Of a stretch of 64,000 nt of DNA, positions 1-64,000 are shown in pieces. Where the stretch lies: assembly GCA_965204115.1 (NCBI GenBank), contig OZ241963.1, positions 233,293 through 297,292 of the forward strand, read 5' to 3'. The stretch comes from Minisyncoccota bacterium. Its GTDB lineage: Bacteria > Patescibacteriota > Minisyncoccia > Phycocordibacterales > JABAAK01. The notes below the pieces were generated by a model. It was given only the letters and a program-made list of their open reading frames with translations. It ran no database searches and had not been told where the DNA came from. The number at the start of each line of letters is the position of its first letter. Position 1 is the stretch's first letter. Both the position numbers and the translations under genes were made by a program.

Positions 1-45
1 GATACACAGCATATCGGGCATGCTGGTGTTGTAATAAACAGTCAT

Positions 46-387
46 TTGGATAACTATAAAATCGTAAAACCGGAAGAGTTAGATAAAAAAATATTGAATA
101 TATGTGAATCAGAAAAGATAATAACTTTCATATTTCTTGCTGATCGTAAATTAACTCAAGAGGTTTTTTGTGAATATATTCATAAAACAATAGCAGGTTA
201 TGTTGAGAAGGTACCAAACGAATTGCATGGAACAAGTATTCCATTAAAAATTGATAAATACGATTCGCTCTTTGCTGTTTCACTGCCATGGAATGAGATG
301 CCGGAAACACCAGTATTTGGTTCTATGACATCTATCTCGATTGACGGATCGCAATTGATGCTGGGAATAAAAAGAAAAACGACTTAA
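46..387 (+). CDS. hypothetical protein (113 aa), first gene of the AT-rich island
   Basis: Intact ORF in the track; AT-rich codon usage matches the neighbouring genes; no recognisable motif. Confidence 0.35.
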   Translation: MDNYKIVKPEELDKKILNICESEKIITFIFLADRKLTQEVFCEYIHKTIAGYVEKVPNELHGTSIPLKIDKYDSLFAVSLPWNEMPETPVFGSMTSISIDGSQLMLGIKRKTT

Positions 388-444
388 ATAAGGGCAGGGA
401 AGGATAAGATAAGTACTGTTTGAAAGTTTCTGCAGAGTGATACA

Positions 445-1020
445 ATGAGCATGAGTATGATTAGGGATAAAAAATTAAAAGAAGCGGCGGAGATGGGAGA
501 AGGAATTGCAAGGGAGTTCAATCCCGAAACAAACATCCCCTTCCCTTTTGAGGAGATAGTAAAAAGGCACAGAGATTTAGAGTTGAGATCTGGAGATTTA
601 AGCAATGCAGGTTCGCCAATTAGTAATGACTTGTCAGGATTAATTTTGTATGACGATAGCGAGAAAAAATTTGTCATTTTGATTGAGGAGAGTAAGCCAA
701 AAAATAGAAAGTATTTCACGATTGCGCATGAATTGGGGCACTATTTCTTGCATAAGGAAGATCTAAAAGAAAAAAGTTTGGTGGTTGATGGAGATGCAAC
801 ACTCTATAGATTGGATAATGGACTGAGTAACATACAAGAATCACAGGCAAATTACTTTGCTGCTTCACTGTTAATGCCGGAGGATAGGGTTAGAAAAGCA
901 TGGAAGGCTTTTAATGAGGATGTCGAAAAATGTGCGGAATTATTTGATGTCTCTCTATCTGCTATGAGTATACGGGTGGATATATTAGACTTGAAGTATG
1001 AGTATGAAGACAGGAGATAA
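445..1020 (+). CDS. ImmA/IrrE-family (COG2856-like) zinc metallopeptidase
   Basis: HEXXH motif in the context FTIAHELGHYFLHKED, typical of ImmA/IrrE peptidases. A TTGAAA-N15-TACAAT promoter-like element overlaps the first ATG, so the real start may be M3 or M5 and the transcript may be leaderless. Confidence 0.55.
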   Translation: MSMSMIRDKKLKEAAEMGEGIAREFNPETNIPFPFEEIVKRHRDLELRSGDLSNAGSPISNDLSGLILYDDSEKKFVILIEESKPKNRKYFTIAHELGHYFLHKEDLKEKSLVVDGDATLYRLDNGLSNIQESQANYFAASLLMPEDRVRKAWKAFNEDVEKCAELFDVSLSAMSIRVDILDLKYEYEDRR

Positions 1021-1357
1021 AACACGCAAAGAACTTATAGACCATTTTCGAGAATTTGGGAAAATGTTTGAAAAGTCAGATGCAGGCTCAGGGAGCTTTG
1101 ACGAGCGAATGCAAGATTTAGGTGTGCAGGAAAAGGAGAGTGTTATAAAGTGGAGGGATAAATTTTCGAAGTTTATGACAAGGTTTTTAATGGCGCAGTA
1201 TTTTTTTATCCTCTTGTTTTTATTTTTGCAAGGATTTAAGATAGCAGGATTTCACTTAGATAACTATATTTTTTATATCCTAATAGGTGGAACTTTGGTA
1301 CAAAGTTATTTTCTAGTTAGAATTATATTTCAATATCTTTTTTCTTCGAAAAAGTAA
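998..1357 (+). CDS. small protein with a C-terminal two-TM hydrophobic region, overlapping the end of the ImmA-like gene
   Basis: ORF overlaps the upstream gene by 23 nt, suggesting translational coupling. The C-terminus YFFILLFLFLQGFKIAGFHLDNYIFYILIGGTLV is strongly hydrophobic. Confidence 0.35.
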   Translation: MSMKTGDKTRKELIDHFREFGKMFEKSDAGSGSFDERMQDLGVQEKESVIKWRDKFSKFMTRFLMAQYFFILLFLFLQGFKIAGFHLDNYIFYILIGGTLVQSYFLVRIIFQYLFSSKK

Positions 1358-1524
1358 TGTGCATCGCATGTCTCACAATACTTTTTCAGACCCAACGCAA
1401 TCCTATCAATGGCACCTGAGAGTATAAACTTCTGCAATCTGCCTGTTTTCGCTTACGCAACACTAGTGAAGTTTGCGAAAACGGCGGATTTCCTTATACG
1501 CACGACCCAATATATTTTTATTGT

Positions 1525-3204
1525 TTAATTTGTATTTCCTCTTTCTTTTAGTCTTTGAAAAAGAAAGCCAAGCACATCGGAATCTAATCTGTGAGGGAAC
1601 ACAGAAAGAAAAAAAGGGATAAATTCAGGAAATCTTTTTATTGAATCTGGAAGTGTTCTGCCATCAGAAGAGTTTGACTCATCAATCAGGTCCTTCCAAC
1701 TTTTTTCTTTTTTAGGGATTTCTGTCCTGCACTCTCCTTTCTCCGATTGCATTAAATAGTAGTCATATTTGTTATCAAAAACAAACTCCTCAAAATATAT
1801 AAATGATATTTCTCTCCATTGGTCAGATATAAAATCTTTTTGATTTAATCGTGCCATCATTTCTATAATAGGTTTTAGATAATGTGAATACTGTTTACTC
1901 TGATGTTCAAAAGGCTCTTGAGGTACGCCAAAAAACCTATTAACTACAAAATTTAAAACAAAATTTAAATCAAAGTATGGAGGAAGTAGTCCAGTTTCGC
2001 TCTCTGCATTTCTACCATTGTATTTAATTATTTCACTTATAGCGTGTTCCACCAAACTAACACCTTCCTCTTTGCTTTCATCAGAACATGTCAACATCAA
2101 CGCAAGAAGTATGAGAGGCAATAATCCTCCTTCGCCATATAAAAATATACTGCCCCTGTATTTATCAATTATGTCTTTTTGTAGAATATCTTTTATTTGA
2201 ATATTTTTTTGACTGATAACTTCAGACACTTTGAGCGAAAATATCATTGATACAGCACCATGATTGCGAAATGGGATTAAGTTTATTTCGGTTTGTGGTA
2301 ACTTAATCTTATCAAAGGTGTCCCCTGAAAGCATGGCAAGTCCCTTGCTTTCCACCTCTAATTCCAATTTTTTTGCTGTACTTAACATGTCCCCCCATAC
2401 AAGGTTATATGATTTTAACCAATATTTTTCTGCAAGATTATATCTATCAACCAAATAAAAAATTAATGAGAGCAATAAGGTCATAACTCTTATCACAGAA
2501 ACATGATTTTCTTTCTCCCTGTATGGTCCGGTGATCATAGTCATATACAAAATTGCAGCGGATACATCTCTTTTTCGTTTTTCTTTTGCCCTTTCCTCAT
2601 TGATGCCAAGTATTTGACATAAGAATGGAAATATCTCTGACAAATCTACAAAACTTGTTCCATCTGCAAAAATTAAATTGCTGAGGGTTTTATATGCCCG
2701 CGCATCTTGAGGTAAAACCTCTACGGCAATTTCTTGGAACCCTTGTAACAAATCTCCTCTTGTAAGAACTCTGAGTGGCGTGTTTTTCCACCTTCCGTTA
2801 TTTAAACCATTTATATCAGCCCTTACGCTATCATCTATATTTCCATTTGTTACTAAAAATGATATGTGCTTCTTGTTTTGATCTATGTTTGGATGAGCAA
2901 TGGGTATTTCAATTAGCACTTCAACTTCTGGCTTAACCTCAGTGCGCCAACGATGCAGATTTATATTTCCACCTTTCAGTTGATATGCACAAGGCGCTCC
3001 ATTAAAGTCAACGGCAACAACATCTTTTCCTTGTTCAAAGTTGGTATTCTTTATTTCATATTTAACAGCATACCCTTGGAATGAAAGCCACTCGCAAAAT
3101 AATGACTGATAGCTGAGTTCGTTTACTGAATCCAGCCAGTGTTCGATAACCCTTTGTAAAAAGGGTTCGTTTGTTTCTTTTTGTTTTACTGTTTTTTTGC
3201 TCAT
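1525..3204 (-). CDS. large hypothetical protein (559 aa) with an N-terminal PD-(D/E)xK nuclease-like motif; last gene of the four-gene defence-like operon
   Basis: N-terminal EWLSFQGYAV ... KDVVAVDFNGAPCAYQLKGG fits the E / hhhD / (E/Q)xK spacing of restriction-endonuclease-fold domains. The remainder has no recognisable motif. Separated by 2 nt from the upstream gene. Confidence 0.4.
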   Translation of the reverse strand: MSKKTVKQKETNEPFLQRVIEHWLDSVNELSYQSLFCEWLSFQGYAVKYEIKNTNFEQGKDVVAVDFNGAPCAYQLKGGNINLHRWRTEVKPEVEVLIEIPIAHPNIDQNKKHISFLVTNGNIDDSVRADINGLNNGRWKNTPLRVLTRGDLLQGFQEIAVEVLPQDARAYKTLSNLIFADGTSFVDLSEIFPFLCQILGINEERAKEKRKRDVSAAILYMTMITGPYREKENHVSVIRVMTLLLSLIFYLVDRYNLAEKYWLKSYNLVWGDMLSTAKKLELEVESKGLAMLSGDTFDKIKLPQTEINLIPFRNHGAVSMIFSLKVSEVISQKNIQIKDILQKDIIDKYRGSIFLYGEGGLLPLILLALMLTCSDESKEEGVSLVEHAISEIIKYNGRNAESETGLLPPYFDLNFVLNFVVNRFFGVPQEPFEHQSKQYSHYLKPIIEMMARLNQKDFISDQWREISFIYFEEFVFDNKYDYYLMQSEKGECRTEIPKKEKSWKDLIDESNSSDGRTLPDSIKRFPEFIPFFLSVFPHRLDSDVLGFLFQRLKERGNTN

Positions 3205-3206
3205 AA

Positions 3207-3809
3207 TTAATCAATAATTTTTCTTGATTTGACATCTGCCATGTGTTCTTCAAATTTTTTATCTAGTATCTCTTCTTTTTTTCTATCAAATTCAGCTTTT
3301 TCCTGAGGTGTTTGTTTCTTTTCTATCTCCATAAGCCTCTTAGAGACGGTTGGGTGTACAATTAATGACTGTTCGGATGGTTTATTCCTGTCGTCATTGT
3401 GAAAATAAATTTTTACATTTTCCATTCCCTTAAGGATGATGTCTGGACCAACCTCTGAAACATTTACTATGTTTCCGCTGTCAGCCATACTCTTTGCTAT
3501 CGCCTGGATCGCATCTCCCTCAATTTGATTTGCCACATCTGCAGACATGTCGGAAAACATGGTAAGTACATCCTCTGAAGACATATTTCTCATTTGCTTA
3601 GAGGAAATTGACATCTTGGATGAAGCTTCGTTTAGGTGTTCTACACTGTGTGTTCCATCCTCATATAAAACTCCCGTTTTATCGCCCTCATATAAGGACT
3701 GTTTAGGAACCATTGCGAGCAGAGGAGATTTTGTTTTTATCTCTTGTCTTATTGAAATATCGACGAAAATCCTTAGTTTTTCTTTTGCTTTTGGAAAATC
3801 TGGTATCAT
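3207..3809 (-). CDS. hypothetical protein (200 aa), third gene of the operon
   Basis: Intact AT-rich ORF, 27 nt downstream of the DUF262-HNH gene and 2 nt upstream of the 559-aa gene; no recognisable domain. Confidence 0.4.
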   Translation of the reverse strand: MIPDFPKAKEKLRIFVDISIRQEIKTKSPLLAMVPKQSLYEGDKTGVLYEDGTHSVEHLNEASSKMSISSKQMRNMSSEDVLTMFSDMSADVANQIEGDAIQAIAKSMADSGNIVNVSEVGPDIILKGMENVKIYFHNDDRNKPSEQSLIVHPTVSKRLMEIEKKQTPQEKAEFDRKKEEILDKKFEEHMADVKSRKIID

Positions 3810-3836
3810 TCTTGTATTTTACCATCTAACTATACT

Positions 3837-4928
3837 TTATTTTCCAGATTTTCTTCGATTACATTCTTTATATAACATCTGACAGTTTTCTGCGACTGTT
3901 TTACCGCCTTCATGCCAAGGGGTGATGTGGTCGGCTTCCATGTCTTCAATTTCAAAATGCTCTTCACACACCGGGCAGATACCTTTTTGTCTTTCGTATG
4001 CTTCACGCTTCATATTGGGAGTAAAGGCACGGATTGAAAGAGATTTCTCTTGGCGAGTTAAAACATATGGGTAGATGCCTGATTTATCCGTGACATCTTC
4101 ATCTTGCATGAGTCTGGTAATTTCGGTTTCCAATTTTTCGGCATTCAGTTTTTTATCTTTGAATTGGTTGTACAAATCGCCCCATTTTACACCTTTCATT
4201 TCATTACGATAGTTAGTGAAAACCTTGCGCACCCATGTAATGACACTTTGAAAATAATCCCAGAGTTCATTTGCATTATTATCATGCTGGTGTTTTGCCA
4301 TATAGTCTGCGACCTCCCCATCATTGATCCACAAAAGAGCGGTTTCCAAGTACTCTTGCCTGATGGGTGAACCTTTTATGAGTGACCCTCCATCATTTGC
4401 TAAAAGATACGCTGCACAACCTGTTTTACTGAATTTTAATTTTGCGTCAGAGAGCCATGGGCCGGTGTAGACCGCGTTTCTGATCTCTTGATCCGTTAAT
4501 TTTTCGCCTGCGATATTAATGGTAAAGAACCAATCCAAACGCTCTTTGTCTGTGCCTTCACAAAAGTAAATCATAAGTTCGTAGTCAAGAATCTGTTTCT
4601 GCTCTTCGGCAGTGAGATTGTGAAAAAAGCGGTCGTTGAGCAAGAAGTCACCATTTACATACTGTCCGATACTGATGGTACGCTGCTGTCCGTCCAACAT
4701 TTCATAGGTGCCATCTCCCTTAACCATCCAGTACATCACATTAAGGGGGAAATTTTGTTTGACGGTCTCAATAACCGCATTGCGCTGTTTGTCGTCATAG
4801 ACAAACTCTCTCTGGTATTTTGGACGAACATCCAATTTGCCATCATAGGCAACAACGCCTTCTTCTTTACTATCTTTATACCCTTTAACCACATCACGAA
4901 CTTTGATTTTCTCTAAGTCAATTTTCAT
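3837..4928 (-). CDS. DUF262 (GmrS/ParB-like NTPase) + C-terminal HNH nuclease fusion; GmrSD-like / type IV restriction-like protein
   Basis: DUF262 signatures KYQREFVY and DGQQRT. C-terminal HNH: CPVCEEHF...DHITPWHEGGKTVAENCQMLYKECNRRK. Confidence 0.7.
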   Translation of the reverse strand: MKIDLEKIKVRDVVKGYKDSKEEGVVAYDGKLDVRPKYQREFVYDDKQRNAVIETVKQNFPLNVMYWMVKGDGTYEMLDGQQRTISIGQYVNGDFLLNDRFFHNLTAEEQKQILDYELMIYFCEGTDKERLDWFFTINIAGEKLTDQEIRNAVYTGPWLSDAKLKFSKTGCAAYLLANDGGSLIKGSPIRQEYLETALLWINDGEVADYMAKHQHDNNANELWDYFQSVITWVRKVFTNYRNEMKGVKWGDLYNQFKDKKLNAEKLETEITRLMQDEDVTDKSGIYPYVLTRQEKSLSIRAFTPNMKREAYERQKGICPVCEEHFEIEDMEADHITPWHEGGKTVAENCQMLYKECNRRKSGK

Positions 4929-4929
4929 A

Positions 4930-5979
4930 CTATTTTTTGTTTTTGATTAAGATACGCTTAAACTTCTTTTTTCCACTGATGTAAATTGCATTTGCAAACG
5001 AATATACACCGTCCGCTCCAACCGATCCTACATGACCAATGATTTCAAATTGTTTGGGGTTGTATTTGTCCACAAAGGTTACAGGCACACCCATTACACC
5101 ACTATAATCCATCGGGATGTCAGTATATTTGTCTATATTGATTGCATCATAGTTATCATATTTTGGATATTCTTTTGGAGTGTATTTTTTATATAGAGTC
5201 AATTCCTCGTGACGCTTGGCGACATCTAAATTGGTAAACCATAAGATGCTGCCCATACTGAAGTACTTAATACCGTCCTCAACTTTGATTCTGGATTCGG
5301 TTTGAATGTCGTAATCCTCAGGCACTTGAAACCATTTGGTTCCGCCGTTATCGTACCCCAACCATAATCGGTTTTCCTTGATAAACTTAAAAATTTCTTT
5401 GTAAGTAATGGCGTTTTGATTCCCTAGGATCAAAAATTCCTTTTGGTGTTCCATTAGTTGTGCAACATAGTCTCGAAAAAGCGAAAACGGTGGATTGGTT
5501 ACCACTATATCTGCCTGTTTAAGCAGGCTGATACACTCATCGCTGCGAAAATCTCCATCACCTTTAAGCGGTGTGGCAACATTGGCGTCTTGTCTTAGTA
5601 ATTGCTTAACATCTCCTAAACTAACCGCTCCGTCATTATTGAGGTCTTTAACTTCGTTAATCTCAATTCTAAATGGCTCTTTTCCTTCTGGCTTCAATCC
5701 TTCTATCTCAACGAGTGGTAATTGCCCGCCAGCAATTGGTGATCTTATGTAGCTTGTGGCAATGAGTTTTTTAAGTCCTAAGGCATTAAAACTGGCAGCA
5801 AAATACTTGAAGAAATTACTTTCATAAGGGTCATCGCAGTTACAATATACAACCTTACCGCGGAACTGCTCTTTATAGTGTCTTAGTTCTTTTTCAATGT
5901 CAACAAGTTGAGTGTAAAACTCATCCTTTTTTGCCTTAGCTGCCTGGTGAAGACCTGTATTGTTCACTTTTGTATCCAT
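4930..5979 (-). CDS. N6-adenine DNA methyltransferase (NPPF catalytic motif IV)
   Basis: IVVTNPPFSLFRDY is motif IV ((D/N)PP(Y/F)) of amino-MTases. N-terminal DEFYTQ and CNCDDPYES resemble the EcoRI-methylase-like adenine MTase family. Stop lies 1 nt before the next gene. Confidence 0.65.
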   Translation of the reverse strand: MDTKVNNTGLHQAAKAKKDEFYTQLVDIEKELRHYKEQFRGKVVYCNCDDPYESNFFKYFAASFNALGLKKLIATSYIRSPIAGGQLPLVEIEGLKPEGKEPFRIEINEVKDLNNDGAVSLGDVKQLLRQDANVATPLKGDGDFRSDECISLLKQADIVVTNPPFSLFRDYVAQLMEHQKEFLILGNQNAITYKEIFKFIKENRLWLGYDNGGTKWFQVPEDYDIQTESRIKVEDGIKYFSMGSILWFTNLDVAKRHEELTLYKKYTPKEYPKYDNYDAINIDKYTDIPMDYSGVMGVPVTFVDKYNPKQFEIIGHVGSVGADGVYSFANAIYISGKKKFKRILIKNKK

Positions 5980-6175
5980 ACATTAATATGGTACATTGCT
6001 TTTACTTGTTTTTATTATTCCGCATTGAACATATAAAGCAGTAGCGCCCCTTGTGGGGCCTGGTTCGTATTTGGGAGCATGAATTAAAAGGAGACGGCAA
6101 AACCGCCACAAGAAAAATCTAAAAGTTTTTCAAGTATTAGCTGCTTATTCACCCTCACATTATTTGTTCAAGTCT

Positions 6176-6772
6176 TTACCTTTCTGGCGGACGAGGATGC
6201 AAACTACTTACAGGTATGTTTTTTTCTCCCAGTACGACATCCCTTAATCCTATTGCCATTATCACAGCAAATTGCTCAACCTCCCTTCCTTCACTAAACA
6301 GGTATTCTTTTATTTTCTTTAACTCGGGTGAAGCGTCATTTTTACTTTTTAATATTTCTTTCACAATATCTTTTGATTTTTCCTGTATATCAAAAGCACC
6401 GTCAACATTTTTAAACTTTTCTATCAGGATGTCCTTATTTTTTTTAATGTAGTCTTCAGCACCACTGTTACGAAAAGTTTCCTTTCCAACATCAGTGAGG
6501 GACAGAGGGCTTTGGGTTGCAACTTCTTGCCTTCCTTTCATTTGATTTAACTCTTTTGAGTTTTCTTTTACATCATCCTCAAGGGTTTTTATTTTTTTGT
6601 CCGCATTTTCCAAATTTGTCTCAAGTACACTTAATTTTACTTTCATTGTTACTAACGCAACAACAAGTGCTATAGCTGCAGACACTCCGAGGTCAATAAG
6701 CGAAGGCAGAGAGTTGGTATTACTGGCAGCAGATTCAGAGGTAGATTGAGCTATTACTTCAATAGGAATCAT
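6176..6772 (-). CDS. membrane-anchored coiled-coil protein, hypothetical
   Basis: N-terminal TM helix (LGVSAAIALVVALVTM) followed by a K/E-rich heptad-like sequence. Confidence 0.35.
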   Translation of the reverse strand: MIPIEVIAQSTSESAASNTNSLPSLIDLGVSAAIALVVALVTMKVKLSVLETNLENADKKIKTLEDDVKENSKELNQMKGRQEVATQSPLSLTDVGKETFRNSGAEDYIKKNKDILIEKFKNVDGAFDIQEKSKDIVKEILKSKNDASPELKKIKEYLFSEGREVEQFAVIMAIGLRDVVLGEKNIPVSSLHPRPPER

Positions 6773-6983
6773 ATGTTCAGTTTAACATAAACCAATTGAT
6801 TATACAAGAATATGTGGACACTGGTGACATGATTGATATGTTGAGTACATGATGCTGGATAACCTATAAATGGCGGGTTAATTAAAGTCTATATTTCTGC
6901 TACCCTGTTGCACGGAGCGGAGCGGAGATGGTGCAGTGTTTGTGTACACAATCGCTGCACTGTTTTGAATGGGCGAGGAGGGT

Positions 6984-7673
6984 TTATAAAATAGATGTAA
7001 ATAGGTTGTGGTATTTATCAAGATAGTGAGACAATTCTTTTCTCTTGTACTGCATGATGTAGCGTGGGTGTTCTAATGAATGCACCCTGTTGAACCATTT
7101 GTACTCTTCATTCAGTTCGGTAAAAAATTTATAATTTTTTCCGGATCCGAGAATGATGACGGCATCACTTCTGACACCACATTCAAACTGTGCAAGCAGT
7201 GAATTGACAATAAACGGCTTAAGCATTGTCTGCATTTCTATGCTGTCATAGTAATTATAGTTCTTGCCATGCTGTGTGAAGCCAATTGGCGACACTGCGG
7301 TGAGAAAAAAATTGCTGTAAAATGTTTCTGCTCCTCCGAATTTTTCAATAAAGGTGTACAGGAACTTTGATGAGAGTTCACGACGCTCCTTAAATGTGTT
7401 TGGAATATCACAGTGCTCAGAGAGTGCGATTGGATCGGTGAAAGGGATTCCGGTAACACCTGATCCGAATCTCCCCGGGTTAATACCCAGAACAAAAACC
7501 CTTTCATTGGTATCGTAAAAATACTTTTTTAAAAACATCTTTACATACTTAAAAATTTCCCCATCTTTATGCGGCTCTATTGCTTCAACACCACTTATCG
7601 TGATTTCAGGGACACATACATTTTCGAAGAAGTCAATAATTTTGTCATAGAAAGTTTTTTGGCTTGATAACAT
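6984..7673 (-). CDS. uracil-DNA glycosylase superfamily protein, SMUG-like
   Basis: LGINPGRFGSGVTGIPFTDP closely matches the SMUG1 catalytic motif GMNPGPFGMAQTGVPFGE. A second His-containing motif (HPRY) lies near the C-terminus. Confidence 0.55.
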   Translation of the reverse strand: MLSSQKTFYDKIIDFFENVCVPEITISGVEAIEPHKDGEIFKYVKMFLKKYFYDTNERVFVLGINPGRFGSGVTGIPFTDPIALSEHCDIPNTFKERRELSSKFLYTFIEKFGGAETFYSNFFLTAVSPIGFTQHGKNYNYYDSIEMQTMLKPFIVNSLLAQFECGVRSDAVIILGSGKNYKFFTELNEEYKWFNRVHSLEHPRYIMQYKRKELSHYLDKYHNLFTSIL

Positions 7674-7837
7674 GTCATTCCTCCGTGTTCACAATGATCA
7701 AGTGTTTTATAGCAAAAACACTCCACACCTCATTTTATCACACAGATAAATCTTTCAGAGAGACGGTTTGTCCAACTTGTTTACCTATTCCCTAAAACAT
7801 AACAAGGGGCAGCCGATGGCTGCCCCCATAAATTTGT

Positions 7838-8230
7838 TTATGCTTCTACACCTTCATCATCTTCGGACGACTCATCCTGCTCATCATATCCTACTTTCCA
7901 TAGAGAAAATATCCAGGGAAGGAATAAAAATATCATTATTATGTGAATATAGTAGGCACCATACTTACTCATTTCATGAAGGCCTCTCGGATCAAGCGAT
8001 TCGCCAGACATGTCAATGAATATCACAGGAGGTAATCCGAAAACTATAATCACATAATGCAGTGCTAACGGTATCCAAGATATGACAAGGAAATGATTAA
8101 TCAGCCATCCAGCAAAACGACCGAGTTTGGAGGACGGGTATCTTGATGTCGTGATAGCATAGCATGCAACACCGACCGCAAACAAGATGTACAACTCTTG
8201 TGGTGCAAAGTGGTACTTCACACTTTCCAT
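7838..8230 (-). CDS. integral membrane protein, hypothetical (130 aa)
   Basis: Multiple hydrophobic helices with an acidic C-terminal tail. Confidence 0.35.
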   Translation of the reverse strand: MESVKYHFAPQELYILFAVGVACYAITTSRYPSSKLGRFAGWLINHFLVISWIPLALHYVIIVFGLPPVIFIDMSGESLDPRGLHEMSKYGAYYIHIIMIFLFLPWIFSLWKVGYDEQDESSEDDEGVEA

Positions 8231-8232
8231 AA

Positions 8233-8430
8233 TTAAATACCCTTACCTTTTTTGAAAAAACGCTCATAGATCCATTCGACAAAGGGATCGTTTGCAGCCA
8301 TGATTGTCACGACAACGCATGACAATACAAATATTCCTCCAATCGTATTTGTAACTGGCAAAATAAACAAAAGCACTATTACACAAGGTACCCCAATAAA
8401 TACATATGTCATCCATTTAAAGCGCTTCAT
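8233..8430 (-). CDS. small membrane protein, hypothetical (65 aa)
   Basis: Two hydrophobic helices; 2 nt upstream of the 7838..8230 gene, operon-like. Confidence 0.3.
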   Translation of the reverse strand: MKRFKWMTYVFIGVPCVIVLLFILPVTNTIGGIFVLSCVVVTIMAANDPFVEWIYERFFKKGKGI

Positions 8431-8619
8431 TGGATAATACCTCCTTTTAAGAGATTAAATGTAGTACATAGAAATGAACATACTAGTAATAGTATACACT
8501 GTTATGCTAAAATGCCTTATTTTGTCATATTATGAATCTGTCAGAGAAAAAGATTGGCTGATTTTTCAGGACATCATTTTTTATTATGAGATAGTGGTAT
8601 ATACTATACTTTGTCTATT

Positions 8620-8691
8620 GGCCCCATCGTCTAGCGGCTAGGACGCCGCCCTTTCACGGCGGAAACCGGGGTTCGATTCCCCGTGGGGTCA
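8620..8691 (+). tRNA. tRNA-Glu (anticodon TTC)
   Basis: Manual cloverleaf: acceptor GGCCCCA/TGGGGTC, D-arm GTCT-AGCGGCTA-GGAC, anticodon stem CCGCC/GGCGG with loop CTTTCAC, T-arm CGGGG-TTCGATT-CCCCG, discriminator A. CCA is not encoded. Confidence 0.8.
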
Positions 8692-8737
8692 CATTTTGGT
8701 GGTGTTATGGTTATCGTGTTGTACGACACCTACTCTG

Positions 8738-8818
8738 TTCGGTTTCCGCCTACGGCGGTCTGATAGTCAGGTTTTTGTCAAAGCCAAAAACAGGGGGTTC
8801 GATTCCCCGTGGGGTCAC
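8738..8818 (+). pseudogene. tRNA-Glu-derived remnant: near-identical T-arm, 3' acceptor and trailer, anticodon stem with a 3-nt loop, no 5' acceptor
   Basis: GGTTCGATTCCCCGTGGGGTCACATTT.GGTGGTGT at 8671-8720 recurs at 8790-8840. The CCGCC-TAC-GGCGG stem is retained, but there is no D-arm or 5' acceptor strand. Confidence 0.4.
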
Positions 8819-8851
8819 ATTTCGGTGGTGTGGTGGCTGTGGTGTTGCTCA

Positions 8852-10000
8852 TTATTGCAGCGGCAGGCGGATTATTTTGTCGTCTCTGGGTTGGGTTGTG
8901 CCTCTGCCGTCGGTGTTGCTGGTTGTTATGTAGAGCATGGCATCCGGACCGATGATGGTGGTGCGGATTCTTCCGAATTGTTTGTGATGGTATCTTTGTA
9001 TTTCCGTTATTGTTGTGCCGTTTAGTACTGCTTTGTATACTGCTTCTCCGCGCAATCCTCCGAAGTAGATACTTCCGTTGTGGTATGCGGCACCTGCCGG
9101 TGCCCAGGTGATATTTGCACCGGAGTGTGCTTTCGGTCCTTCGGTTCCCTGCTTCACTTCGTCACCCTGGCTGTCAGGCCATCCATAGTTGCTGCCTGCG
9201 GTGATGAGGTTGACTTCATCAAGACCTGAGCGTATGCCTGAGCGTCCATGTTCGGTGCTCCATAAGTTCCCTTCTGAATCCCAGGTTATTCCCTGCGGGT
9301 TGCGGTGTCCGTATGAGTAGATTGGTGAGTTGGGAAAAGGGTTATCGTTCGGAATGGAGCCGTCATCGCGTAGGCGCAGTATTTTTCCCGCGAGTGAGTT
9401 GGTGTCTTGCGCGAGGTTTGGTTTGCCCGCGTCTCCGGTGGTTATGTATAGGTGGGTGTCGGGGCCGAATGCAATGCGACCGCCGTCATGGTATCGGGCG
9501 CCGGGAATGTCGTCTATGATAACCAGTGGCCCTGTGAGTGTTTCATCTTGGTAGGTGTAGCGTTCGACTTTGTTTTTTGTTGTGCCGTCGGGGAGTGCCT
9601 GATAGGTGTAGTACAGGTATAGGTAGTTATTTTCTGTAAATTTCGGATGTAGGGTCATGCCGAGCAGTCCGCCTTCTCCGCTTTCATACGAGCCGACTGT
9701 ATGTATCTGTCGTTTTTCAGTTTCTGTAATTAGCAAGATGTTGCCACTTCTCTCACTGACAAGCATGGCACCATTCGGTAAAAACACGATATCCCAGGGG
9801 ACATGTAAGTTATCAGCGATGATCTGCGGTGCTTGCTGTGTTTCATCAGTATCTGCGGCGGTATCTACGGCTGTGGTGTCATTTGTAACCGTGTTTATAT
9901 TGGTAGATTCCGGTTCTGGCAATACAAAAAGATTGGCGCGCGGAAGTATGAAATATAGCACGAGCGCACAGAGGATGCCTATACCGAGTAACCGTTTCAT
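8852..10000 (-). CDS. secreted PQQ-dependent glucose/sorbosone dehydrogenase-family beta-propeller protein
   Basis: Signal peptide. IADNLHVPWDIVFLPNGAMLVSERSG and repeated G-rich blades are typical of the soluble aldose sugar dehydrogenase (YliI/GSDH) family. Confidence 0.55.
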   Translation of the reverse strand: MKRLLGIGILCALVLYFILPRANLFVLPEPESTNINTVTNDTTAVDTAADTDETQQAPQIIADNLHVPWDIVFLPNGAMLVSERSGNILLITETEKRQIHTVGSYESGEGGLLGMTLHPKFTENNYLYLYYTYQALPDGTTKNKVERYTYQDETLTGPLVIIDDIPGARYHDGGRIAFGPDTHLYITTGDAGKPNLAQDTNSLAGKILRLRDDGSIPNDNPFPNSPIYSYGHRNPQGITWDSEGNLWSTEHGRSGIRSGLDEVNLITAGSNYGWPDSQGDEVKQGTEGPKAHSGANITWAPAGAAYHNGSIYFGGLRGEAVYKAVLNGTTITEIQRYHHKQFGRIRTTIIGPDAMLYITTSNTDGRGTTQPRDDKIIRLPLQ

Positions 10001-10064
10001 ATCTCTCTTACTATACCACTAACCAGATGCACATGTCGGGAGTGCTACACTACCTATATACTCT

Positions 10065-10640
10065 ATGCGCGGATCATATCCTATACTCACCACCGATGCG
10101 TTTATCGTGCATACTCGCGGGATTGGTGAGGCGGATCGGGTTGTCACTGCGCTGACTCGGCGGCATGGGATGATGGAGGTGTATGCGCGGAGTGTTCGTA
10201 AGGAGGGCGCGAAGATGCGCGGTGATACGAAGCCGTATGCGCGGGTGTCGCTGTCTCTGGTGCTTGGTAAGCGCAGTATTTTAAAAGACATTACCATCAC
10301 CGACACGCTGGATGCGATATGGGGGTGCGAGGAAAAGTACACGGCGTTTGTTATGCTCTTACAGCATCTTCGGGTGTTTGTTCCGATTACTGAATCGTAT
10401 GATGAAACTCTGTTTGCCACGATTGAGGCGGCGGTGCAGCTTTTCCGGGAATCAGATCCGACATATGCGCAGCACATCCTTTTGATTGGGCAGGTGATGC
10501 TGCTTGCCGCGCTCGGCTATGTGTCCGATCAGGATATCGTGCCGGCGCGTTTTGCAGATATACTCACCGAAACAGCAGACAGTCCGCAGCAGCAAAAGGT
10601 AATGCAGCAGTACCTTCGGGATGCCCTGCACTACCAATAG
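10065..10640 (+). CDS. recO: DNA repair protein RecO (short form)
   Basis: N-terminal OB-fold pattern (DAFIVHTRGIGEADRVVTALTRRHGMMEVYARSVRK...) matches the RecO N-domain; divergent from ileS, as is common. Confidence 0.5.
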   Translation: MRGSYPILTTDAFIVHTRGIGEADRVVTALTRRHGMMEVYARSVRKEGAKMRGDTKPYARVSLSLVLGKRSILKDITITDTLDAIWGCEEKYTAFVMLLQHLRVFVPITESYDETLFATIEAAVQLFRESDPTYAQHILLIGQVMLLAALGYVSDQDIVPARFADILTETADSPQQQKVMQQYLRDALHYQ

Positions 10641-10645
10641 CAGCG

Positions 10646-13600
10646 TTATACAATGTCCGCGACAATTTTTGCGGTCAGTTCGTCACTCTCTATGGTAAAT
10701 TCAGTGCCCTCCTCCGGACTTGTCGCAACATAGGCGACGCTGCGTACCCGCACCTCCTGTTTTATTTTCTCTTCGTGTGCCTGTATATGTTTTAACTGCT
10801 CGGTAGGTATGTGTACCGACAGTGTGTCTGCTGTTCGTGTCGGTGAAAACCCTTTTTCTTTTCGTATTTTTTGGATATTGCGAACATACTCGCGTACGAA
10901 TCCTTCGGCGCGCAGTTCGTCTGTCAGCGTGGTGCTGAGCTCAATTGGCTTGGCAGCGGCAGGGTCAACAACCACCTCTTTCACATTCACCTCATCCCGA
11001 ATCAGTGCCTGCTGCTCCTCGTCAACTTCCTGCTGCACGATGACTTTCTGCAATGGCTGCCGCACCTTGATTCCCGCTTCCGCCCGCTGTTCGTGTGCCA
11101 CCGATACAATATCCCGCACCACAGCTGTTTTTTCTATCGCGTCTCTTTGAAACCACATTTTTTGCGGCCACTTTGTGAGGTGGACACTGTCCGGCAAAAA
11201 CATTTTTTGCGGATGGTGCTTTCGCATCTCTGAGAATAGGTGCTCGGCGTAGAATGGCGCGACCGGCGCGAGGCATTTTGCAAACTCGGTCAGGATGAAC
11301 CGCAGGGTCTCCCGCGCTTCCGCACCGTCGTCCGTTCGGTTCTTTATCCTGTCTCGTGAGCGGCGGATGTACCAGGTTGATAAGTCCTCCACAAATGCGC
11401 CGATTGGCGCGACTGCTTCGTCGATGTGGTACGACTCAAGCCCTTTCGTCATTGCATCCCGCATTTCAGCAAATCGGGAGCAGATATACTCGTCCAATAA
11501 GCTTCTGCCGCCCCGCTTGTGTGGTAGGTGCGCGTATATTAAATAGAATTTGAGGCAGTTATGCAGCCGCGCGTACACTTTTTTGTATACCTCATCAACC
11601 TGCTCATCCCGAAAATCAAGATCTTCTCCGCGCACCACCGGCGAGCCGAGGAGGTAGTGTCGCAGTGAATCCGCACCGTATCGATTAATGATCTGCATTG
11701 GGTCGGTGTAGTTTTGCAAACTCTTGCTCATCTTTTTACCGTCCGCGGCGCGAATTAAGCCGGTTACCACCACCTGCCGGTACGGCGACCGATCAAACGC
11801 TCCGACCGCGATCGTCATCAAACTGTAAAACCATCCTCGTGTTTGATCCAGCCCCTCACAGATGAAATCTGCCGGAAATCCGCGGCGCAGCAGCGGGTTA
11901 AAGATTCGCTTGTTCTCAAACGGATAGTGGTGTGATCCGTACGGCATCGCCCCTGATTCAAACCAGCAGTCAAATACCTCTTTTGTGTGGTACGCCGGGT
12001 TGCCGTCTGCGTCATTGAGCACCACCTCATCAATGTACGGTCGGTGCAGGTCAACCTCGCCGTTTTCATCCCGCCTCACATGCACATAGCGAATGGGGCA
12101 CACGCTCGCGTTGGCAAGCGGTTTTAAGATGGTGGTTTTTCTGTAGTTTTTTTGAAACTGTGCTTTGGTCGGCGCGATGGAGCGTGCCGTGTTGACAACC
12201 GCCCGATGGGTAACCACCACGATGTTCGCATCCTGATACTCTCTGTCCACTTTTTCAAAAAATCGCAGGATTCGTCCGTAGATGTCTAAAAATGATTCAC
12301 CGCCATCAATGGACTTGCTCATATCACGAAATGCGCCGACTTCGCGGATTGCCCGCCATAGCTCCTGCACCGGTCGATTATGTAAATTCGGCACCTGTAG
12401 TTCGGTCAACAGCGGCTCTTCAATCATTCTCGCGTCGGTCTCTTTTGCAATGTACTCTGCTGTTTCTTTCGTGCGGGTGAGCGGTGAATGAAAAATGATG
12501 GTCGGTTTCATGGGCTTCAGTTTCTGCGCCGTCTTTGCTGCCTGCTCTCTTCCCTTTTCGGTTAAGCCATCCCCCGGTTCTTTTTGACAGTTCAAAACAT
12601 TTTTTTCATTACTCACCGACTGCCCGTGTCGCACAAAGAAATAGCGGTTTCTCGGACGCATTTTTGCGTACATCTCTTCCAGCGAGCCGACGATGATGTG
12701 CTCTCCTGTCTTCTCCACCTTCCACGCCGGTATCGGCGCGCCCCAGAAGCGGTTTCGCGATACCGCCCACTCCCGCGCTCCGGCAAGCCAATTGCCGAAC
12801 CGTCCGTCCCGAATATGCCCCGGTACCCACTTGACCTTTTTGTTCTCGGCAACCATGCGATCTTTGATTTGTTCCGAATGCACAAACCACGAATCGGTGG
12901 CATAGTTCAGCAGCGGTGTTGTGCATCGCCAGCACACCGGGTAGGCGTGCTCTATCGGCTCGCTGTGCAGTAGCAGACCTTTGTTCTGTAAATCTTGGAG
13001 TATTTTTTCGTCCACTGTTTTTGTGTTGCCCGCTTCTTTCGGACGCAAGCCGGCATACTCTTCCAGCTGCGGCACAAACACGCCGTCTTTCGTCACATGG
13101 TGTCGAATCGGCAGTCCCTCCTTCTCCGCGGTTTCCATGTCGTCGGCTCCGTATGCCGGTGCGAGGTGTACAATGCCGGTGCCGACCCCCTGCTCAATAT
13201 ATGGCACCCGCTGCACGCGCCATAGTTTCTTTTTTACCTGCGCATCGTCTTTGGCGTAGAGGTGGTCGAAGGGTGGTGTGTACTCTTTTCCGACCAGTTC
13301 GGAACCCTTTTTTGTCCCTGTGGCTGTGCCGCCGTCCACGATGTGTGCTGCGTCCTGATGCAGGATATATTTCTTTCCTTCCCGCTCGACGACCGCATAC
13401 TCCATACTCTCGTCCACACCGAGTGCGACATTGCCGAACAGTGTCCATGGCGTTGTTGTCCACGCAACGAGACAGGTGTTCGGATCATCTTTCAGCGGAA
13501 ATAGCACATACACTGCCGTGTCGGTCAGCGGCTCATAGCTATCCGCGACCTCTGCGTTGGAGATGACCGTCGAGCAGCGCGGACACAGGTGTAGTGACTT

Positions 13601-14167
13601 GAAGCCATTGCTCACCAAGCCCCGCCGGTGCAGCCGATGAAAGACTGACCACACCGATTCCATATATGGTGTGTTGAGCGTGCGATAGTCGTTCTCCATG
13701 TCCACCCACCGACCGATCCGCGGAATAATCTGTTTCCACTCGTCCACATAGGTAAAGATGGTGTCGCGAATACCGCGGTTAAATTTTTCTATGCCGTATT
13801 CTTCAATGTCCCGCTTTGTCTTTGTCCCGATTTTTTTCTCCATTTCCACCTCAGGCGGCAGTCCGTGGCAATCCCATCCCCACCGACGCAGCACCTGATA
13901 CCCCCGCATCGTCTTATACCGCGGCACCACATCTTTCACGATGCTCGCCAAAATGTTGCCGAAATGCGGCAGTCCCGTCGCGAATGGCGGGCCGTCGTAC
14001 ATAATAAATTGTCTTTTCGGGATGAGTTTTTGTGTTATTCGCTGCAAAAAGCTTTTTTTCTCCCGCCCCTCACTCTTTTCAAAAATGCTGTTTTCCCGCC
14101 AAAACCGTAGCACCCGTTCCTCCCGACCGGCAACCGTTTCCCGTTTTTCGCCTCCCTTTTCAGCCAT
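10646..14167 (-). CDS. ileS: isoleucyl-tRNA synthetase, type 2, carrying an inserted histidine-phosphatase-like domain
   Basis: PPFATGLPHFGNIL (HIGH region), WAVSRNRFWGAPIP, DLHRPYIDE and KMSKS are present. 1173 aa is ~130-150 aa longer than typical type-2 IleRS, due to the RHGQ...VVVTHRAVV block between the PIPAW and DLHRPYID segments. Confidence 0.9.
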   Translation of the reverse strand: MAEKGGEKRETVAGREERVLRFWRENSIFEKSEGREKKSFLQRITQKLIPKRQFIMYDGPPFATGLPHFGNILASIVKDVVPRYKTMRGYQVLRRWGWDCHGLPPEVEMEKKIGTKTKRDIEEYGIEKFNRGIRDTIFTYVDEWKQIIPRIGRWVDMENDYRTLNTPYMESVWSVFHRLHRRGLVSNGFKSLHLCPRCSTVISNAEVADSYEPLTDTAVYVLFPLKDDPNTCLVAWTTTPWTLFGNVALGVDESMEYAVVEREGKKYILHQDAAHIVDGGTATGTKKGSELVGKEYTPPFDHLYAKDDAQVKKKLWRVQRVPYIEQGVGTGIVHLAPAYGADDMETAEKEGLPIRHHVTKDGVFVPQLEEYAGLRPKEAGNTKTVDEKILQDLQNKGLLLHSEPIEHAYPVCWRCTTPLLNYATDSWFVHSEQIKDRMVAENKKVKWVPGHIRDGRFGNWLAGAREWAVSRNRFWGAPIPAWKVEKTGEHIIVGSLEEMYAKMRPRNRYFFVRHGQSVSNEKNVLNCQKEPGDGLTEKGREQAAKTAQKLKPMKPTIIFHSPLTRTKETAEYIAKETDARMIEEPLLTELQVPNLHNRPVQELWRAIREVGAFRDMSKSIDGGESFLDIYGRILRFFEKVDREYQDANIVVVTHRAVVNTARSIAPTKAQFQKNYRKTTILKPLANASVCPIRYVHVRRDENGEVDLHRPYIDEVVLNDADGNPAYHTKEVFDCWFESGAMPYGSHHYPFENKRIFNPLLRRGFPADFICEGLDQTRGWFYSLMTIAVGAFDRSPYRQVVVTGLIRAADGKKMSKSLQNYTDPMQIINRYGADSLRHYLLGSPVVRGEDLDFRDEQVDEVYKKVYARLHNCLKFYLIYAHLPHKRGGRSLLDEYICSRFAEMRDAMTKGLESYHIDEAVAPIGAFVEDLSTWYIRRSRDRIKNRTDDGAEARETLRFILTEFAKCLAPVAPFYAEHLFSEMRKHHPQKMFLPDSVHLTKWPQKMWFQRDAIEKTAVVRDIVSVAHEQRAEAGIKVRQPLQKVIVQQEVDEEQQALIRDEVNVKEVVVDPAAAKPIELSTTLTDELRAEGFVREYVRNIQKIRKEKGFSPTRTADTLSVHIPTEQLKHIQAHEEKIKQEVRVRSVAYVATSPEEGTEFTIESDELTAKIVADIV

Positions 14168-14240
14168 AATACCAGTATTGTACCATAACCACCCTGCTGC
14201 TTGCGGTCTAAAAGGTCGGCACGAAATCGGTAGCTATGCC

Positions 14241-16808
14241 TTATTGAGAGGTTTTACTGAGGTCTCCGATGGCGACCCAGCCCTCTTCGTAGCTTACGGG
14301 TGGTGCCTGTTTTTCTCTCTTTGGTGCGACTTTGAGATCTTTTTGTAGGCCGGTTGATTTTGTTGATTTTACTAAATCACCCAATCCGCCGCTGATGTTT
14401 GGGCGTGGTTGCGGTTGCTGTTTTTTTGGTGCTTCCTGCTGTTTGTTTTCTGTATCCGGCTTTGTGACCGACTGCTCGGTCGGTGGTGGCGCTGCCATAC
14501 TGCGTGCAATGGTTCCGGTGATCACGCCGTTTGGTCGGCGGACGGTGTCGGGTTCCTGCTGCTGCCTTTCCTGCCTTCTTCGCTGAGTCAATCTTTCATT
14601 TTTTGCTAATCTGTTTCTCTCTTGCTTTGTTTGTGCGATTGGCTTGTGCGAAGGTGTCTGCCTTTGTGTGTTCTGCCGGGGGTGTTGTGGCCTTTCCGAC
14701 TGCTGGCGCCTGTCCAGTGCAGGAGTTCTACCTCTCTGCCTTTCAGTGTTTCTGTGCTGCTGCGGTTTGCGTTGCTCGGGTCGCTCAGGTCGCTGTCTAC
14801 TGTTGTTGTGGCGTGTGTCATTTCTTTCTCTTTGGGAGGGGCGCTTGTTTCTTAGTTCGCGCGGCCTTTCAGGAGCGGCATCTCGTGTGCGCTGTGGCGC
14901 AGTGTTTCTTGGTTCACGCTCCTGCCGTCTTTCGTTTCTTTTGCGGTCGGTGCGCTGTGGTTTCTGTATGTCCGCTTTGCGAGTATCTCTTTGTATATTC
15001 ATACCATCGTCTTTCTTTTCGGACACAGCAGGCGTGATGGGGTACTCTTTTTTCTCTTTTGGTTCGTGTGCTGTCTTCTGTGCCGGTGTTGGGGTTGGCG
15101 CTGCTTCAGTACTTTCTGTATCTGACACCGGCTCCGGCTCCGGTTGATTTCGTTTGAAAATTCCTTTGAGTAGCGGCGCGCGCTTTTTTTCAGTGCTTGC
15201 TGCATCTGCTCTCTCATCTCTGCTGTCTGCTTTGCTGTCTGTCTTAACGATAGGGACCGACTTGGCATCTTGTTTTTCTGCCTTGGCTTTGCTGTCGTCT
15301 TGTGCGGTTTGTTTTTTCGGCTTTTCTGTTTTTTGTTTTTCGGTATTCGTCTGTCCGCTGCCGTGTTGCTGTATCTGTTGCACTAATCCTTTCAGCGGGG
15401 TGTGCGTCTCGTTTCCTTTTTGGCCGCCCTGTTTCTTTCTATCAGAGCCCTGCTGTTTGCCGCCTTTCCCTGTTTTTTCTTTTGCCTTTTCATCCTCCGC
15501 CAAGTTATCCGCGACTATTTTTTCTATCACATCCCGGTCAACGCCGTAGGTGTCCATTGTCCGCTGCACCACCTCTTCTTCCATTGAATCTTCAGTCGGC
15601 GGCGGCTCAAAGAAAGTTCGCGCAGAAAACGGCACAGACCCCGCGCCGTCAATGTTCAAGGTGAGGTAGATGTGGTATCGTGGCAGCGCGACTAAGTCCT
15701 CCTCCGCGATGTCCGGCGCGAATTGCTTTGAGATAATTTCCGCGTCAACCGGACCAACCCGAAACGATACAAAGGTGCCGACATTGCCGAACACTGCATC
15801 CCGAATCGCGTCTCCTCCGCCGGTGTCATCGGTATACAGCTGCCCTAAATACTGGTGCGCCATCACCAAATTCAGCTTGTACTTCCGCGCCTCGGATAGG
15901 ATGTCGGAAAAAGAGGAGTTTGCGAATGATTGGAACTCGTCAACGAAAAAGTTGCACGGGTTTGCTGCTTCCAGATGGGCGCGATCCAGATCGCTCCGTG
16001 ATAGTGCGGCGAGGTAGATTTTGGTCGTGAACAACACGCCGAGCATGCGCGCGTTGTTCTCGCCGACCTGCCCTTTTGAAAGGTTTACCAGCAGTATCTT
16101 CCCTTCATCCATAATCTCCCGAAAATTAAACGCTGACTTTTCCTGCCCGATGATGTTTCGCATCAGCGGGTTGGAGGTGAACTGTCCGAGCTTGTTTTGG
16201 ATGGATGGTGTCGCCTCCTGTGCGTACCGCTCGGTATAGTTTGCGTATTCCTCAACCCAGTATTTCCGCACCTGCGGGTCTTTCAGGTTGGCAACCACCT
16301 TTTCACGAAAATCTTTGCTGGAATACATCCGCCCCACATCAAGCAGCGTTGTTCCCGGATACTCAATCAACGCCAACAGTGTGTTCTGTAAAATGTACGC
16401 CATTCGATCCGACCAAGTTCCCGCTCCCCAAATCTTTTCAAATGAGGCCATTAAGCTGCTTACCACCAAATGCCGTTTATCGTATCCGATGTCCTCCATA
16501 ATGTTCAGCCCAATCGGTTTTTCCTGGTAGTGCGGTGCGAAGTAGATGATCTTGTCCAGATGCTCCGGTGTCACATACTTCAGCAGTGCCTCAACGGATT
16601 GACCGTGCGGATCCATAAATATCAGCCCGGTGCCGTTGCGAATGTCCTGCATCGCCAGCATTTCTAACAGCGTTGACTTTCCGGTTCCTGTCTGCCCGAT
16701 GACATAGATATGCCGTGACCGATCCTTTTCCTTAATGCCGAAGCGCACGGTATTCCCCCGCTTTTCTAATTCTCCCACTTGTACTATTCTTTCAGGATCG
16801 TATGCCAT
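14241..16808 (-). CDS. TraD/TraG/VirD4-family type IV coupling-protein-like ATPase (cytoplasmic, no N-terminal TM) with a long charged low-complexity C-terminal tail
   Basis: Walker A YVIGQTGTGKST and Walker B NFFVDEFQSF. The AAA-like fold resembles T4SS DNA-transfer ATPases. Residues ~438-830 are K/E/R/Q/P-rich and disordered. Confidence 0.5.
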   Translation of the reverse strand: MAYDPERIVQVGELEKRGNTVRFGIKEKDRSRHIYVIGQTGTGKSTLLEMLAMQDIRNGTGLIFMDPHGQSVEALLKYVTPEHLDKIIYFAPHYQEKPIGLNIMEDIGYDKRHLVVSSLMASFEKIWGAGTWSDRMAYILQNTLLALIEYPGTTLLDVGRMYSSKDFREKVVANLKDPQVRKYWVEEYANYTERYAQEATPSIQNKLGQFTSNPLMRNIIGQEKSAFNFREIMDEGKILLVNLSKGQVGENNARMLGVLFTTKIYLAALSRSDLDRAHLEAANPCNFFVDEFQSFANSSFSDILSEARKYKLNLVMAHQYLGQLYTDDTGGGDAIRDAVFGNVGTFVSFRVGPVDAEIISKQFAPDIAEEDLVALPRYHIYLTLNIDGAGSVPFSARTFFEPPPTEDSMEEEVVQRTMDTYGVDRDVIEKIVADNLAEDEKAKEKTGKGGKQQGSDRKKQGGQKGNETHTPLKGLVQQIQQHGSGQTNTEKQKTEKPKKQTAQDDSKAKAEKQDAKSVPIVKTDSKADSRDERADAASTEKKRAPLLKGIFKRNQPEPEPVSDTESTEAAPTPTPAQKTAHEPKEKKEYPITPAVSEKKDDGMNIQRDTRKADIQKPQRTDRKRNERRQEREPRNTAPQRTRDAAPERPRELRNKRPSQRERNDTRHNNSRQRPERPEQRKPQQHRNTERQRGRTPALDRRQQSERPQHPRQNTQRQTPSHKPIAQTKQERNRLAKNERLTQRRRQERQQQEPDTVRRPNGVITGTIARSMAAPPPTEQSVTKPDTENKQQEAPKKQQPQPRPNISGGLGDLVKSTKSTGLQKDLKVAPKREKQAPPVSYEEGWVAIGDLSKTSQ

Positions 16809-16813
16809 AGGTA

Positions 16814-17008
16814 TTATTCTTTGGTAGCGTGCTCTGCTTCGTCTTCTTCTCTTTTCTCAGCAATATGCCGTGTGCCGCTGTACACCGAGTAGATAAAGAA
16901 TAAAGCTCCTAATCCAAATGCTACCCATCGCATCCACTCCGACGGCACTCCCACAAACGGAAACGACAGCAGCACAACACTCGCGACAAATATGAGACGG
17001 TATATCAT
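16814..17008 (-). CDS. small two-TM membrane protein (64 aa)
   Basis: Two hydrophobic helices; 6 nt downstream of the ATPase gene. Confidence 0.3.
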   Translation of the reverse strand: MIYRLIFVASVVLLSFPFVGVPSEWMRWVAFGLGALFFIYSVYSGTRHIAEKREEDEAEHATKE

Positions 17009-17033
17009 ATAGTTTTAGTATACAGCACGCATT

Positions 17034-17966
17034 CTATGCCGCTTTTCTTCCGCTAATGTGTGACTCCGGGTCGCAGATGATGAGTGAGGCAATGTCCTCC
17101 TCGAAGTTTGTTGCGTTACTTTCCTCCCTCATCGCCCTCCCTCTTTCATAGAGGTGCAGAGAAATACTCTTTCCGTCTTCGTGTTCGGCAATAAATTTTT
17201 CTGTCGCATCCGGTCCTATGCCGTACTGCTTGACATCCATGATGTACACATCATCTCCCACAATAACCGCCTCTGTGTAGATAGATTTGGTGGTGGTTGC
17301 CGTGTCATGCACACTCCCCCAGTGGGGAATTTCTTCTCCCCACTTGTCTTTATCGCTCTGAATAATGTCTGAGTATTTTCTCGGCGGCTCTTCGGTTATA
17401 TGTATCTCTTTCGGTCGCACATAATATGTTTCTTTTACTCTTTCCAGAATTTTTTGTTTCAGCATCTCTGCTCTTTCTTTTCGCATTTGTTCCTTAATCT
17501 CTTCTCTTTTCAATCTTTCCCTCTCTTTGCGATCAGATTCCACTATCGCTGCAAGCTCCGGGCTAATCAACTCCTCTTTCTGTAATATGAGGAAAAAAAC
17601 ATTGTTGTCAAAATGCTCGCTTTGGATATCGTCATCGTCAAAGTGCTCATTTTGAATGAGGGGTTCCAAAGTGTCAAGAAGGTTCGGGACATTTTTCATC
17701 CATCGGGGAAATTGATTCAGGAGGTCTCTCGCCTCTGCCTTGCTTTCTTTGTATTTTTCACGGGCAGAATACCATCTTCCTTTCACGGTCAGAAAGCCGT
17801 CCAGTGTCAGACGGGCGGCTTTGTCATCATCTTCCAGGAAAAATTTTCCCACCCCTTCCCGGTTTCTGTGCCTAAACTCATTCTTCTTCGGGCTAAACTT
17901 CCGTCTGTGTTCTGCGTTGACTCTTATTCTCTTCATACAGTGATAGTATCGCCTGTGTCCTATCAC
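17034..17966 (-). CDS. hypothetical protein (310 aa), basic N-terminus with an acidic/coiled-coil middle
   Basis: Intact ORF with genome-typical composition; no recognisable motif. The start may be an internal Met. Confidence 0.35.
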   Translation of the reverse strand: MIGHRRYYHCMKRIRVNAEHRRKFSPKKNEFRHRNREGVGKFFLEDDDKAARLTLDGFLTVKGRWYSAREKYKESKAEARDLLNQFPRWMKNVPNLLDTLEPLIQNEHFDDDDIQSEHFDNNVFFLILQKEELISPELAAIVESDRKERERLKREEIKEQMRKERAEMLKQKILERVKETYYVRPKEIHITEEPPRKYSDIIQSDKDKWGEEIPHWGSVHDTATTTKSIYTEAVIVGDDVYIMDVKQYGIGPDATEKFIAEHEDGKSISLHLYERGRAMREESNATNFEEDIASLIICDPESHISGRKAA

Positions 17967-17987
17967 TTATCAAAACTTTTGCACGCC

Positions 17988-18686
17988 TTACTTTTGTTTC
18001 TGCAAACTGGAGATGATAAGTACGATTTCGCCGCGTACTTTGTCCGAGTGTGTCGTGTAGTATGCCAGCACCTCTTCTGCGGTTCCGCTGACGATTTGCT
18101 CGTGCACCTTTGTCATTTCACGGGCAACGATGACTTCTCGCACAGGGTCAAGGTGTTCTCGGAGCGCGCCCAATGTTTTGAGCAGTCGGTGCGGTGCTTC
18201 GTAGCACACGACAGTTCGCTTTTCATCGGCGATTTCCTGAAACAGCGTGTTTCGTCCTTTCTTGCGCGGGAGAAACCCAAGAAACAAAAATGATGAGCTC
18301 GGCGCGCCGGAGGCGGATAGCGCGGCAGTAACTGCGGATGCGCCCGGCACCGTGCGGATGTCCGCCGTCTCCCCTAACTCCTCGCGAACACGCCGGACAA
18401 ACTTCACTCCAGGATCAGAGATGGTCGGCGTGCCGGCATCAGACACCAGCGCGATGGATTTCCCCTTTTGCAAGAGTGTGATCGCCCGCGCGATTTTTCC
18501 GAACCCGCTGTATGAATGGTACGATACGCAGTTTGTGTCAATCGCATAGTGTGCCAGCAATTTTTTTGTCACCCGTGTGTCTTCACAAAATATAGTGTCC
18601 GCTGCCCGTAGAGTTTCAATGGCGCGATATGACATATCGGCAAGATTGCCGATTGGCGTTGCGACGACGAAAAGCGTTCCATACAT
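17988..18686 (-). CDS. rsmI: 16S rRNA (cytidine1402-2'-O)-methyltransferase RsmI
   Basis: LFVVATPIGNLADMSYRAIETLRAADTIFCEDTRVTKKLL plus the tetrapyrrole-methylase-like fold signature. Confidence 0.8.
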   Translation of the reverse strand: MYGTLFVVATPIGNLADMSYRAIETLRAADTIFCEDTRVTKKLLAHYAIDTNCVSYHSYSGFGKIARAITLLQKGKSIALVSDAGTPTISDPGVKFVRRVREELGETADIRTVPGASAVTAALSASGAPSSSFLFLGFLPRKKGRNTLFQEIADEKRTVVCYEAPHRLLKTLGALREHLDPVREVIVAREMTKVHEQIVSGTAEEVLAYYTTHSDKVRGEIVLIISSLQKQK

Positions 18687-18738
18687 TACCTACAGTGTAA
18701 CAACATTCCCCTTTTTGTGCTACACTGCAAAAAAAGAT

Positions 18739-19089
18739 ATGGAGGGAACAGTAAAATCATTTGAGGAGTATCATACGAAGACCGACGCAACCGCTATCTA
18801 TGATCGCGGTGATGCAATCAGAGAATTGTCATACCTTTCTCTCGGCTTAAACGGCGAGGCAGGTGAAGTTGCTGACAAGGTGAAGAAAGTTATTCGCGAT
18901 GATGGCGGCAACCTCTCTTCCGAGCACAAAGATGCTCTGGCGAAAGAGCTCGGTGATGTGCTGTGGTACCTCACACAACTTTCCCGAGCAATCGGCACCT
19001 CGCTTGAAGCGGTGGCGACTATGAATATCAAAAAGCTTGCGGAACGCAAGAAGGGCAACACTTTGCGCGGCTCCGGGGATGATCGCTGA
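18739..19089 (+). CDS. MazG-like nucleotide pyrophosphohydrolase (small NTP-PPase)
   Basis: EAGEVAD....ELGDVLWYLTQLS matches the MazG/NTP-PPase EExGE...E..D signature. The track ORF starts at 18577 inside rsmI; the first sensible ATG (MEGTVKSF) is at 18739. Confidence 0.55.
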   Translation: MEGTVKSFEEYHTKTDATAIYDRGDAIRELSYLSLGLNGEAGEVADKVKKVIRDDGGNLSSEHKDALAKELGDVLWYLTQLSRAIGTSLEAVATMNIKKLAERKKGNTLRGSGDDR

Positions 19090-19129
19090 AAACCTGACCA
19101 TAGCCCTATAGCAGCGCTCACCTTAAGCG

Positions 19130-19324
19130 CTACTTGGTTTCCTTGTAGGTGGTATGTTTGCGGAGTTTTTGGTTATATTTATTCAGCACAAGCGGATCCG
19201 GGTTTTGCTTCCGGTTTTTACGGGTAACATAATGGATATCCCCGGTCTCCTCACATTTCATCCTTATTAGGTTATCTTGTGACATATGTGCTTTAGTATA
19301 CCACACTGTCGCATTATTTTTCAA
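19130..19324 (-). CDS. rpmG: 50S ribosomal protein L33 (zinc-ribbon-less C- form)
   Basis: HYVTRKNRKQNPDPLVLNKYNQKLRKHTTYKETK matches the bL33 C-terminal consensus. Only one Cys remains. The start is probably an internal Met. Confidence 0.65.
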   Translation of the reverse strand: MKNNATVWYTKAHMSQDNLIRMKCEETGDIHYVTRKNRKQNPDPLVLNKYNQKLRKHTTYKETK

Positions 19325-19347
19325 AAAAGTGGTATACTCACTTCATC

Positions 19348-19433
19348 GCGTCGGTGGCAGAGTGGTCAAATGCAGTGGGCTGTAAACCCGCCGCCTTCGG
19401 GCTTCGCAGGTTCGAATCCTGCCCGGCGCACCA
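19348..19433 (+). tRNA. tRNA-Tyr (anticodon GTA), long variable arm, CCA encoded
   Basis: Acceptor GCGTCGG/CCGGCGC, anticodon loop CTGTAAA, variable arm CGCCTTCGGGCTTC, T-arm GCAGG-TTCGAAT-CCTGC, ACCA end. Confidence 0.85.
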
Positions 19434-19505
19434 GGCAGTTCTGTGGTGTGTACCGAGGATTGTGTATTAGTAAAAATGTGAAGCAGATATGGTATACTTT
19501 TGTTA

Positions 19506-19676
19506 ATGAGTAAAAAGAGGAAAAAAAATAAGGGGTACACCTATGATACGCCCGTTAGCACTCTTGCAAAAGATCATGGTATCAATTTTGATGTTCCACC
19601 TGATACAAAACTTGGTGATTTTTTCAAAGGTACGGAACTTGACGGTCTCGCGCGGTTCTTAAAGTGGAAGATATGA
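19506..19676 (+). CDS. small ORF (56 aa, MSKKRKKNKGYTYDTPVSTLAKDHGINFDVPPDTKLGDFFKGTELDGLARFLKWKI), overlaps the downstream HEPN-like gene in an ATATGA junction
   Basis: Read directly from the sequence; below the 60-aa cutoff of the ORF track. AT-rich like its downstream partner. Protein-like composition. Confidence 0.3.
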   Translation: MSKKRKKNKGYTYDTPVSTLAKDHGINFDVPPDTKLGDFFKGTELDGLARFLKWKI

Positions 19677-20197
19677 AGAATTTTGACTTTGTCGACGATC
19701 CTCCGTTGCGGGAGAGAGTTGAAGGGGTGCGGAATGATGTTGCTACACTCGGAGTATTACTGAGGGAGCAAAACAAGCCAGAGGTAAAAAGTTGTCTTAG
19801 GAAAACGATGATTATTTACATTGCATCAATTATAGAAGCACTATTGCTTTGGAAATTGAAAAAAGAAATTGCATCAGACAAGGTGGTCTTGAGTAGTGAA
19901 TGGAAGTATCTTGATCTCAAGAAATTTTATAAAACTGACGAGTTTGAGCTGATTGCCGGTAAACGAAAACAAGAGGTTAAGAAAATTGATGATCTGGATT
20001 TTAACCGCGCGATAGATGTGTGTGAGAAGCATCGAGCCGTGAAGAGTACAAGACTTATTAAAGATTTGCACAAGGTAAGAAAGTTAAGAAATGAGCTGCA
20101 CATTGGTGGCATTGCAGCTATTAGAAAAACATACACGCGGAATGATTTAACATTTGTTTTTGACACCTTGGAAAAAACGATGTTGTCAATGAAATGA
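19673..20197 (+). CDS. HEPN-like (Abi/RiboL-PSP-like) protein, hypothetical
   Basis: C-terminal VRKLRNELHIGG fits the HEPN Rx4-6H / RNxxH motif seen in Abi-type HEPN proteins. GC is markedly lower than the flanks. The track ORF begins at a GTG at 19664; the first ATG is 19673. Confidence 0.4.
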   Translation: MKNFDFVDDPPLRERVEGVRNDVATLGVLLREQNKPEVKSCLRKTMIIYIASIIEALLLWKLKKEIASDKVVLSSEWKYLDLKKFYKTDEFELIAGKRKQEVKKIDDLDFNRAIDVCEKHRAVKSTRLIKDLHKVRKLRNELHIGGIAAIRKTYTRNDLTFVFDTLEKTMLSMK

Positions 20198-20219
20198 TTT
20201 TTATGCTGCGGGTCTGTTC

Positions 20220-22928
20220 CTACGCCAACATCTCTTCGCGTTTCTTTGTTTTTGCTTTCGCTTTTTTGGTGGCGGTGCGTTTTTTGGTGGTGTCAAATTT
20301 GTATTCGCCGTTCTCAATGCAGATGTTGACGCTTGAACCCTTGCCGAGGTTGCCCTCAATGATGGCGTTGGCGAGTGGGTTGAGGAGGTCGGTTTGGACT
20401 TTTCTGCGGAGCGGGCGGGCACCGTATTCGGCGTGATAGCCCTCCTTGCCGATTTTTTCGTAGACCGCGCGGTCAACGGTGATGGTAATTTCTCGTTCGG
20501 CGAGGCGCTGTATTGCCTCGTCTACTACCAACGTTACCACTTTTCTGATACTCGTCTTATCAAGCGGCTTGAAGACGATTATTTCATCCAATCGGTTTAA
20601 AAATTCCGGCCTGAATGATTTTTGCAAAGTTTCCATCACTCTATTTCGAACCTCGTCATACTGTCTTGATCGCTCTTCGGATTTTTTCACCGCCTCTTCA
20701 AACCCAATTTGGTTCATATTGATCAGTTTCTCAGAGCCGACATTAGAGGTGAGAATGACCACCGTGTTTTTAAAGTTTACCACCCGCCCCTTACTGTCGG
20801 TGAGGCGGCCGTCATCCAGCACCTGCAGCAGCACATTGAACACATCAGGGTGCGCTTTCTCCACTTCGTCAAACAATACGATGGAGTACGGTCGGTGGCG
20901 AACTGCCTCGGTCAATTTCCCCGCTTCTTCATAGCCGACATAGCCGGGAGGCGCGCCGAGTATTTTAGACACCGTGTGTCGCTCCATATATTCAGACATA
21001 TCAAGTCGTATTAATGCCCTTTCGTCATCAAATAGATACTGCGCGAGTTGCTTTGTCAGCTCGGTTTTTCCGACCCCGGTCGGACCGAGAAACAGGAATG
21101 AGCCGACCGGTCGGTTTGGGTTTGCTATGCCGGCGCGTGACCGCTTAATTGCCGCGGCGATTTTTTCTATAGATTCATCCTGTCCGATAATACGCTTTTT
21201 TAATTCTGCTTCCATTCTGGTCAATTTTTTCGCCTCGCTCTCAAGCATTTTTGTCGCCGGAACGCCTGTCCACCGCGCGATCACATGCGCGATGTCTTCT
21301 TCGGTCACCTCTTCCCGCAGTATCTTTCTGTTCTTTTGTAATCGCTTCAGTCGTGCTTGTGCCCGCTTAAACTTGCTCTCAATCTGCGGAATGTCCTTGT
21401 ACCGAATTTCTGCTGCCTGGGTAAAGTCGGCCTTACTCTCTGCCTCTTCGCCGGCATAGCGTTTCTGCTCAAGGTCGGACTGCATCTCCTTAATCTGCTC
21501 GATGGTTTCTTTCTCATTCTTCCAACGCACTTCCAACTCCCTGCTTTCCTCCTTTACATCGGCGATTTCTTTTTCCAGCTGCTTCATTCGCTCTTTGGAA
21601 CCTTCATCCTTTGTTGCTTCGTGGTCTTTTTTCACCGCCTCCATCTCAATCTCCAGCTGCATAATTTTGCGATGCGCCGAATCCAGTTCAGGCGGCTTGT
21701 TCTCAAGCGACACCCGTATCAGGGAAGCCGCTTCGTCCACCAAGTCAATCGCCTTGTCCGGCAAAAATCGTTCAGTGATATATCGACTGCTTAGCTGCGC
21801 TGCCGCCACGATTGCCGCGTCAGTAATGCGTACCCCGTGGTACACCTCGTACCGTTCCCGCAAACCGCGCAGAATAGAAATTGCGTCTTCAACGGACGGT
21901 TCAGATACATACACCGGTTGAAACCGTCGTGTCAGTGCACCGTCTTTTTCAATGTGCCGCTGATACTCTTTTAAGGTGGTTGCGCCGACCATGCGCATTT
22001 GCCCCCGAGCAAGTGCCGGCTTTAGGATATTCGCGGCGTCCATCGTCCCTTCAGCATTTCCGGTGCCGACCAGTGAGTGTATTTCATCCACGAACAGAAT
22101 ATATTTATCCCCTGCGTCTTCCACTTCTTTCATCACTTTTTTCAGACGATCTTCAAACTCTCCCCGAAACTTTGTCCCGGCGAGCATAGACACCACATCC
22201 AAACTGTACAGCTCCTTTGAGCGCATAGATTCCGGCACATCACCGGAGACAATTCGCTGTGCTAACCCCTCACCGATCGCGGTTTTACCGGTTCCCGCCT
22301 CACCGATGAGAATCGGGTTGTTTTTTGTCCTGCGCGATAGTATCTGGATAACCCGCGCGGTTTCCTCATCCCGCCCGATAACCGGGTCCAGTTTATTTTC
22401 CCGCGCCATCTGTGTGAGGTTGCGTCCGTATTTTTCTAAACTTTTTGCTTTTGGGTTCTGCACCTCCTCCTTGCTTTCCTTTCGCAGCTGTACGATTGTT
22501 TCGTGGACTTCTTTGGCGTGCAGTCCGTACCCTTCCAGCAAATTGCGCAGGATACCCGGCTTTTCAAGCACTGCTAAAAATAGGTGTTCAGTTGAGATGT
22601 GCTTTTCTTTCATTGCGCTCGCAATTTTACCTGAATGCTCAAGCACGATGGCAAGCTCCGGTGTCGGGTAGAGCTGCACAATCGGTGACCCCTCTATATC
22701 AAATGATGAAGCGCGGGATTCTAACAGCCCAATCGCCTGGTTGTATAGCGCGTAGGGGTCAATGTTTAATTTTTGCAGCACCGGCTGCACAATACCGTCT
22801 TCCTGCCCGACCAATGCGGTGAATAAATGTACCGGGCTGATATTTTGATGTCCGTTATCAACGGCAAGTTCCTGCGCCATCCGAAAGGCCTCTTTCGCTT
22901 TCGCGGTAAATTGCTGGAACGATGACAT
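20220..22928 (-). CDS. clpB: ATP-dependent chaperone ClpB
   Basis: Clp N-domain, two AAA modules ([15 protein letters not shown]; [15 protein letters not shown]), long coiled-coil M-domain between NBD1 and NBD2, and a Lys-rich C-terminal tail. The start is probably MSSFQQF at 22928 rather than 22946. Confidence 0.85.
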
Positions 22929-22985
22929 ATATGGATATGGTAGCACACCCTTTCGGCGGTTTCAACCACTTTACACTCCCCTGAT

Positions 22986-23876
22986 TTATGGCGCTATCGG
23001 AGGTGTTGCCACAGGGATAGCTTCCGTTGCTGTTTCGATATTTGTTTTCGTCTCTTTGCCCTGTATTGCCTGTATCGCCTCGGTAATGAAAACACTACCG
23101 GGCAGCCGTACCCAATCCGAATACGGTCGCGCAAATCCGACAAAAGTATTTTCAACGAACACAACTGATATATCGGTAATGTCTGATGCGTTGACTGAAA
23201 TGCGGAACGACTCAACCTCACCTGCTGCTGTTTCCCGCTGCGAGATAACGCCCGTGTGCAGTCGCGCATTGTTCCCTGATCCACTGAATACCACCACCGC
23301 CTGTCCGAGCAGCACTTCCGCACTGCGCTCCAACGGCACATAGTGCTGCACGGTATGCGCTTCGGCTTCCACCGGTGCCAGCAGTGAATACTCTTTCCCG
23401 CTGTGCAGTGTTGAGAAGAACATCGGATTCCCCGTCTCATCAAGCACGCTGTATCGTCGCTGCGCATCCAGCACCTCTGCCGCGAGGATATGTCCGTCCG
23501 CTGAGACATACATGCCCTCGGCAAATGGCTGCGAGCCAAAGTAGAGCTGCACCAATGACTGCTCAATCATTTCTAAGGTAAGCGCAGTATCCACTGCGCT
23601 TGACACTTCCCGCACACTTGTGATAATGGACTCTGGCGATGAGAATGTCGGCTCCCGCTCAATAATTCGGTTGATGGTCTGCCGAATCACCGTCGGCTGC
23701 GCCTCCGCTTCGCCACCCACCTCCAGTGCCAGCCGCTCATACACCACCGACAGTGTCGCCACTGCCGTCGCCGCAGACACCACCAGCGAAATCAATAGCA
23801 CCAACAGTACCAATTGCGAATTACTTATCTTGTCTACATGGATGTCGCTCATATAGTGGTAGTATATCGTATACAT
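22986..23876 (-). CDS. membrane-anchored hypothetical protein (N-terminal TM, extracytoplasmic domain)
   Basis: The single N-terminal helix LVLLVLLISLVVSAATAVATLSVV is the only recognisable feature. Confidence 0.4.
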   Translation of the reverse strand: MYTIYYHYMSDIHVDKISNSQLVLLVLLISLVVSAATAVATLSVVYERLALEVGGEAEAQPTVIRQTINRIIEREPTFSSPESIITSVREVSSAVDTALTLEMIEQSLVQLYFGSQPFAEGMYVSADGHILAAEVLDAQRRYSVLDETGNPMFFSTLHSGKEYSLLAPVEAEAHTVQHYVPLERSAEVLLGQAVVVFSGSGNNARLHTGVISQRETAAGEVESFRISVNASDITDISVVFVENTFVGFARPYSDWVRLPGSVFITEAIQAIQGKETKTNIETATEAIPVATPPIAP

Positions 23877-23968
23877 ATGGCAAGGTAGTTCCTTGTTTGT
23901 TTATAAAAAGTAGCGGGGCAGGTGCTTCGCACCTGCCCGCCAAGAATGTCCATTATTGTTTTACCTCA

Positions 23969-25150
23969 TCAACTATCCATCTTCCACCCATATGTCTTAT
24001 AGTAGGCGCGCATTCTCGCCTGCGCCCAGACGAAGTATGAGTAGAAGCGCTTGGTGTACCCTTTCCCTAGACCACTAAAGGCGTTTTTGGGTCCGGCGAA
24101 GTATGCACCGGTCGCATACTTCGGTCGGTTGACTATGCCGCTCTCTTTCATTATGAGAGCACCGGCTGTCAAGGACACAACCGGATCCCAAGGGTTGTGA
24201 GGTCCGGGTACTCCGAGGGTCTTTGCGATTTGATCTCTTCCTGGATGGTAGGTCAGTTTATATCCCCCTTGAACCGTAAAGAGGGTCTTCACAAACCCTG
24301 CGTCCCTAATGCGGCTTGCCAGGTCTTTTGGCATGTGTTTCCTTTTTATCGTCTTTCGAAAGTACTTCACCAGCCACCTGTTGGTGTTCGGACCAGGCAT
24401 CCCATCAACCGCCACCACCTTGCGCTTGAAGTATCGATTCAGTTTCCTCTGAATATAAACCAAATCTTTACCTTTCGCGTCATAGGACTTATGGCAGTTG
24501 GAAAATATCTTCTTGAACTTAAGTTCCCAACCACCCAGCCGAATATGGTTCGACGGAAGCACTTGTGCGCCACCAGAAGCGGACCCGTACCCACTTCCGG
24601 CGCTTTTTGAGGACTTTACTTCAGATGCGTTGTGCCCGAAGTGGTCTGCTAACGCATACGATGCGACACCGTCTCTATTGACGTGCGCATCCGCCAGTCC
24701 TTTTCCGGGTCTCCCGATATTCCTGAACATCTTACTCTCTTCTGAGAGCAGGCACATCAAGTATTCGGAAGGCACTCCGGTCTTACTGGCGACGAAGGCC
24801 ACCAAGTCCTCAATGGCGTACCAATCCATCTCCAGAATGTTCTTCACATTTCGGTACTGAATTGGCAGCACCTTGAAGATGTCACCCTCGCCCCACTTCT
24901 TGGGGTATGGCGTCGGCAGCAGGCCACCCTTCTTTCCCTTTTTCCCATTTACCGTTATGGTAGGTAGAGTGAAGGAGTGGGTGACCCGCTTGGTGGTCAC
25001 AGCCTGGTACCTCCTCTCCACATTAACAACCCTATACTTCGGCTGCCGTGTGAAGATTTCTTCCAAGAGGCCTGGGTTGGTTCCTTGGGTCAAGAGCCCT
25101 ATCCCAACCAGCATCATACATAGGGTGAAAAAAAATTTCAAAATTTTCAT
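23969..25150 (-). CDS. secreted protein with a putative peptidoglycan-binding (PG_binding_1-like) segment, possible cell-wall hydrolase
   Basis: Signal peptide MKILKFFFTLCMMLVGIGLL. KRKVVAVDGMPGPNTNRWLVKYF resembles the PG_binding_1 consensus. No catalytic motif could be confirmed. Confidence 0.4.
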   Translation of the reverse strand: MKILKFFFTLCMMLVGIGLLTQGTNPGLLEEIFTRQPKYRVVNVERRYQAVTTKRVTHSFTLPTITVNGKKGKKGGLLPTPYPKKWGEGDIFKVLPIQYRNVKNILEMDWYAIEDLVAFVASKTGVPSEYLMCLLSEESKMFRNIGRPGKGLADAHVNRDGVASYALADHFGHNASEVKSSKSAGSGYGSASGGAQVLPSNHIRLGGWELKFKKIFSNCHKSYDAKGKDLVYIQRKLNRYFKRKVVAVDGMPGPNTNRWLVKYFRKTIKRKHMPKDLASRIRDAGFVKTLFTVQGGYKLTYHPGRDQIAKTLGVPGPHNPWDPVVSLTAGALIMKESGIVNRPKYATGAYFAGPKNAFSGLGKGYTKRFYSYFVWAQARMRAYYKTYGWKMDS

Positions 25151-25367
25151 GGGGCAGAGCCCTCCTTTCCCCTTTCGAGGTTAGATTTTTTTAAGAATTA
25201 CGAAAAAATACAAGTATATTATAGCGAAAATTTGCTTAAATGTCAACCTTATTGCTCAAAAAACTCTTGTAAAATAAGGGTTTATTCTGGTGAGATCCTT
25301 ATATTCACCAAAATACCCCAAAAATCCCCCTATTTCGCTATATGTTGGTATACTGGTTATATTGCCT

Positions 25368-26861
25368 ATGACACAAACCAGGCCCCCAATTATTGCCGTA
25401 GTGGGTCATATAGACCACGGTAAATCAACCCTCCAACACGCCCTTCGCAAGGCGGATAGTGAGTTGTCTGAAGCAGGTGATATCACCCAGCATATCGGGG
25501 CGTATGAGCTCCACGCCCAGTACGAGGGAGCGGAGCGCAGAGCGACTATTATAGACACCCCCGGACACGAGGCGTTTTCCATGGTGCGGGAGCACGGACT
25601 TGATCTTGCCGATATTGCCCTCCTCGTCGTCTCCGCGGAAGAGGGCTGGAAAGAGCAGACCGCAGAGGCGTATAAAACGATACAGGAGAAGCAGCTGCCA
25701 CATATCATCGTCTTCACCATGCTTGATAAACCACAGGCGAATATAGAGCGGGCAAAACAAACCGTTATGCAGGAAGGAATACTCCTTGAGGGACTCGGCG
25801 GCTCGGTGCCGTGGATTGGTGTCTCATCAGTCACCGGCGAAGGCATCAGTGATTTGATAGAACTCATATTCCTCACGACTGATGTGTATGAAATCATAGA
25901 AGACCGCAAAGACGGCTCGGTCGGCATTCTTGTGGAGGCAGTGGTTGACCCGAAAATCGGCATTACCGGTGCGGTCATTGTGCTGCAAGGCGTGCTGGAG
26001 CAGAGCAAGTATGTTCGTGTCGGCGACACTATCGCCCCGCTGCGCATTATGAAAGACGACCGAGGTAAAACTGTTTCAGAGGCACGACCATCTATGCCGG
26101 TGCAGGTTGCCGGATTCAGTGCTATCCCACCGGTCGGCAGCCCGGTGTTCCTGCATGACACAAAAAAAGAGGCAGCGGAAGCAGCGATAGAGCAGCGGTC
26201 GCTCGGCAGCCAAAATCAAAACAGAGTGGCAGACAGCGCAGAAAAAATTGTCATCCCCCTTGTCCTGCGCTCAGACACTGCGTCCGGGCTCTCTTCCATA
26301 CAGCAGGCGATTGATGCCGTCACCTCTGACGGCGTGCAGTTCACCGTCATCAAAAGCAGTGTCGGCGACATCACCGAAGAAGATGTTCGTCTTGCCCTTG
26401 CCCAAAACGGCGGGCAGGTACTCGGCTTTCACACCAATGCCGATCAGCGGGCAAAGCAGCTCGCTGAACGCAGCGCTATCAGTTTGCATCTCTTCCCCAC
26501 CATCTACGAGGTGACCAAATGGGCAACCGCGCTCTCCACGCAGCAGCGAGAAGCACATGAGATGCAAAACCCAACCGGCACCGCAGAAATTATCCGTATT
26601 TTTGAAGAGCAGCCCACACAGCATATCCGCATTGTCGGTGCGCAGATACAGGATGGCTCTTTTGCCGTGGAACAGATTATTGCCATTATCAGAAACAAAC
26701 AAACCGTCGGGCGGTTTGCCATTGAATCCATTGAACAGCGAAACAGTACCCAGGAAACCGCGTCTGGTGAAAAAACACAGTTCGCGATGCGTGTTCGTGG
26801 TGATGGTGAGATAAAGACCGGTGACACTGCGCTTGCGCTGCCAAAAACACCAACGCTATAA
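25368..26861 (+). CDS. infB: translation initiation factor IF-2 (short form lacking the long N-terminal region)
   Basis: G-domain AVVGHIDHGKSTL, DTPGHEAF, and the beta-barrel and C-terminal domains are present. The track ORF starts 26 codons earlier; ATG at 25368 (MTQTRPPIIAVVGH) is the likely start. Confidence 0.85.
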   Translation: MTQTRPPIIAVVGHIDHGKSTLQHALRKADSELSEAGDITQHIGAYELHAQYEGAERRATIIDTPGHEAFSMVREHGLDLADIALLVVSAEEGWKEQTAEAYKTIQEKQLPHIIVFTMLDKPQANIERAKQTVMQEGILLEGLGGSVPWIGVSSVTGEGISDLIELIFLTTDVYEIIEDRKDGSVGILVEAVVDPKIGITGAVIVLQGVLEQSKYVRVGDTIAPLRIMKDDRGKTVSEARPSMPVQVAGFSAIPPVGSPVFLHDTKKEAAEAAIEQRSLGSQNQNRVADSAEKIVIPLVLRSDTASGLSSIQQAIDAVTSDGVQFTVIKSSVGDITEEDVRLALAQNGGQVLGFHTNADQRAKQLAERSAISLHLFPTIYEVTKWATALSTQQREAHEMQNPTGTAEIIRIFEEQPTQHIRIVGAQIQDGSFAVEQIIAIIRNKQTVGRFAIESIEQRNSTQETASGEKTQFAMRVRGDGEIKTGDTALALPKTPTL

Positions 26862-26867
26862 CCGCTT

Positions 26868-27164
26868 ATGCAAAAGAACCCATTTCGCACCGGTAGAGCA
26901 CACACCATACTGCATCAGGCAATTGCCCAGTTCCTCAAAGAAAACGCCAATACTGAGCCGTTCATCACCATATCTTATATTGATCTTAATAAAGCAGGGA
27001 CTACCGTCACGGCCTGTTGTTCTGTCTTCCCGAAAGAGCAGCAGGAACAGGCACTTACTTTCCTCAAACGCAAAGAATCCCACTGCCGCGTGTACCTCAA
27101 AAAACACACCGCGCTTCGCGTAGTCCCCACCGTCCGCTTCACTCTCGCGAAAGAAGTTTATTGA
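26868..27164 (+). CDS. rbfA: ribosome-binding factor A
   Basis: KH-like RbfA pattern (R..R....I...FITISYIDLNKAGTTVTACCSV), immediately downstream of infB as in the canonical operon. Confidence 0.7.
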   Translation: MQKNPFRTGRAHTILHQAIAQFLKENANTEPFITISYIDLNKAGTTVTACCSVFPKEQQEQALTFLKRKESHCRVYLKKHTALRVVPTVRFTLAKEVY

Positions 27165-27225
27165 CATATACTACCGAATATGGCATACTCTGCTTGCGCT
27201 GGAGAAGCGCGAAGGAGGGATACAT

Positions 27226-27343
27226 TTTGGAAACGCTGATTCTGTCAATGTGTGCCTTTTTGATGGTCGTCGCAGGTGTCGCCACGCCAAGGTTGGTGGC
27301 TTGGCTGGTGAATAGGCCGATCACTGACATTAGCAAACAGTAA
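27226..27343 (+). CDS. small hydrophobic peptide (39 aa, TTG start) with a strong RBS
   Basis: GGAGG at 27214-27218, 7 nt before the TTG. Product LETLILSMCAFLMVVAGVATPRLVAWLVNRPITDISKQ contains one TM helix. Confidence 0.25.
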
Positions 27344-27453
27344 ATCCCCAAGCATTATAATCCGCATGCCTCACAACGGCGTGCGGATTTTCTTTTCCTT
27401 GATTCGCACTGTCTTACCCTTTCTGTTTTGTGTGGCAGAATATCAATAACCCA

Positions 27454-27525
27454 GGCGTGGTAGCCAAGTGGTAAGGCAGGGGTTTGCAAAACCTCTATAC
27501 GCGGGTTCGATTCCCGCCCACGCCT
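27454..27525 (+). tRNA. tRNA-Cys (anticodon GCA)
   Basis: Acceptor GGCGTGG/CCACGCC, D-arm GCC-AAGTGGTAA-GGC, anticodon loop TTGCAAA, T-arm GCGGG-TTCGATT-CCCGC. Confidence 0.8.
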
Positions 27526-27592
27526 CTTTATAATAGCGATATCTGCTATACTGGTGTAGGATTAATCTCTCTAGAAAAGGAGGAATATTCTG

Positions 27593-27901
27593 ATGAAGCG
27601 TTTGATTTCATTTTTTGCTGTGACCGCACTCCTCATCACGATAGGGTGTGCCGGTACTTCTTCACTCTGGTCAACAGCGCAGATGCATGGGCAGAACCGT
27701 GTTTTCTCCGTTAATATCGGCGGAAAAATGCAGCGGGCTGTCTGGACCTCTGCTGTGGGTCATCCGGAGCAGGTTGCGCGGCACCGTGCGCATCAGCAAG
27801 GGCTTCGCCTGCTGGGCAGCAATGCGTATGATGTGGATGTCAAAGTCACCCACAGGAGTGACGGACAATGCCGTGTTGATATGCTAATGACCGTGCCGTA
27901 A
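27593..27901 (+). CDS. lipoprotein, hypothetical (102 aa)
   Basis: Signal peptide with lipobox LITIGC; followed by a hairpin terminator. Confidence 0.45.
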   Translation: MKRLISFFAVTALLITIGCAGTSSLWSTAQMHGQNRVFSVNIGGKMQRAVWTSAVGHPEQVARHRAHQQGLRLLGSNAYDVDVKVTHRSDGQCRVDMLMTVP

Positions 27902-27923
27902 AATTTCTTATTGAATGAGTTAA

Positions 27924-27955
27924 GCGAGGTGTGTAACAGCACCTCGCTTTTTTTG
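27924..27955 (+). terminator. rho-independent terminator
   Basis: GCGAGGTG-TGTAACAG-CACCTCGC hairpin followed by TTTTTTTG. Confidence 0.45.
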
Positions 27956-27964
27956 TGCTTTATG

Positions 27965-28047
27965 TGCCGGAGGTGGGACTTGAACCCACATATCTTGCGA
28001 TACACGATTTTAAGTCGTGCGCGTATACCAAATTCCGCCACTCCGGC
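27965..28047 (-). tRNA. tRNA-Leu (anticodon TAA), long variable arm
   Basis: The reverse complement folds with acceptor GCCGGAG/CTCCGGC, anticodon loop CTTAAAA, variable arm TATCGCAAGATATGT and T-arm GTGGG-TTCAAGT-CCCAC. Confidence 0.8.
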
Positions 28048-28118
28048 TCTTGCTCAGTATAGCAAATGTACAGAGATTTTAAACAGTTTTTACGGTATAC
28101 TGGAGGTGCCTGCTCACT

Positions 28119-28191
28119 CCGCCCATAGCTCAGTTGGTAGAGCAACCGGCTCTTAACCGGTAGGTCCTAGGTTCGAGCCCTAGTGGGCGGA
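28119..28191 (+). tRNA. tRNA-Lys (anticodon CTT)
   Basis: Acceptor CCGCCCA/TGGGCGG, D-arm GCTC-AGTTGGTA-GAGC, anticodon stem ACCGG/CCGGT with loop CTCTTAA, T-arm CTAGG-TTCGAGC-CCTAG. Confidence 0.8.
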
Positions 28192-28195
28192 CATC

Positions 28196-28279
28196 GCCGA
28201 GGTGGCGGAATTGGTAGACGCACTGGTCTTAGGAACCAGCGGGGTAAAACCCATGGAGGTTCAAGTCCTCTCCTCGGCA
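28196..28279 (+). tRNA. tRNA-Leu (anticodon TAG), long variable arm
   Basis: Acceptor GCCGAGG/CCTCGGC, anticodon stem CTGGT/ACCAG with loop CTTAGGA, variable arm CGGGGTAAAACCCATGG, T-arm with TTCAAGT loop. Confidence 0.8.
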
Positions 28280-28315
28280 CAAACAATTCCGCCACCTCGG
28301 TGGCGACTAGTTAGT

Positions 28316-28409
28316 CAGCACCAATCGGAGATTGGCGGCACGGGTAGACGCACTGGTCTTAGGAACCAGCGGGGTAAAACCCATGGAGGTTCAAGTCCTC
28401 TCCTCGGCA
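28316..28409 (+). pseudogene. partial duplicate of tRNA-Leu(TAG): 67 nt identical from D-loop to 3' end, with a non-pairing 5' acceptor
   Basis: GGTAGACGCACTGGTCTTAGGAACCAGCGGGGTAAAACCCATGGAGGTTCAAGTCCTCTCCTCGGCA is repeated exactly. The upstream TCGGAGA cannot pair with CCTCGGC (3 mismatches). An inverted copy of the tRNA 5' end (CAATTCCGCCACCTCGG, 28284-28300) lies between the two copies. Confidence 0.45.
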
Positions 28410-28528
28410 CCTTGCGTTTCGCTATGTGTTGTGTTTGATGTCTTGTATTAAAAACAAAATTGGGTTCCGTTTCCTGCTATACCGTATATGGTAAAGAGAA
28501 AACGAAACCCAATTGTAATGATCAAGTG

Positions 28529-29503
28529 CTAGTAGTCGTACTCAACTGATTCCCAGTAGCACTCCTGGGAGCCAACGAAGTGGGAACCGCTACCACCGCC
28601 CCCGCCAAAGTTGTAGTAGTTGTTGTACACAGGGCCTCTATACTGGTCGCCCCCGATGAAGTCGCGACCGACTTCCTCAACTTTGACGCCTGAATTTTTT
28701 GCGATTGCCTCGAGCAATCGCATCTGATTCCCCAGTAGATAGCCTTGGTGGTTCAAGGTGTCTACGAGGGCTATAAGTTGCTCAAACTCCTGGGTACCGT
28801 TCTCCCGTATGGCATCAATCAGCTTATTGGCCATCTCGTTCGCGCTGTTCATAGCGCTTATAAGGGCCGCATTCTTCTGATTGAGTTGGAACTGTAGCCA
28901 GGCTTCCCGCTCCTCCAGATCCTCGAGTCGTTGAGTGGAGGCCGGTCTTAGTAGGGAAAGTAGTTCTTTGTTGTACACTACTGTCCCTCTTTTGTTCAAG
29001 AACTCCCAGATCATTGCCTGATATTCCAGGGTTAGCCGCTTTTCATTTAGCTGTGCCTGAAACTCCGTTTGCTGCGCGGATGGGAGTGTCTGCGCAAACG
29101 GATTGAGGACGCTCTGCGGCGTCTGGGCGTTTCCAGGAGGTGTCGTTGTGGCAGTGCCTCCACCGCCTGTCCACGCTGGGTCTATGCGGCTCAGGCGAAC
29201 GATTGCCTTTTGCCCTTCTTTGATCGCGGGTGTCGGCGTTACTGACGCCGGGTTAACGAGGAACAGTGTGTAGCGTGCGGTGTCGCCGCCGCGTTTCAAT
29301 TCTGCTATCTGGGTGGTAGTCACCCCGCCGTTTGCATCAATGAATATCTGATTCTGCTGCACCCATTGCAGGATCTCTGTGCCTGTTCCTATTTTTCGGC
29401 CTTCGGGACATTGTTCAAGCCCGGTGACCAGGGTTATCTCTGCCGTTGCTGTTGTCGTTGCGAATGTGAAGATTGCTAATATTACTATTGCTGCGAATTT
29501 CAT
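28529..29503 (-). CDS. secreted hypothetical protein (324 aa)
   Basis: N-terminal signal peptide MKFAAIVILAIFTFATTTATA, Thr/Gly-rich linker, Gly-rich C-terminus. Confidence 0.45.
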   Translation of the reverse strand: MKFAAIVILAIFTFATTTATAEITLVTGLEQCPEGRKIGTGTEILQWVQQNQIFIDANGGVTTTQIAELKRGGDTARYTLFLVNPASVTPTPAIKEGQKAIVRLSRIDPAWTGGGGTATTTPPGNAQTPQSVLNPFAQTLPSAQQTEFQAQLNEKRLTLEYQAMIWEFLNKRGTVVYNKELLSLLRPASTQRLEDLEEREAWLQFQLNQKNAALISAMNSANEMANKLIDAIRENGTQEFEQLIALVDTLNHQGYLLGNQMRLLEAIAKNSGVKVEEVGRDFIGGDQYRGPVYNNYYNFGGGGGSGSHFVGSQECYWESVEYDY

Positions 29504-29562
29504 TTTTTCTCCTTTTTACGAGGAGGTGTGCAGCGACGCTGCAACACCTCTCTCTCTGTTAT

Positions 29563-31491
29563 CTATCGGTGCCCTCCCCTCACGAAGCGTCTCTTCTTTT
29601 TGTCGGAGGAGGGTTGTTCGGTTGTGATAAACTCAAAATCAATAGATGTCTCTGTACGACCGGACCGTGGCAGTAGGTATTCGGTGGTTGTTATCACCAC
29701 TTTGTACCCTGTTGCCGTTGGATTGGCCGACAGAAACTCTTGCTGTGCTGCCGCCATCTTCCGCATATGTGGATTGCGGAGGTACTGCTGGTACTCCGCC
29801 TTGCTCAGGAGGTCAGCGGCCGAAACGGTGATTGACGTCGGTTCTCCGATGAGAACCCTTTCTTCAGAAGAAGTTTCGGCGCTGTCATTGGTGTCGGTGT
29901 CCGTTGCTTCGCCACTTGCGTCTGGGGTCTCTGGTTTTGGCTGCCCCAGGAGTGCGAACCGGATCTTCGGCCCCAGTTCAGGGGTCCGGTCAAAAATCAC
30001 CTGAAAAGGTTTCTCTTTGAACGGATAGGCCTTGTGGTCCGTTATCTCGATCTTCATTTCATTTTTTGCCCACCATACAAGGCGGTCAAAGAATTCCTGA
30101 GGATCGAAATGATCCGTTTTGTCGGCAAAGTACACCAACTCGGTGAGTGATGTGATGTTCGCTCTGTCCGCTCCCGGCTCAAATCGCACCTTCTTGCCGG
30201 TCTCCCCTTCCTCTATGAAATAGATGATGGGGAAATCGTTTTCAGTGATTTGTCCTGGGTGTTTCCCTAATCCCTCGCCGATCAGGGTGAATAGCTCTAA
30301 GCTGGTTAGGTCTACGCTGTGCTTCTGTCTGAGCGTGTTCACCCGCAGAGATACGATGTCCTCGTACCTCTGAACGGTGTCACGGACTGCCGTTATGACC
30401 CGTTCGACCTCCATCGCACCTTCCGGGGTCAGGGTGTCGTATCGGATGATAACCGAGCGCTTCCACTTCCCGCCTTTTTCAGGGCGGTGTAGGAGCCCGT
30501 TATTCGAACGGAGGAAGCCGTACACCCTTTCGGGCTCAATACCCCACTCTTCGGCAACCTTAAGTGCCTCAAAGTCGGTATTGATTGGTTTGCTCTCCTT
30601 GTATCGCTTTTTGAACGCAACGGACACTTTTCCTTCTGCGTCTCGCCATTGGTAGACGATAAACTCAGGAAGAGGTTCCTCTGGTGAGACCTCCAATACC
30701 TCGTACAAGTTCTCTAAGCCGGCGGTCCAGTTCTCAACCTTTACGCCGTTTTTACTGAGGTAGGCAAGCGCCTTCTCCGTACTGGTGAACGGTTTCGGCT
30801 TGATTTTGATTTCTTCCGGCGTGGGTGGGGGCGCTGGGGCCTTATACCACTTCGGCGGGAATACATACAACGATGGTTTCCCGTCGGGGCCGAGGAATGG
30901 TCTGCCAGTTGTCGGGTCAAGGTTGACTGCGATTGACATCCGGTAGTCCGTGACTCGTTTCTTGCCAGCAAAGTATTTGCTGGACAAGATTTGTGACATC
31001 ACGAAACTCTGCGGCTCTGATACACTGAGCTCGCTGCCAACCCATTCAACGAATTCGTTGAAATGGGAGCGACTCTTGATCTCATTTGCATGGATCAAGC
31101 TGAATTCGAAGTCAGCAGAGTTCTCATCAATCCTCGATGCCGTTGCGTCTCCCGGAATAGTGACCATTATTTTGACCGCTCCCTCGCCCTGTTCAGGGAC
31201 GGGGACGATTTGGGCCACGACTGGTGGGTACACTCCGTCCTTGAACCGCACTGAGTGTTGTTCCTTTGCGGCAGCTTCAAATGCGGCAGGGTTTACCAAC
31301 ACCGCCTTGAATTTTTCGATCTTCTCCCATGTGTCGAGCGTTTGTGGGAGATCCGGGTTCATTCCCCTTGCTGTTAGTTCAGTCAAGATGGATGAATCTA
31401 ATACGCCGATCCCAATTAACGCGAGACCTGTTACTCCCCCGATTAAGAGGAGTAGCCCTATGACGAACAAGAACTTTTTCATCTTTTGCAC
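29563..31491 (-). CDS. large secreted or membrane-anchored hypothetical protein (642 aa)
   Basis: N-terminal hydrophobic signal/anchor FLFVIGLLLLIGGVTGLALIGIGVL; no enzymatic motif recognised. Preceded by a consensus sigma70-like promoter. Confidence 0.45.
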   Translation of the reverse strand: MQKMKKFLFVIGLLLLIGGVTGLALIGIGVLDSSILTELTARGMNPDLPQTLDTWEKIEKFKAVLVNPAAFEAAAKEQHSVRFKDGVYPPVVAQIVPVPEQGEGAVKIMVTIPGDATASRIDENSADFEFSLIHANEIKSRSHFNEFVEWVGSELSVSEPQSFVMSQILSSKYFAGKKRVTDYRMSIAVNLDPTTGRPFLGPDGKPSLYVFPPKWYKAPAPPPTPEEIKIKPKPFTSTEKALAYLSKNGVKVENWTAGLENLYEVLEVSPEEPLPEFIVYQWRDAEGKVSVAFKKRYKESKPINTDFEALKVAEEWGIEPERVYGFLRSNNGLLHRPEKGGKWKRSVIIRYDTLTPEGAMEVERVITAVRDTVQRYEDIVSLRVNTLRQKHSVDLTSLELFTLIGEGLGKHPGQITENDFPIIYFIEEGETGKKVRFEPGADRANITSLTELVYFADKTDHFDPQEFFDRLVWWAKNEMKIEITDHKAYPFKEKPFQVIFDRTPELGPKIRFALLGQPKPETPDASGEATDTDTNDSAETSSEERVLIGEPTSITVSAADLLSKAEYQQYLRNPHMRKMAAAQQEFLSANPTATGYKVVITTTEYLLPRSGRTETSIDFEFITTEQPSSDKKKRRFVRGGHR

Positions 31492-31571
31492 TCCTTGTAT
31501 TTGCTCCTCCGATGTGTCGAGGGCAAAAAAATTGTTGTTTGGTTGTTATTGGACAGATAAAGTCCATTGCA

Positions 31572-31600
31572 ATTATACCATTTTGCTATTGTTTTGTCAA
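31572..31600 (-). promoter_or_regulatory. sigma70-type promoter for the 642-aa secreted-protein gene (TTGACA-N17-TATAAT with extended TG)
   Basis: On the minus strand this reads TTGACAaaacaatagcaaaaTGgTATAAT, ~75 nt upstream of the ATG at 31491. Confidence 0.5.
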
Positions 31601-31721
31601 GGCACCACAGCGACACCTTTGCTGTCTGTGAGTATAGTAGCATAGGTGCTTTTTTTCCTTTTTTTTACGGGATATTTTGTGTGATTAGTGAGTTCTAAAA
31701 ATAGGTGTATTGGGGGGTTGT

Positions 31722-31756
31722 TTTAAAACAGAAGAAGGGACGGCTGGGCCGTCCCT
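31722..31756 (-). terminator. hairpin terminator downstream of the 31797..32777 gene (possibly bidirectional)
   Basis: GGGACGG-CTGGG-CCGTCCC stem-loop with a U-run on the minus strand (ttcttctgtttt). Confidence 0.4.
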
Positions 31757-31796
31757 TCTAACGAACATTACATTAATACAGTTGAGCGAGCTTGTG

Positions 31797-32777
31797 CTAT
31801 TTCAGTTCAACTTTTCCTTCGCCGCCTTCTTCAGATCCGTTATTCCCTTCCTGAAGCTTGTTCGCCTGCGCAATCGCTTCGGCGAGCTGACTTGTTTTCT
31901 TGTCACGGCGCTTGCCCCAGAAGCCCTTCACGCCATCTTTCGTTTCCGTAAAAATGACTTTATAGGCCTTGAAGCCATAGAATAAGACCAAGGGGAGCAG
32001 GATGATTACCGCACCAATCAGCCACCAGTTTATACCGTTGTCGTCGTGGACGACGGTGGTGGTTGAACCGTGGTTACCGTTGTGGGTTTCATCAGCAGCT
32101 GGAGGAGCCGAGCTGGACGGGCTGTAAGCGGTTGTTGCAACCAGGCCGTCGGCGATGAGCAAAGGCAAAATGTCCTGATTGGCCTTCATACTGCCAACGG
32201 TGTTGGCGGCCAACAGATACATCTCTTGGACATGGTCGCGATAAGCTTTCCACGCTTCCAGATTTGCACCTGCTTCCGGCACTGTAATTTCTTGGGCCAT
32301 ATCGTTTGCCGCAACCATCATGTCGAATGCGAGCTCTCGTTCTGCCTTGGTCGTTGCGCTCCCAGAGCTTGCAACCACCATTGCTGCTTTGATTTTCTCT
32401 TTCGCAGCTTCGGCTTCGCGTTTTGCGACGCGGGCAGCCTGCATGTCCTCGAACTTCTGTTTTGTAATCTTGTACCCGTACTCAGAGTCCGGGACGAAGA
32501 TTGCGTCTTTCTCAATTGTTCCTTGGAAAACAAACGCTTGGTCAATTAACCTACGCGCTGCGTGCGTCCCGCCGCGAATGTTATTCACGCGGGTTTGGGG
32601 AGACGCGTTTTCGTTTGGCTCCGCCGGGTTGTCTAAACTGCGGGGGGCGTCATGGATTGGCGGTACCGTTCCTGCGGTTCCTCCGCCTTCTCCTGGTTGG
32701 CGAAACTGTGCGTCTGCAGCAAACACTGTCATCAAAACTGTCAAAACTGTTAATGTGAAAATTCTAATGCGGGTCAT
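31797..32777 (-). CDS. secreted hypothetical protein with a C-terminal TM anchor (326 aa)
   Basis: Signal peptide MTRIRIFTLTVLTVLMTVFAADA. C-terminal WLIGAVIILLPLVLFYGF helix followed by a charged tail. Confidence 0.45.
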   Translation of the reverse strand: MTRIRIFTLTVLTVLMTVFAADAQFRQPGEGGGTAGTVPPIHDAPRSLDNPAEPNENASPQTRVNNIRGGTHAARRLIDQAFVFQGTIEKDAIFVPDSEYGYKITKQKFEDMQAARVAKREAEAAKEKIKAAMVVASSGSATTKAERELAFDMMVAANDMAQEITVPEAGANLEAWKAYRDHVQEMYLLAANTVGSMKANQDILPLLIADGLVATTAYSPSSSAPPAADETHNGNHGSTTTVVHDDNGINWWLIGAVIILLPLVLFYGFKAYKVIFTETKDGVKGFWGKRRDKKTSQLAEAIAQANKLQEGNNGSEEGGEGKVELK

Positions 32778-32921
32778 TGTGGGTGACTCCTTTTTATAAG
32801 ATATTTGTAGGTTGGGGGCCTACGAAAAATGAAGATTCACCCAATCTGTGTTCCGATTATCATAATAGCGAAAAAAAATAATTTGTCAACCCTTTAGGGT
32901 ATTTTGGCATATCTCTTTTCA

Positions 32922-32980
32922 GTATTAAAAATAAGTCGGGCACCTCTCACTTATCACTACTGTGCTATGTGAGGGTGCCC
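32922..32980 (-). terminator. rho-independent terminator downstream of the lipoprotein gene
   Basis: GGGCACCCTCACATAG...GTGAGAGGTGCCC hairpin with a U-run on the minus strand. Confidence 0.4.
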
Positions 32981-33031
32981 TTCTTTAAGATTGATCATTG
33001 AAAAATTGAATGAGCTAAAAAATTGAAAGAG

Positions 33032-33751
33032 CTACTGGATCGGGACCAGTTTATAGGGGATCGTTGGGAGACCGCCTTCACTGGACGCCGAAGTTGCGGA
33101 TGGGCTCGGGTAGACTACGAGTGCCCCGGACTTGATCCGGGCATCTTCGCCAACACGAACACTGTTTAAGATCATGGAAAACGCTGCCATTTCTGAGGCT
33201 TCTACGCTCCCGTATTCACCAACCGGTAACAAGTTCGTCGGAATTCCAGTGGCATTGAGCTCATTGATGTGCTCGGACGTCAGTCCCTCAGTGGCGACCC
33301 GCTGTGCGGTCTCGCTATCAACGACATTGTACTTGAAGGACGACGGTATGCCGCCTTCAGATGTCGCGGAAGTCGCGGACGGGCTTGGGTATACAACGAG
33401 AGCCCCGGATTCCAGGACAGATTCTTTGCCCAGTGTGGTGCTTGCGAGTACCATTGAAAATGCTGCTTTCCCGCTTGGGTCAGTGACGATCACATTCCCT
33501 GCCTCGATCCCGCCCTGCTTGCCATCCTTCAGGAGTGCTGCAAGCTGGGCGTTTGCGATGCGGGCGTTTAGCTCGGTTTCTGCCGGATCGGCGTCAACAG
33601 TAGTGTTATCGGTTTCGGACGGGGCGACCTCTTGGTGTGCCTGCATTTGGTGCGGCACCGTCGTACTCAGGCATCCGGAAATGGTGCCAATGATGAGCAG
33701 TGCGCACACGACCAATCCGACTCTTTTCGCGTTCAAAATCATCGCTTTCAT
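33032..33751 (-). CDS. lipoprotein with an internal tandem duplication
   Basis: Lipobox LIIGTISGC. The segment SGALVVYPSPSATSA(T/S)SEGG(I/L)P occurs twice, each time preceded by an AAFSM(V/I)L-like segment. Confidence 0.45.
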   Translation of the reverse strand: MKAMILNAKRVGLVVCALLIIGTISGCLSTTVPHQMQAHQEVAPSETDNTTVDADPAETELNARIANAQLAALLKDGKQGGIEAGNVIVTDPSGKAAFSMVLASTTLGKESVLESGALVVYPSPSATSATSEGGIPSSFKYNVVDSETAQRVATEGLTSEHINELNATGIPTNLLPVGEYGSVEASEMAAFSMILNSVRVGEDARIKSGALVVYPSPSATSASSEGGLPTIPYKLVPIQ

Positions 33752-33894
33752 GGAAATATACCTCTCTGGTTAGTCTGGTTAGTTAGTCAAAAAAATAAGA
33801 TGGTTCCTGGTACTGGTATGTGTAATGTTCGTCGTTAGAGAACTAGCCTTACGGCAAGTTTCCAGAGAAAGTGTACCAAAAAAAAGAGGTTGTG

Positions 33895-34194
33895 TCAACT
33901 GTAGATGGTTTCTGCGAGGTGCTGGAGAGAGGTCTGGATATCTCTTTCCGCTAACCTACTGACAAAGGCAATGATAGTCCAGACGGAGGCGATAATGAAG
34001 ATGCCGAAAATACTCCAGCCGAGTTTGGTGAAGAGGTCTTTCCTTTCGGTTGATTCTGCGCCGGCTATGAGCTTGATGGCAATGATGATAAAAAAGAGGA
34101 TGGCGATGAAGAGCATCCCTGCCATTAATGGGTTTACGATATGATCAAACAGGTTGTCGGCGATCTCTTTGGCTGAAAGGGCAAAGGCGAGCAT
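33895..34194 (-). CDS. small two-TM membrane protein, member 1 of a five-paralog family (VirB2/TrbC-pilin-like topology)
   Basis: Shares the core ...(K/R)..(L/M)G(W/Y)S(I/L)(F/I)G(I/L)F(I/V)..SVW.II with ORFs 34216-34611, 34608-35363, 36604-36951 and 36970-37353. Confidence 0.4.
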   Translation of the reverse strand: MLAFALSAKEIADNLFDHIVNPLMAGMLFIAILFFIIIAIKLIAGAESTERKDLFTKLGWSIFGIFIIASVWTIIAFVSRLAERDIQTSLQHLAETIYS

Positions 34195-34215
34195 ATAGGT
34201 TTAGTATACAGGGGT

Positions 34216-34611
34216 TTATTGGGCCGGAGCGATTGATTCCACTTTTCGAAATTCTATATCCGGATTGCCCGGTCCGGCTGTGCCGAGAATGGCAGTTTGA
34301 AGGAGGGATACCAATCCCCAGACGCTGACCAGCACGAAAATGCCGATGATCCCCCATCCCATCCGCTTTTTTGCGTCTGTATTGGCTTCATTCTTACGGA
34401 TATAGTCCACCAAACCCCAGAAAAAAAGGAGGAATGCTATGGTAGCAGCGATGCCGATACATACTGCGATAAGCGGAGGGATATCAGCGACAAGACCTAA
34501 AATCCTATTAATCTCTTGTTCGGCAGGACCCTCTGCAAATGCAATGCCGGCGCCGGAATAAAAAAGTAGTGGGCAATAGGGTGCGTGTTGTGTGAATCTC
34601 TTCATTGTCAA
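34216..34611 (-). CDS. small two-TM membrane protein, paralog 2
   Basis: IAFLLFFWGLVDYIRKNEANTDAKKRMGWGIIGIFVLVSVWGLVSLL: two helices separated by a basic loop. Overlaps the next gene by 4 nt. Confidence 0.4.
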   Translation of the reverse strand: MTMKRFTQHAPYCPLLFYSGAGIAFAEGPAEQEINRILGLVADIPPLIAVCIGIAATIAFLLFFWGLVDYIRKNEANTDAKKRMGWGIIGIFVLVSVWGLVSLLQTAILGTAGPGNPDIEFRKVESIAPAQ

Positions 34612-35363
34612 CTGCAGTCAAAAGTTAGAAGGCGGCTTTTATTTGTATCGGCTGGGCAGTCACCAGAAACAAGGTCACATTTGTCTGTTGAACCCGTAAC
34701 GCCGTCTGCTTTCTTACACTTTGTGTACCCCTTCTTTTCCGTAGTTTGGTTTTTGCAACAAGGGCTTTTTAGATCTGATTCCTTTACACAAGTTGCTGAG
34801 TTTCCATCAGCATTTCTTGCAGGTCTTCCTTCGCTGTTTATATAACGAATACTCACGCTGCCCCCTCCACATCTCTGACTCCCCACTTCCGGCAGTGCAA
34901 TATTGTTGACCTGCTCTTCGCCGACTCCGACCCCAAGCACTCCACGGATAAATCCGATGATGCCCCATAAGGTTACAATCACAAAAATAGCCCCTAAAGA
35001 GTAGCCCATTTTGGTTTTTGCCTCCTCTTTCCCCTCCTCATCTCGGATATACTTGACCAGATTCCAGAAGAAGTAGAAAAAAGCGGCTGTAACCACAATT
35101 CCCACAAGAAGTCTCAACAGACCGGCAAACAAATTGCTCGCATCAAACAGTTGTGCAATCGGGTAAGAAATACTTCCCGGGCACACCTCTTTTGTGCCTC
35201 CGGGTGGTATGATGCATTCTTCGGATCCTTGCGCATCTGCCGGCAGTGAAACGAGGGAGAGGGTTGCGAAACTGAGGAAAAGCGCTGCCCCGATTATTGC
35301 AATATACAGGGTCTTTCGTATAAAAATTTGCTTTGGAGTCATGTGGTTATTATTATATATCAT
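34608..35363 (-). CDS. paralog 3: two-TM core plus a Cys-rich extracellular C-terminal extension
   Basis: FFYFFWNLVKYIRDEEGKEEAKTKMGYSLGAIFVIVTLWGIIGFI core. The C-terminal ~100 aa are Cys/Lys/Gly-rich (CCKNQTTEKKGYTKCKKADG...CDLVSGDC). Confidence 0.4.
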   Translation of the reverse strand: MIYNNNHMTPKQIFIRKTLYIAIIGAALFLSFATLSLVSLPADAQGSEECIIPPGGTKEVCPGSISYPIAQLFDASNLFAGLLRLLVGIVVTAAFFYFFWNLVKYIRDEEGKEEAKTKMGYSLGAIFVIVTLWGIIGFIRGVLGVGVGEEQVNNIALPEVGSQRCGGGSVSIRYINSEGRPARNADGNSATCVKESDLKSPCCKNQTTEKKGYTKCKKADGVTGSTDKCDLVSGDCPADTNKSRLLTFDCS

Positions 35364-35463
35364 TTTCTATGAAAAATCGTGTTGTTTGTGTGGAAAAGAT
35401 TTGGGTAGGAAAAATCCTATATTTTGTGTATTTTACTCCAATTTGTGTAACTACACCAGAGGG

Positions 35464-35493
35464 TTGACAAATACCCAAAATCAATGCTATAGT
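35464..35493 (+). promoter_or_regulatory. sigma70-type promoter (TTGACA-N18-TATAGT), ~500 nt upstream of the amidase gene
   Basis: Read directly: TTGACAaatacccaaaatcaatgcTATAGT. No ORF of 60 aa or more lies between it and the GTG start at 35995. Confidence 0.5.
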
Positions 35494-35994
35494 GTAATCA
35501 GCAGTTAGGGTAAGAGCCCTGGCGGTTCCTTATCTTAAGTAGTTAGAAAACTGTTGAGTGAGAATCTTGGGAGTGACCCTTTTTGGGGATTAAAGAGCCC
35601 GGAAGTAGTCTGAGGTGGTAGCGTCTGGGAAACGTTTACTATTCTTGGGCTGGCCGGTAGGGCATTCTGCTCCTAGACACAGGTTTAGTGCCAGCTGAAC
35701 CGAGTGAAATTTTAATCTTAATAGTTTTTGCCCTAATCTCAGGAGTGTGAGGCTTATCCAGTAACTCTGGATGAGAGAAATCCGAGCACGGATTAGGGAA
35801 GATATCGTCGGCATACCTTGGTTGGTCAGTTTTAACTGCTGTTTCTGCAGTTACCACTTTAGACCTTCCTTCGTACTCAATCTGTTTCCAGGTCTATGAT
35901 GTCTTGTTCTTTCCTGGCTTAAGCGCTCACACTTATCTTCGGATTTGTTTGAGCGCTTATTCTATATGTAACAAGATACTAAAGGAGGATAAAG

Positions 35995-36546
35995 GTGATT
36001 AAAAAAATTATTGCACTCTTGTTTGTCAGCGCATGTATCTCACTGTATGGTTGCGGTGGTGGTGTTCGCGGTTCCGGAGGCGGCTCGTTGCTTGATGGTG
36101 CCGGCAGACCGGTAACGACCGTTGTCGTGCATCATACTGCCGGTATGGCGAGCAACGACATCAAGCAGGTCGTCTCCGGAATCAACCGCCTGCATGCGCG
36201 AAAGTTTCGGAAGATGGGCAAGAGCTTGGGCCTTACCATTGCGTATCATTATTTGATTACACCGGATGGCAAGGTGTGGCGGACGCGGGACTTACAAGAT
36301 GTCGGCTACCACGCCGGTGACTGGGATGTGAACCTTCATTCCATTGGCGTCTGCTTGGTTGGTGATTTTACAAAATATCGTCCGACTAGGCCGCAGGTGC
36401 GGTCACTTGATCGGTTGGTGCGGCGACTGCGGAGTGAGCGGAATATCTCGAAAGTTATTCCTCACTCTTACTGTCGGGCAACGCTCTGTTGCGGAGAGTA
36501 CCTCAAGCGGGAAGTCCGCAAGCTTTCGTGGGGGAAGCACTTTTGA
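35995..36546 (+). CDS. N-acetylmuramoyl-L-alanine amidase (Amidase_2/PGRP domain), lipoprotein
   Basis: VVHHTAG...AYHYLITPDGKVWRTRDLQDVGYHAGDWDVNLHSIGVCLVGDF matches the zinc-amidase_2 signature. Lipobox LLFVSACISLYGC. GTG start preceded by AAGGAGG. Confidence 0.7.
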   Translation: MIKKIIALLFVSACISLYGCGGGVRGSGGGSLLDGAGRPVTTVVVHHTAGMASNDIKQVVSGINRLHARKFRKMGKSLGLTIAYHYLITPDGKVWRTRDLQDVGYHAGDWDVNLHSIGVCLVGDFTKYRPTRPQVRSLDRLVRRLRSERNISKVIPHSYCRATLCCGEYLKREVRKLSWGKHF

Positions 36547-36603
36547 TGAACATTACTTTTACATAAATACCTGACACTGTCGCTGTGTCAGGTATTTTCT
36601 TTT

Positions 36604-36951
36604 TTATCCGGTGAAGAGGTTGCGAAGGAGGTAGACAATGCCCCAGAGGGAGAAGACAGCGAAGAGGATGATGATGCCATAGAGGAGGCGCTTTTTGGCA
36701 AAATCGGCGAGGTTGCCGTCACCTTTGCTGGCGGCGCGCATATAGAGGACAATGCCGTAGATGAATAAGAAGAAGAGGATGATCACGGCGAGCGGGATCA
36801 GAACTCCGCTGAGTGCCTGAATGCCAAGATCAACGACACCTTTGAGGGAGAGTGTCTCCCAGGTCGGCTGGGCGGATGCACTGCCGGCACTGACGGTTGC
36901 GATGAGTAGTGCGGGCAGGAGTATTGTTTTTGCGTGGCGATGTGTTTTCAT
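36604..36951 (-). CDS. small two-TM membrane protein, paralog 4 (with signal peptide)
   Basis: IPLAVIILFFLFIYGIVLYMRAASKGDGNLADFAKKRLLYGIIILFAVFSLWGIVYLL. Confidence 0.4.
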   Translation of the reverse strand: MKTHRHAKTILLPALLIATVSAGSASAQPTWETLSLKGVVDLGIQALSGVLIPLAVIILFFLFIYGIVLYMRAASKGDGNLADFAKKRLLYGIIILFAVFSLWGIVYLLRNLFTG

Positions 36952-36969
36952 ACTGTATTTTAATGCGTG

Positions 36970-37353
36970 TTAGTTTTCGGTAACGGTCTCTACTTGATAG
37001 TCACTCTCCACCAACTCATTGACCGTGTTTTGAATGACAAAGAGAATACCGCGAGTGCCGAGTACGAGAAAGAGTCCGATGAGCGACCAGCCGAATGCGT
37101 TTTTCCATTTTGTGTAGTCGGCGGTTTTCTCTCTGCCGGCGAGCACCATCTGGAAGCCGATATAGGTGATGGAAAGGACGATGATAGGCATCAGGATGAG
37201 GGTAGCGCCATTTGTCACGCCGATGATGAGGTCGCTGACACTGCAGTATTTTATCGGATTGCAGAAGATTGCGTCGGATGGGCACCCGCAATCTGCGTAC
37301 ACAACAGTAGGAGTGAGCGCGGTGAGGAGTGAGAGTATGGCAGCGTACAACAT
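36970..37353 (-). CDS. small two-TM membrane protein, paralog 5 (Cys-containing N-terminal region)
   Basis: LILMPIIVLSITYIGFQMVLAGREKTADYTKWKNAFGWSLIGLFLVLGTRGILFVI. N-terminal CGCPSDAIFCNPIKYC. Confidence 0.4.
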   Translation of the reverse strand: MLYAAILSLLTALTPTVVYADCGCPSDAIFCNPIKYCSVSDLIIGVTNGATLILMPIIVLSITYIGFQMVLAGREKTADYTKWKNAFGWSLIGLFLVLGTRGILFVIQNTVNELVESDYQVETVTEN

Positions 37354-37416
37354 ATATATTCACTATAGTATACCACCACTGCTTCTGTTGCGGTGTCGTA
37401 TAGCAGTCATGGTTGT

Positions 37417-38760
37417 CTACTTAAACAAATTTTCTATAACCCTTGTTTCCTGCCTCGTGGTGCGGACTCCGATGATCACATTCTTCAGTGCGGTGAGTAT
37501 GGCTGCTCGTTTCTCCGGCACAAGGGGTATATTCCTGCCGGCAAAGAGGGCGTTAAGGAACACTTCTTCTGTTGCGGTTATGGTGTTGAAGAATGCCTCT
37601 ATGTTCCTGACTTCCCCGTCTGTGTTCGCCAGCGCGGTTCTTGTTTCGCGGTCAAAGCCGTTGATCGGCGGCGGCATGGCGATTGCGTTAAAAATCTCCA
37701 AAGGAAATTGTTGCAGCACCGCTGCCATATCAAACACAACCTGATGTGCCGATGCAGCGCGCGTGCCTTTCCATGGGATGGCAAGGGTGTATATTTTTGT
37801 CGGTACGACTGTCGTGCTGTCGGCGGCGAGCTGCGGTAATGGTGCGGCCTGCATGACAACGTTTGGGTTCGCCCGCTGCAGGTCCCGGTACTCACTGACA
37901 AACCCCGGGTAAAAGAGCAGTTTGTTTCCGATAAACATACTTCGCGCCGGCAATAGGGATTCACTCCATGTCTGCACCGGTGATCGGAGTGAGGCGAAGT
38001 TGGTGTAGAACGAGATGAGGTCTGTCGTCGGTGGTGCCGCGCCGCCGAATTCTCGCGCTTGCAGCATCAGTGCTGCGAACAGATACGGTGCATTGGCATA
38101 ATTACCGTATGCCCCGAACGGGATAATCGCTTTGTCGCTTTCTCGGTATGCCTTTGCGATGTCTTGATACTCTCTTTCAGTGAAATCTTTCCACACCGTC
38201 GGCAGTTGGCGCAGGTCATGCTGCCGGCGCAGACCTTCATTGTAGTAGAGCACTAAACTGTCTGCCAATATCGGCAGTGCGATATACCCGCCCGACCGCA
38301 AAAAGATATCCGCTGTTTGTATAAACATATACTGATAATCTGCGACGGTCGTAACCGGGTAGTGTCCGAACGGAATGATTCTCAGTGCGGCCGCGTTCTC
38401 AAACGCGGGTATTTCAGCTGACTCCAGCAGCAGCAAGTCAGGTACCCGCTCGTCATAGGCAACTGCCCGGGCAAACTCACCTTCTATGGTGTCGGCATTT
38501 TTTTCTTCATAGCGGATGGTATCATACCCTTTGTCCACCCCGCCCCGCAAGTTTCTAAAGATAAGGTTTGCTTTGTCGGCGTCCAGTGTTCCCCACACAA
38601 CTATCTCAATTTTTTCCCGCCCTTGTGACGAACCGGACCCTGTGGATGGTGATTGTTTATTCTTTGCCAGCAAGCCGTACAGCGCTAAGCTGCCGAAACC
38701 GACAAGGATAAGAAAGCCGAATACAGCGTAGATAATAATTTGAAAATTTTGCTTGTTCAT
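37417..38760 (-). CDS. membrane-anchored extracellular solute-binding-protein-like protein
   Basis: N-terminal TM anchor, then IEIVVWGTLDADKANLIF..., typical of family-1 periplasmic solute-binding proteins. Immediately downstream of gyrA. Confidence 0.4.
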   Translation of the reverse strand: MNKQNFQIIIYAVFGFLILVGFGSLALYGLLAKNKQSPSTGSGSSQGREKIEIVVWGTLDADKANLIFRNLRGGVDKGYDTIRYEEKNADTIEGEFARAVAYDERVPDLLLLESAEIPAFENAAALRIIPFGHYPVTTVADYQYMFIQTADIFLRSGGYIALPILADSLVLYYNEGLRRQHDLRQLPTVWKDFTEREYQDIAKAYRESDKAIIPFGAYGNYANAPYLFAALMLQAREFGGAAPPTTDLISFYTNFASLRSPVQTWSESLLPARSMFIGNKLLFYPGFVSEYRDLQRANPNVVMQAAPLPQLAADSTTVVPTKIYTLAIPWKGTRAASAHQVVFDMAAVLQQFPLEIFNAIAMPPPINGFDRETRTALANTDGEVRNIEAFFNTITATEEVFLNALFAGRNIPLVPEKRAAILTALKNVIIGVRTTRQETRVIENLFK

Positions 38761-38773
38761 ACGCTCCTGACAA

Positions 38774-41221
38774 TCACTGCACCATAGTGCTTGCTGTCAG
38801 TATATCATCCCCTTTTAGTTTCATAACCCGCACTCCCTGCGTCTGTCGCCCGCGATCAGGTATTTCATCCGTTGCCATCCGTACTATCTGCCCTTTTTTT
38901 GACATGGTTATGAGCTCATCATTTGATTCTTCCAAGAGTATGTGGATACCGACAACTTTGCCGGTCTTTGTGGTTACCTCGGCAGCTTTAATGCCGCTTC
39001 CGCCCCGTTTCTGTATTTTAAATGATCCCACTTTCGTCTGCTTGCCGTACCCTTTTTCGCTGATGGTCAGCAGGCGTCCGGTCGCTTTTGCGTTTTCCTG
39101 TATCACTAATGCGCCGATGACATGGTCGTCTTTTCCGAGTCGTATTCCGCGTACCCCTTTTGCGGATCGTCCGGATGCCCGCACCTCTTTTGCGGTAAAT
39201 CGAATCGCCTTGCCGTCCCGACTTACCAGAATAATCGTGTCCTCATTCGCACAGAACATCGTATTTACCAATTGATCTCCTCTATCAAGGGATACGGCGA
39301 TGATGCCGGTTTTGCGGATATTTTCAAACTGATCTATCGCGACTTTTTTTATCGTGCCGTTTTGTGTGACAAAGAAGAGGTATGAATTTTTCTTCGTGCC
39401 TTGTGCCACCGGCACAATAGAAGTTACCCGCTCGTCTGCGTCTACCGCTATGAAGTTAACGAGCGCGCGTCCGGTGCTTGTCCGTTTTGCCTCCGGTATC
39501 TCGTATGCTTTCAGCTGGTATACTTTCCCCTTATCGGTGAAAAAGTAGAGCATGTCGTGTGAGCTGGCAGCGGTGGAAATGGTAGTGAAATCCTCTTCTT
39601 TGAGCTCCGCCCCTTTGGTGCCGACACCGCCCCGCCGCTGTCGCTTATACTCATCGTTTGTTGTGCGCTTGATGTACCCGCCGCCGGTGATCATGATGAC
39701 GCATTGTTTTTCGGGAATGAGATCTTCATTGGAAACCGCGTTGTGTGCCTGACTCACAATTTTTGTGCGACGGTCATCCCCGAACAACTCTCGCGCTTCC
39801 TGTATTCCCTTTTTCACCTCCTCGTCAATCTTTTTCTTGCTCTGCAGGATGCCCTCCAGTCGCTTAATGGTTTTCTGCAGTGCTTCCAGTTCATCTTCTA
39901 CTTTTTTCCGTTCCAGCCCTGCTAATTTTTGTAATCGCATCTCCAAAATAGCGTTTGCCTGCACTTCAGAAAACTTGAATGCCTGCATCAGTGCTTTTCG
40001 CGCATCGCTTACTTCCCGCGATTTTCGGATAAGTGCGATAATTTTATCTATGTGGTCTAACGCTTTCTTCAGCCCTTCCACAATATGTGCGCGCTCTTTT
40101 GCCCGAGCAAGATCAAACTTAATTGCCCGTTCAATAATTACCCGCCGGTGATCTATGTAGGCCTGCAGGAGTTGATGCAGAGTCAGGGTCTGCGGCACGC
40201 CGTCAAGCAGTCCGACAATGTTGTAGTGATAGGTTTCCTCAAGCTGCGTATGTTTGTACAGCGCGTTCTGAAGCCGGTGTGGCTGTGCGTTTGACTTTAA
40301 TTCGATAACAATCCGTATATCATCTGTTGATTCATCGCGCAGGTCTTTAATGCCTTCTATTTTTTTGTTGCGCACCAGTTCGCCGATCTTCTCAATTAGC
40401 CGCGCTTTGTTCACCCGATATGGAATGGAGCTGATGACTAACCGCACACTTCTCTTATCTTCTACAATTTCAACTTCACCCCGCACCAGCACACCACCGC
40501 GTCCGGTCGCGTACGCTTGCGCTATCGCGTTGGTATCGTAGGCAATCGCGCCCATCGGAAAGTCGGGTCCCTTGATGTGCTGCAAGAGGTCTCCTGTGGC
40601 GGCATCAGGATTTTCAATGAGATGCGTGAGCGCGTCACACACCTCCCGCAGGTTGTGCGGCGGAATGTCGGTTGCCATACCGACGGCGATACCGAGTGTT
40701 CCATTCACCAATAGGTTCGGCACTCGGGCCGGCAGTACGGTCGGCTCTTCAATGGTGTTTTCATAGTTTGGAGCAAAGCTCACGGTTTTCTTTTCAATAT
40801 CTTCCAGCATTTTTTCCGCGTATGCGGACATTTTTGCCTCGGTGTACCGTTCTGCGGCGGGCGGATCGCCATCTATGGAACCAAAGTTCCCCTGCCCGGT
40901 AACCAGCGGATATCGCGTGACAAATTCCTGGGTCATTTTTGCCATTGCTTCGTACACCGCCAGGTTGCCGTGCGGATGGTACTTACCAAGTGTCTCACCG
41001 ACCACCGTCGCAGATTTACGGGTCTTCGCAGAATTTCGCAATCCCATACCGAACATCGCGTAGAGGATGCGCCGCTGTACCGGCTTGAGGCCGTCCCGTA
41101 CATCAGGCAGCGCCCGTGCTGTGATGACAGACATCGCATAGTCCAGATACGCACTGCGCATCTCTTCGGTAATATCCTTACTAAAAATCTTTGACGGCTG
41201 CTTTGCGGTGTCCTCTGCCAT
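38774..41221 (-). CDS. gyrA: DNA gyrase subunit A
   Basis: [16 protein letters not shown] (active-site region), [10 protein letters not shown], and C-terminal GyrA-box-type beta-pinwheel repeats. Confidence 0.9.
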
Positions 41222-41242
41222 ATACCTTGTTAGTATAGCATG

Positions 41243-41428
41243 TTATCCGTTCGGCACGATGTCCTGCTGTGTCTCTTGTGCCTCTTTTTCAAACAGCAGC
41301 GCGGGTTGATACAGGAAGAGGGCGATCGGTATCCATATCACGCATACGACAATGCAGGTAATAAGGGTGCGCCGCTTCTTTTTTTCGTTTCGTTCTTTTT
41401 GCTGTTGGAGAAACTCTTCGGGGTGCAT
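41243..41428 (-). CDS. small single-TM protein (61 aa) upstream of gyrA
   Basis: Basic N-terminus followed by the helix LITCIVVCVIWIPIALFLY; may be spurious. Confidence 0.25.
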   Translation of the reverse strand: MHPEEFLQQQKERNEKKKRRTLITCIVVCVIWIPIALFLYQPALLFEKEAQETQQDIVPNG

Positions 41429-41449
41429 AGCACCCTCTATTGTATCTCA

Positions 41450-42055
41450 TTATATGAAGAGAATAACGCTCGCCTTCCCTTCCAGCAGTGTCTTTTTCTT
41501 GAGTACATACTTACCGGCTATTTCTTCGGTGGCACCGAACTCTTTCGCCAGCTTTTTTTTCAGCGTGTCATTGTCGCCAATCGGGACGATGCGCTGCGCC
41601 TGTGCCTCGGCAGCGATGCCGGCAATACCGGTCGCGTCTAATCGTTTGTCTTTTGTTGTGCCGCAAAATACAATCAGCACATCAATATCGTTGACCTCGG
41701 AGACCACCTGCATTGCCTCTTTCCGTTCGGCGATATCACCCAATATCAATACCCGCATACCTTCTGCGTCAATGCACCACGAGGTTGTTTGCACGCGCAT
41801 TCCCTGCACAGTCGTTTCGGTACCGAACCCTCGGATGTAGATACTATCTTTCTCGTACTCACCGGCAGTGCGGAAATGCGCCTGCTCCTCGCCCTCTGTT
41901 GCGAATGCGCTCATCCAGCCACCAACCGGTACCGGGTAGGTGGAGAGGATGATGGTGGGCATTGACCCCTTATTGTTATCAGGAGGATTCACCGTAACAG
42001 TGCCTTCAGAAAATTTTAAAGCAACGCCGGTGGGGGCTGTCTGATGGATTTCCAT
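41450..42055 (-). CDS. hypothetical protein (201 aa)
   Basis: Intact ORF with genome-typical composition. A metallo-beta-lactamase fold was considered and dropped because no HxHxDH motif is present. Confidence 0.4.
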   Translation of the reverse strand: MEIHQTAPTGVALKFSEGTVTVNPPDNNKGSMPTIILSTYPVPVGGWMSAFATEGEEQAHFRTAGEYEKDSIYIRGFGTETTVQGMRVQTTSWCIDAEGMRVLILGDIAERKEAMQVVSEVNDIDVLIVFCGTTKDKRLDATGIAGIAAEAQAQRIVPIGDNDTLKKKLAKEFGATEEIAGKYVLKKKTLLEGKASVILFI

Positions 42056-42284
42056 ATCGTCAATAGTATAGTATCAGCATAGCACAGTTATTACAGAGCA
42101 TTACACACCTTACTACTCACACTATAGCAAATTTTTGCATATACGCAACCTTGACAGAGCAGCGAACATCTTACAGTTCTCTCGTACCGATGGTGTATGG
42201 GTTTCGTGATGGAAAAAATATGCGGTATACTATTTTCGACGGTTGTCGTCAAAATTATTATACTGATAAATCATAGAAACTATT

Positions 42285-43427
42285 ATGTCAACAGCAACTA
42301 CAACAAGCACAGAAAAAACAGTGGCGAAAACACCCGAGACCCACGGTGTCGGTGATGTTGTAGATGGGGTGGTTGTTGCTGTTGACCGATCAGTGGTGTA
42401 TGTGGACCTCTCCCCTATCGGTACCGGCATTATCTACGGCAGAGAGTTTTCTGTTGCGAAAGACATTCTGCGCAAGACCCATGTCGGTGATGCCATCTCG
42501 GCACAGATTATCGCACTGGAAACACCTGACGGCTATATTGACCTCTCGCTGAAAGAGGCGCGTAAGGCGTTCATCTGGAGTGAAGCAGAGGAGTCGCTGC
42601 AGAGTAAACGGGTTTACGAGGTGACGGTGAAAAATGCAAATCGTGGCGGTCTGGTGATAGAGTGGAATGGTGTCCGTGGCTTTCTGCCGGCTTCACAGCT
42701 CACGGAGGAAAAATATCCGAAGGTGTTGAGCCGTGATAAAGATAGCATTCTGAACGAGCTCAAAAAATTTGTGGATACTAAGTTGATGGTGACGATAGAG
42801 AGCGTTGATCAGGAAAATGATACCATTATTTTTTCAGAGCACAAAGATGGCGTGGCACAGAGCAAACCTGTTGGTGAATCAAAGCCGGCGAATGAGTACC
42901 GAGTTGGTGATGTTAAAAACGGTATTGTGACCGGTGTGGTTGACTTCGGTGTTTTTGTGACCATTGACAATGCAATTGAGGGGTTGGTACACATTTCTGA
43001 AATGGACTGGGGACTGGTTGATGATCCGAGAAAGTTCTGCACAGTCGGTAATCAGGTACAGGTAAAGATTATTGACATTGAGGACGATAAGTATTCGTTT
43101 TCATTCAAAGAGCTGCATAAGAATCCGTGGGAAGAGATTCACGAACGACATAAGACCGGTGATACCGTTTCCGGTGTGGTTATCAAGTACGGTGCGTTTG
43201 GTGCGTTTGCTTCGATCAAAGCCGGTGTATCGGGCTTGGTGCACATTTCAAACTTTGCCGACGAAGCTGATTTGCGCAACGCATTAGAAATCGGCAAGAC
43301 ATATGAATTTGTTATTACCAATCTTGAGCCGCGCGAACAAAAACTCACGCTTGTCCCTGAAGACCGTCATAATGCAGAAGCGGTGCCGAACAATCAATCA
43401 GCAGAAGTGTCTGACGCAGGAGCATAG
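42285..43427 (+). CDS. rpsA: 30S ribosomal protein S1 (four S1 domains)
   Basis: Repeated S1 OB-fold signatures (GDVVDGVVVAV..., GVVDFGVFVTIDNAIEGLVHISEM, GVVIKYGAFGAFASIKAGVSGLVHISNF). Confidence 0.8.
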   Translation: MSTATTTSTEKTVAKTPETHGVGDVVDGVVVAVDRSVVYVDLSPIGTGIIYGREFSVAKDILRKTHVGDAISAQIIALETPDGYIDLSLKEARKAFIWSEAEESLQSKRVYEVTVKNANRGGLVIEWNGVRGFLPASQLTEEKYPKVLSRDKDSILNELKKFVDTKLMVTIESVDQENDTIIFSEHKDGVAQSKPVGESKPANEYRVGDVKNGIVTGVVDFGVFVTIDNAIEGLVHISEMDWGLVDDPRKFCTVGNQVQVKIIDIEDDKYSFSFKELHKNPWEEIHERHKTGDTVSGVVIKYGAFGAFASIKAGVSGLVHISNFADEADLRNALEIGKTYEFVITNLEPREQKLTLVPEDRHNAEAVPNNQSAEVSDAGA

Positions 43428-43975
43428 TCCGCCGCCGCTTTCTGTGTGTGCCGTGTTACTTGTGACGGCAACTGTTTGAGGATGATGTCCGGCAATAGTT
43501 TGTGGACGGTGCCGGTGATTGTCTGCATGTCAACAGTCGGCACCCTTTCTAGTACATACTCCTTGAGGTCACCGCTGTTCTTTCCGACCCCTATTCGCAA
43601 ACGAAAAAATGCGTTTGTCTCCAGCGTTTCGGCAACTGAGGCGACGCCATTATGTCCGCCCGGACTTTTGTTATATGATAGACGAATTTCACCGACCGGC
43701 AGCGCGATGTCATCGTGCACTACCACTAATCGCGTCGGGTCAATTTCCAGCAGTGCCTCCCGCATATCCTGCCCTGTTTCATTCATAAACCCATCAGACA
43801 CCATGCAGGCAACATGCTGCGGACCAAGCAGAAGTGAGGTGACCCGACCGCCGGCAACCTGGTGCCATGCACACTTGTCTTCGCACGCCAACCCCTCAAC
43901 CAGATCTTTTCCGACATTATGCCGCGTTCCCCGATATTTCGGTGGATTACCTAAGCCGAGAAACAAGAAGTCCAT
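43394..43975 (-). CDS. pth: peptidyl-tRNA hydrolase
   Basis: FLGLGNPPKYRGTRHNVG matches the Pth N-terminal motif (LGNPG.KY..TRHN.G). The 3' end overlaps rpsA convergently by 34 nt. Confidence 0.8.
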   Translation of the reverse strand: MDFLFLGLGNPPKYRGTRHNVGKDLVEGLACEDKCAWHQVAGGRVTSLLLGPQHVACMVSDGFMNETGQDMREALLEIDPTRLVVVHDDIALPVGEIRLSYNKSPGGHNGVASVAETLETNAFFRLRIGVGKNSGDLKEYVLERVPTVDMQTITGTVHKLLPDIILKQLPSQVTRHTQKAAADYAPASDTSAD

Positions 43976-44171
43976 ACACTGAATAGTATAGTATTCTTTT
44001 TACCCCTAACCTGCTGCTATGGCATCTGTATTGCCGATAGCACAATAACAATACCATCACCATGCTGATTTGTCATAAGTGAAGGCACTGTTTTTGCTCT
44101 ATGATGTTCCACAACTTGACAGAAGCGGCCATGTAGGGTGATTGTTGTGATATACTGGTATTTGTTTACTG

Positions 44172-44822
44172 GTGTATATGAACAAAGTAATACAAAACAA
44201 TGACACGGTAAAAAAAGTAAAACAGGAAAAGATGGATACAGCTCAGATGGTTGTTATGGCTGTTGGTATCTTGTCTGCGCTGTTTGTGTGGTTTTTTGGT
44301 TTCCGCCCTTTTTTGGTGAACGGTATATCAATGTACCCCTCTTTTAACGCTTCTTTTGCTGATACCACTAAGTCGTCGCTTATAGCGGGTGATTATCTTA
44401 TTATTGACGCATTTTCCTACCGTTTTTTGGAAGATCCGCAGCGGTTTGATGTCATAGTTGCAGAAAGCCCGATAGAGTCGGGAAAGCACCTTTTGAAGCG
44501 AATAATAGGGCTCCCGAACGAGCAAATCCACTTTTCTGATACGGCGATTGAAGTCACCGCTGCCGACAAAACCTCTTTTACCCTGGATGAGCCGTACCTC
44601 AATCGGGAACAATCGCCGTTGTATAAAAACCAGACCATACAACTCAATGAAGGTCAATACCTCATTCTCGGTGATAATCGAATGAACAGTTTGGACTCCC
44701 GAGCATGGGGGGCGCTGACAAAAGAGCGCATCATTGGTCGTGTTGTGCTGCGTCTGTATCCGTTTGATGAGGTGACGGTTCTGCCGGGAAGTGTTGACCA
44801 GAGTCCTTCTAATGTGTTATAA
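44172..44822 (+). CDS. lepB: signal peptidase I
   Basis: Catalytic Ser region GISMYPSF, Lys region KRIIGLP, and GDNRMNSLDSRAWG (box E). Confidence 0.75.
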   Translation: MYMNKVIQNNDTVKKVKQEKMDTAQMVVMAVGILSALFVWFFGFRPFLVNGISMYPSFNASFADTTKSSLIAGDYLIIDAFSYRFLEDPQRFDVIVAESPIESGKHLLKRIIGLPNEQIHFSDTAIEVTAADKTSFTLDEPYLNREQSPLYKNQTIQLNEGQYLILGDNRMNSLDSRAWGALTKERIIGRVVLRLYPFDEVTVLPGSVDQSPSNVL

Positions 44823-44833
44823 TATATTGTATT

Positions 44834-46012
44834 ATGCGATCCTTTACTATCACACCTGAGAAATTTTTTGATAAGGCGCACAAGATCGCCGGTCTCTACG
44901 GTTTTGGACCGATCAATGAGGTGTTTAAGGATTACAAACAGATGAAACGCACAAAAATTACGGCGTATAAAAAGCCGGAGGATAAGCACTTGCAGCATCT
45001 TTCTGTCATACTGCGATTCTATTTTGAACGATCGCTCCATACCTACGAGTATGAGCCGATGTTCCTCTTCCACAGCAACATAGATAAAGAAACTAAATCA
45101 GCAATCACTACTTCAAAGAAACCATCAGACACCTATTTCACCCTGACAGTCGTCGGTGTGCGTGATCCGTATGCTGAAGCCCTGCTGCTTGCCTGCGCTA
45201 ATCACATATTCCGCGCGCTGAAGTCGGACACCCCGCTTATTCGTATCAATTCAATGGGTACTGCTGACGATTCGCGGCTCTACTTTACCAAGCTGGCAAA
45301 GACCTTGCGCAAAGTGCGGAGAAACATAGACCCCGAGTGTCAAAAACTCCTCCGGGAAGATAAGCTCTGCGAAGCACATCCATTACTGCATGATGCCGGG
45401 CATGCCGGTGTGTCGGAGTACATCACCCCGACCCTGCGGCTTCTTTCAGAGAAAGCGCGCCAACACTTTGAGCATGTCATAGAGTATCTGGAGGCACACC
45501 AGTTGCCATATGAGCTTGCGCCCGATGTGATTGAGTTGACCCGATACGGTGTCCACACTGCTTTTGAAATTAACGATGAGAACTCACTCCTCTATGCCCG
45601 TGGCGCACGCTACGACTCACTGCCCCACCATATTTATCGCCGCAGAATACCGACCACCTCTATCACTATTACTCTCCCGGCAAAAGCAGCCGGCAACCAT
45701 GAATCAAAATCTCGCCCGAAGCGGCCACGGGCGTTCTTTTTTCACACTGGGGAGACGGCGCGCCTTCGATCACTCAGGGTTATCTCTCAGCTATATGATG
45801 CAAACATCCCTGTCGCTCACCGCTTGCACTATGTCCGTGTTGCCGATCAGCTCAACGATGAGGCACGATCCTACCCCTACACCATCGTTTTTGGGCAGGA
45901 AGAGGCCGAAAATAATAGGGTTTGTATCCGAAAAACTGACACAAAAGCTTCCAGAATGGTAGATTTAACCGAGGAATCCCTTGAATCTGCCCGAGATTTC
46001 CTTAAAAAATAA
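44834..46012 (+). CDS. histidyl-tRNA synthetase-like protein (class II core + anticodon-binding domain), divergent; catalytic motif 2 not recognisable
   Basis: GARYDSL matches HisRS motif 3 (GGRYD). The C-terminal YTIVFGQEEAENNRVCIRKTD resembles the class II anticodon-binding domain. The N-terminal half aligns loosely to HisRS but lacks the RPE/FRHE motif-2 arginines. Confidence 0.45.
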   Translation: MRSFTITPEKFFDKAHKIAGLYGFGPINEVFKDYKQMKRTKITAYKKPEDKHLQHLSVILRFYFERSLHTYEYEPMFLFHSNIDKETKSAITTSKKPSDTYFTLTVVGVRDPYAEALLLACANHIFRALKSDTPLIRINSMGTADDSRLYFTKLAKTLRKVRRNIDPECQKLLREDKLCEAHPLLHDAGHAGVSEYITPTLRLLSEKARQHFEHVIEYLEAHQLPYELAPDVIELTRYGVHTAFEINDENSLLYARGARYDSLPHHIYRRRIPTTSITITLPAKAAGNHESKSRPKRPRAFFFHTGETARLRSLRVISQLYDANIPVAHRLHYVRVADQLNDEARSYPYTIVFGQEEAENNRVCIRKTDTKASRMVDLTEESLESARDFLKK

Positions 46013-46186
46013 GGGTTTTTTAGTAACAATAAAGGTTGCAGAATGCTTGTTTTTATGGTATAGTAGTAATATGTATAATTTGTAATAGGTGTTTTTCTTT
46101 AACACCTCGAACATTACAAATTATCAAAAAACTTGAAGAAAAAGTTTGAATTTCAACTTCCAAAACCCTTAAAGGAGGGTCTTACA

Positions 46187-47719
46187 ATGGAAATTAGAAA
46201 AGTTTTAGCAACCCTATGGCTCATTTCGATAGCGGTGGTGGCTTTATTTGTTTTTGACTACGAGCCTGTCACCCCCTTTTATGGACCCGTAACCACGCAA
46301 ACGCAACCTACCACTACCACCGAAACACCTGCGGCAGTGCCGCAAATGATTGTGGTTAACCAAAAGGCGATCGACGCGGCGAAGAGCTCTGCCCTTTACA
46401 CGCAGACACTTACTGCACTGATATTGCTGTTGGGCAGCGCGGTTTTGATGTTCGCTCGCAAGTATGAGCGTCCATTTATTCCGCGGCTTGCTGCCGGAGT
46501 GATCGGCATTGCGGCTTTGGGTTTTTCTGCCGGGCTGCTCGCAATGAGTTTGGTGCCCTCACAGGAGTTCCCCGCCTACATCGCTTTGCCTGCTATTTGT
46601 GCGGCGGCACTGGGGCCGGTGCTTGCTCTTCTTGCTCCGGGTCGGCAAACCATCGAGATGGTTGGCGAGGCCGCTGGGCAGATCAACGGCCTCGTAGCCG
46701 CCCAGAAAGAGGACAAGCAGAGGATTAAAGAGCTCGAAAAGGACTTGGGCGAGGAGCAATCTGCCCATGAAAAAACCTTTGAAGAGCTTGAAGCCGTGAC
46801 TGATGAAAGAGAATCTGCGGTTTCTGAGGTCTCTTCTCTGAAAGAGGATCTTGAGCTGGTGCAGGTTCGAGCCGCAAAGGCCGAGTTTACCTCGCTTGCC
46901 GGATCGGCACAGGTCGTCCTCGCGCAGAAGCAGTGTGAATATGATGAAGCCACTGATGTGCTTAGCCGTTTTGATGAAAACACTCCGGCGATTGCCGCTG
47001 GAAAACGAGCGAGCGTTAGTGAGCTCGCACTGCTTGCAAACAGGCTTTCCGATGTCGCAAGAGAGTCTGCGCAGAAGGTCGTCGTTTTGCAGTATGTTGC
47101 TCCAGGCAGCGATGAGCTTTCTTCTGCTGAAGCAACGGCGGCATCAGATAAGAAGGCAGCAGAGCGGGCAGTGGGTGTTGCCTACCTTGCTGACCTTGAT
47201 GCCCAGGCGGCAGAACGCCGAGCAAAACGCTTTGCTGAAGCACAGCGTCTCGCGCAGGACGCGACGGCAGCCCTTGAAGAGGCAAGGGTTGACGCAGTGG
47301 CCGAGGCCCGTCGATGTGAGATTGTTGCCAACGCTGAGATTAAGTTCTCTGAGGCAACGCGTTTGAGTGAGACCGCTGAAGCCCAAATCCGTGAAGCCAA
47401 GCGGATTATCTCACTGGTTAAAGTGGGCGAGACAGACGGGGCGGAATTGTACAGTCCGACATTGTCCATGCCACAGACGGACACGATTCATGTCGTCATG
47501 AAGGCCAGCGGAGGGTCGGACAGTGCACTTCATCGCACGATCGAGCCCGGAGAAGAGACTGCGGATGCGGTTGAAATACCGAAAAGGCTTAACATCACGT
47601 TGGAAGTCGTTGATGTGTCAATGGTCAACATGACCGACACCTATCGTCAGCGGCATGGGTTACCAGCCATCTTACCGCCTTATGGAGTGGGCGACGAATC
47701 AATTGTGACGATTAACTAA
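46187..47719 (+). CDS. polytopic membrane protein with a long C-terminal coiled-coil domain, hypothetical
   Basis: Four hydrophobic helices (residues ~20-160 of the track ORF), then an Ala/Glu-rich heptad-like sequence. AAAGGAGGG RBS before the ATG at 46187; the track ORF starts upstream at 46133. Confidence 0.4.
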   Translation: MEIRKVLATLWLISIAVVALFVFDYEPVTPFYGPVTTQTQPTTTTETPAAVPQMIVVNQKAIDAAKSSALYTQTLTALILLLGSAVLMFARKYERPFIPRLAAGVIGIAALGFSAGLLAMSLVPSQEFPAYIALPAICAAALGPVLALLAPGRQTIEMVGEAAGQINGLVAAQKEDKQRIKELEKDLGEEQSAHEKTFEELEAVTDERESAVSEVSSLKEDLELVQVRAAKAEFTSLAGSAQVVLAQKQCEYDEATDVLSRFDENTPAIAAGKRASVSELALLANRLSDVARESAQKVVVLQYVAPGSDELSSAEATAASDKKAAERAVGVAYLADLDAQAAERRAKRFAEAQRLAQDATAALEEARVDAVAEARRCEIVANAEIKFSEATRLSETAEAQIREAKRIISLVKVGETDGAELYSPTLSMPQTDTIHVVMKASGGSDSALHRTIEPGEETADAVEIPKRLNITLEVVDVSMVNMTDTYRQRHGLPAILPPYGVGDESIVTIN

Positions 47720-47736
47720 ACTCTATTGAACTTTCT

Positions 47737-47768
47737 GAAGGAGGGACCTTGTCCCTCCTTCTTTTGTG
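47737..47768 (+). terminator. rho-independent terminator
   Basis: GAAGGAGGGAC-CTT-GTCCCTCCTTC hairpin followed by TTTTGTG. Confidence 0.5.
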
Positions 47769-47911
47769 TCTTATGAAAATTGACAATACAGGAAATTATG
47801 ATATTTCCTTATTTTGTTGCGAAATATAGTGTTTTATGGTATGATGTATGGTAAATGTACATTTCTCCGCTTGGAGAATTATTATGAATTCAGAGAAGAG
47901 AGGTATACACC

Positions 47912-48538
47912 ATGAACAAAGAACAGAGAGAAGCAGCGATTGATGTGATGGTTCCTGCCGTTCGGAATATGGTCAAAGATGTCGTCGATGGTATAGACAT
48001 TGGCGACGAGGAACTTGATCAGATGATTCGAGAAACCCTCCTTAATCTGGGCGAAAACGCTTCGGCCAGCGATGTGGCGGATGCGATGAAAAAACGCTTT
48101 GAGGAAGCTTTTCCGGGCGCCAAGATAAAGGATCCTGAGTCTGGGAACTCTCAACCGTCTGTTGTGTCTGTGCAGGAGGAGTCCGAGCAAGAATCTCCTG
48201 AAAGGCCTCAACTGCCCACTATTTCCTTAAAACGGGTTGGGGAGAATAAAAAGAAGGGAACAGTGCGTGTTGCCCTGGTACTGGAGGGGGACCCTTTGGA
48301 GTACGATGTTTTTGGCCGGGTGCAGGCAAGCGGGGGATCGGACTCACGCCCCGCACGCCGGATCAATGCCGGCTCTAACGAGTCCCATCCGATTTCTGTT
48401 CCGAAGGGACACGACATTCACCTTGAATTACTCGCCTACAATCAATGTAATTTTTCCCCGGATACTCGGAAGCAAGTTAGATCTCCGAAAAAGATTCCGA
48501 TTTACCGAATTGGGAAAAAACACCTGCACATTGAATAA
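47912..48538 (+). CDS. hypothetical protein (208 aa)
   Basis: Intact ORF; acidic N-terminal half; no motif recognised. Confidence 0.4.
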   Translation: MNKEQREAAIDVMVPAVRNMVKDVVDGIDIGDEELDQMIRETLLNLGENASASDVADAMKKRFEEAFPGAKIKDPESGNSQPSVVSVQEESEQESPERPQLPTISLKRVGENKKKGTVRVALVLEGDPLEYDVFGRVQASGGSDSRPARRINAGSNESHPISVPKGHDIHLELLAYNQCNFSPDTRKQVRSPKKIPIYRIGKKHLHIE

Positions 48539-48567
48539 TATATCGGGGGCATAACTACTTAATACTA

Positions 48568-48600
48568 GGGAGGAACGCAGGTGTCCTCCCTTTTTCTTTT
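48568..48600 (+). terminator. rho-independent terminator
   Basis: GGGAGGA-ACGCAGGTG-TCCTCCC hairpin followed by TTTTTCTTTT. Confidence 0.5.
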
Positions 48601-48636
48601 GCATACACACATTTTTCCTGCTATACTATATACACT

Positions 48637-48876
48637 ATGGCAGATAGTATTATAATGACAAAACATGATAACGAAGGGGCGCCGTCTTTGTATCGTCGCT
48701 TCGTGAAGCATTTTCGGTCGTCGGGTATTCAAACAGCGGCGAAGCAGAAACGATTTCATGGGCGTAAGCTGTCAAAGAATATTCGGCGGAAAGATTGTTT
48801 GAATCGTTTGACCAAGCGGGTGGCGTATGAAAAGGCGTTTCGTGAGGGGAAGATACCGACATCACATACTAATTAA
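48637..48876 (+). CDS. rpsU: 30S ribosomal protein S21
   Basis: LYRRFVKHFRSSGIQTAAKQKRFHGRKLSKNIRRKD matches the bS21 consensus (RRF...G.....R.FYEKPS..RKR). Confidence 0.7.
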   Translation: MADSIIMTKHDNEGAPSLYRRFVKHFRSSGIQTAAKQKRFHGRKLSKNIRRKDCLNRLTKRVAYEKAFREGKIPTSHTN

Positions 48877-48887
48877 CTACCGCACCG

Positions 48888-49271
48888 ATGGTACACACAC
48901 TCCATATTTTTAATGAAACCAGTGTCCGAATGCCGCGGAAGGCAATGACCGTTGTGTACACTGACCTGCTTAAAAAAACCTGCTCCCTCAATGTTATCGG
49001 CATCGGTAATGTGCGGGCACAAAAACTAAACAAAACCTATCGAGGGAAGGATGTGCCGGCGAATGTGCTTACCTTTCCCCCGAATGATGATGGTGTTGCC
49101 GAGCTCTATGTCAATACTGCAATAGCCGCAAATATGGCAAAAGAACACCACACCTCGCTGAAGCAGGAGATACTCTTCTTCTATGTCCACGGCATACTGC
49201 ATTTACTCGGTTATCGGCATGGTGCGCAAATGGAGATGTTGGAGGATCGGTATATTACAATGTATACATAA
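48888..49271 (+). CDS. ybeY: endoribonuclease YbeY
   Basis: HGILHLLGYRHG matches the YbeY zinc-binding H3xH5xH motif (HGxLHLxGYDH). Confidence 0.75.
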   Translation: MVHTLHIFNETSVRMPRKAMTVVYTDLLKKTCSLNVIGIGNVRAQKLNKTYRGKDVPANVLTFPPNDDGVAELYVNTAIAANMAKEHHTSLKQEILFFYVHGILHLLGYRHGAQMEMLEDRYITMYT

Positions 49272-49284
49272 CTGAAAACATTGT

Positions 49285-50487
49285 ATGAAGCAACGAGAAA
49301 GAAACATCGTTTCGATGGATGTGGGGAATGTGCATATAAAAGTGCTGGTTGGTTCGTATAATGAGCCGGTGCGCATGGCGAAGCCATTTTTTGAACTGCA
49401 GGGCGCGATGGTGCCTGCACGGGGTATATCAAAGCAGGGGGTTATTACCCATAAAAAAAATCTCACGCATACGATGCACCGAGCACTGGATGCACTGACC
49501 TCGTTTTCGGGATATGATATTGACGAAATTCTGCTGTCCTATACCCACCCGAATCTCTCCTTTTTTAAAAAAACAATCGGTTTGACGGACATCAGTAACA
49601 AAAACGGTATTTACATCACCGAGCAGTGGTTGGATGCGCAGAAAGAAAAAATACAAGAACGCATACACCACAATCATCGGCACCGACGGTGTGCTTATTT
49701 CGCTATTGTTTCTCTTGTTGCAGACGGTGAAGAAATTCTCTACGATCCGTATGAATTTACTGCGACAAAATCACTGCACCTGACCTATGTATACCTTTTA
49801 GTGCCGGCGGCATTTTTGGGTGCACTTTTGGAGAGTGCCGAGCATATAGCGGCAGTTCGTGCGGCGCAGCCGGCAGCCGTGGTCAATGGCGCGCTCCTGT
49901 CAGACCGACAGAAAGAGCAGGGTATTGTGGTGTGTGATATCGGCACCGAATTTACCAATGTGACGGTGTATAAGGATGGGGTACTGGCGGGTATCTGTGT
50001 CCTACCATTCGGCGGCAATACTATCACTAATGCGATAGCGCTTTTAAAAAATGTCTCGCCGGAGGAGGCGGAGCAGTACAAGATGGGGCTCGCTATTGAC
50101 GACTCGCCGCTGAAAAAAAAGGATATTCAAAGTATTAACAAAAAAATTGTTCTTGCGCTTAAAAAACATCTCCTTCCTTATCTTAAAGAGATAGACCTGA
50201 AAAAAGATTTTCCCGCAGGCATCATGCTGCTCGGGAAAGGGTCGCTCTACCCCGATTTGTACACGCTGGTGGAAAAGGCGGTTGACCTGCATTCATTCCA
50301 TGCGAAAACACCCTACCATATCCAAAGTCAGCAGCATACCCATCAAACAGCGTGGCATACCGCATATGCAACGCTGTGCAGCGCCCTCGCCCGTCAGGAT
50401 TATGGGAGCATAGATGACTATGAAAAATCCTCTTTTTGGCGGCGATTGGTCAGCTTTTTATACGCAATAACAAAGATATTGCGGTGA
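49285..50487 (+). CDS. ftsA: cell division protein FtsA (actin-like ATPase)
   Basis: N-terminal VSMDVGNVHIKVLVG phosphate-1-like and IVVCDIGTEFTNVTVY phosphate-2-like segments; position immediately upstream of ftsZ. Confidence 0.65.
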   Translation: MKQRERNIVSMDVGNVHIKVLVGSYNEPVRMAKPFFELQGAMVPARGISKQGVITHKKNLTHTMHRALDALTSFSGYDIDEILLSYTHPNLSFFKKTIGLTDISNKNGIYITEQWLDAQKEKIQERIHHNHRHRRCAYFAIVSLVADGEEILYDPYEFTATKSLHLTYVYLLVPAAFLGALLESAEHIAAVRAAQPAAVVNGALLSDRQKEQGIVVCDIGTEFTNVTVYKDGVLAGICVLPFGGNTITNAIALLKNVSPEEAEQYKMGLAIDDSPLKKKDIQSINKKIVLALKKHLLPYLKEIDLKKDFPAGIMLLGKGSLYPDLYTLVEKAVDLHSFHAKTPYHIQSQQHTHQTAWHTAYATLCSALARQDYGSIDDYEKSSFWRRLVSFLYAITKILR

Positions 50488-50542
50488 TGCAAGGTGCGTG
50501 ATTTGATGTTTTTGTTGTGTCGGTGTATAGTATTAATACACT

Positions 50543-51790
50543 ATGAAGAAAGTCATCCCGCCGGAGAGTGAAACTTTTGCCAGAATCCGTGTCATCGGTA
50601 TCGGTGGTTCAGGGAAGAATGCGACCAATCACATGATCAAGGTTGGTATACCGGGTGTTGAGTTCATTGTCGCAAATACCGATTCGCAGGACCTGCAGCA
50701 GTCAAAGGCGGATCGGCAGGTGCACCTCGGCAAGCGCTCAACGCAGGGACTCGGCACCGGCATGAACCCAATGCTCGGCAGATCATCGGCGGAAGAGTCG
50801 CTTTCTGAAATCAGCGAGGTGATTAAGGGTGCGGATATGATTTTCATCGCCTGCGGCATGGGTGGCGGTACCGGCACCGGAGCGGCACCGGTTGTCGCGA
50901 AAGCAGCGCAGGATCTTGGCATCCTCACTGTTTCGGTGGTTACGAAACCATTCACCTTTGAGGGGGGTAAACGGAAACAGATTGCTCAAGAGGGGCTTCA
51001 GGAACTGGCACAGACCACCGACGCAATGGTGACCATACCGAATGACAATATCCTCGCTGCTGCAGCCGACGATACCACTATGGCAGATGCGTTTATGCTG
51101 AGTGATGAGATTCTGTCTCAGGCGGTGAGCGGTATCGCTCAGCTGATTACAAAGCCGGGAGATATTAATATAGATTTTGCTGATGTGCGGGCAATTCTTG
51201 AGAATTCAGGCGCGTCATTGCTTGGTCTCGGATCAGGGCGGGGCGCGAACAAAGCGGAGATAGCGGTTACTCGGGTTGTCTCTTCACCGCTCCTGGAGGT
51301 GTCTATCAATGGTGCGCAGCGGGTCCTTTTCTCTATTGCATCCCGCACCCGATCGGAGGTAACCATGCGTGAAGTGCAGACCATTGCCGAGCAGATATCA
51401 GAAGCGGTTGACCCGAATGCAAAGATTATTTTCGGCACTTCTACGGATAAGGACATGAAGCAGGGAGAGTTGCGTATCACCTTGATAGCAACCGATTTCA
51501 AAGAGTCGGAACCGGAACCGGAGCAGCAAGCACCCACCACTGCTGAAGCAAGCACAGAGCAGGTTGCGACGACACCGGCACCTGAATCACCAAGAAAAAT
51601 TGTGCCGATACAAACGCCGGCAGCGGATATGGGTCATGAACGCCTGAGTGACTATGCTCCGGCGAGTGCCTCGGACACCTTAGACACTAACACTTCAGAT
51701 GATGGTATACTGCTTGATGACGAGTATGTGATGGATAATGAGCAAGATACTAAAAAAACAGGATGGAGAAAACTTTGGGACAAGCATTAG
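50543..51790 (+). CDS. ftsZ: cell division protein FtsZ
   Basis: GIGGSGKNA, GGGTGTGAAPVVA tubulin signature, NTDAQ-like NTDSQDL, and an acidic C-terminal tail. Confidence 0.9.
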   Translation: MKKVIPPESETFARIRVIGIGGSGKNATNHMIKVGIPGVEFIVANTDSQDLQQSKADRQVHLGKRSTQGLGTGMNPMLGRSSAEESLSEISEVIKGADMIFIACGMGGGTGTGAAPVVAKAAQDLGILTVSVVTKPFTFEGGKRKQIAQEGLQELAQTTDAMVTIPNDNILAAAADDTTMADAFMLSDEILSQAVSGIAQLITKPGDINIDFADVRAILENSGASLLGLGSGRGANKAEIAVTRVVSSPLLEVSINGAQRVLFSIASRTRSEVTMREVQTIAEQISEAVDPNAKIIFGTSTDKDMKQGELRITLIATDFKESEPEPEQQAPTTAEASTEQVATTPAPESPRKIVPIQTPAADMGHERLSDYAPASASDTLDTNTSDDGILLDDEYVMDNEQDTKKTGWRKLWDKH

Positions 51791-52701
51791 AAGTCGTAAT
51801 TATTGGCGGTGGTCCTGCGGGTACCGCAGCGGGTGTGTATGCCGCGCGAAAACAGCTGAAAACCGCGCTGGTTGCTGAGTCGTTTGGCGGGCAGAGCGTC
51901 GTCTCCGCTGATGTCAAAAACTGGATCGGCACCCCGAGTATCAGCGGCACTGACCTCGCTGAGTCATTTAAAAACCACCTGCAAGAATATGCCAGTGATC
52001 AATTTTCTATTATTGAAACACGGGTGGAAGCGATAGCAGAGAAAGGCGACATATTTACGGTCACGCTGGCAAACAGTACTACCCTCTCAACGAAAACTGT
52101 TTTTCTCGCTACCGGCTCCACCAGACGAAAACTTGCTGTGCCGGGCGCTGACACCTTTGAGCATAAAGGGCTCACCTATTGCGCCTCCTGTGATGGTCCG
52201 CTTTTCGCAGGTAAGGATGTCGTCGTTATTGGTGGCGGTAATGCCGGCTTTGAAACTGCCGCACAGCTCCTTGCCTATGCAAAAAGTGTCACCCTTCTCC
52301 ACCGCAGTGCTGAGTATACCAAAGCTGACGCGATCACGGTTGAAAAAGTACTCTCTCATCCGAACATGACCGGCATCACGAACGCGCAGACCACTACTGT
52401 CTTTGGCGAAAAATTGGTGCAGGGGCTCACCTATGAAAAAGACGGTAAGGAGCACACCCTCGCTGTTGAAGGCATCTTTGTTGAAATTGGTCTCATCCCG
52501 TCAACAGATATCATCAAAGACCTCGTCTCATTAGACCCGGTCGGCAGGGTTTCCGTTGACCAAAAAACCCAGCAATCATCACACGCCCGCATCTGGGCAG
52601 CCGGCGATTGCACTGATGGACTCTTCCACCAAAACAACATCGCTGCCGGCGATGCCGTTAAAGCCATAGAACACATGTACCTCACGCTTCATACGCAATA
52701 A
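51763..52701 (+). CDS. trxB: thioredoxin-disulfide reductase
   Basis: FAD site VVIIGGGPAGTAAGVYAAR, redox-active CASCDG, NAD(P) site VVVIGGGNAGFETAAQL. Overlaps the ftsZ 3' end by 28 nt. Confidence 0.75.
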   Translation: MEKTLGQALEVVIIGGGPAGTAAGVYAARKQLKTALVAESFGGQSVVSADVKNWIGTPSISGTDLAESFKNHLQEYASDQFSIIETRVEAIAEKGDIFTVTLANSTTLSTKTVFLATGSTRRKLAVPGADTFEHKGLTYCASCDGPLFAGKDVVVIGGGNAGFETAAQLLAYAKSVTLLHRSAEYTKADAITVEKVLSHPNMTGITNAQTTTVFGEKLVQGLTYEKDGKEHTLAVEGIFVEIGLIPSTDIIKDLVSLDPVGRVSVDQKTQQSSHARIWAAGDCTDGLFHQNNIAAGDAVKAIEHMYLTLHTQ

Positions 52702-52723
52702 CACTCAATCCTATGCACAAACA

Positions 52724-54355
52724 CTATTTTTCAAGACGGTATAGGACACGGGCGAGGGTGATGAGTGAGTAGTCGTATTGTTCGTTGCAGTATTCAAAGA
52801 GTGGTTTGAGGTATTCGTCGGTGTGCTGCTCGATTGCCGCGCATACATCGTTATATATCACATCCCAGTTTTTTGGGAGGAGGTGTGCGATATCGGCACG
52901 GCTGAGTTTGCCGTTCTCTGCCAATGTTTCTATATGGCCGCGTACTGTCCCCTCTTGGATGTCGCGCTCGGCGGCAATTTCTTCTAAGACCTTCCCTTCC
53001 TGCAACAGTTCCAGAGTGATGGTGTAGGTGTCTTTCCTTGGTGAGCTGATAGGTCGCATGACGGTTGCTGCCCTATCTTTTTGTATCGCTTCGGGCACTA
53101 CCCCGGCAAATGCCGCCTGTGCTTGTTCGCCCGCTTGTTTAAATATTTTGTCCTGCTCCTGTATGACTGGCGAGACCGCAAGTGATCTTGAGTTTATACC
53201 GCCGACCAGTCGCAACCCCGCTAAACTTCGCACCCGGGAAAGCGCGACATACCCCTGCCCTTCCACGAATACGCGGGAGAGGTTTATTTCCGCCGCGTCC
53301 AGCGACGCTCCCTGACTCTTATGTATGGTGATAGACCAAGCGAGCCGCAATGGTACCTGTCGGAGGGCGGCTATCCGCTCGCCGCCATCGTGCATTTCCC
53401 ACAGCATCTGCCCGGCGATGATTTTCCTGCCGTCAAAGGTCTCCACCATCGGTAATCCTTCTTGGTCAAACCCCGTCACCGTACCCAGCGTTCCGTTGAC
53501 AAATGCCTGCTGAGGATCATTCTTGGTAAACATCACCACCGCTCCTTCTTTTATCGCCAGCACTTCCGGTGATATGCACCCTTTCACCATCGCTTCAACC
53601 GCCGCTTTCGGTCCTTCTTTTTCCATAGTGAACACCCGCTGCTCACCCGGTAGCGCATCAAGCCGAGCTGTGTTGTCCTGATCCACTTCACGGTTGTGCG
53701 AGTGGAGGATTGTTGGTTCTTGCCCGCTGTTTGTAATACTGTCCTGCACTTGTAGGAGTGTGTAATGCTCTTCTGTTAGTGCGCCATTTCGGATTGCGCG
53801 CAGGAGATCAAGAAATGCATCATCTTCCTGCCGGTACTGCTCGGTGAGATAGCTCACCTGCAGATCCGCCCGATCCCATACCTCTGACTGAAACGCATAC
53901 GGCACATTGTTGTCGCGGGATATTGGCGGCAGCTGAAAAAAATCGCCGACCAACACCACCTGCATACCACCGAACGGGCGAGTGTCTAACCGCACAGCAC
54001 GAAACAGCGCATCCAACGAATCAAGTATTTGCCCGTTCAGCATGGATATTTCATCAATAATCAGCACATCGGTGTCGCTGATCCGCCGAGCGCTTTTCCC
54101 CCGCTGAATAATCTGTGCAATATCTTCCTGCCCCAACACATCTCGCACACCAATCCCGCTCCATGAGTGTATTGTTCTGCCGCCTAAGTGACTCGCCGCG
54201 ATGCCGGTGGAGGCAGTAACCGCGACCTCCTTCCCTTTTTCCTGCAGCCATGCGATGTAGTCGCCGATGGTGTGTGTTTTTCCTGCCCCGGGTTCACCGG
54301 TCAAAAAAACATTGCTGCCTGACTGTAATACTGCCATCGCACATTGTTGGTCCAT
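52724..54355 (-). CDS. Pif1/RecD-family ATP-dependent DNA helicase with a C-terminal HTH domain
   Basis: Walker A FLTGEPGAGKTHT, Walker B LIIDEISML, downstream SF1B motifs, and a C-terminal helix-turn-helix-like segment. Confidence 0.65.
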   Translation of the reverse strand: MDQQCAMAVLQSGSNVFLTGEPGAGKTHTIGDYIAWLQEKGKEVAVTASTGIAASHLGGRTIHSWSGIGVRDVLGQEDIAQIIQRGKSARRISDTDVLIIDEISMLNGQILDSLDALFRAVRLDTRPFGGMQVVLVGDFFQLPPISRDNNVPYAFQSEVWDRADLQVSYLTEQYRQEDDAFLDLLRAIRNGALTEEHYTLLQVQDSITNSGQEPTILHSHNREVDQDNTARLDALPGEQRVFTMEKEGPKAAVEAMVKGCISPEVLAIKEGAVVMFTKNDPQQAFVNGTLGTVTGFDQEGLPMVETFDGRKIIAGQMLWEMHDGGERIAALRQVPLRLAWSITIHKSQGASLDAAEINLSRVFVEGQGYVALSRVRSLAGLRLVGGINSRSLAVSPVIQEQDKIFKQAGEQAQAAFAGVVPEAIQKDRAATVMRPISSPRKDTYTITLELLQEGKVLEEIAAERDIQEGTVRGHIETLAENGKLSRADIAHLLPKNWDVIYNDVCAAIEQHTDEYLKPLFEYCNEQYDYSLITLARVLYRLEK

Positions 54356-54400
54356 AGCACTTATAGTATACAGACGCAGTTAAAAACCAGCAAGCGCTGT

Positions 54401-55750
54401 TTAGTAGCTCTCCAGCTTTTTTAGTTCGGTGTGTGTCCGGAGTTTCTCAAGAGCGCGGGACTCAATTTGCCGTACCCGTTCTCGGGTGACACCGAGTGCC
54501 ACGCCGATTTGCTCTAGGGTGTGCTGTATCCCGTCCTGCAAACCATGCCGCATTTCTATCACTTGCCGCTCCCGCTGGGAGAGGTCCTTAAGAATACCCT
54601 GCACCTGATCTTTCAGGATGTCTTTCGCGACCATTTTTTCTTGCGTTTCCTGGTCGTGATCCTCAACGGTATCGGAGATACGGGTGTTCCCCTCCTCATC
54701 ACTGCCGCCCAATGGTCGCTCTAATTGTACAATGTCTTGCGATATCCTTCGTATCATATATACCTTTTCCGGATCAATACCGAGCTCGGTTGCCACCTCC
54801 TGCACCGTCGGTGTGCGTCCTAAGTCTTTTTCCAGTTGCACCATTGCTTTCTGGTAACGCTGGGTTGTCTCGGACATATGCACCGGTATGCGGATGGTTC
54901 GTGATTTATCCGCCAGACCCCGAACGATTGACTGCTTAATCCACCAGGTCGCATAGGTTGAAAATTTGAAACCGCGCTGCGGCTCAAACTTATCTACTGC
55001 CTTATACAAACCCTCTGATCCTTCCTGCACCAAATCAAGCAAGCTGAGATCGCGGCTTCTGCCGGCGTAGTTTTTCGCGATAGAAACGACCAACCGCAAA
55101 TTAGCAGTCGCCAGTTTATTACGCGCCTCAAGCCCCTCTTCTAATATCTTCTTTTCTTTTGCCGGAGTCAGCCGCTTTCTGTTCCTCTTCTCTACTATAT
55201 CCCGCCTTGCCATTATCTTTTTTCCGAGCTCCTGCTCCTCTTTCGCGTTTAACAGCGGATACTTTCCGATATCCCGCAAGTACATCTGTATGGAGTCATA
55301 TGAAGAGGAATCAAATTCAGGGAATCTCGGATCCGATTCTAAGCTCACCTCTTGTAATAATCCTTCATTCTCCACCAAATCGACACAGCTTGTTTTTAGC
55401 ACGCCTTCAATGCAGCCCCATATATCGCCGGTGTTATCACACTCCTCTAGCCCGATATACTCTAATACCTCTTCTGAGGTCACATACCCCTTGCTCTTAC
55501 ACTTGCTGATCATGCTCTTGATTTTTTTCCGGTACTTGTTCGGAATTGATTCATACAACTTCTTCTCGTGCTGCGCACTGTCAATTAAATCCTCAAGTGT
55601 TTCCACCGGCTTGGTATGCTGCTTTTTTACCGCTTTTTTTACTTTCTTTGCCGTGCGCTTCTTTTTCACACCCACCGAACGCTTCTTTTTTACTGTTCGT
55701 GTTTTCTTCTTCGCAGCCGGCTTTCTTTTTTTACTCGCTTTTTTTTTCAT
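54401..55750 (-). CDS. rpoD: RNA polymerase sigma-70 factor RpoD with a Lys-rich N-terminal tail
   Basis: Region 1.2 YLRDIGKYPLL, region 2 TYATWWIKQSI, region 4 LEQIGVALGVTRERVRQIESRAL. The first ~45 residues are K/R-rich. Confidence 0.85.
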   Translation of the reverse strand: MKKKASKKRKPAAKKKTRTVKKKRSVGVKKKRTAKKVKKAVKKQHTKPVETLEDLIDSAQHEKKLYESIPNKYRKKIKSMISKCKSKGYVTSEEVLEYIGLEECDNTGDIWGCIEGVLKTSCVDLVENEGLLQEVSLESDPRFPEFDSSSYDSIQMYLRDIGKYPLLNAKEEQELGKKIMARRDIVEKRNRKRLTPAKEKKILEEGLEARNKLATANLRLVVSIAKNYAGRSRDLSLLDLVQEGSEGLYKAVDKFEPQRGFKFSTYATWWIKQSIVRGLADKSRTIRIPVHMSETTQRYQKAMVQLEKDLGRTPTVQEVATELGIDPEKVYMIRRISQDIVQLERPLGGSDEEGNTRISDTVEDHDQETQEKMVAKDILKDQVQGILKDLSQRERQVIEMRHGLQDGIQHTLEQIGVALGVTRERVRQIESRALEKLRTHTELKKLESY

Positions 55751-56129
55751 TATCTTCTCTTAAAAGTCCGTTACAAATATGTAGATTTATTGTATCATAT
55801 TCACTCCTACCACGCAGACATCATTTCTGGAAAACTTCTGGAAAACCCCTCCCGCCCACATTATCAAAAAACTCCTACCTCACTTGACATCTATACATTT
55901 TATAGCATGCTACGAGCAACTCAAACTTGGTTTTTATACGGTCACTAAAAATTATTTTCATTATGTAAAAAAGAAAATCCCCTCGGCTGACCGAGGTTGT
56001 TCGTAATAAATTATTAGAACTCTCTTTGTCTAACCGAGGGGTTGTGAGAACACCCTCTGATGTTACTTTCTCTTTTGAGAAAGATAGAGAGTGCATAAAG
56101 AATATTGCTGCTGCCCCTGAGCAGTTAAT

Positions 56130-56525
56130 TCTTCAAGTGGCTTTCGGCCACCACAAAACAGCGTAAGCTGTCTGACAACACGAGGCTGTCGTATAGAGTA
56201 ACTACAATGAGTTACTACAAACGGGGTAAACTGTTCGGCAACACGAGGTCGCCGGTAGTATCGTGGCTTTCGACCACGAGCAGTATAGAGCCGCTTAACA
56301 GCACCGAGGTGTTTTTGATCATTATGGTTTTGAATCACAATGACAGGGTAAGTTATTTCAGCAACGCAAGGTTTCTTCTCTCATGGCTTTCACCACGAAG
56401 TGCTTACCGTCCATTGAGATAACACGAGGTTATCTGAATGTCGTGGCTTTTTAGAACCACGAACAGCTAACTGTCTGACAGCAGATGACTGCCGTCTTAT
56501 CATTGCGGCTTTCGGCCACACGGTA
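56130..56525. repeat. array of at least 5 imperfect tandem repeat units, each with a GTGGCTTTCG(G/A)CCAC-type hairpin and an upstream (A)ACACGAGG box
   Basis: Hairpins at 56137-56151, 56263-56279, 56383-56399, 56442-56462, 56506-56520. ACACGAGG-like boxes at ~56180, ~56243, ~56303, ~56365, ~56423. Spacing is irregular (~60 or ~125 nt). Confidence 0.5.
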
Positions 56526-57098
56526 ACAGAATAAATCTTGTTACCCAGTAACAGTAGTGTGTTGTACACTTCAAATTTTTTGAAGTGCTGTTGTTGTTGT
56601 GTTACATCATAAAACTAATTATAATGTTAATGTGAAAGAACAGTTTGCAAGAGAAAGAAAATTTTTCTTGCAAAGGATCAATTGCAGGGTAAGCAGGCTC
56701 CACCCATCCGGCGTTACGCCGACGTTATGGTGGATGCGTGCGCTTATTGTGTTGTACCCGTTTATCGCAATCAAGTACTTAATTATATATAAGTGCTTGT
56801 GCAGCATGGTTGCTTTTTGCAATCTCTTGCTGCGAATAATTGTGATTTTTTCCAGGCAACTTTTACATTCCCTGTCTGATAAATATATTAAACCATATAT
56901 CACCTGCCTGACAACTCTATGTGGAAAACGGTGCCTACCGCCGAAAGCAACTCAAAAATACCGTGTAATTATGGATGATTTTTACCTCTATCTCCGCATG
57001 GTCATTACCCTTCACTTATACCCTGTTGCAGGTCGCCGGAGGATGCCATGATTCGGGTCCTCATTATATGTATAAAAATATGCAATACTACACACACC

Positions 57099-57171
57099 GC
57101 CATCTTAGCTCAGTCGGTAGAGCACTCCCATGGTAAGGGAGAGGTCGCCGGTTCAAATCCGGCAGATGGCT
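57099..57171 (+). tRNA. tRNA-Thr (anticodon GGT)
   Basis: Acceptor GCCATCT/AGATGGC, D-arm GCTC-AGTCGGTA-GAGC, anticodon stem CTCCC/GGGAG with loop ATGGTAA, T-arm GCCGG-TTCAAAT-CCGGC. Confidence 0.8.
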
Positions 57172-57221
57172 CAACGCTGTCGGCAGCTTGTGGTATACTG
57201 AATGCACTTACAGAAAGTAGT

Positions 57222-57455
57222 ATGAGTATTCAATTTGTTATACAGGCAGTTCAGGTTACCAGTGCGATCTTGCTGATCATTGCTGTGCTTTTGCAGCGAG
57301 GGGAGGCGAATGTTGGGAGTGCGTTTGGTGGTGGTGATATTTCTGAGACCGGCAATGCAAAGCGACGAGGGTCGGAGAGAGTTGTGTTCATAGCAACATT
57401 TGTTATTGCGATAATCTTTGTTGCCAGTATCATCTTCCCATTCATTGTCGGTTAG
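57222..57455 (+). CDS. secG: preprotein translocase subunit SecG
   Basis: ILLIIAVLLQRGEANVGSAFGGGD matches the SecG LLQ.GKG.G...FGGG signature; a second TM helix follows. The track ORF starts at 57048 and overlaps the tRNA; ATG at 57222 is the likely start. Confidence 0.65.
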   Translation: MSIQFVIQAVQVTSAILLIIAVLLQRGEANVGSAFGGGDISETGNAKRRGSERVVFIATFVIAIIFVASIIFPFIVG

Positions 57456-57546
57456 CTGACGATGCATCATAATCCGTTTGTAGGTGCGGTATACTGCAAG
57501 AGCAGATGGATTTATTGACCCCTTATTGTTAATGCGCATTAGCACA

Positions 57547-59304
57547 ATGAAAAAGTCATTCATAGCATTTCGCCCATACCCGGGCATGTACAAAAAAGTA
57601 CCGCCGTCAGACGCCTGCCTGTTGCTCATTTTAATGAGCGTTCTTTTTGTGCAGATTGTGTTTCTTCTCACCGCTCTTAACAAAACTTTTTTGCATGAGT
57701 CAACAGTGCGTCGCGGAGAAATTAATGAGGGCGTTGTCGGTGTGCCGGTATACAAAAATCCTCTCTATGCGGATAACGCCGCTGAAAAAGATATCGCGGC
57801 ATTGATGCACGCCGGATTACTGAAGCGCACTATCGCCGGCGACTTCATGCCGCACCTTGCAAAAACATGGAAGCAGGCAAGCCCGACTAAGTACACATTT
57901 ACCCTGAGAGAAAATATTTCGTTTCACGACGGTTCCCTTATCACGACAGCGGATGTTCTGTACACCATTGATATGATTCAGCGAGAACAAAAATACAAAA
58001 ACTATTATCACGAAGCATGGGAAGGGGTGACTGTGGAAGCTGTGGATGATATCACCCTTTCGGTCACCATTCCGGAGGACAACCTCCACTTCCCCGAACA
58101 GTTCACTGCCCCAATTCTTCCTGAACATATTTGGAAAAAAATACCGACCGACAAGCAGCGCAACTATAACGGCTCAGGTGTGCACATCGGCGCGGGGCCG
58201 TATAAGTATAGCCGGGAGACGATAACGCTGGATGAGCGTCCGACAAATATAACTCTTGAAGAATTTTCCGGTTATGTCCTCGGCAGGCCATTTATCAAAA
58301 AAATCACCCTTCATTTTTTTGTTGATGTTGTCAACCTCTTGCAGGCGTATCAGGTCGGTATTATTGACAGTGTCTACGGCATTGCCGGCGGCGAGGCGGC
58401 GACCCTGCTGAAGCAGAAGAGAGAAGAGCGAATTAAGCTGCACACCATTAACACCAACCGTGTCTTTGGTGTATTTTTCAATGCTGAAGACGGTCGTATC
58501 CTGCAGGACTCTTTTCTTCGCAGTATTCTTTCTCACCTGGTTAAGCGTGAATATATTACCACGCAGATATTTAATGCTCACGCCACGCCAATACAGCACC
58601 CACTCCCGGCTGATACTGACATAAAAGAGCAGGACATAACGCCGGAAGTCATTAACCAGACACTGGATGACATTGGTTGGGATTTTGAATCCGCCGCCGG
58701 TCGCCGTGAGCAGGATGGTGTTCCGCTCAAAATTTTATTTGTCATTCCGGATATCAAAGAGGCGCGGGACATAGCAGACACCCTCAGCAAAGGGTGGCAG
58801 CGGCTTGGTATTGCAGTCACTATACAAGCTGTTCCGGAAGAAGACATCCCTGAAACTATTCAAGCGAAGAAGTTTGATGCGATACTCTATGGCTATGAAG
58901 CGAATACTGCGAAAGATTTGGTTGCACTGTGGAAATCCGGCGATCGCGAAAACCTCGCGTCAATCACCAGTTTCGGCAGCCCGACTCTTAATAACCTCCT
59001 TACTGATTTAGAGCAAATAGTCCCGCCAGACCGCCTTATTGAGCAGTTATCCCAGCCCTCTGATGACATTTGGCAAAATATAGTGTATGATGCTATTAAG
59101 GTAGAGATGATGAAAAATGTTCCGGCAATTTTCCTTTATTCGCCTCACTTTCTCTATATACTGCCCGAGAGTGTCAGTGGAGTAGGGCTGCAAAAAGAAC
59201 AGCAACCTCTCGGTAGAATAACAGACCCGAGTGACAGATTTATAAATGTGCATAAATGGCATATGCAGCAGGAGAAGGTTTGGAGACCCTTCATTGAGAA
59301 TTAA
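57547..59304 (+). CDS. ABC-transporter substrate-binding protein, family 5 (Opp/Dpp-like), membrane-anchored
   Basis: N-terminal TM anchor, then AKTWKQASPTKYTFTLRENISFHDGSLITTADVLYTI typical of SBP_bac_5. Start taken at MKKSFIAF (57547). Confidence 0.55.
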   Translation: MKKSFIAFRPYPGMYKKVPPSDACLLLILMSVLFVQIVFLLTALNKTFLHESTVRRGEINEGVVGVPVYKNPLYADNAAEKDIAALMHAGLLKRTIAGDFMPHLAKTWKQASPTKYTFTLRENISFHDGSLITTADVLYTIDMIQREQKYKNYYHEAWEGVTVEAVDDITLSVTIPEDNLHFPEQFTAPILPEHIWKKIPTDKQRNYNGSGVHIGAGPYKYSRETITLDERPTNITLEEFSGYVLGRPFIKKITLHFFVDVVNLLQAYQVGIIDSVYGIAGGEAATLLKQKREERIKLHTINTNRVFGVFFNAEDGRILQDSFLRSILSHLVKREYITTQIFNAHATPIQHPLPADTDIKEQDITPEVINQTLDDIGWDFESAAGRREQDGVPLKILFVIPDIKEARDIADTLSKGWQRLGIAVTIQAVPEEDIPETIQAKKFDAILYGYEANTAKDLVALWKSGDRENLASITSFGSPTLNNLLTDLEQIVPPDRLIEQLSQPSDDIWQNIVYDAIKVEMMKNVPAIFLYSPHFLYILPESVSGVGLQKEQQPLGRITDPSDRFINVHKWHMQQEKVWRPFIEN

Positions 59305-59313
59305 TGAACGAGT

Positions 59314-61095
59314 ATGGCAATACAAAAAAGAAACTATAAACGATCACAGCAAACACGATCAAGAGGCAAAACAGCTTCTGTAAAAAAACCAAAAAAAGTA
59401 TTTATTCCGAAACCGAGCAGAGGTGAGATTCGCACGCTTATATTCGGCGGCATATCAGAAATCGGTAAAAATATGTACGCTATTGAGTACAACAACAATA
59501 TCATTATATTGGAGTGCGGCACCATGTTCGGCGAGCGCAGTACCCCGGGTATTAGTGCGATTATGCCGAATATCCAATACCTCAAAAACAGAAAGCAGGA
59601 TGTTAAGGCGCTCATTGTCACCGACGCTTCAATGAAGCACATCGGTGCTATTCCTTATGCTATTCAGGATGTGGGCAGTCCGACTATATATACCAGAAAG
59701 CTCACTAAGGCGATTATAGAGAACCACCAAAAAACTCTCCGCAAAAAGCCGACTACAACATTCCATGAAGTTGAGGAAGCGGAGTCAGTTACTATCAACG
59801 ATGAAATCACGCTTCACTTCTTTGGTGTCACCAATGATGCGCCGAGTACTCTCGGTGTTCTTATAGAGACCCCTGTTGGCTGCATCGCCTACACCGGCAA
59901 CCTGAAGGTGAGCCACAATAAAGAGGTCATTCGCGCTGAAGAGGAGAAAGTGTTCAAAGCGGCGAAAGAGAAGGAGGTTGTTCTCTCTCTTGCTGACTCC
60001 GTCGGCTCAGAGCGCCCCGGCTTTGCTATCACTGACCAGGAGATCGCTGAAGAAATTGAACAGATGATACAAGAGGCGCCGTACCGCGTTATGACCTCTC
60101 TCTTCCCTTCCCAGATAAAAAGGAACGCGATGATACTGGAAAAAGCTCTCAAAGCCGGCAAGAAGACCTATATAGAAGGCGCACTTCTGTTGGAAAACCT
60201 CCAGACCGCCTGTGACCTCGGGATCGTGCAAGTGCCGAGAGAAGTGCTCATTCCCATACAGGAGATGAAAAAGGAGGAGGATGACGCTGAAAAAGTATTC
60301 ATCGCTTTTACCGCTGAAGAGAATGAAATCTGTGAAGCATTAGAGAGCATCTCTCGGGAAAGTTATCGATATACCTCCGTCATCACGAAAGATACTGTCA
60401 TATTTCCCTCACCGATGATTCCCGCGAATGCGCAGGCAATACAAAATCTCAAAGACCGTCTCTCTCGCCTCGGTGCGATAACCCGCTCGTATGACACAAG
60501 CGATGTCAGGGGCAGCGGACATGCTAACAAGAGCGAGCTCCGCTGGATGCACCAGCTCCTTGACGCGACATTCTTCATTCCTTTGCAGGGCTATCACTAT
60601 ATGCTTAATGCGCACACGCACATCCTTCGTGAACTTGGTATGGCACAGGACTCATTCGTTATACCTGAAAATGGTGTCATAATAGATATTAGCCCTGACG
60701 GTAAGGTCATCAAAAAACAAAAACAGCGGATGGAGACAACTGCAGTATCTGTTGACGGGCACACCCTCGCCCCGATACAGGAGGTTGTGGTGCAGGATCG
60801 TAATACACTTTCACAGGAAGGTATATTTATCATCATTGTCTTTGTTGACCGTAAAACACTTGAAGTTAAAAAATCCCCTGATATTATCTCTCGCGGTTTT
60901 ATATACTTGCGGGAATCACAGGACCTCATCGCGCGTGTCCGCATTGTCATTAAAAAAGCCGCTGAAAAAGAAATGAAAGAGACCGGTAAAATAGAAATTG
61001 ATAAAATGAAGAAAGCAATACAGAAAGAAGTGCAGACCTTTTTGGTGAATGAGACCAACAAACGACCGATTATTGTTCCGGTTATATTCACCTAA
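59314..61095 (+). CDS. RNase J paralog with a degenerate metallo-beta-lactamase active site (HxHxDH replaced by TDASMKH)
   Basis: Full RNase J architecture (MBL, beta-CASP with SGHAN, C-terminal domain). Aligned against the downstream copy, SHAHLDHIGG becomes TDASMKHIGA. Confidence 0.7.
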   Translation: MAIQKRNYKRSQQTRSRGKTASVKKPKKVFIPKPSRGEIRTLIFGGISEIGKNMYAIEYNNNIIILECGTMFGERSTPGISAIMPNIQYLKNRKQDVKALIVTDASMKHIGAIPYAIQDVGSPTIYTRKLTKAIIENHQKTLRKKPTTTFHEVEEAESVTINDEITLHFFGVTNDAPSTLGVLIETPVGCIAYTGNLKVSHNKEVIRAEEEKVFKAAKEKEVVLSLADSVGSERPGFAITDQEIAEEIEQMIQEAPYRVMTSLFPSQIKRNAMILEKALKAGKKTYIEGALLLENLQTACDLGIVQVPREVLIPIQEMKKEEDDAEKVFIAFTAEENEICEALESISRESYRYTSVITKDTVIFPSPMIPANAQAIQNLKDRLSRLGAITRSYDTSDVRGSGHANKSELRWMHQLLDATFFIPLQGYHYMLNAHTHILRELGMAQDSFVIPENGVIIDISPDGKVIKKQKQRMETTAVSVDGHTLAPIQEVVVQDRNTLSQEGIFIIIVFVDRKTLEVKKSPDIISRGFIYLRESQDLIARVRIVIKKAAEKEMKETGKIEIDKMKKAIQKEVQTFLVNETNKRPIIVPVIFT

Positions 61096-61112
61096 ATACA
61101 TTTACACTGCTT

Positions 61113-63044
61113 ATGCCAGAAAAAAGAAAAGTTACAACAAAAAAAACAATAGAGCGTACCGATAAGGATGCGGTCAATAAGAGTAAAAGTGCTCCTGCAA
61201 AAAAGAGTGCGTCAAAAAAAGCGACGAAGAAGCGACCGGATGCGCCGAAGAAAAAGGTGCCGTCAGGGCTCTATCAAAAACCCCTTCGCCGTCAGGGCGG
61301 ACTCATCGGCTCTCGAGAACTCACCGGCGGATTTGATGCTGAATCAACCTTGAATATACCACGACAAGAAAAAGGAGCCATCCGTGTTCTCTTCTTTGGC
61401 GGTGTCGGAGAAATCGGTAAAAATATGTACGGGATTGAGTATGAGGATGAGATCGTGCTCCTGGACTGTGGCATGAAATTTGCCCAGAACGACACTCCCG
61501 GCATTGACTTTATTGTTCCGAATATTCAATACCTTGAAGAACGGAAAGAGAAAATAAAAGGGCTTGTTATCTCTCACGCCCACCTTGATCACATCGGCGG
61601 TATTTCAGTTGTTATGAACAGGATCGGCAACCCGCCGATTTTCTCCCGCAAACTCAGCATAGAACTTATCAGGAATAGGCAGGGCGAATTTGAAAACAAA
61701 GAGGCGATTAAGTACCATGAGGTGGAGAAGAGTACTGTACTGAAGCTTAGCGATAATCTCACCCTCACCTTTTTCTCTGTTACGCACACCATCCCCGACT
61801 CAATGGGTATTGTTATAGACACCCCTGTCGGCGCGATTATCTTTACCGGTGATCTCAAGCTTACTCACGAAGATGGTGTTGTCGGCCCTGAAGAGGTTAA
61901 AGAATTTGCCGCGATTAAAAAGAAAAATGTTCTCTTAACGATGGCAGATTCAACCAATGCGGAACGCCCCGGCTTTTCCCTTCCGGAAAAGCGTGTGGTG
62001 GAAACCATCGGTAAAATAATTAAAGAAACCAAAGGCAGGGTTATCCTTTCCGCGTTTTCAACGCAGATAGAGCGCACCATCAGAGTTATTGAGCATGCCA
62101 TTGAAAATGGCAGAAAGGTAATTGTGCAGGGCAGGTCAATGATTACTAATCTTACCATCGCCTCGGAGTTGGGGCTTCTTAAAATACCACTCACTGCGAT
62201 TATCCCGGCTGAAAAAATGGGAGATTACCCGAAGGAGAAACTTCTCGTCCTTGCAACCGGCGCTCAGGGAGATAATTTTACCGCGATGGACAGGATGTCT
62301 CGCGGCACCCACCGGCATATTAAACTGGACAGTAAAGATACCGTTGTCTTTTCCTCCTCGATTATTCCCGGCAATGAAGAGCCCGTACAAAACCTCAAAG
62401 ACCGCCTTTCCAAACTCGGCGTGGATCTTATCACCTACCAAACAAGTGATGTCCATTCCAGCGGACATGCTAACCGTGATGAGCTTAAATGGATTCACGA
62501 AAACATCGGCGCAAAATTTTTCACCCCTATCCATGGTTACCACTTTATGCTCTCTGCGCATGCCCAAATTCTTCGCGATATCGGTATGCCTGAAGAAAAT
62601 ATCATTATTCCCAACAATGGCTCCATTGTGGATATTAATCCTGATGGGTCAGCAATTACTATGCAGGAGTACACCATGCCCACAGAGGTTATTGTTGTGG
62701 ATGGTAACGCCGTCGGAACTGCGCAAGCCGTTGTTCTTAACGATCGCATAACCCTTAAAGAAGAAGGTATTTTCGTTGTTATTGTTCTTATCAACAAGCG
62801 GCTTAAAAAAGTTAAAAAATCTCCCGATATTATATCCCGTGGCTTTGTCTATCTTAAAGAATCTCAACAGCTTATTAATCGTTCCCGTATGATTGCTCGT
62901 CGCTCTGTAGATCAATCTCTTCGTCGTGGCAGAATGATAAACCTTGACGCAATAAAACGAAACCTCATTCGCGAAACCCAAAATTATCTCTATAACGAAA
63001 CGAAAAAACGCCCGATCATCGTCCCTGTCCTCTTTGTTTCTTAG
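61113..63044 (+). CDS. rnj: ribonuclease J with a Lys-rich N-terminal extension
   Basis: VLFFGGVGEIGKNMY, intact ISHAHLDHIGG motif II, SGHAN beta-CASP motif. The first ~70 residues are K/A-rich. Confidence 0.8.
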   Translation: MPEKRKVTTKKTIERTDKDAVNKSKSAPAKKSASKKATKKRPDAPKKKVPSGLYQKPLRRQGGLIGSRELTGGFDAESTLNIPRQEKGAIRVLFFGGVGEIGKNMYGIEYEDEIVLLDCGMKFAQNDTPGIDFIVPNIQYLEERKEKIKGLVISHAHLDHIGGISVVMNRIGNPPIFSRKLSIELIRNRQGEFENKEAIKYHEVEKSTVLKLSDNLTLTFFSVTHTIPDSMGIVIDTPVGAIIFTGDLKLTHEDGVVGPEEVKEFAAIKKKNVLLTMADSTNAERPGFSLPEKRVVETIGKIIKETKGRVILSAFSTQIERTIRVIEHAIENGRKVIVQGRSMITNLTIASELGLLKIPLTAIIPAEKMGDYPKEKLLVLATGAQGDNFTAMDRMSRGTHRHIKLDSKDTVVFSSSIIPGNEEPVQNLKDRLSKLGVDLITYQTSDVHSSGHANRDELKWIHENIGAKFFTPIHGYHFMLSAHAQILRDIGMPEENIIIPNNGSIVDINPDGSAITMQEYTMPTEVIVVDGNAVGTAQAVVLNDRITLKEEGIFVVIVLINKRLKKVKKSPDIISRGFVYLKESQQLINRSRMIARRSVDQSLRRGRMINLDAIKRNLIRETQNYLYNETKKRPIIVPVLFVS

Positions 63045-63074
63045 TTGCGTGTGCTGTTGCTTGATCTCATTGCG

Positions 63075-63902
63075 CTATGAGCAGCCATTTCCGGAATCTT
63101 TCGCCCGAAATCCGATCAGTCCGGTTCGAAATACATCAATGCTCCGTAAATGCCCTTTTTCTGTAATGAACACTATCCGCACTCCTTCGTATACGCTTGA
63201 CATCCGCGCTGATGCCCCATTCGGCTCTGTGTTTTTGTATTGAGAGGTCTCCTTGTTCCCCGAAATGGTGACTGGCACGACATTTGCGTGCACCTCTCGG
63301 GACGGCTGTTCAATAGAAAGATGAATATCAAAATTATTCTGCGCTGTTTGTGCTGCGTTATACCCTGCTGCCGTCGGGTTTGGCACACTACAGAGCATGG
63401 AGTCAGCCGTACACGCTGTATCATTGTTTACCGTCAGTTGCTTTCGTGTATATCGCGACGCGCCCTCTTCATCAATGAAGCATACATCAACATAGTATTG
63501 CTCAGATGACCCCAGTCGCACTTGTCGTGAGTCCGGCACGACAGAATCACGCCCAAGCGCAAAAACTTCCCCTTCCGCAAAACTCGTGAATACTCCCGGC
63601 GCCTTCTCCAGCCGAAAAAGATCTACCACCCCATTACGCACTTTTAGTCGTACCACCTGAAATCCCCCCGCTGATACTATTGCGCTTCTTGAAAGATTTT
63701 CTGCTGCTCCCGATGATTCCTGCGCAAACCGAATATACTCTCCTACTTCTGCTATCCGCACTCGCAGTAACGACCGACTGGTGAAAGTTCCGTAATTAAT
63801 AAACACCGTCCCGATAATAATCCCCATAATAGCAATAGAAACTACCACTTCCATGAGCGTAAATCCGCTATGATTAAAAGGGGAAAGGTGCGCAGTTCGC
63901 AT
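63075..63902 (-). CDS. type IV pilin / pseudopilin-like protein (prepilin N-terminal cleavage/methylation motif)
   Basis: HSG|FTLMEVVVSIAIMGIIIG is the class III signal-peptide consensus (G|FTLxE plus a hydrophobic helix). Start taken at MRTAHL (63902) rather than 63938. Confidence 0.6.
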   Translation of the reverse strand: MRTAHLSPFNHSGFTLMEVVVSIAIMGIIIGTVFINYGTFTSRSLLRVRIAEVGEYIRFAQESSGAAENLSRSAIVSAGGFQVVRLKVRNGVVDLFRLEKAPGVFTSFAEGEVFALGRDSVVPDSRQVRLGSSEQYYVDVCFIDEEGASRYTRKQLTVNNDTACTADSMLCSVPNPTAAGYNAAQTAQNNFDIHLSIEQPSREVHANVVPVTISGNKETSQYKNTEPNGASARMSSVYEGVRIVFITEKGHLRSIDVFRTGLIGFRAKDSGNGCS

Positions 63903-64000
63903 ATATTCTTTATTATACGCTACCCTTGTTTCACCCAAGCGTCATGCATGCCACTTGTACTACGATGTTCGCAGGAAGGAGTGCTCGGCGATTATGCCGA

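Follow-up and report, generated by a model that had tools for sequence, protein, structure and literature searches.

The window, the 64-kb stretch of DNA analysed here, contains an array of five small pilin-like genes with an amidase gene in its midst (Table 1). All six ORFs named by the first-pass annotation were confirmed in place; the amidase gene lies on the other strand and is therefore transcribed opposite to the pilin genes, a point that the annotation had left unstated. The five proteins (99–251 aa, 17–42% identical to one another) share a core of a hydrophobic helix, a K/R-rich loop and a second hydrophobic helix. BLASTP searches, with E-values that refer to a tiny database, linked p2 to p3 (42% identity, E 6e-17), p2 to p4 (E 1e-12), p1 to p3 (E 4e-9), p1 to p2 (E 5e-7) and p5 to p2 (E 1e-4), and an HMM of the five detected no sixth paralog among 500 window ORFs of at least 40 aa. 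On these sequence links, the five small membrane proteins are true paralogs, as had been proposed.

Table 1 Features of the pilin-like array and its surroundings (window positions)
Feature	Position	Strand	Remarks
h447, membrane-anchored family-1/8 sugar-type solute-binding protein (SBP)	37417..38760	-	directly upstream of array
p5-p4-(amidase)-p3-p2-p1 array	33895-37353		five pilin-like ORFs on minus strand, amidase on plus strand
p5, type A, 127 aa	36970..37353	-	PF18895 33.5 bits; signal peptide ends VYA
p4, type B, 115 aa	36604..36951	-	PF18895 17.7 bits, below gathering score; signal peptide ends ASA
Intrinsic terminator of amidase gene	36565..36597	+	13-bp stem-loop then T-run; between amidase and p4
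Lipoprotein N-acetylmuramoyl-L-alanine amidase (Amidase_2/PGRP type)	35995..36546	+	PF01510 83.1 bits
Candidate structured non-coding RNA, ~470 nt	35497..35965	+	alternatively a long structured amidase leader
Near-consensus sigma-70 promoter	35464..35493	+	TTGACA-18-TATAGT with TG; points from p3 towards RNA candidate and amidase
p3, type C, 251 aa	34608..35363	-	PF18895 25.0 bits; alternative start 35342
p2, type D, 129 aa from ATG at 34605 (most likely start)	34216..34605	-	PF18895 34.0 bits; signal peptide ends AFA
p1, type E, 99 aa	33895..34194	-	PF18895 28.9 bits; PF04956 TrbC E 0.007; NF045849 E 3.8e-6
Hypervariable island, four secreted/membrane-anchored proteins	28529..33751	-	topology prediction; adjoins array
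Island lipoprotein	33032-33751	-	sub-threshold Hexapep match
Island signal peptide + C-terminal TM protein	31797-32777	-	predicted topology
Island 642-aa protein with N-terminal TM	29563-31491	-	predicted topology
Island signal-peptide protein	28529-29503	-	predicted topology

Hydropathy analysis of p2, p3, p4 and p5 revealed an N-terminal signal-like segment (ending in AFA, ADA, ASA and VYA, respectively) followed by two hydrophobic helices that enclose the K/R-rich loop, and an AF2 model gave a helical hairpin (H44-72 + H78-109). The topology that had been ascribed to all five thus holds for the hairpin with its basic loop, but the signal segment is confined to p2–p5: p1 has only 8 N-terminal residues ahead of the conserved segment and therefore no signal peptide.

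The top Pfam match of all five paralogs was PF18895 (T4SS_pilin, 'Type IV secretion system pilin'), with three of the five exceeding its gathering score of 26.6. Four of the five also matched NF045849, the 'pilin-like conjugal transfer protein' of Mycoplasma ICEs, near the full length of the 80-position model at 18–26 bits (25.8 bits for p4), below its 40-bit cut-off. TrbC (PF04956) was weakly matched by p1, the paralog nearest to both the TrbC and the Mycoplasma-ICE models, and by orthologs in other genomes. Searching 1.84 billion proteins with a profile of the paralogs gave 23,794 representative clusters, and a word-indexed search found PF18895, under the NCBI name 'pilin', in all relatives among the matches listed. 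The TrbC/VirB2-like guess, made at the level of topology, therefore agrees with a curated family, and no competing holin or transporter family was matched by the five (Pfam, plus holin PHROGs for holins). Profile–profile alignment against 120 VirB2 sequences was collinear over 86 columns, from the end of the signal peptide to the C terminus (P 0.0027; reversed control, P 0.62); searches against solved VirB2 gave nothing significant in sequence or in fold. Judged from sequence, the direct link to classical VirB2 is weak. The literature reports no pilus built from PF18895 proteins in any organism, so that the name 'pilin' is itself an inference. In many members of the family 2–8 hairpin domains are fused in tandem within one polypeptide, an arrangement unusual for the subunit of a helical filament.

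GyrA of the window is 90–91% identical to that of Paceibacterota/Kaiserbacteria MAGs, and nine related genomes were examined (L001, L002, L003, L005, L013/14, L015, L018, L019 and L020). In all nine, five PF18895-type genes lie directly behind gyrA and the binding protein, so the paralogs are conserved outside this genome; the block of gyrA, (methyltransferase), membrane-anchored sugar-type binding protein and five pilins is retained across Paceibacterota with GyrA identity as low as 53%. The wider neighbourhood (S1, MBL, gyrA ... IF-2, ClpB) is syntenic as well. Pilin dN/dS values of 0.07–0.20 indicate purifying selection.

By their sequences, the five proteins are five distinct pilin types, A (p5), B (p4), C (p3), D (p2) and E (p1). 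For types A, B and E, orthologs pair off one to one in relatives with GyrA identity as low as 79%; for the p3/p2-like pair they do so only in the closest relatives. p1 is the best conserved member (86–93% identical in L001, L002 and L014). p4, with one-to-one orthologs in relatives, nearly lacks a C-terminal tail; p5, with orthologs in L001, L002, L003, L005, L014 and L020, has four Cys in the segment preceding helix 1. The likeliest start of p2 is the ATG, not the TTG at 34611, because the resulting 129 aa match its homologs P0001–P0003 (129 aa, 89–93% identical); p2 is only 64% identical to its L013/L014 counterpart despite 99% GyrA identity. p3 is the most variable member and may start at the alternative position, as does its L020 ortholog. 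The Cys-rich tail noticed in the first pass belongs to p3: about 105 aa, predicted extracellular, with eight Cys at residues 165–250, all eight of which are retained in L020, and two further Cys ahead of the first helix. Relative to L001, L002 and L014, its hairpin core is 83–86% conserved, its N-terminal exposed segment 27% and its tail 10–23%, and the gene at its position in L018 and L019 encodes 2–3 fused pilin domains. p3 and p5 combine a conserved hairpin core with great variability in the N-terminal stretch and the C-terminal tail, both of which are predicted to lie on the outside. Between strains with 99% identical GyrA, the exposed parts of p3 and p2 and four downstream surface-protein genes diverge drastically.

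These four genes form the island that adjoins the array. None of its proteins has a Pfam family, apart from the sub-threshold Hexapep match of the lipoprotein. Homologs are only partial and occur only in L020 and L022; L013/L014 have none, though the flanking IF-2 is 97% identical. The island may be functionally separate from the array.

The amidase gene lies between p4 and p3, convergent with p4. Its product was correctly recognized as a lipoprotein amidase: it has an LYGC lipobox at residues 17–20, keeps HHTAG / H157 / C165 aligned to the Zn-site residues of PGRP, and finds PGRP and T7 lysozyme in the PDB. The gene is present within the arrays of the window, L001, L002/L017, L013/L014 and L020 (GyrA ~90% or more), and the promoter ~500 nt upstream is invariant in the same set; L001, L002 and L013 have a second promoter closer to the amidase. 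Between promoter and amidase lies the RNA candidate, which has no ORF of at least 50 aa on the plus strand, an MFE z-score of -4.1 and no Rfam match at E<=1. It is 91% identical to L020, changing more slowly than the synonymous rate of its neighbours, and its substitutions keep the predicted pairs (P=0.003). In L001, L002 and L013 it ends in two terminators, after which comes the second promoter. The orthologous arrays of L003, L005, L015, L018 and L019 do not contain the amidase; the corresponding gap is only ~125 nt in L005 and in L003 is occupied by four type IV pilin genes and an unrelated ORF of 278 aa. The comparison identifies the amidase and the RNA candidate as a recent, clade-specific insertion, not a core part of the array.

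This distribution bears on whether the amidase is dedicated to opening the wall for an appendage, filling the role of VirB1/PrgK by cutting peptidoglycan at the spot where a pilus is to pass. Its catalytic Amidase_2 motifs are present, it sits inside the array in the genomes of its clade, as a lipoprotein it would act at the outer face of the membrane, and the literature allows that other hydrolases may stand in for VirB1 in Patescibacteria. We nevertheless consider the proposal improbable: the gene has the opposite strand, a conserved promoter and a terminator of its own, five related arrays do without it, Amidase_2 differs from the VirB1 family (lytic transglycosylase/CHAP), and VirB1 is absent from most genomes with VirB2 homologs (PMC12102498). 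The functional companionship suggested in the first pass thus loses its footing, the gene being limited to the GyrA ~90%+ clade.

A phage-type lysis cassette or prophage remnant, in which two-TM holins would accompany an amidase endolysin, draws on the small size and 2–3 TM segments of holins and on the amidase's matches to phage amidase/endolysin PHROGs (phrog_822, E 7e-20). It is effectively refuted, and in our estimate of negligible likelihood: none of the five paralogs matches a holin PHROG or Pfam family, no phage genes surround the locus, and the array lies in the chromosome, keeps its synteny throughout a class and shows purifying selection; moreover, the amidase carries the signal of a lipoprotein and is missing from most arrays.

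On the other side of the array, h447 has one N-terminal TM (residues 8–26). The window protein alone has no Pfam match; a profile of seven orthologs matches the sugar-binding protein SmoF in the PDB (E 5.7e-14, residues 88–420), and SBP_bac_8 and SBP_bac_1 are matched by 4/7 and 2/7 orthologs, respectively. In all nine related genomes, which reach down to 53% GyrA identity, its gene comes immediately before the first pilin gene, shares the strand of that gene and is separated from it by 0–63 nt; h447 is probably co-transcribed with p5-p4. Its dN/dS of 0.15 resembles that of the pilins. This constant pairing raises the alternative that the five proteins are integral membrane components rather than filament subunits, their ten transmembrane helices forming with the SBP a T4SS-independent uptake or host-contact complex. 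Neither an ABC permease/ATPase gene nor a VirB4 gene lies nearby, and the multi-domain fusions are more in keeping with a polytopic membrane protein than with the subunit of a pilus. However, because S1, MBL, gyrA ... IF-2 and ClpB are syntenic too, the adjacency may reflect general synteny and not function; at the family level the matches are with TrbC/VirB2-like and ICE pilin-like models and not with transporters; and we know of no transporter built from an SBP and five small two-helix subunits. In other Patescibacteria classes the same family occurs within virB4 clusters (1135/1948 assemblies; PMC12102498). Such a complex is therefore unlikely.

The T4SS context was surveyed for VirB4 and VirB6, as the first-pass annotation had suggested: the 64-kb window has no VirB4, VirB6 or VirB3, and no VirB4-type Pfam occurs within ~10 kb of the array in the Pfam-annotated related loci. 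The connection drawn to a VirD4-like ATPase at 14.2 kb and a type IV pilin at 63 kb is not supported, as housekeeping genes fill the ~17 kb and ~26 kb, respectively, that separate them from the array; T4CP homologs are common in Patescibacteria and seldom clustered with T4SS genes (literature). Nor is the module of an unusual kind. Patescibacteria carry 441 arrays of 2–11 VirB2-like genes in 383 assemblies (mean identity 25%), tandem or split by a non-pilin gene and most abundant in Microgenomatia and Saccharimonadia (PMC12102498), and in Southlakia epibionticum a pilin array is essential for epibiotic growth (PMC10633639; PMC12857230). Since divergent, split arrays of this type are already described for the phylum (PMC12102498; PMC10633639; PMC12857230), the window locus is of a known kind.

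We therefore favour, with a probability of about 0.6, a VirB2-like pilin set (PF18895) of a Paceibacterota/Kaiserbacteria-type Patescibacterium, together with the following pilus or stalk mechanism. Sec would export p2, p3, p4 and p5, with signal peptidase I cleaving them behind AxA-type motifs, and the leaderless p1 would insert into the membrane directly. In the membrane each pilin would fold as a hairpin, its basic loop cytoplasmic and its two ends external. As in conjugative systems, a VirB4-type T4SS, presumably encoded at another place in the genome, would pull the pilins out of the membrane and polymerise them into a short pilus or stalk spanning the wall and reaching the host cell. A structural role would fall to the conserved p1, p4 and p5; surface or host specificity would depend on the variable p2 and on the variable p3 with its disulfide-rich tail. 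The amidase and RNA candidate would have been inserted later, splitting an ancestral five-gene run. The lack in p1 of the long signal peptide typical of VirB2/TrbC counts against a pilin.

The topology of VirB2-type pilins places both ends outside, in agreement with that predicted here. VirB2/TrbC pilins (PF04956; Agrobacterium T-pilus, PDB 8EXH/8CUE) are likewise small, with a cleaved leader (predicted here), two hydrophobic helices and a short basic loop, to which the weak collinear profile similarity and TrbC matches can be added. Unlike them, the window set has a monoderm host, no adjacent virB3-virB4, five pilin types encoded together where VirB2/TrbC systems have a single major pilin and VirB5, and in some members long variable C-terminal tails. 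The Mbov_0395 family of Mycoplasma ICEs (NF045849) shares the short hairpin and a wall-less/monoderm T4SS, but comes from another phylum and from mobile elements, whereas the window array has a chromosomal housekeeping context. The tandem divergent VirB2 copies of Bartonella and Anaplasma T4SSs are thought, in a passage of PMC12102498, to vary the exposed surface; there the copies are duplicates of recent origin, similar to one another, and belong to diderm animal pathogens, whereas the window types are anciently differentiated and vary between strain haplotypes.

The nearest likeness is to VirB2-like pilin arrays of other Patescibacteria: the T4SS cluster SEML1_0006-0019 of S. epibionticum ML1, the 'Sec-secreted array' of Nanosynbacter lyticus TM7x and the arrays surveyed in PMC12102498. 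These have in common with the window array PF18895, the phylum, the signal peptide with helical hairpin, and divergent paralogs that form a tandem run or are interrupted by a non-pilin gene. The window array differs from them in lying away from virB4, behind gyrA and the binding protein in a Paceibacterota-conserved block, in comprising five types with mostly one-to-one orthologs rather than resembling free amplification, and in having one member, p1, that lacks a signal peptide. What this analysis adds is the conservation of the gyrA-SBP-five-pilin block, the lack of VirB4-type Pfam matches in its annotated flanks, the five types, the strain variability of the exposed parts of p3 and p2 and of the island, and the clade-specific amidase/RNA insertion.

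The five small membrane proteins p1–p5, which the first-pass annotation had described as a paralogous, pilin-like array, are linked to one another by BLASTP at 29–42% identity across the hairpin region (p3–p2, E = 6e-17; p4–p2, E = 1e-12). The array consists of five copies with 17–42% identity, and an HMM built from p1–p5 retrieved no sixth paralogue when run over the window's 500 ORFs of 40 aa or longer. For each protein the best Pfam match is PF18895, 'Type IV secretion system pilin': p1 (28.9 bits), p2 (34.0 bits) and p5 (33.5 bits) exceed the gathering score of 26.6 bits, and p3 (25.0 bits) and p4 (17.7 bits) fall below it. The NCBIfam model NF045849, the Mycoplasma-ICE 'pilin-like conjugal transfer protein', is matched sub-threshold by p1–p4 over nearly the whole of its 80 positions. 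From 1.84 billion proteins, a profile of the paralogues and their first homologues gathered 23,794 representative clusters (E ≤ 1e-3). A word-indexed search returned 1,155 proteins, with PF18895 in all among the matches listed; the named ones were called 'pilin' (Paceibacterota) or 'hypothetical' (Nomurabacteria). The pilin reading is supported both by a curated family and by the published literature. Small hairpin proteins around an amidase could alternatively form a phage holin–endolysin lysis cassette; this was rejected, as a PHROGs scan of the array gave no holin match and the neighbours are housekeeping genes (IleRS, ClpB, IF-2, tRNAs, GyrA, S1, Pth, LepB, FtsA and FtsZ enclose the array). 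Many PF18895 proteins (P0019–P0166) string 2–8 hairpin domains together in a single chain; some have 3 such domains within ~335 aa, and one of 820 aa has 8. Tandem fusion of this kind is odd for a helical-filament subunit.

Table. Features of the window, with protein identity to the related loci L013/L014 and dN/dS between the window and the related locus L020
Feature	Position	Strand	Description	Identity to L013/L014	dN/dS versus L020
EcoRI-type adenine methylase	4930-5979				
GmrSD_N+HNH protein	3837-4928				
IleRS-like protein	10646-14167	minus	1173 aa		
T4CP/VirD4-like ATPase	14241-16808	minus	855 aa		
Hydrophobic mini-protein	16814-17008	minus	64 aa		
Tandem tRNA-Leu(tag) pair	28196-28408	plus	45 nt apart		
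Four surface proteins	28529-33751	minus	downstream of the array	no detectable homologue	
p1	33895-34194	minus	99 aa, type E	93%	0.07
p2	34216-34611	minus	131 aa as first called, type D	64%	0.20
p3	34608-35363	minus	251 aa, type C	49%	0.20 (tail 0.28)
Near-consensus promoter	35464-35493	plus			
Candidate RNA	within 35464-35965	plus	~470 nt		
Amidase	35995-36546	plus	183 aa, between p4 and p3	87%	
Strong terminator	36565-36597		ends amidase gene		
p4	36604-36951	minus	115 aa, type B	86%	0.17
p5	36970-37353	minus	127 aa, type A	95%	0.19
Solute-binding protein h447	37417-38760	minus	directly upstream of p5	84%	0.15
RNase J paralogues	59314-63044	plus	593 and 643 aa, side by side		
Type IV pilin	63075-63938		N-methylation motif		
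GyrA				99%	0.015
S1				97%	0.05
IF-2				97%	

Hydropathy and sequence assign signal-like N-termini ending in AFA, ADA, ASA and VYA to p2, p3, p4 and p5, respectively, each followed by two hydrophobic helices with a K/R-rich loop between them. The shared topology of leader, helices and basic loop noted at first pass thus holds for p2–p5, but p1 lacks the signal peptide, since just eight residues precede its conserved segment. AF2 predicted p2 as a helical hairpin (H44-72 and H78-109; mean pLDDT 63, and 70–83 within the helices). The paralogue with the Cys-rich tail is p3, in which ~105 residues carry 8 Cys. Most likely, p2 begins with the ATG at 34605 and is 129 aa long, like its closest homologues; an exact-sequence lookup with the TTG-start version found no match. 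The start of p3 is possibly at 35342 instead of 35363.

Comparison with classical VirB2/TrbC gave a weaker picture. The sole PF04956 (TrbC/VirB2) match among the five was p1, at 17.0 bits (E = 0.007), under the gathering score of 27.9 bits, and orthologues in two related loci (L015 and L018) also gave weak TrbC matches. Among PDB sequences, the family profile found nothing significant, only noise such as claudin and designed helical proteins. With the Agrobacterium VirB2 sequence, checked against PDB 8CUE/8EXH, hhalign gave no match to the family when this sequence stood alone; with an alignment of 120 VirB2 homologues it gave 86 collinear columns (P = 0.0027, probability 11%), spanning the signal-peptide cleavage region through both helices, versus 7 columns (P = 0.62) for a reversed-sequence control. 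Membership of p1–p5 in PF18895 is thus solid; homology to classical VirB2, to which the link is weak, is plausible.

We compared loci around GyrA relatives and around pilin homologues (the L-numbered loci). GyrA, encoded just upstream of the array, is 91% and 90% identical to that of Candidatus Paceibacterota and Kaiserbacteria MAGs and 79–81% identical to that of two more complete Paceibacterota chromosomes of 640–725 kb, and these relatives point to an organism of the Patescibacteria. A conserved block runs S1, MBL-fold protein, gyrA, at times a methyltransferase, a protein of ~430–450 aa and five PF18895-type genes, with IF-2 and ClpB farther along past the pilin genes. It is present in the window, L001, L002/L017, L003, L005, L013/L014, L015/L016, L018, L019 and L020, at GyrA identities to the window from 99% to 53%. 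The ~430–450-aa protein, h447 in the window, has one N-terminal TM segment; its ortholog profile matched SmoF (E = 5.7e-14), and SBP_bac_8 was found in four orthologues and SBP_bac_1 in two. By these profile matches h447 is a divergent sugar-type solute-binding protein, and no ABC permease lies next to it.

By best-hit analysis, the pilins of the window fall into distinct types. L003 and L005 each have one-to-one orthologues of p5 (type A), p4 (type B) and p1 (type E), and the leaderless N-terminus of type E is conserved. The p3/p2-like pair of L003 and L005 is not split one-to-one, and assignments in L015 are ambiguous. The position-3 gene is the expandable member of the array: in the window, L001 and L020 it carries a tail rich in Cys, and in L018 (251 aa) and L019 (340 aa) it consists of two or three hairpin domains fused together. 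These fused genes lie at 10001-10756 of L018 and 10001-11023 of L019. The p2-like genes of L003 and L005 have long tails, with Pro/Gly-rich repeats in L003.

Two other genes had been grouped with the array at first pass, and neither tie was supported. The ATPase is a T4CP-like P-loop protein (DUF87, TrwB_AAD_bind and, at residues 27-349, the CD1115 VirD4-like model), has no TM segment and lies ~17 kb from the array; the type IV pilin, which has an N-methylation motif, is part of another system. No VirB4-like or polytopic VirB6-like protein was found within the 64-kb window, and no VirB4 in the Pfam-annotated flanks of related loci. The association with virB4 is typical, not obligatory, for PF18895. 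The ATPase has a C-terminal extension of ~500 aa, and the hydrophobic mini-protein, whose gene ends 5 nt upstream of it, may be its split-off membrane anchor.

Elsewhere in the window, the IleRS-like protein has a histidine-phosphatase domain (His_Phos_1, residues 510-691, E = 5e-31) inserted between its class I catalytic segments. Positions 1-8000, with a GC content of 35–39% versus ~50% elsewhere, encode the methylase, the GmrSD_N+HNH protein and unknown ORFs, and are probably an acquired restriction/defence island. The first RNase J paralogue has matches to the beta-CASP and C-terminal domains only, with no metallo-beta-lactamase domain match. The tandem tRNA-Leu(tag) genes were both called by ARAGORN; the Rfam gathering score was reached by the first only.

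The protein in the middle of the array was correctly recognized as a lipobox-bearing zinc-type amidase. Its match to Amidase_2/PGRP (PF01510) reaches 83.1 bits against a cut-off of 26, it carries an LYGC lipobox, and HHTAG, H157 and C165 align to the Zn-site positions of PGRP3; it is thus a predicted N-acetylmuramoyl-L-alanine amidase of this family. Its role as a partner of the pilin module was not supported: it lies on the opposite strand, is preceded by a near-consensus promoter ~500 nt upstream and ends at its own terminator, and it sits between p4 and p3 only in the window, L001, L002/L017, L013/L014 and L020. In L005, ~125 nt separate p4 from the next pilin gene, and L015, L018 and L019 have the five pilin genes in an uninterrupted row. 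The array of L003 is broken further on, where an unknown ORF of 278 aa and four genes for type IV pilins (N-methyl, 'GFTLIELL') are inserted between the third and fourth pilin genes (L003 16486-18710). Because the amidase adjacency is confined to a shallow clade, it is recent and lineage-specific, which argues against a core role, though the amidase may have been recruited. A VirB1-type T4SS peptidoglycan hydrolase would have a lytic transglycosylase or CHAP-type domain and be consistently linked to T4SS genes; we rejected this identity, as the domain is Amidase_2, the gene occurs in the shallow clade only and its strand is opposite.

Between p3 and the amidase lies a spacer of 630 nt that contains no plus-strand ORF of at least 50 aa but holds a candidate RNA behind the near-consensus promoter, which is invariant in 6/6 amidase-carrying genomes. 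In L001, L002 and L013, two intrinsic terminators, at which the transcript would end, follow ~400–440 nt past the promoter, and then a second promoter predicted to serve the amidase. Predicted folding beats shuffled sequences (z = -4.1 in the window, z = -3.1 in L001), and the region is 91% identical between the window and L020, changing more slowly than the synonymous rate of flanking genes. RNAalifold returned 144 pairs with 0 broken and 9 with double compensatory changes; in the structure predicted from the window only, 28 of 41 changed pairs stay paired and 13 break, against 22 ± 3 broken under the null (P = 0.003). The spacers of three genomes had no Rfam match even at E ≤ 10. The window version does not align with those of L001, L002 and L013 past the promoter and an 11-nt motif; the likeness between the window/L020 and L001/L002/L013 types is limited to the promoter, the first bases and this motif. 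When metagenomes were scanned for the conserved promoter block, a single locus came back, a duplicate of L002. The region is a candidate for a new type of structured RNA, or else for a long leader of the amidase.

Strain comparison separated conserved from variable parts of the locus (Table). The nucleotide alignment of the window with its near-identical relative L013/L014 breaks exactly at 28411-33867, 34435-34931 and 35109-36042. Versus L001, L002 and L014, the hairpin core of p3 is 83–86% conserved, its exposed N-terminal segment 27% and its tail 10–23%. L020, which comes from the same study as L013, shares with the window its versions of p3 (with all 8 Cys of the tail), p2, the lipoprotein and the protein after it. 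Because L020 is window-like and L013/L014 are not, at least two surface-region haplotypes exist at 99% identical GyrA, one in each of two samples from this study. The low dN/dS values between the window and L020 indicate purifying selection within a haplotype, and gene-wide dN/dS for this pair gave no sign of positive selection; we therefore claim deep haplotype divergence and not diversifying selection. Downstream of the array come four proteins: a lipoprotein, one with both a signal peptide and a C-terminal TM segment, one of 642 aa with an N-terminal TM segment, and one with a signal peptide. None has a Pfam family or similarity to the downstream surface proteins of L001, and their homologues are partial and found in L020 and L022 only, despite the closeness of L013/L014 in IF-2 and GyrA. 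This segment is a replaceable surface-protein island.

Arrays of this kind have been published. PF04956 and PF18895 searches across 3,035 Patescibacteria genomes found VirB2-like pilins in 1,948 VirB4-bearing assemblies, near virB4 in 1,135 of these, often as arrays of 2–11 divergent copies; VirB1 was absent from most genomes having VirB2 homologues, and T4CP homologues were abundant and seldom near virB4 (Quinonero-Coronel et al. 2025, PMC12102498). Epibiotic growth of Southlakia epibionticum requires the predicted pilin series of its T4SS cluster (Wang et al. 2023, PMC10633639), and a 2025 review regards such systems as unique among monoderms in their potential for conjugative pili (PMC12857230). 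The window array is thus an instance of a described phenomenon, and not the appendage module of an unusual kind envisaged at first pass (PMC12102498, PMC10633639, PMC12857230). The same literature reports no VirB4-dependent extracellular pilus for any PF18895 protein (PMC12102498, PMC12857230, PMC10633639). The mechanism and the pilus function of the array are ones that we infer; the best-supported reading is a pilus that depends on a T4SS and combines conserved subunits with variable ones. A more far-reaching version, to which we give roughly one chance in four, is that in Paceibacterota a single operon, unlinked to virB4 and found across the class, would encode the membrane-anchored solute-binding protein together with the five differentiated pilin-like proteins. 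It would build a heteromeric appendage, a monoderm T4SS-type pilus with a division of labour between major and minor pilins, in which three conserved subunits would be structural and two hypervariable, strain-specific ones (p3 and p2) would set the host bound; the surface-protein island would belong to the same host-range cassette.

A large part of bacterial diversity belongs to the Patescibacteria, whose cultured members grow attached to host cells. To our knowledge, little is understood of the ways in which they attach to hosts and exploit them, and we know of no such machinery shown to be essential other than the T4SS with its pilin array, in one cultured Saccharibacterium. The locus described here leaves that picture of essentiality unchanged. 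For the far less studied Paceibacterota, it adds a fixed, recognizable chromosomal block of gyrA, a binding protein and five pilin types, and the clear split between conserved and hypervariable pilins offers a handle on this group. Co-occurring strain haplotypes differ chiefly in the exposed pilin parts and the adjoining surface proteins. These features are as expected of host-range determinants and can be tracked in metagenomes.

Follow-up and report, generated by a model that had tools for sequence, protein, structure and literature searches.

A diverged hairpin array upstream of rpoD in a CPR bacterium is probably an expansion segment within a putative noncoding RNA gene

We infer that an array of imperfect hairpins upstream of the sigma-70 gene rpoD forms the middle of a stand-alone structured noncoding RNA (ncRNA) gene, which would be transcribed from a sigma-70-type promoter on the minus strand, in the same direction as rpoD. 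Comparison with related loci suggests that the array is probably an expansion segment at the level of RNA: seven diverged units of ~60 nt that would descend from an ancestral cassette of hairpins, A-B-A, duplicated in tandem within the ncRNA gene, the extra units being mainly structural. We favor this structural reading and place a protein scaffold or sponge second. The ncRNA is previously undescribed and has no Rfam family match.

Patescibacteria (CPR) have highly streamlined genomes of under 1 Mb, and to our knowledge almost nothing has been learned about their regulatory RNAs. An RNA gene of 0.5-0.9 kb that is supported by covariation, absent from Rfam and fixed beside the gene for the housekeeping sigma factor is therefore a concrete new object of study. 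The cassette is also seen at three stages of amplification (two A hairpins, six units and seven units), which makes it a natural experiment on modular RNA growth and on how functional hairpins can be told from those that are simply tolerated.

Results

The window, by which we mean the whole stretch of 64,000 nucleotides analyzed, had been described in a sequence-only reading as containing five GTGGC-type hairpins on the plus strand, and all five lie where that reading placed them (Table 1). The 15-mer of the hairpin, searched across the window at one mismatch or fewer, matches three of the five hairpin sites and nothing else; at three mismatches two extra matches appear, which is the level expected by chance. 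The box AACACGAGG occurs exactly at 56177, 56240 and 56421, its sole other exact copy in the window being at 11835, and degenerate boxes lie near 56301 (GCACCGAGG) and 56362 (AACGCAAGG). Copies are spaced at ~60 nt and multiples of it (63/181/59 and 126/180/62), and the array resolves into seven units of 58-64 nt that together hold about 17 consecutive hairpins. Identity between units is 57-71%, compared with 56 +/- 3.5% for shuffled units; Tandem Repeats Finder did not call the array because the units are too diverged. The hairpin array is confirmed as real and far beyond chance. Some details of the earlier description needed correction. A ACACGAGG box was said to stand 12-15 nt upstream of each hairpin, which is true of three of the five, two having the exact box and the third a degenerate one, and the supposed gene desert of 850 bp measures 1,348 bp.

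Table 1. Coordinates of features in and around the predicted ncRNA gene.
Feature	Position	Strand	Description
Intergenic gap	55751-57098		1,348 bp, bounded by tRNA-Thr(GGU) and the sigma-70 gene
tRNA-Thr(GGU)	57099-57172		One border of the gap
DnaA-box-like GTTTTCCACA	56920-56929	-	Just upstream of the ncRNA -35; conserved in 8/8 orthologues; context or regulatory site
ncRNA promoter	56884-56914	-	-35 TTGTCA (56909-56914), -10 region TGGTTTAATATA (56884-56895)
Whole ncRNA	55970-56879	-	Predicted, ~910 nt; 5' end estimated from the -10 element
5' domain	56551-56879	-	8 helices, including long-range CAGGG/CCCUG and irregular hairpin 56690-56746
Px hairpin	56522-56546	-	GGGUAACA...UGUUACC; 5' border of the array; homologous hairpin in all short forms
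Unit a	56461-56521	-	Hairpin A GUGGCCGAAAGCCGC (56505-56519); hairpin B GACGGCAG-UCAU-CUGCUGUC (56477-56496); small B-like (56462-56475)
Unit b	56397-56460	-	A-type CGUGGUU-CUAAAA-AGCCACG (56442-56461); B' AGAUAAC-CUCGU-GUUAUCU (56417-56435)
Unit c	56339-56396	-	A-type GUGGU-GAAA-GCCAU (56382-56397); B' AAC-CUUGC-GUU (56361-56375)
Unit d	56278-56338	-	9-bp hairpin GUCAUUGUG-AUUCAAAAC-CAUAAUGAU (56318-56344); irregular B' ACACCUCGGUGCUGUU (56297-56313)
Unit e	56219-56277	-	A hairpin CGUGGU-CGAAA-GCCACG (56262-56278); B' CGGCGAC-CUCGU-GUUGCCG (56236-56254)
Unit f	56155-56218	-	Hairpin AGUAACU-CAUUGU-AGUUACU (56197-56216); B' GACAGC-CUCGU-GUUGUC (56174-56190); B-like AGACAGC-UUAC-GCUGUUU (56156-56173)
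Unit g, terminal hairpin A GUGGCCGAAAGCCAC	56137-56151	-	Ancestral A2; invariant in the window clade
Py hairpin	56097-56134	-	GAAGAAU...CUGCUC-AGGGG-CAGCAG...AUUCUUU; 3' border of the array; several compensatory pairs among short forms
Conserved 3' domain AGAGGGUGUUCUCACAACCCCUCGGUUAGACAAAGAGAG	56020-56058	-	Nearly invariant
Intrinsic terminator	55967-55996	-	CCUCGG-UCAG-CCGAGG then GGAUUUUCUUUUUU; conserved in 8/8 orthologues
rpoD own promoter region	55789-55846	-	Outside the RNA; GTTTTCCAGAA x2 (55825-55846) and extended -10 TGATACAAT (55789-55797)
GTGGC-type hairpin	56137-56151	+	GTGGCTTTCGGCCAC
GTGGC-type hairpin	56263-56277	+	GTGGCTTTCGACCAC
GTGGC-type hairpin	56383-56396	+	ATGGCTTTCACCAC
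GTGGC-type hairpin	56443-56460	+	GTGGCTTTTTAGAACCAC
GTGGC-type hairpin	56505-56519	+	GCGGCTTTCGGCCAC

Several features of the sequence identify a stand-alone ncRNA gene around the array: it has its own promoter and terminator on the same strand, it is conserved, and it is separable from its neighbors. The comparison covers eight orthologous loci from related metagenomic genomes of one narrow Kaiserbacteria-like (CPR) clade, three of them close relatives (source samples of the relatives' loci include SRR13587046 and ERZ23495174). The promoter TTGTCA-18-TAATAT scores 9/12, both of its elements are conserved in the alignment of the eight orthologues, and it shows no substitution relative to L082. 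The terminator is CCUCGGUCAGCCGAGG followed by a U-tract; in L092 one of its G-C pairs has become A-U by compensatory change, and CCCCUCGG in the 3' domain can compete with the 5' arm of the terminator for CCGAGGGG. The DnaA-box-like site upstream is a perfect TTATCCACA in two relatives. No match credible at E <= 10 was found over 55700-57200 in Rfam 15, nor at E <= 1 over the five short-form loci described below, and tRNAs alone exceeded the gathering score in the window; the families covered include 6S, RNase P, tmRNA, SRP, OLE, GOLLD, ROOL, CsrB/Rsm and riboswitches. A literature search for a described CPR or Kaiserbacteria ncRNA returned nothing relevant except the TIGR-Tas paper.

On the rpoD side, the border of the gap is a sigma-70 gene with regions 1.2, 2, 3 and 4, and the neighboring genes encode sigma-70, a PIF1 helicase, SecG, SBP_bac_5 and RNase J. 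The terminator closes the ncRNA gene ~120 nt before the promoter elements that belong to rpoD itself. A role as rpoD leader or attenuator was considered and rejected, because a conserved rpoD promoter lies past the terminator and because in L088 the ncRNA terminator and rpoD are separated by a ~700-nt insertion that contains an ORF on the opposite strand. The rpoD promoter repeat is intact, with a similar -10, in L084 and L097, where no ncRNA precedes rpoD, and L096 retains part of it. Conversely, L083 retains the RNA without the tRNA and SecG neighbors.

Covariation across relatives, one of the checks that the earlier reading had proposed, supports the helices above controls in the 5' domain, the short forms and the array. 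In the 5' domain 95.5% of alignment cells are paired, compared with 38-45% in slid controls, and 19 of 55 pairs show compensatory double changes, compared with 2-4 in slid controls; none of 500 shuffles reached the observed values. The central and 3' part of the short forms has compensatory changes at 13 of 64 pairs. Across the array, where three close sequences could be aligned, 98.7% of cells are paired and 6 of 160 pairs show double changes, compared with 0-3 in slid controls. This covariation in the array is thin because there are only eight sequences from a narrow clade, three of them close relatives. Overall, helices are preserved by compensatory and wobble changes while loop sequences drift.

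We assign the array transcript to the minus strand because the promoter and terminator are conserved and G-U exceeds A-C there: G-U/A-C cells number 54/4 on the minus strand and 35/9 on the plus strand. The array's single-sequence fold has a z-score of -6.1 on the minus strand versus -2.6 on the plus, and its consensus fold energy is -160 versus -143.5 kcal/mol. Apparent C-A mismatches in the plus-strand hairpin variants are G-U wobbles when read on the minus strand. In the core domains folding energy and G-U counts do not discriminate between the strands, and direction there is taken from the promoter and terminator.

The orthologues range from 521 to 917 nt. Five species carry a short form of 520-590 nt, the central segment of which contains only GUGGCCGAAAGCCAC (hairpin A), GACAGC..GCUGUC (hairpin B) and RUGGCCGAAAGCCAY (a second A). 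The central domain spans 158-205 nt in these five and 427-492 nt in the window, L082 and L087; two A hairpins in the short forms correspond to seven units in the window and L082 and six in L087. In a tree of RpoD the expanded clade is nested among short forms. L087 lacks one 60-nt period spanning most of unit e, seen as a 60-column gap in the alignment.

Within the expanded clade, unit a represents the ancestral A1-B part and is invariant in the window, L082 and L087. In L092, L095 and L090 the hairpin of unit g has compensatory changes, from G-C to A-U and from C-G to U-A. Changes that keep pairing are found among the other units as well: a pair in unit b passes from U-A to U-G to C-G across the window, L082 and L087, the 9-bp hairpin of unit d has one compensatory U-A to C-G change, and unit f has an A-U to G-C compensation in L087. 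In unit c a stem GGUAAG/CUUACC (56400-56408 with 56347-56354) encloses both hairpins and creates a three-way junction. The B' hairpins keep a 6-bp stem in 11-12 of 12 copies, with varied pair types.

The array has accumulated 0.057 substitutions per site relative to L082 and 0.111 relative to L087, compared with 0.139 and 0.256 at rpoD fourfold sites, so that its rate is ~0.4 of the synonymous rate; the 5' domain has accumulated 0.021 and 0.062.

Further relatives and homologues were sought in several ways. A search of genome contigs with RpoD found best relatives that are only 46% identical and of no use for the comparison, and the exact RpoD sequence of the window had no record. In metagenome contigs a pattern from the 3' domain returned only the same species as L090 and one chance match inside a coding region. 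Of three patterns run against viral contigs, two had no matches and the third gave 20, none of which was recognized by the covariance model, and we therefore found no phage homologue. Covariance model R1, built on the 5' core, was run over the window and 22 other loci, nine of them CPR rpoD loci, and recovered no additional copy.

Discussion

In the structural expansion that we favor, an ancestral A-B-A hairpin cassette lying between Px and Py would have been tandemly multiplied inside an ncRNA of ~0.5-0.9 kb. The duplicated units are kept as helices, the terminal ancestral A hairpins are invariant, and the internal loops drift between close relatives. The invariant A-B-A core may be the functional element of the central domain, probably as a recognition surface for a protein or a tertiary RNA contact, and the extra units would be mainly tolerated as structural spacers or scaffold, which presumably must fold as independent hairpins so that the rest of the RNA is left undisturbed. 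Were this all, the locus would be a tidy, modest case of RNA structural evolution.

It is possible, if rather less probable, that the amplification was adaptive and multiplied hairpin sites in a CsrB/RsmZ-like protein sponge or scaffold, with copy number setting the capacity for titration. Such an RNA would add a layer of post-transcriptional control in organisms thought to be poor in regulators. Many similar hairpins in one transcript, with a copy number that varies among relatives, are what this explanation expects, and the A-type hairpin still reads GUG..A-rich loop..CCA(Y) in units b, c, d, e and g. The upstream motif GTTWTCCASA is common to the ncRNA and rpoD promoters. Linkage to rpoD raises the possibility that the bound protein works on the transcription machinery. 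In the window lineage, moreover, three B' loops have been homogenized: those of units b, e and f are identical (CCUCGUGUU), through at least three of eight substitutions on the window branch. This identity challenges a mostly structural spacer reading; the loops may be used in a sequence-specific way, or micro gene conversion may have acted on them. The 11-mer at the B' apex, AACCUUGCGUU, recurs in an insertion within Px of the short-form relative L083, and the B' hairpin may for that reason be a functional module rather than a product of drift.

Against a sponge, the invariant CGAAA loop of the ancestral hairpin is kept in units a, e and g only, the internal A-type loops having degenerated to CUAAAA, GAAA, AUUCAAAAC and CAUUGU. 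The B' loops differ between genomes that are 95% related, reading CCUCGCG, CCUUGCG, CCCUGCG, CCAUGUG and CCAUAUG in the closest relatives, and L087 tolerates the loss of the sole internal unit with a canonical A hairpin. Sponges of the CsrB/Rsm type are marked by GGA motifs (A(N)GGA) that recur from one hairpin loop to the next; the loops here contain no GGA, and no partner protein is identifiable.

We consider with comparable reserve a broader idea, that the RNA represents a new family of large structured CPR ncRNAs in which the central domain is an evolvable platform for hairpin display. Duplication would adjust how many GUG..A-rich..CCA and C-CNYGY-G hairpins are available to a partner, whether the protein target of a sponge or scaffold or a set of mRNAs. 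A protein partner of such a platform could be tied to the transcription machinery or to growth control, as the position upstream of rpoD and the GTTWTCCASA motif suggest.

Less likely again is a multi-seed regulator resembling NrsZ, possibly processed, in which the B' loops CCUCGUGUU, which are anti-Shine-Dalgarno-like, would base-pair with AACACGAGG-like ribosome-binding regions of mRNAs. CCUC is the core of the anti-Shine-Dalgarno sequence, and the window genome exposes three identical loops on stable stems. There is a precedent in an RNA of three ~60-nt stem-loop modules with identical loops (PMC4253122). Yet the closest relatives do not preserve the loop sequence, B' hairpins are mostly absent from the short-form relatives, and none of the 42 gene starts in the window pairs better than shuffled seeds (best -11.5 versus -11.2 +/- 1.7 kcal/mol).

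We regard readings in which the repeats act as DNA, whether as iterons or transcription-factor sites, an oriC, or REP/BIME-type palindromes, as improbable. A DNA hairpin reads identically on both strands, a DnaA-box-like sequence lies nearby, and cumulative GC skew has a shallow local minimum at the array. The stems, however, vary by compensatory substitutions that preserve G-U while the sequence itself is not conserved, and the repeats sit between a conserved promoter and terminator. An oriC or iteron cluster was rejected as a candidate: the 1.35-kb gap holds a single DnaA-like box, box counts in the window are at chance level, there is no large-scale skew switch, and the repeats vary by compensation. 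No further copy of the motif was found in the 64-kb window or elsewhere in the ~7-kb loci of relatives, which speaks against the genome-wide REP-like element that the earlier reading had named as a refutation.

The sequence-only reading had also raised tandem leader peptides on the plus strand, mini-ORFs beginning MAF..., each with a ACACGAGG ribosome-binding site, and this we judge very improbable. GTG/ATG-GCT-TTC openings and GAGG boxes 12-15 nt upstream do exist on the plus strand. On the minus strand, however, the 'RBS' box corresponds to a hairpin loop (C-CUCGU-G), and GUGGYCGAAAGCCAC supplies the 'MAF' codons from its stem and loop. The start codons are buried in 5-bp stems, and the promoter and terminator are oriented oppositely. 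Neither element is conserved: the boxes drift away from GAGG in relatives, reading CGCGAGG, CGCAGGG, CACATGG and CATATGG in the two closest, and in L087 one mini-ORF is deleted, another has lost its start and gained a stop codon, and frameshifts or stops interrupt the longer ORFs that cross the array. Coding on either strand was rejected, with plus-strand ORFs broken in L087 and no ORF on the transcribed strand common to the eight RNAs. Thus, of that reading's interpretation, the plus-strand units of ribosome-binding site and mini-ORF fall, whereas its exclusion of a CRISPR array stands, the loci searched gave no sign of a REP element, and its suggestion of small RNA modules was a live option.

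In a CRISPR array, near-identical direct repeats of 25-36 nt alternate with unique, evenly sized spacers, and cas genes are usually close by; here the units are 57-71% identical and irregularly spaced, and the would-be 'spacers' are conserved between species and base-paired. TIGR arrays are built of 36-nt units (edge repeat, 9-nt spacer A, loop repeat, 9-nt spacer B), each repeat runs from an initial UG through A-rich sequence to a final CCA, and a Tas gene with a Nop domain is adjacent (PMC12045711). Although the present array is also tandem, in a CPR bacterium, where TIGR arrays occur, with (G)UG-..A-rich..-CCA hairpins reminiscent of the TIGR loop repeat (PMC12045711) and an end near a downstream terminator, a guide-RNA array of either kind is the least credible of all the explanations, since the period is ~60 nt and not 36, there are no alternating 8-12-nt repeats with 9-nt spacers, TIGR spacer variability is not found, neither the 30 scanned ORFs of the window nor the annotated flanks of relatives yielded a Nop-domain or cas gene, and the array forms part of a conserved RNA that extends well beyond it.

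Comparison with known systems

The RNA shares with CsrB/CsrC/RsmX-Y-Z many similar short hairpins per transcript, in a number that depends on lineage, and an independent gene equipped with a promoter and an intrinsic terminator. It differs in its loops (CGAAA, GAAA, CUAAAA and CNYGY / C-N-Y-R-Y), which drift between close relatives, in its lack of a known CsrA-like partner and of an Rfam match, and in that the repeats are an insert in a larger RNA with conserved non-repetitive domains. NrsZ of Pseudomonas, of ~226 nt, consists only of three ~60-nt stem-loop modules with spacer hairpins between them, and its identical loops base-pair with a known target (PMC4253122). Tandem ~60-nt modules, each a stem-loop with a common loop sequence, alternate with spacer hairpins here too; by contrast, the loops are identical in three of five B' units of one genome only and differ in L082 and L087, and the 42 gene starts of the window yielded no target.

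Large structured RNAs such as OLE, GOLLD, ROOL and raiA are similar in size (0.5-0.9 kb), in having multiple domains with covariation, in their GNRA-like A-rich loops and in a variable periphery. Adjacency to tRNA genes is common for GOLLD and ROOL, and the ncRNA described here adjoins a tRNA gene. Unlike these RNAs, it belongs to a single Kaiserbacteria-like clade and has no prophage context, and it does not match their Rfam models even at E <= 10. We know of no internal tandem hairpin amplification described for any of the four.

The expansion segments of rRNA and the peripheral helices of RNase P and tmRNA offer a further parallel: lineage-specific helices inserted at one fixed point of a conserved fold, preserved as helices yet free in sequence, and polymorphic in length among relatives. 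The host RNA here is not universal, and its insertion, unlike theirs, would derive from the tandem duplication of a pre-existing functional cassette.

A diverged hairpin array upstream of rpoD

The sequence-only reading had described plus-strand imperfect repeats, with hairpins, RBS-like boxes and mini-ORFs beginning MAF, in a gene desert upstream of rpoD. The hairpins and boxes are present where it placed them, and the array itself is confirmed. With at most one mismatch, the 15-mer GTGGCTTTCGGCCAC occurs at three sites in the 64-kb window, all within 56137-56519, and AACACGAGG is found exactly three times inside 250 nt and once elsewhere in the window. Copies are spaced at multiples of ~60 nt, and the array divides into seven units, a-g, of 58-64 nt each. 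Tandem Repeats Finder did not call it because the pairwise identity of the units (57-71%) is near that of shuffled units (56 ± 3.5%). Gene content and the named RpoD homologues place the host in a Kaiserbacteria-like CPR lineage.

Features of the window, by position
Feature	Position	Strand	Remarks
Peptidase_M78/IrrE-like protein	445-1020		low-GC stretch
GmrSD_N+HNH	3837-4928		low-GC stretch
EcoRI-type adenine methylase	4930-5979		low-GC stretch
UDG-family protein	6984-7673	minus	low-GC stretch
Intergenic gap	55751-57098		1,348 bp, holds array
Sigma-70 gene	one border of gap	minus	regions 1.2, 2, 3 and 4
tRNA-Thr(GGU)	other border of gap	plus	
GTTWTCCASA, two copies	55825-55846	minus	upstream of rpoD extended -10
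Intrinsic terminator	55996-55967	minus	canonical, CCUCGGUCAGCCGAGG + GGAUUUUCUUUUUU; 3' of array
Alternative pairings of terminator 3' arm	55967-56058	minus	
Units a-g	56521 down to 56091		
B' loop, unit f	56174-56190		CCUCGUGUU
B' loop, unit e	56236-56254		CCUCGUGUU
B' apex, unit c	56361-56375		11-mer AACCUUGCGUU
B' loop, unit b	56417-56435		CCUCGUGUU
Sigma-70-type promoter	56914-56885	minus	TTGTCA-N18-TAATAT; precedes array
GTTWTCCASA	56920-56929	minus	just upstream of ncRNA -35
RNase J	59314-61095		Pfam-confirmed
RNase J paralogue	61113-63044		assigned by sequence similarity only

The array is predicted to be read from the minus strand

Promoter, terminator, an excess of G-U pairs in the array and fold energy all favor the minus strand over the plus strand originally proposed. 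Several stems that carry C-A mismatches when read plus have G-U wobbles when read minus; the array region folds at z -6.1 against shuffles on the minus strand versus -2.6 on the plus strand, with 54 G-U and 4 A-C cells versus 35 and 9, and a consensus energy of -160 versus -143.5 kcal/mol. In the core domains neither these counts nor consensus energy separates the strands, and direction follows from the promoter and terminator.

The plus-strand mini-ORFs, and longer ORFs with them, are lost to frameshifts, stop codons or deletion in L087, one of the window's two closest relatives, and the transcribed strand has no ORF common to the orthologous RNAs. The supposed ribosome-binding boxes are complements of the loops of B' hairpins, one of the hairpin types within the units, and drift to CGCGAGG, CGCAGGG, CACATGG and CATATGG in close relatives. 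What stands of the earlier interpretation is that the repeats are RNA modules, neither CRISPR nor REP, the latter because no dispersed copies exist in the window or the relatives' loci; its strand, RBS and mini-ORFs do not. A TIGR array is likewise rejected, as period, spacer pattern and gene neighborhood all fail the TIGR-Tas definition of 36-nt units, 9-nt spacers and an adjoining Nop-domain gene (PMC12045711). The oriC reading fails as well: DnaA boxes form no cluster, and GC skew shows no switch.

The terminator 3' arm, CCGAGGGG, has two possible partners, forming the terminator hairpin with the local CCUCGG and a longer helix enclosing ~35 nt with the upstream invariant CCCCUCGGUUAGAC. 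The two pairings make an alternative-structure switch at the ncRNA 3' end possible.

A stand-alone gene with covarying helices

Contigs of RpoD homologues, which form a graded series of relatedness, were retrieved by exact look-up. Sequence comparison shows that eight genomes (the window, L082, L087, L088, L090 with the identical L093, L092, L083 and L095) have conserved the whole unit from promoter to terminator, with an orthologous RNA gene of 521-917 nt in between. Promoter elements and terminator are kept across all eight, and the L092 terminator stem carries a compensatory G-C to A-U change.

An rpoD leader is ruled out. rpoD keeps a separate promoter region (GTTTTCCAGAA twice, plus an extended -10, TGATACAAT), whose repeat is also intact in L084 and L097 and partial in L096, none of which has the RNA upstream of rpoD; in L088 an insert of ~700 nt (2293-3000) separates that promoter from the ncRNA terminator. 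These features, together with its own conserved promoter and terminator, make the RNA a stand-alone gene. On its opposite strand the insert has a 134-aa ORF, for which Pfam gave no match. L084, L085, L096 and L097 (RpoD identity roughly 80-92%) have no ncRNA upstream of rpoD, which is adjoined by dnaG in L085 and ftsA in L097; the RpoD tree places L097 within lineages that carry the RNA, which implies its loss or relocation there.

The DnaA-box-like motif GTTWTCCASA occurs four times in the window, three of them at the ncRNA and rpoD promoters (0.5 expected). It is present at matching positions across the loci L082-L097, even in relatives without the ncRNA, and a perfect TTATCCACA is found in L088 and L092. 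Its position at both promoters suggests that one factor may control both genes.

The predicted helices covary. For the eight-sequence alignment of the 5' domain (A1), RNAalifold predicted 8 helices comprising 55 pairs, with 95.5% of cells paired and 19 pairs changed on both sides, versus 38-45% and 2-4 with slid partners; none of 500 shuffles matched these values. Across the five short forms, the central and 3' parts hold 64 pairs, of which 13 are compensatory, including pairs in the A hairpins (G-C to A-U, C-G to U-A) and in Py, the hairpin flanking the array on its 3' side. Neither long nor short forms matched any family in Rfam 15, even at permissive thresholds, and a covariance model of the 5' core found no further copy in the window, other CPR rpoD loci or viral contigs.

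The array is a derived expansion under constraint

Between two conserved hairpins, Px on the 5' side and Py, the five short forms have three elements, A1 (GUGGCCGAAAGCCAC), B (GACAGC..GCUGUC) and A2 (RUGGCCGAAAGCCAY). This segment measures 158-205 nt in short forms versus 492 nt in the window and L082, where it is predicted to fold as a string of ~17 hairpins: A-type (GUG..A-rich loop..CCAY), B' (6-bp stem, C-CNYGY-G apex) and B-like (GACAGC-UUAC-GCUGU), with one three-way junction (GGUAAG/CUUACC). Precisely one 60-nt period is missing from L087. Because the RpoD tree puts the expanded clade inside short-form lineages, the tandem amplification, as reconstructed, is derived; it shows copy-number polymorphism. 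The ancestral A hairpins, first and last of the array, are invariant; internal units vary.

Substitution patterns show the predicted helices to be under purifying selection. Compared with L082 and L087 respectively, the array has 0.057 and 0.111 substitutions per site and the 5' domain 0.021 and 0.062, versus 0.139 and 0.256 at rpoD fourfold-degenerate sites. Array stem changes are mostly wobble-preserving or compensatory (GAUAA/UUAUC to GAUAA/UUGUC to GACAA/UUGUC; GUAACU/AGUUAC to GUGACU/AGUCAC), the paired state is kept in 98.7% of cells, and double changes number 6 versus 0-3 in slid controls. The B' 6-bp stem is intact in 11-12 of 12 paralogous and orthologous copies, its outer positions with several pair types.

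Units b, e and f have identical B' loops in the window genome only. With L087 as outgroup, at least three of the mere eight array substitutions on the window branch made them so; possible causes are micro gene conversion and selection favoring a single loop sequence. The apex AACCUUGCGUU of unit c recurs in the Px insertion of the short-form L083 (2585-2610), suggesting that the B' hairpin may serve as a module that can be reused. At 42 gene starts, no targets of the B' loop complement were found beyond those of shuffled seeds. The best, though non-significant, CCUCGUGUU complement among them is GAACACGGAGGAAUGACAUG, in the RBS region of the UDG-family gene.

That gene lies within window 1-8000, a stretch of low GC (0.355-0.39 vs ~0.50 for the remainder) with defense or restriction-type genes that is probably an acquired island. 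Two tandem RNase J paralogues lie a few kb from the ncRNA.

A proposed role and comparison with known systems

The array is a lineage-specific hairpin expansion in a new structured ncRNA, absent from Rfam, of one CPR clade. In the role proposed here, the invariant A-B-A core would supply the central domain's functional surface, and the added units would be tolerated structural modules obliged to fold locally; B' loop identity and the recurrence in L083 leave room for more active roles. The closest functional analogies are CsrB/Rsm-type sponges, the modular sRNA NrsZ (PMC4253122) and rRNA-type expansion segments, with membership in any of these families unsupported.

What the first reader, a model, noticed from the sequence alone, without database searches (positions are those of the whole stretch)
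59314..63044. Tandem RNase J paralogs, the upstream copy lacking the HxHxDH zinc-binding motif
Two adjacent, same-strand genes have full RNase J architecture. The downstream copy has the canonical ISHAHLDHIGG. At the aligned position the upstream copy reads VTDASMKHIGA (nt ~59620-59640), having lost three of the four metal ligands of motif II while keeping the beta-CASP SGHAN motif. This suggests a catalytically impaired pseudo-RNase J subunit partnered with an active one, an extreme version of the RNase J1/J2 arrangement.
Basis: partly seen in the sequence, partly recalled or inferred. Interest (0 to 1): 0.5.

Follow-up and report, generated by a model that had tools for sequence, protein, structure and literature searches.

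The report
Dead RNase J partner beside live one
A tiny-genome (CPR/Kaiserbacteria-like) bacterium encodes, just upstream of its normal RNA-degrading enzyme RNase J, a conserved full-length copy that has lost almost every catalytic metal-binding residue but kept its dimerisation domain, so it most likely works as a non-catalytic partner subunit rather than as a nuclease.

Summary
ORF A (59314-61095, 593 aa) and ORF B (61113-63044, 643 aa) are full-length RNase J paralogs, 43% identical and 17 nt apart. B has every canonical motif. A reads DASMKH at motif II and has also lost the motif III His, the motif IV Asp and the motif C His, so 6 of 7 metal ligands are gone. It has further lost RNA-clamping residues (Sco R267, Q311, the 5'-sensing loop).

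A is not a pseudogene or an assembly error. About 32 protein clusters (42-96% identical to A) share the same substitution pattern. In all four relatives' contigs I inspected, the A-type gene sits between an SBP_bac_5 gene and a canonical rnj. dN/dS is about 0.04. A's catalytic domains evolve about twice as fast as B's, but its linker and C-terminal oligomerisation domain do not. A and B co-diverge (r = 0.94).

A arose by duplication of the B lineage and is not an ortholog of Firmicutes J2. Other Patescibacteria lineages carry similarly arranged degenerate/canonical pairs, probably of independent origin.

Best reading: A is a non-catalytic RNase J subunit that hetero-oligomerises with B, like Firmicutes J2 or eukaryotic CPSF100/INTS9. 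The physical partnership is inferred, not shown. I rate it a new variant of a known kind, of moderate interest.

The parts
57484..59304 (+). SBP_bac_5-family gene with a predicted N-terminal membrane anchor. It is the conserved upstream neighbour and probably the first gene of the same operon (9-nt gap to A).
   Evidence: Pfam SBP_bac_5, E = 5e-41. A homolog lies upstream on the same strand in 82 of 85 Patescibacteria rnj loci. No convincing terminator before A.
59314..61095 (+). Gene A: degenerate (pseudo-enzyme) RNase J paralog, 593 aa.
   Evidence: TIGR00649 score is 349.5, below the 400 cutoff. There is no Lactamase_B Pfam hit. The AF2 model has the RNase J fold.
59314..59421 (+). A N-terminal Lys/Arg-rich tail (aa 1-36; 36% K+R, no D/E), predicted disordered.
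   Evidence: pLDDT below 50 for residues 1-27.
59512..59514 (+). A motif I position: Glu67 in place of the canonical Asp.
59617..59649 (+). A degenerate motif II, VTDASMKHIGA (D104, S106, K108, H109 in place of H, H, D, H).
59833..59835 (+). A motif III position: Asn174 in place of the His ligand. This position varies across the clade (D/E/N/K/S/G/A).
59899..59901 (+). A motif IV position: Asn196 in place of the bridging Asp ligand.
60085..60459 (+). A beta-CASP domain (aa 258-382). It has lost the RNA 'sandwich' Arg (A290 = Sco R267), has Q->E at E336 (= Sco Q311), and has a remodelled 5'-sensing loop, PSPMIPAN (aa 365-372).
   Evidence: Pfam PF22505, E = 1.1e-19. Residue mapping. Residue roles from PMC4652760.
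60511..60528 (+). A motif B, GSGHAN. His403 is invariant in the clade.
60586..60588 (+). A motif C position: Gln425 in place of the His ligand.
60787..61089 (+). A RNase J C-terminal (oligomerisation) domain. It is the best-conserved part of A, including KKSPDIISRGFIYLRES and the invariant K583 (= Bsu R544).
   Evidence: Pfam PF17770, E = 7e-24. Per-domain divergence ratio 0.91 against B..
61096..61112 (.). 17-nt A-B intergenic spacer with no terminator. Relatives have spacers of 1-11 nt, or the called genes overlap.
61113..63044 (+). Gene B: canonical RNase J, 643 aa, with all motifs intact (D118; H155/H157/D159/H160; H225; D247; D279; H452; H474) and an 88-aa Lys-rich N-terminal tail.
   Evidence: (TIGR00649 465 bits, above the 400 cutoff).

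Best explanation
Gene A encodes a non-catalytic RNase J paralog (a pseudo-nuclease). It arose by tandem duplication of the lineage's own rnj gene. It then lost the di-zinc site and several substrate-clamping residues, but kept the RNase J fold, part of the base-binding pocket, the motif B His, and above all the linker and C-terminal oligomerisation module.

A is co-transcribed with the canonical enzyme B. It most likely assembles with B into hetero-dimers or hetero-tetramers that have one live and one dead active site. In that complex it would act as a scaffold, stabiliser or specificity subunit for B, in the way proposed for Firmicutes RNase J2 with J1 and established for CPSF100/CPSF73 and INTS9/INTS11.

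Shown here: the degeneration, its conservation, purifying selection, conserved synteny, co-divergence and domain-specific constraint. Inferred: co-transcription, physical heteromerisation and the regulatory role.
For: (1) In A, 6 of 7 metal ligands are replaced and motif I Asp is Glu. B is fully canonical.
(2) The pattern D-x-S-x-[KTQS]-H, motif IV N/S and motif C Q is conserved in about 32 clusters that are 42-96% identical to A.
(3) Selection is purifying: dN/dS is 0.043 for A and 0.029 for B (window vs L085; dS near saturation), all ORFs are intact, and the clade alignment has 75 invariant columns.
(4) The order SecG / SBP_bac_5 / A / B is conserved in L001, L002, L003 and L085, with gaps of 1-17 nt or overlapping gene calls and no terminator.
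(5) Constraint is domain-specific. Relative to B, A's MBL and beta-CASP domains diverge 1.85-2.06 times faster, but its linker (1.09x) and C-terminal domain (0.91x) do not. No type-II divergence site falls in the C-terminal domain. The independently derived U-type pairs repeat the pattern.
(6) Pairwise divergences of A and of B correlate at r = 0.94 across 16 genomes.
(7) A keeps 66 of 107 canonical-invariant columns. These include the C-terminal block and K583, the equivalent of B. subtilis J2 R544, whose contact with J1 is required for J2 function.
(8) Precedent: a B. subtilis J2 catalytic-site mutant has no effect on tested targets, whereas deleting J2 or mutating its interface residue does (bioRxiv 10.64898/2026.05.27.728192). 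INTS9 is a beta-CASP pseudoenzyme that has lost 3 of 4 motif II ligands (PMC7980224).
(9) The gene is retained on a contig of about 0.66 Mb, which I infer to be most or all of a streamlined genome.
Against: No direct evidence of an A-B interaction exists, and the heterodimer could not be modelled. B shows few derived changes that would indicate co-adaptation to A (13 sites, none clearly at an interface). The B. subtilis D449 salt-bridge partner is not conserved in either A or B. The replacement residues D104, H109, N196 and Q425 are polar and fairly well conserved, so a residual or altered metal site cannot be formally excluded. The AF2 model of A is only of moderate confidence (pLDDT 76). The tree is neighbour-joining only, and support for A+B as sisters is 64-86%.
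Confidence: 0.65

Rival explanations
1. A is a stand-alone, non-catalytic RNA-binding protein, for example a 5'-end or single-strand binder that protects or sequesters transcripts from B. It would work as an A-A homodimer and not as a subunit of B.
For: A keeps the hydrophobic base-pocket residues (F72, F264, I369 = Sco F52, F241, I343), the invariant motif B His403 and a strongly basic N-terminal tail. A conserved C-terminal domain would serve homodimerisation equally well.
Against: A has lost the Arg that clamps the stacked bases (Sco R267). It has Q311->E, which puts an acidic residue at a position that lines the base-2 pocket in S. coelicolor RNase J. It also has two prolines in the 5'-sensing loop. 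All of this argues against canonical RNA engagement. The tight, invariant tandem linkage with B and the co-divergence at r = 0.94 are easier to explain by stoichiometric co-assembly.
Confidence: 0.17
2. A is still an enzyme. Its remodelled pocket (D104, H109, D/E/N174, N196, Q425) would bind a different metal (Mg/Mn/Ca, mononuclear) or use different chemistry, giving a neo-functionalised nuclease or hydrolase.
For: The substituted residues are mostly polar, potentially metal-ligating, and moderately conserved: D104 in 19 of 21 sequences, H109 in 19 of 21, Q425 in 19 of 21. dN/dS is low.
Against: Two of the positions vary freely across the clade: 108 is K/T/Q/S and 174 is D/E/N/K/S/G/A. That does not fit a conserved catalytic centre. 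The MBL and beta-CASP domains evolve about twice as fast as in B. No Lactamase_B profile match remains. The independent U-type copies degenerate to quite different residues (N/S, S/N, E, N/Y), so no common alternative active site emerges.
Confidence: 0.08
3. A is a decaying pseudogene, or an assembly or sequencing artefact of a duplicated rnj.
For: The loss of many catalytic residues looks superficially like decay.
Against: The 593-codon ORF is intact. The substitution pattern is the same in about 32 clusters from independent assemblies. dN/dS is 0.043. The clade alignment has 75 invariant columns. Position and orientation are conserved in relatives only 42-54% identical to A.
Confidence: 0.01

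Closest known systems
Firmicutes RNase J1/J2 (rnjA/rnjB) heteromer, e.g. B. subtilis, S. aureus, S. epidermidis
   Same: Both are a pair of full-length RNase J paralogs in one organism, one fully active and one impaired. A 2026 preprint proposes that B. subtilis J2 acts as a non-catalytic specificity cofactor through a C-terminal contact (R544) with J1. A keeps the equivalent basic residue (K583, invariant) and the C-terminal domain. The top Foldseek hit for the A model is the RNJ2-RNJ1 integrative model 9a5v.
   Different: A is not orthologous to J2. It is sister to its own partner clade inside Patescibacteria and shares 15 of 47 B-specific derived states. It scores no closer to J2 than to J1. 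The degeneration goes much further: B. subtilis J2 is HGHDEN, and the names of the S. epidermidis J2 mutant entries imply H76/H78/H80/H144/E166, whereas A retains only one of seven ligands and has also lost RNA-contact residues. The genes here are adjacent and probably co-transcribed; from my own knowledge, rnjA and rnjB are unlinked in B. subtilis.
CPSF73/CPSF100 and INTS11/INTS9 (eukaryotic beta-CASP enzyme/pseudoenzyme heterodimers)
   Same: An active MBL/beta-CASP nuclease is paired with a paralog whose motif II and other ligands are mutated. INTS9 motif II loses 3 of 4 ligands (PMC7980224). Dimerisation is through C-terminal domains (my own knowledge). The preprint draws the same analogy for J2.
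   Different: These are a different beta-CASP subfamily, related only at superfamily level (Foldseek E about 1e-17, 12-15% identity). They are eukaryotic, act in 3'-end processing rather than 5'-3' decay, and sit within large multi-subunit complexes.
Other degenerate RNase J paralogs in Patescibacteria (U-type: L026, L041, L086/P0132, L087/P0126, P0127, P0134; third group: L088/P0162, P0188)
   Same: The degenerate copy lies immediately upstream of a canonical rnj on the same strand. In the U-type loci whose upstream flank is present (L026, L041, L086) it also follows SBP_bac_5. These copies show loss of metal ligands, of R257 and of the S330/S332 loop, with the same relaxation of the catalytic core and preservation of the C-terminal domain.
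   Different: The substitution patterns differ, and in the U-type the motif B His is lost as well. The clades are separate: A+U form a single clade in only 13-24% of bootstraps, and U shares only 2 of 47 B-derived states. They are therefore probably independent duplications. None appears to be described in the searchable literature.

Membership tests
[quoted passage not shown] | Full-length architecture: MBL domain with an inserted beta-CASP domain, a linker and the RNase J C-terminal domain | tested here: met
   A aligns end to end with 3zq4 (aa 41-592, E = 1e-80). Pfam PF22505 and PF17770 are above their gathering scores. The AF2 model matches RNase J structures.
[quoted passage not shown] | Curated family score threshold (NCBIfam TIGR00649 cutoff of 400 bits) | tested here: not met
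   A scores 349.5 bits, below the cutoff. B scores 465.2 bits, above it.
[quoted passage not shown] | MBL motifs I-IV plus beta-CASP motif C, which supply the seven di-zinc ligands (Bsu H74, H76, D78, H79, H142, D164, H390) | tested here: not met
   A has D, S, K, H, N, N, Q at these positions, so only H109 is kept. B has all seven.
[quoted passage not shown] | 5'-3' exo- and endoribonuclease activity | not testable with these tools
   This needs a biochemical assay. The sequence predicts loss of activity in A and retention in B.
Firmicutes RNase J2 (rnjB) orthologs | Orthology with rnjB: closer to J2 than to J1 or other RNase J, and branching with the Firmicutes J2 clade | tested here: not met
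   A scores 274.9 and 270.3 bits against J1 (3zq4, 6k6s) and 252-253 bits against S. epidermidis J2. A is sister to its own Patescibacteria partner clade.
Firmicutes RNase J2 (rnjB) orthologs | Partly degenerate motif II (B. subtilis HGHDEN) that keeps the first two His | tested here: not met
   A reads DASMKH, against J2 HGHDEN.
Enzyme/pseudoenzyme beta-CASP heteromer (functional class: J1/J2, CPSF73/CPSF100, INTS11/INTS9) | One paralog has an intact active site and the other lacks its metal ligands | tested here: met
Enzyme/pseudoenzyme beta-CASP heteromer (functional class: J1/J2, CPSF73/CPSF100, INTS11/INTS9) | The two paralogs are co-inherited and co-expressed | tested here: met
   Tandem, same-strand pairs with 1-17 nt gaps or overlapping gene calls in every A-type locus inspected (window, L001, L002, L003, L085). 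Co-divergence r = 0.94. Co-transcription is inferred only, from the absence of a terminator.
Enzyme/pseudoenzyme beta-CASP heteromer (functional class: J1/J2, CPSF73/CPSF100, INTS11/INTS9) | Physical heterodimerisation through the C-terminal domains | not testable with these tools
The only support is indirect: the C-terminal domain and linker of A evolve as slowly as those of B.

The most novel reading that the evidence does not exclude
Catalytically dead RNase J subunits have arisen independently at least two or three times in ultra-small Patescibacteria genomes. Each time this happened by tandem duplication of rnj, each time the upstream copy died, and each time the C-terminal oligomerisation module was kept while the metal site, the RNA-clamping Arg and the 5'-sensing loop were lost. 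This would mean that an asymmetric RNase J assembly, with one live and one dead site, is repeatedly selected. It would be a bacterial counterpart of CPSF73/CPSF100, and natural genetic evidence that the J2-type partner works non-catalytically.
Probability: 0.45. Interest if true: 0.7.

Novelty: new variant of a known kind. Interest (0 to 1): 0.55.

Why it matters
RNase J is one of the few ribonucleases retained across CPR/Patescibacteria (PMC12641178), and it is central to RNA decay in many bacteria. Whether the second RNase J paralog of Firmicutes (J2) acts catalytically or as a cofactor is an active question, and a 2026 preprint argues for the cofactor role.

This locus amounts to a natural experiment. 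The partner has lost essentially all catalytic residues, yet it is kept under strong purifying selection in what appears to be a genome of about 0.66 Mb, always fused into an operon with the live enzyme, and similar pairs seem to have evolved more than once. That supports a non-catalytic, structural or specificity role for RNase J partner subunits. It also extends the enzyme/pseudoenzyme beta-CASP pairing known from eukaryotic 3'-end processing to bacteria.

There is a practical point for annotation as well. NCBI currently names these proteins plain 'ribonuclease J', which overstates the catalytic repertoire.

Tried and rejected
(1) Shifted motif: rejected. The pairwise and HMMER alignments to B, 3zq4 and 5a0t have no gap around motif II.

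(2) Sequencing error or pseudogene: rejected on conservation in about 32 clusters and dN/dS of about 0.04.

(3) A as an ortholog of Firmicutes J2: rejected.

It therefore gave no taxonomic census of the A clade. I reused those loci as a control set, in which 78 of 80 have a single rnj.

(6) Search for B-side co-adaptation: only 13 B-derived sites, none clearly at an interface, so inconclusive.

(7) The B. subtilis D449-R544 salt bridge: D449 is not conserved in A or B, and only the basic 544 position is. The specific J1/J2 contact cannot simply be transferred.

(8) A single ancient origin for all degenerate copies is disfavoured: A+U form a clade in 13-24% of bootstraps, all degenerates together in 1%, and U shares 2 of 47 B-derived states. 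It is not excluded, because only NJ trees were possible and the origin of U relative to its partners is unresolved (U+Ud 40%; Ud-derived states uninformative, 1 of 10).

(9) Promoter and terminator scans gave nothing beyond chance.

(10) Literature searches for RNase J with Patescibacteria, CPR or pseudoenzyme found no prior description.
Full report
**1. Observation**

The window holds two adjacent ORFs on the + strand. A is at 59314..61095 (593 aa) and B is at 61113..63044 (643 aa), with a 17-nt spacer between them. An SBP_bac_5-family gene ends 9 nt before A, and the next gene after B is convergent.

BLASTP of A against B gives 43% identity over 577 residues with only two gaps, none near motif II. 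Both proteins exceed the Pfam gathering scores for RNase_J_b_CASP and RNase_J_C, but only B matches Lactamase_B. Against NCBIfam TIGR00649 (RNase J family, cutoff 400 bits), B scores 465 and A scores 349.5. A aligns end to end with solved RNase J structures (3zq4, E = 1e-80). An AlphaFold2 model built on a 26-sequence clade alignment (pLDDT 76) finds RNase J structures as its top Foldseek hits, led by the RNJ2-RNJ1 integrative model 9a5v.

The reported motif is present as described. A reads VTDASMKHIGA at nt 59617-59649, and B reads ISHAHLDHIGG at nt 61569-61601.

**2. The degeneration goes beyond motif II**

I mapped the seven di-metal ligands using B. subtilis J1 numbering: H74, H76, D78, H79, H142, D164 and H390. 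The identity of these ligands is from my own knowledge of RNase J structures; the mapping was checked through the HMMER alignment to 3zq4. At these positions A has D104, S106, K108, H109, N174, N196 and Q425, so only one ligand survives. Motif I Asp is Glu67. B has every ligand.

A retains the motif A Asp (D228) and the motif B His (H403, within GSGHAN).

I then used the S. coelicolor RNase J alignment (5a0t) together with the residue roles described in PMC4652760:
- A keeps the hydrophobic base-pocket residues F72, F264 and I369 (Sco F52, F241, I343).
- A has lost the Arg that sandwiches the stacked bases (Sco R267, now A290, variable in the clade).
- A has replaced Sco Q311 with an invariant Glu (E336).
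- A has remodelled the 5'-sensing loop from ASSLIPGN to PSPMIPAN, with two clade-invariant prolines.

Overall there are 107 alignment columns that are at least 95% invariant in 41 canonical enzymes. The A clade keeps 66 of them, loses 23, and is intermediate at 18.

**3. A is a conserved lineage, not an accident**

A word-indexed search of 5.8 billion proteins returned about 32 clusters at 90% identity (P0001-P0031 and P0054). They are 42-96% identical to A and lack an MBL Pfam hit. All other listed hits are canonical.

The substitution pattern is shared across the clade: [DEN]-x-[SA]-x-[KTQS]-[HY] at motif II, N/S at motif IV, and Q at motif C. The one source-named member is annotated 'ribonuclease J [Candidatus Kaiserbacteria bacterium]'. 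The window's own A and B are exact matches to proteins on a 661,662-bp NCBI/ENA contig.

In an exhaustive HMM search of 1.84 billion representatives clustered at 50% identity, the A clade collapses to two representatives (916 and 865 bits). The next hit, at 566 bits, is canonical at all metal-ligand positions (motif A Asp is Glu). The clade is therefore narrow.

Selection on A is strong. Comparing the window with L085 (88% amino-acid identity), dN/dS is 0.043 for A and 0.029 for B, with dS near saturation. The clade alignment has 75 invariant columns.

**4. Conserved pairing**

In the four relatives' contigs I inspected (A-type proteins 43-88% identical to A), the order is SecG, SBP_bac_5, degenerate copy, canonical copy, all on one strand. 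Gaps are 1-9 nt or the called genes overlap. Matching contig lengths link A-type and B-type proteins in at least 17 assemblies.

A sister lineage (P0032, 512-kb contig) has the same neighbourhood but only a single canonical rnj directly after SBP_bac_5. Of 80 other Patescibacteria species-representative loci, 78 have a single rnj.

Across 16 matched genomes, A-A and B-B pairwise divergences correlate at r = 0.94. No terminator-like site separates SBP_bac_5, A and B. Co-transcription is inferred from this, not shown.

**5. Where constraint remains**

Divergence within the A clade relative to the B clade differs by domain:

| Domain | A/B divergence ratio |
|---|---|
| N-terminal MBL | 1.88 |
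| beta-CASP | 2.06 |
| C-terminal MBL segment | 1.85 |
| Linker | 1.09 |
| C-terminal domain | 0.91 |

The C-terminal domain is also the most similar region between A and its partner, at 51% identity. None of the 17 type-II sites (A and B each at least 90% conserved, but different from each other) lies in the C-terminal domain; 14 lie in the N-terminal MBL and beta-CASP domains.

The C-terminal domain mediates RNase J dimerisation (established knowledge). In B. subtilis, the J2 C-terminal residue R544 is required for J2 to stimulate J1. The equivalent position is an invariant Lys (K583) in A. The D449 partner of that salt bridge is not conserved in either A or B.

**6. Origin**

Neighbour-joining trees on 583-587 columns with 100-200 bootstraps give these supports:
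- A monophyletic: 98-100%
- B monophyletic: 99-100%
- A and B as sisters: 64-86%

A shares 15 of 47 B-clade-specific derived states. Examples are Ala at Bsu75 and Asp at Bsu423. A is therefore a lineage-specific duplicate of B and not an ortholog of Firmicutes J2. It also scores slightly better against J1 than against J2 structures.

**7. A recurrent theme**

Two of the control loci (L026, L041) and several representatives (P0132 in L086, P0126 in L087, P0127, P0134) form a second degenerate clade, which I call U (bootstrap 100). These genes also lie immediately upstream of a canonical rnj, and in L026, L041 and L086 they follow SBP_bac_5. Their substitutions differ from A's, and the motif B and motif C His are both lost.

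A third group (P0162 in L088, and P0188) sits in a different context, with rpsP upstream.

A and U group together in only 13-24% of bootstraps, even though long-branch attraction would favour that grouping. U shares only 2 of 47 B-derived states. Only two states (Y193, E336) are shared by A and U yet absent from canonical enzymes. Independent origins are therefore favoured but not proven.

The U pairs repeat the domain pattern: divergence ratios of 2.7, 2.0 and 1.5 in the catalytic parts against 0.8 and 1.0 in the linker and C-terminal domain.

**8. Interpretation**

The best-supported mechanism is that A is a non-catalytic RNase J subunit that hetero-oligomerises with B through the preserved linker and C-terminal module, and that it modulates B's stability, specificity or mode of action (confidence about 0.65).

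It works like Firmicutes J2 as recently re-interpreted. In that work the J2 H76A mutant has no effect on tested targets, whereas deleting rnjB or mutating R544 does. It also resembles CPSF100 and INTS9. It differs from J2 in being an independent and far more degenerate invention, and in being encoded in tandem with its partner.

The rivals are:
- A stand-alone RNA-binding protein (about 0.17).
- A neo-functionalised enzyme with a remodelled metal site (about 0.08). The variability of positions 108 and 174, and the relaxed catalytic domains, count against this.
- A pseudogene or artefact (about 0.01), which the data refute.

**9. Limits**

- No interaction, activity or expression data exist, and the heterodimer could not be modelled.
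- The trees are distance-based.
- Literature searches of the held library found no prior description of fully degenerate RNase J paralogs in CPR. Subscription-only literature was not covered.

**10. Verdict**

It is a new variant of a known kind (an enzyme/pseudoenzyme beta-CASP pair of the RNase J1/J2 type). Interest is moderate, and is raised by the apparent recurrence and by its bearing on the current J2-as-cofactor debate.

Noticed in passing
window 57484-59304 (+), and loci L001-L088: A membrane-anchored SBP_bac_5-family (peptide/nickel-type solute-binding) gene lies immediately upstream of rnj on the same strand in 82 of 85 Patescibacteria loci examined. That makes it a near phylum-wide linkage between an extracytoplasmic binding protein and RNase J, with no obvious functional rationale.
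   Followed up: partly
window 10646-14167 (-): A 1172-aa class I tRNA synthetase (tRNA-synt_1 plus Anticodon_1, IleRS-like) carries a full histidine-phosphatase (His_Phos_1) domain at aa 509-690, inserted between the two halves of the catalytic domain. This is an unusual domain insertion. L088, from another lineage, has stand-alone His_Phos_1 genes near a tRNA synthetase.
   Followed up: no
window 1-8000: This is a low-GC segment (35-39%, against about 50% elsewhere). It encodes an EcoRI-type adenine methyltransferase (4930-5979, -) and a GmrSD_N+HNH nuclease (3837-4928, -), so it is probably a horizontally acquired restriction/defence islet.
   Followed up: no
window 59314-59421 and 61113-61376: Both RNase J copies carry Lys/Arg-rich, probably disordered N-terminal tails: A has 36 aa with 36% K+R and no acidic residues, and B has 88 aa with 28% K+R. 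Many canonical Patescibacteria RNase J proteins are similarly extended, at 600-650 aa against 555 in B. subtilis. These tails may be RNA- or ribosome-binding appendages.
   Followed up: partly
L026 2088-3806, L041 2141-3859, L086 2875-4617, L087 626-2398, L088 4001-5773: Other Patescibacteria lineages carry their own degenerate RNase J copies immediately upstream of a canonical rnj. Their substitution patterns differ from A's. Q301->E and loss of R257 and S330/S332 recur across the groups, which may be convergence.
   Followed up: partly
window 14241-16808 (-): An 855-aa HerA/TrwB/TraG-like ATPase (DUF87, TrwB_AAD_bind, TraG-D_C), i.e. a type IV coupling-protein-like gene. A pilin-like N_methyl gene lies at 63075-63938 (-), convergent with rnj B.
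   Followed up: no
window 57099-57171 (+): A tRNA gene (Rfam, 70 bits) lies just upstream of a short SecG gene that ends at 57455. The SecG / SBP_bac_5 / rnj block is syntenic across the relatives examined.
   Followed up: no
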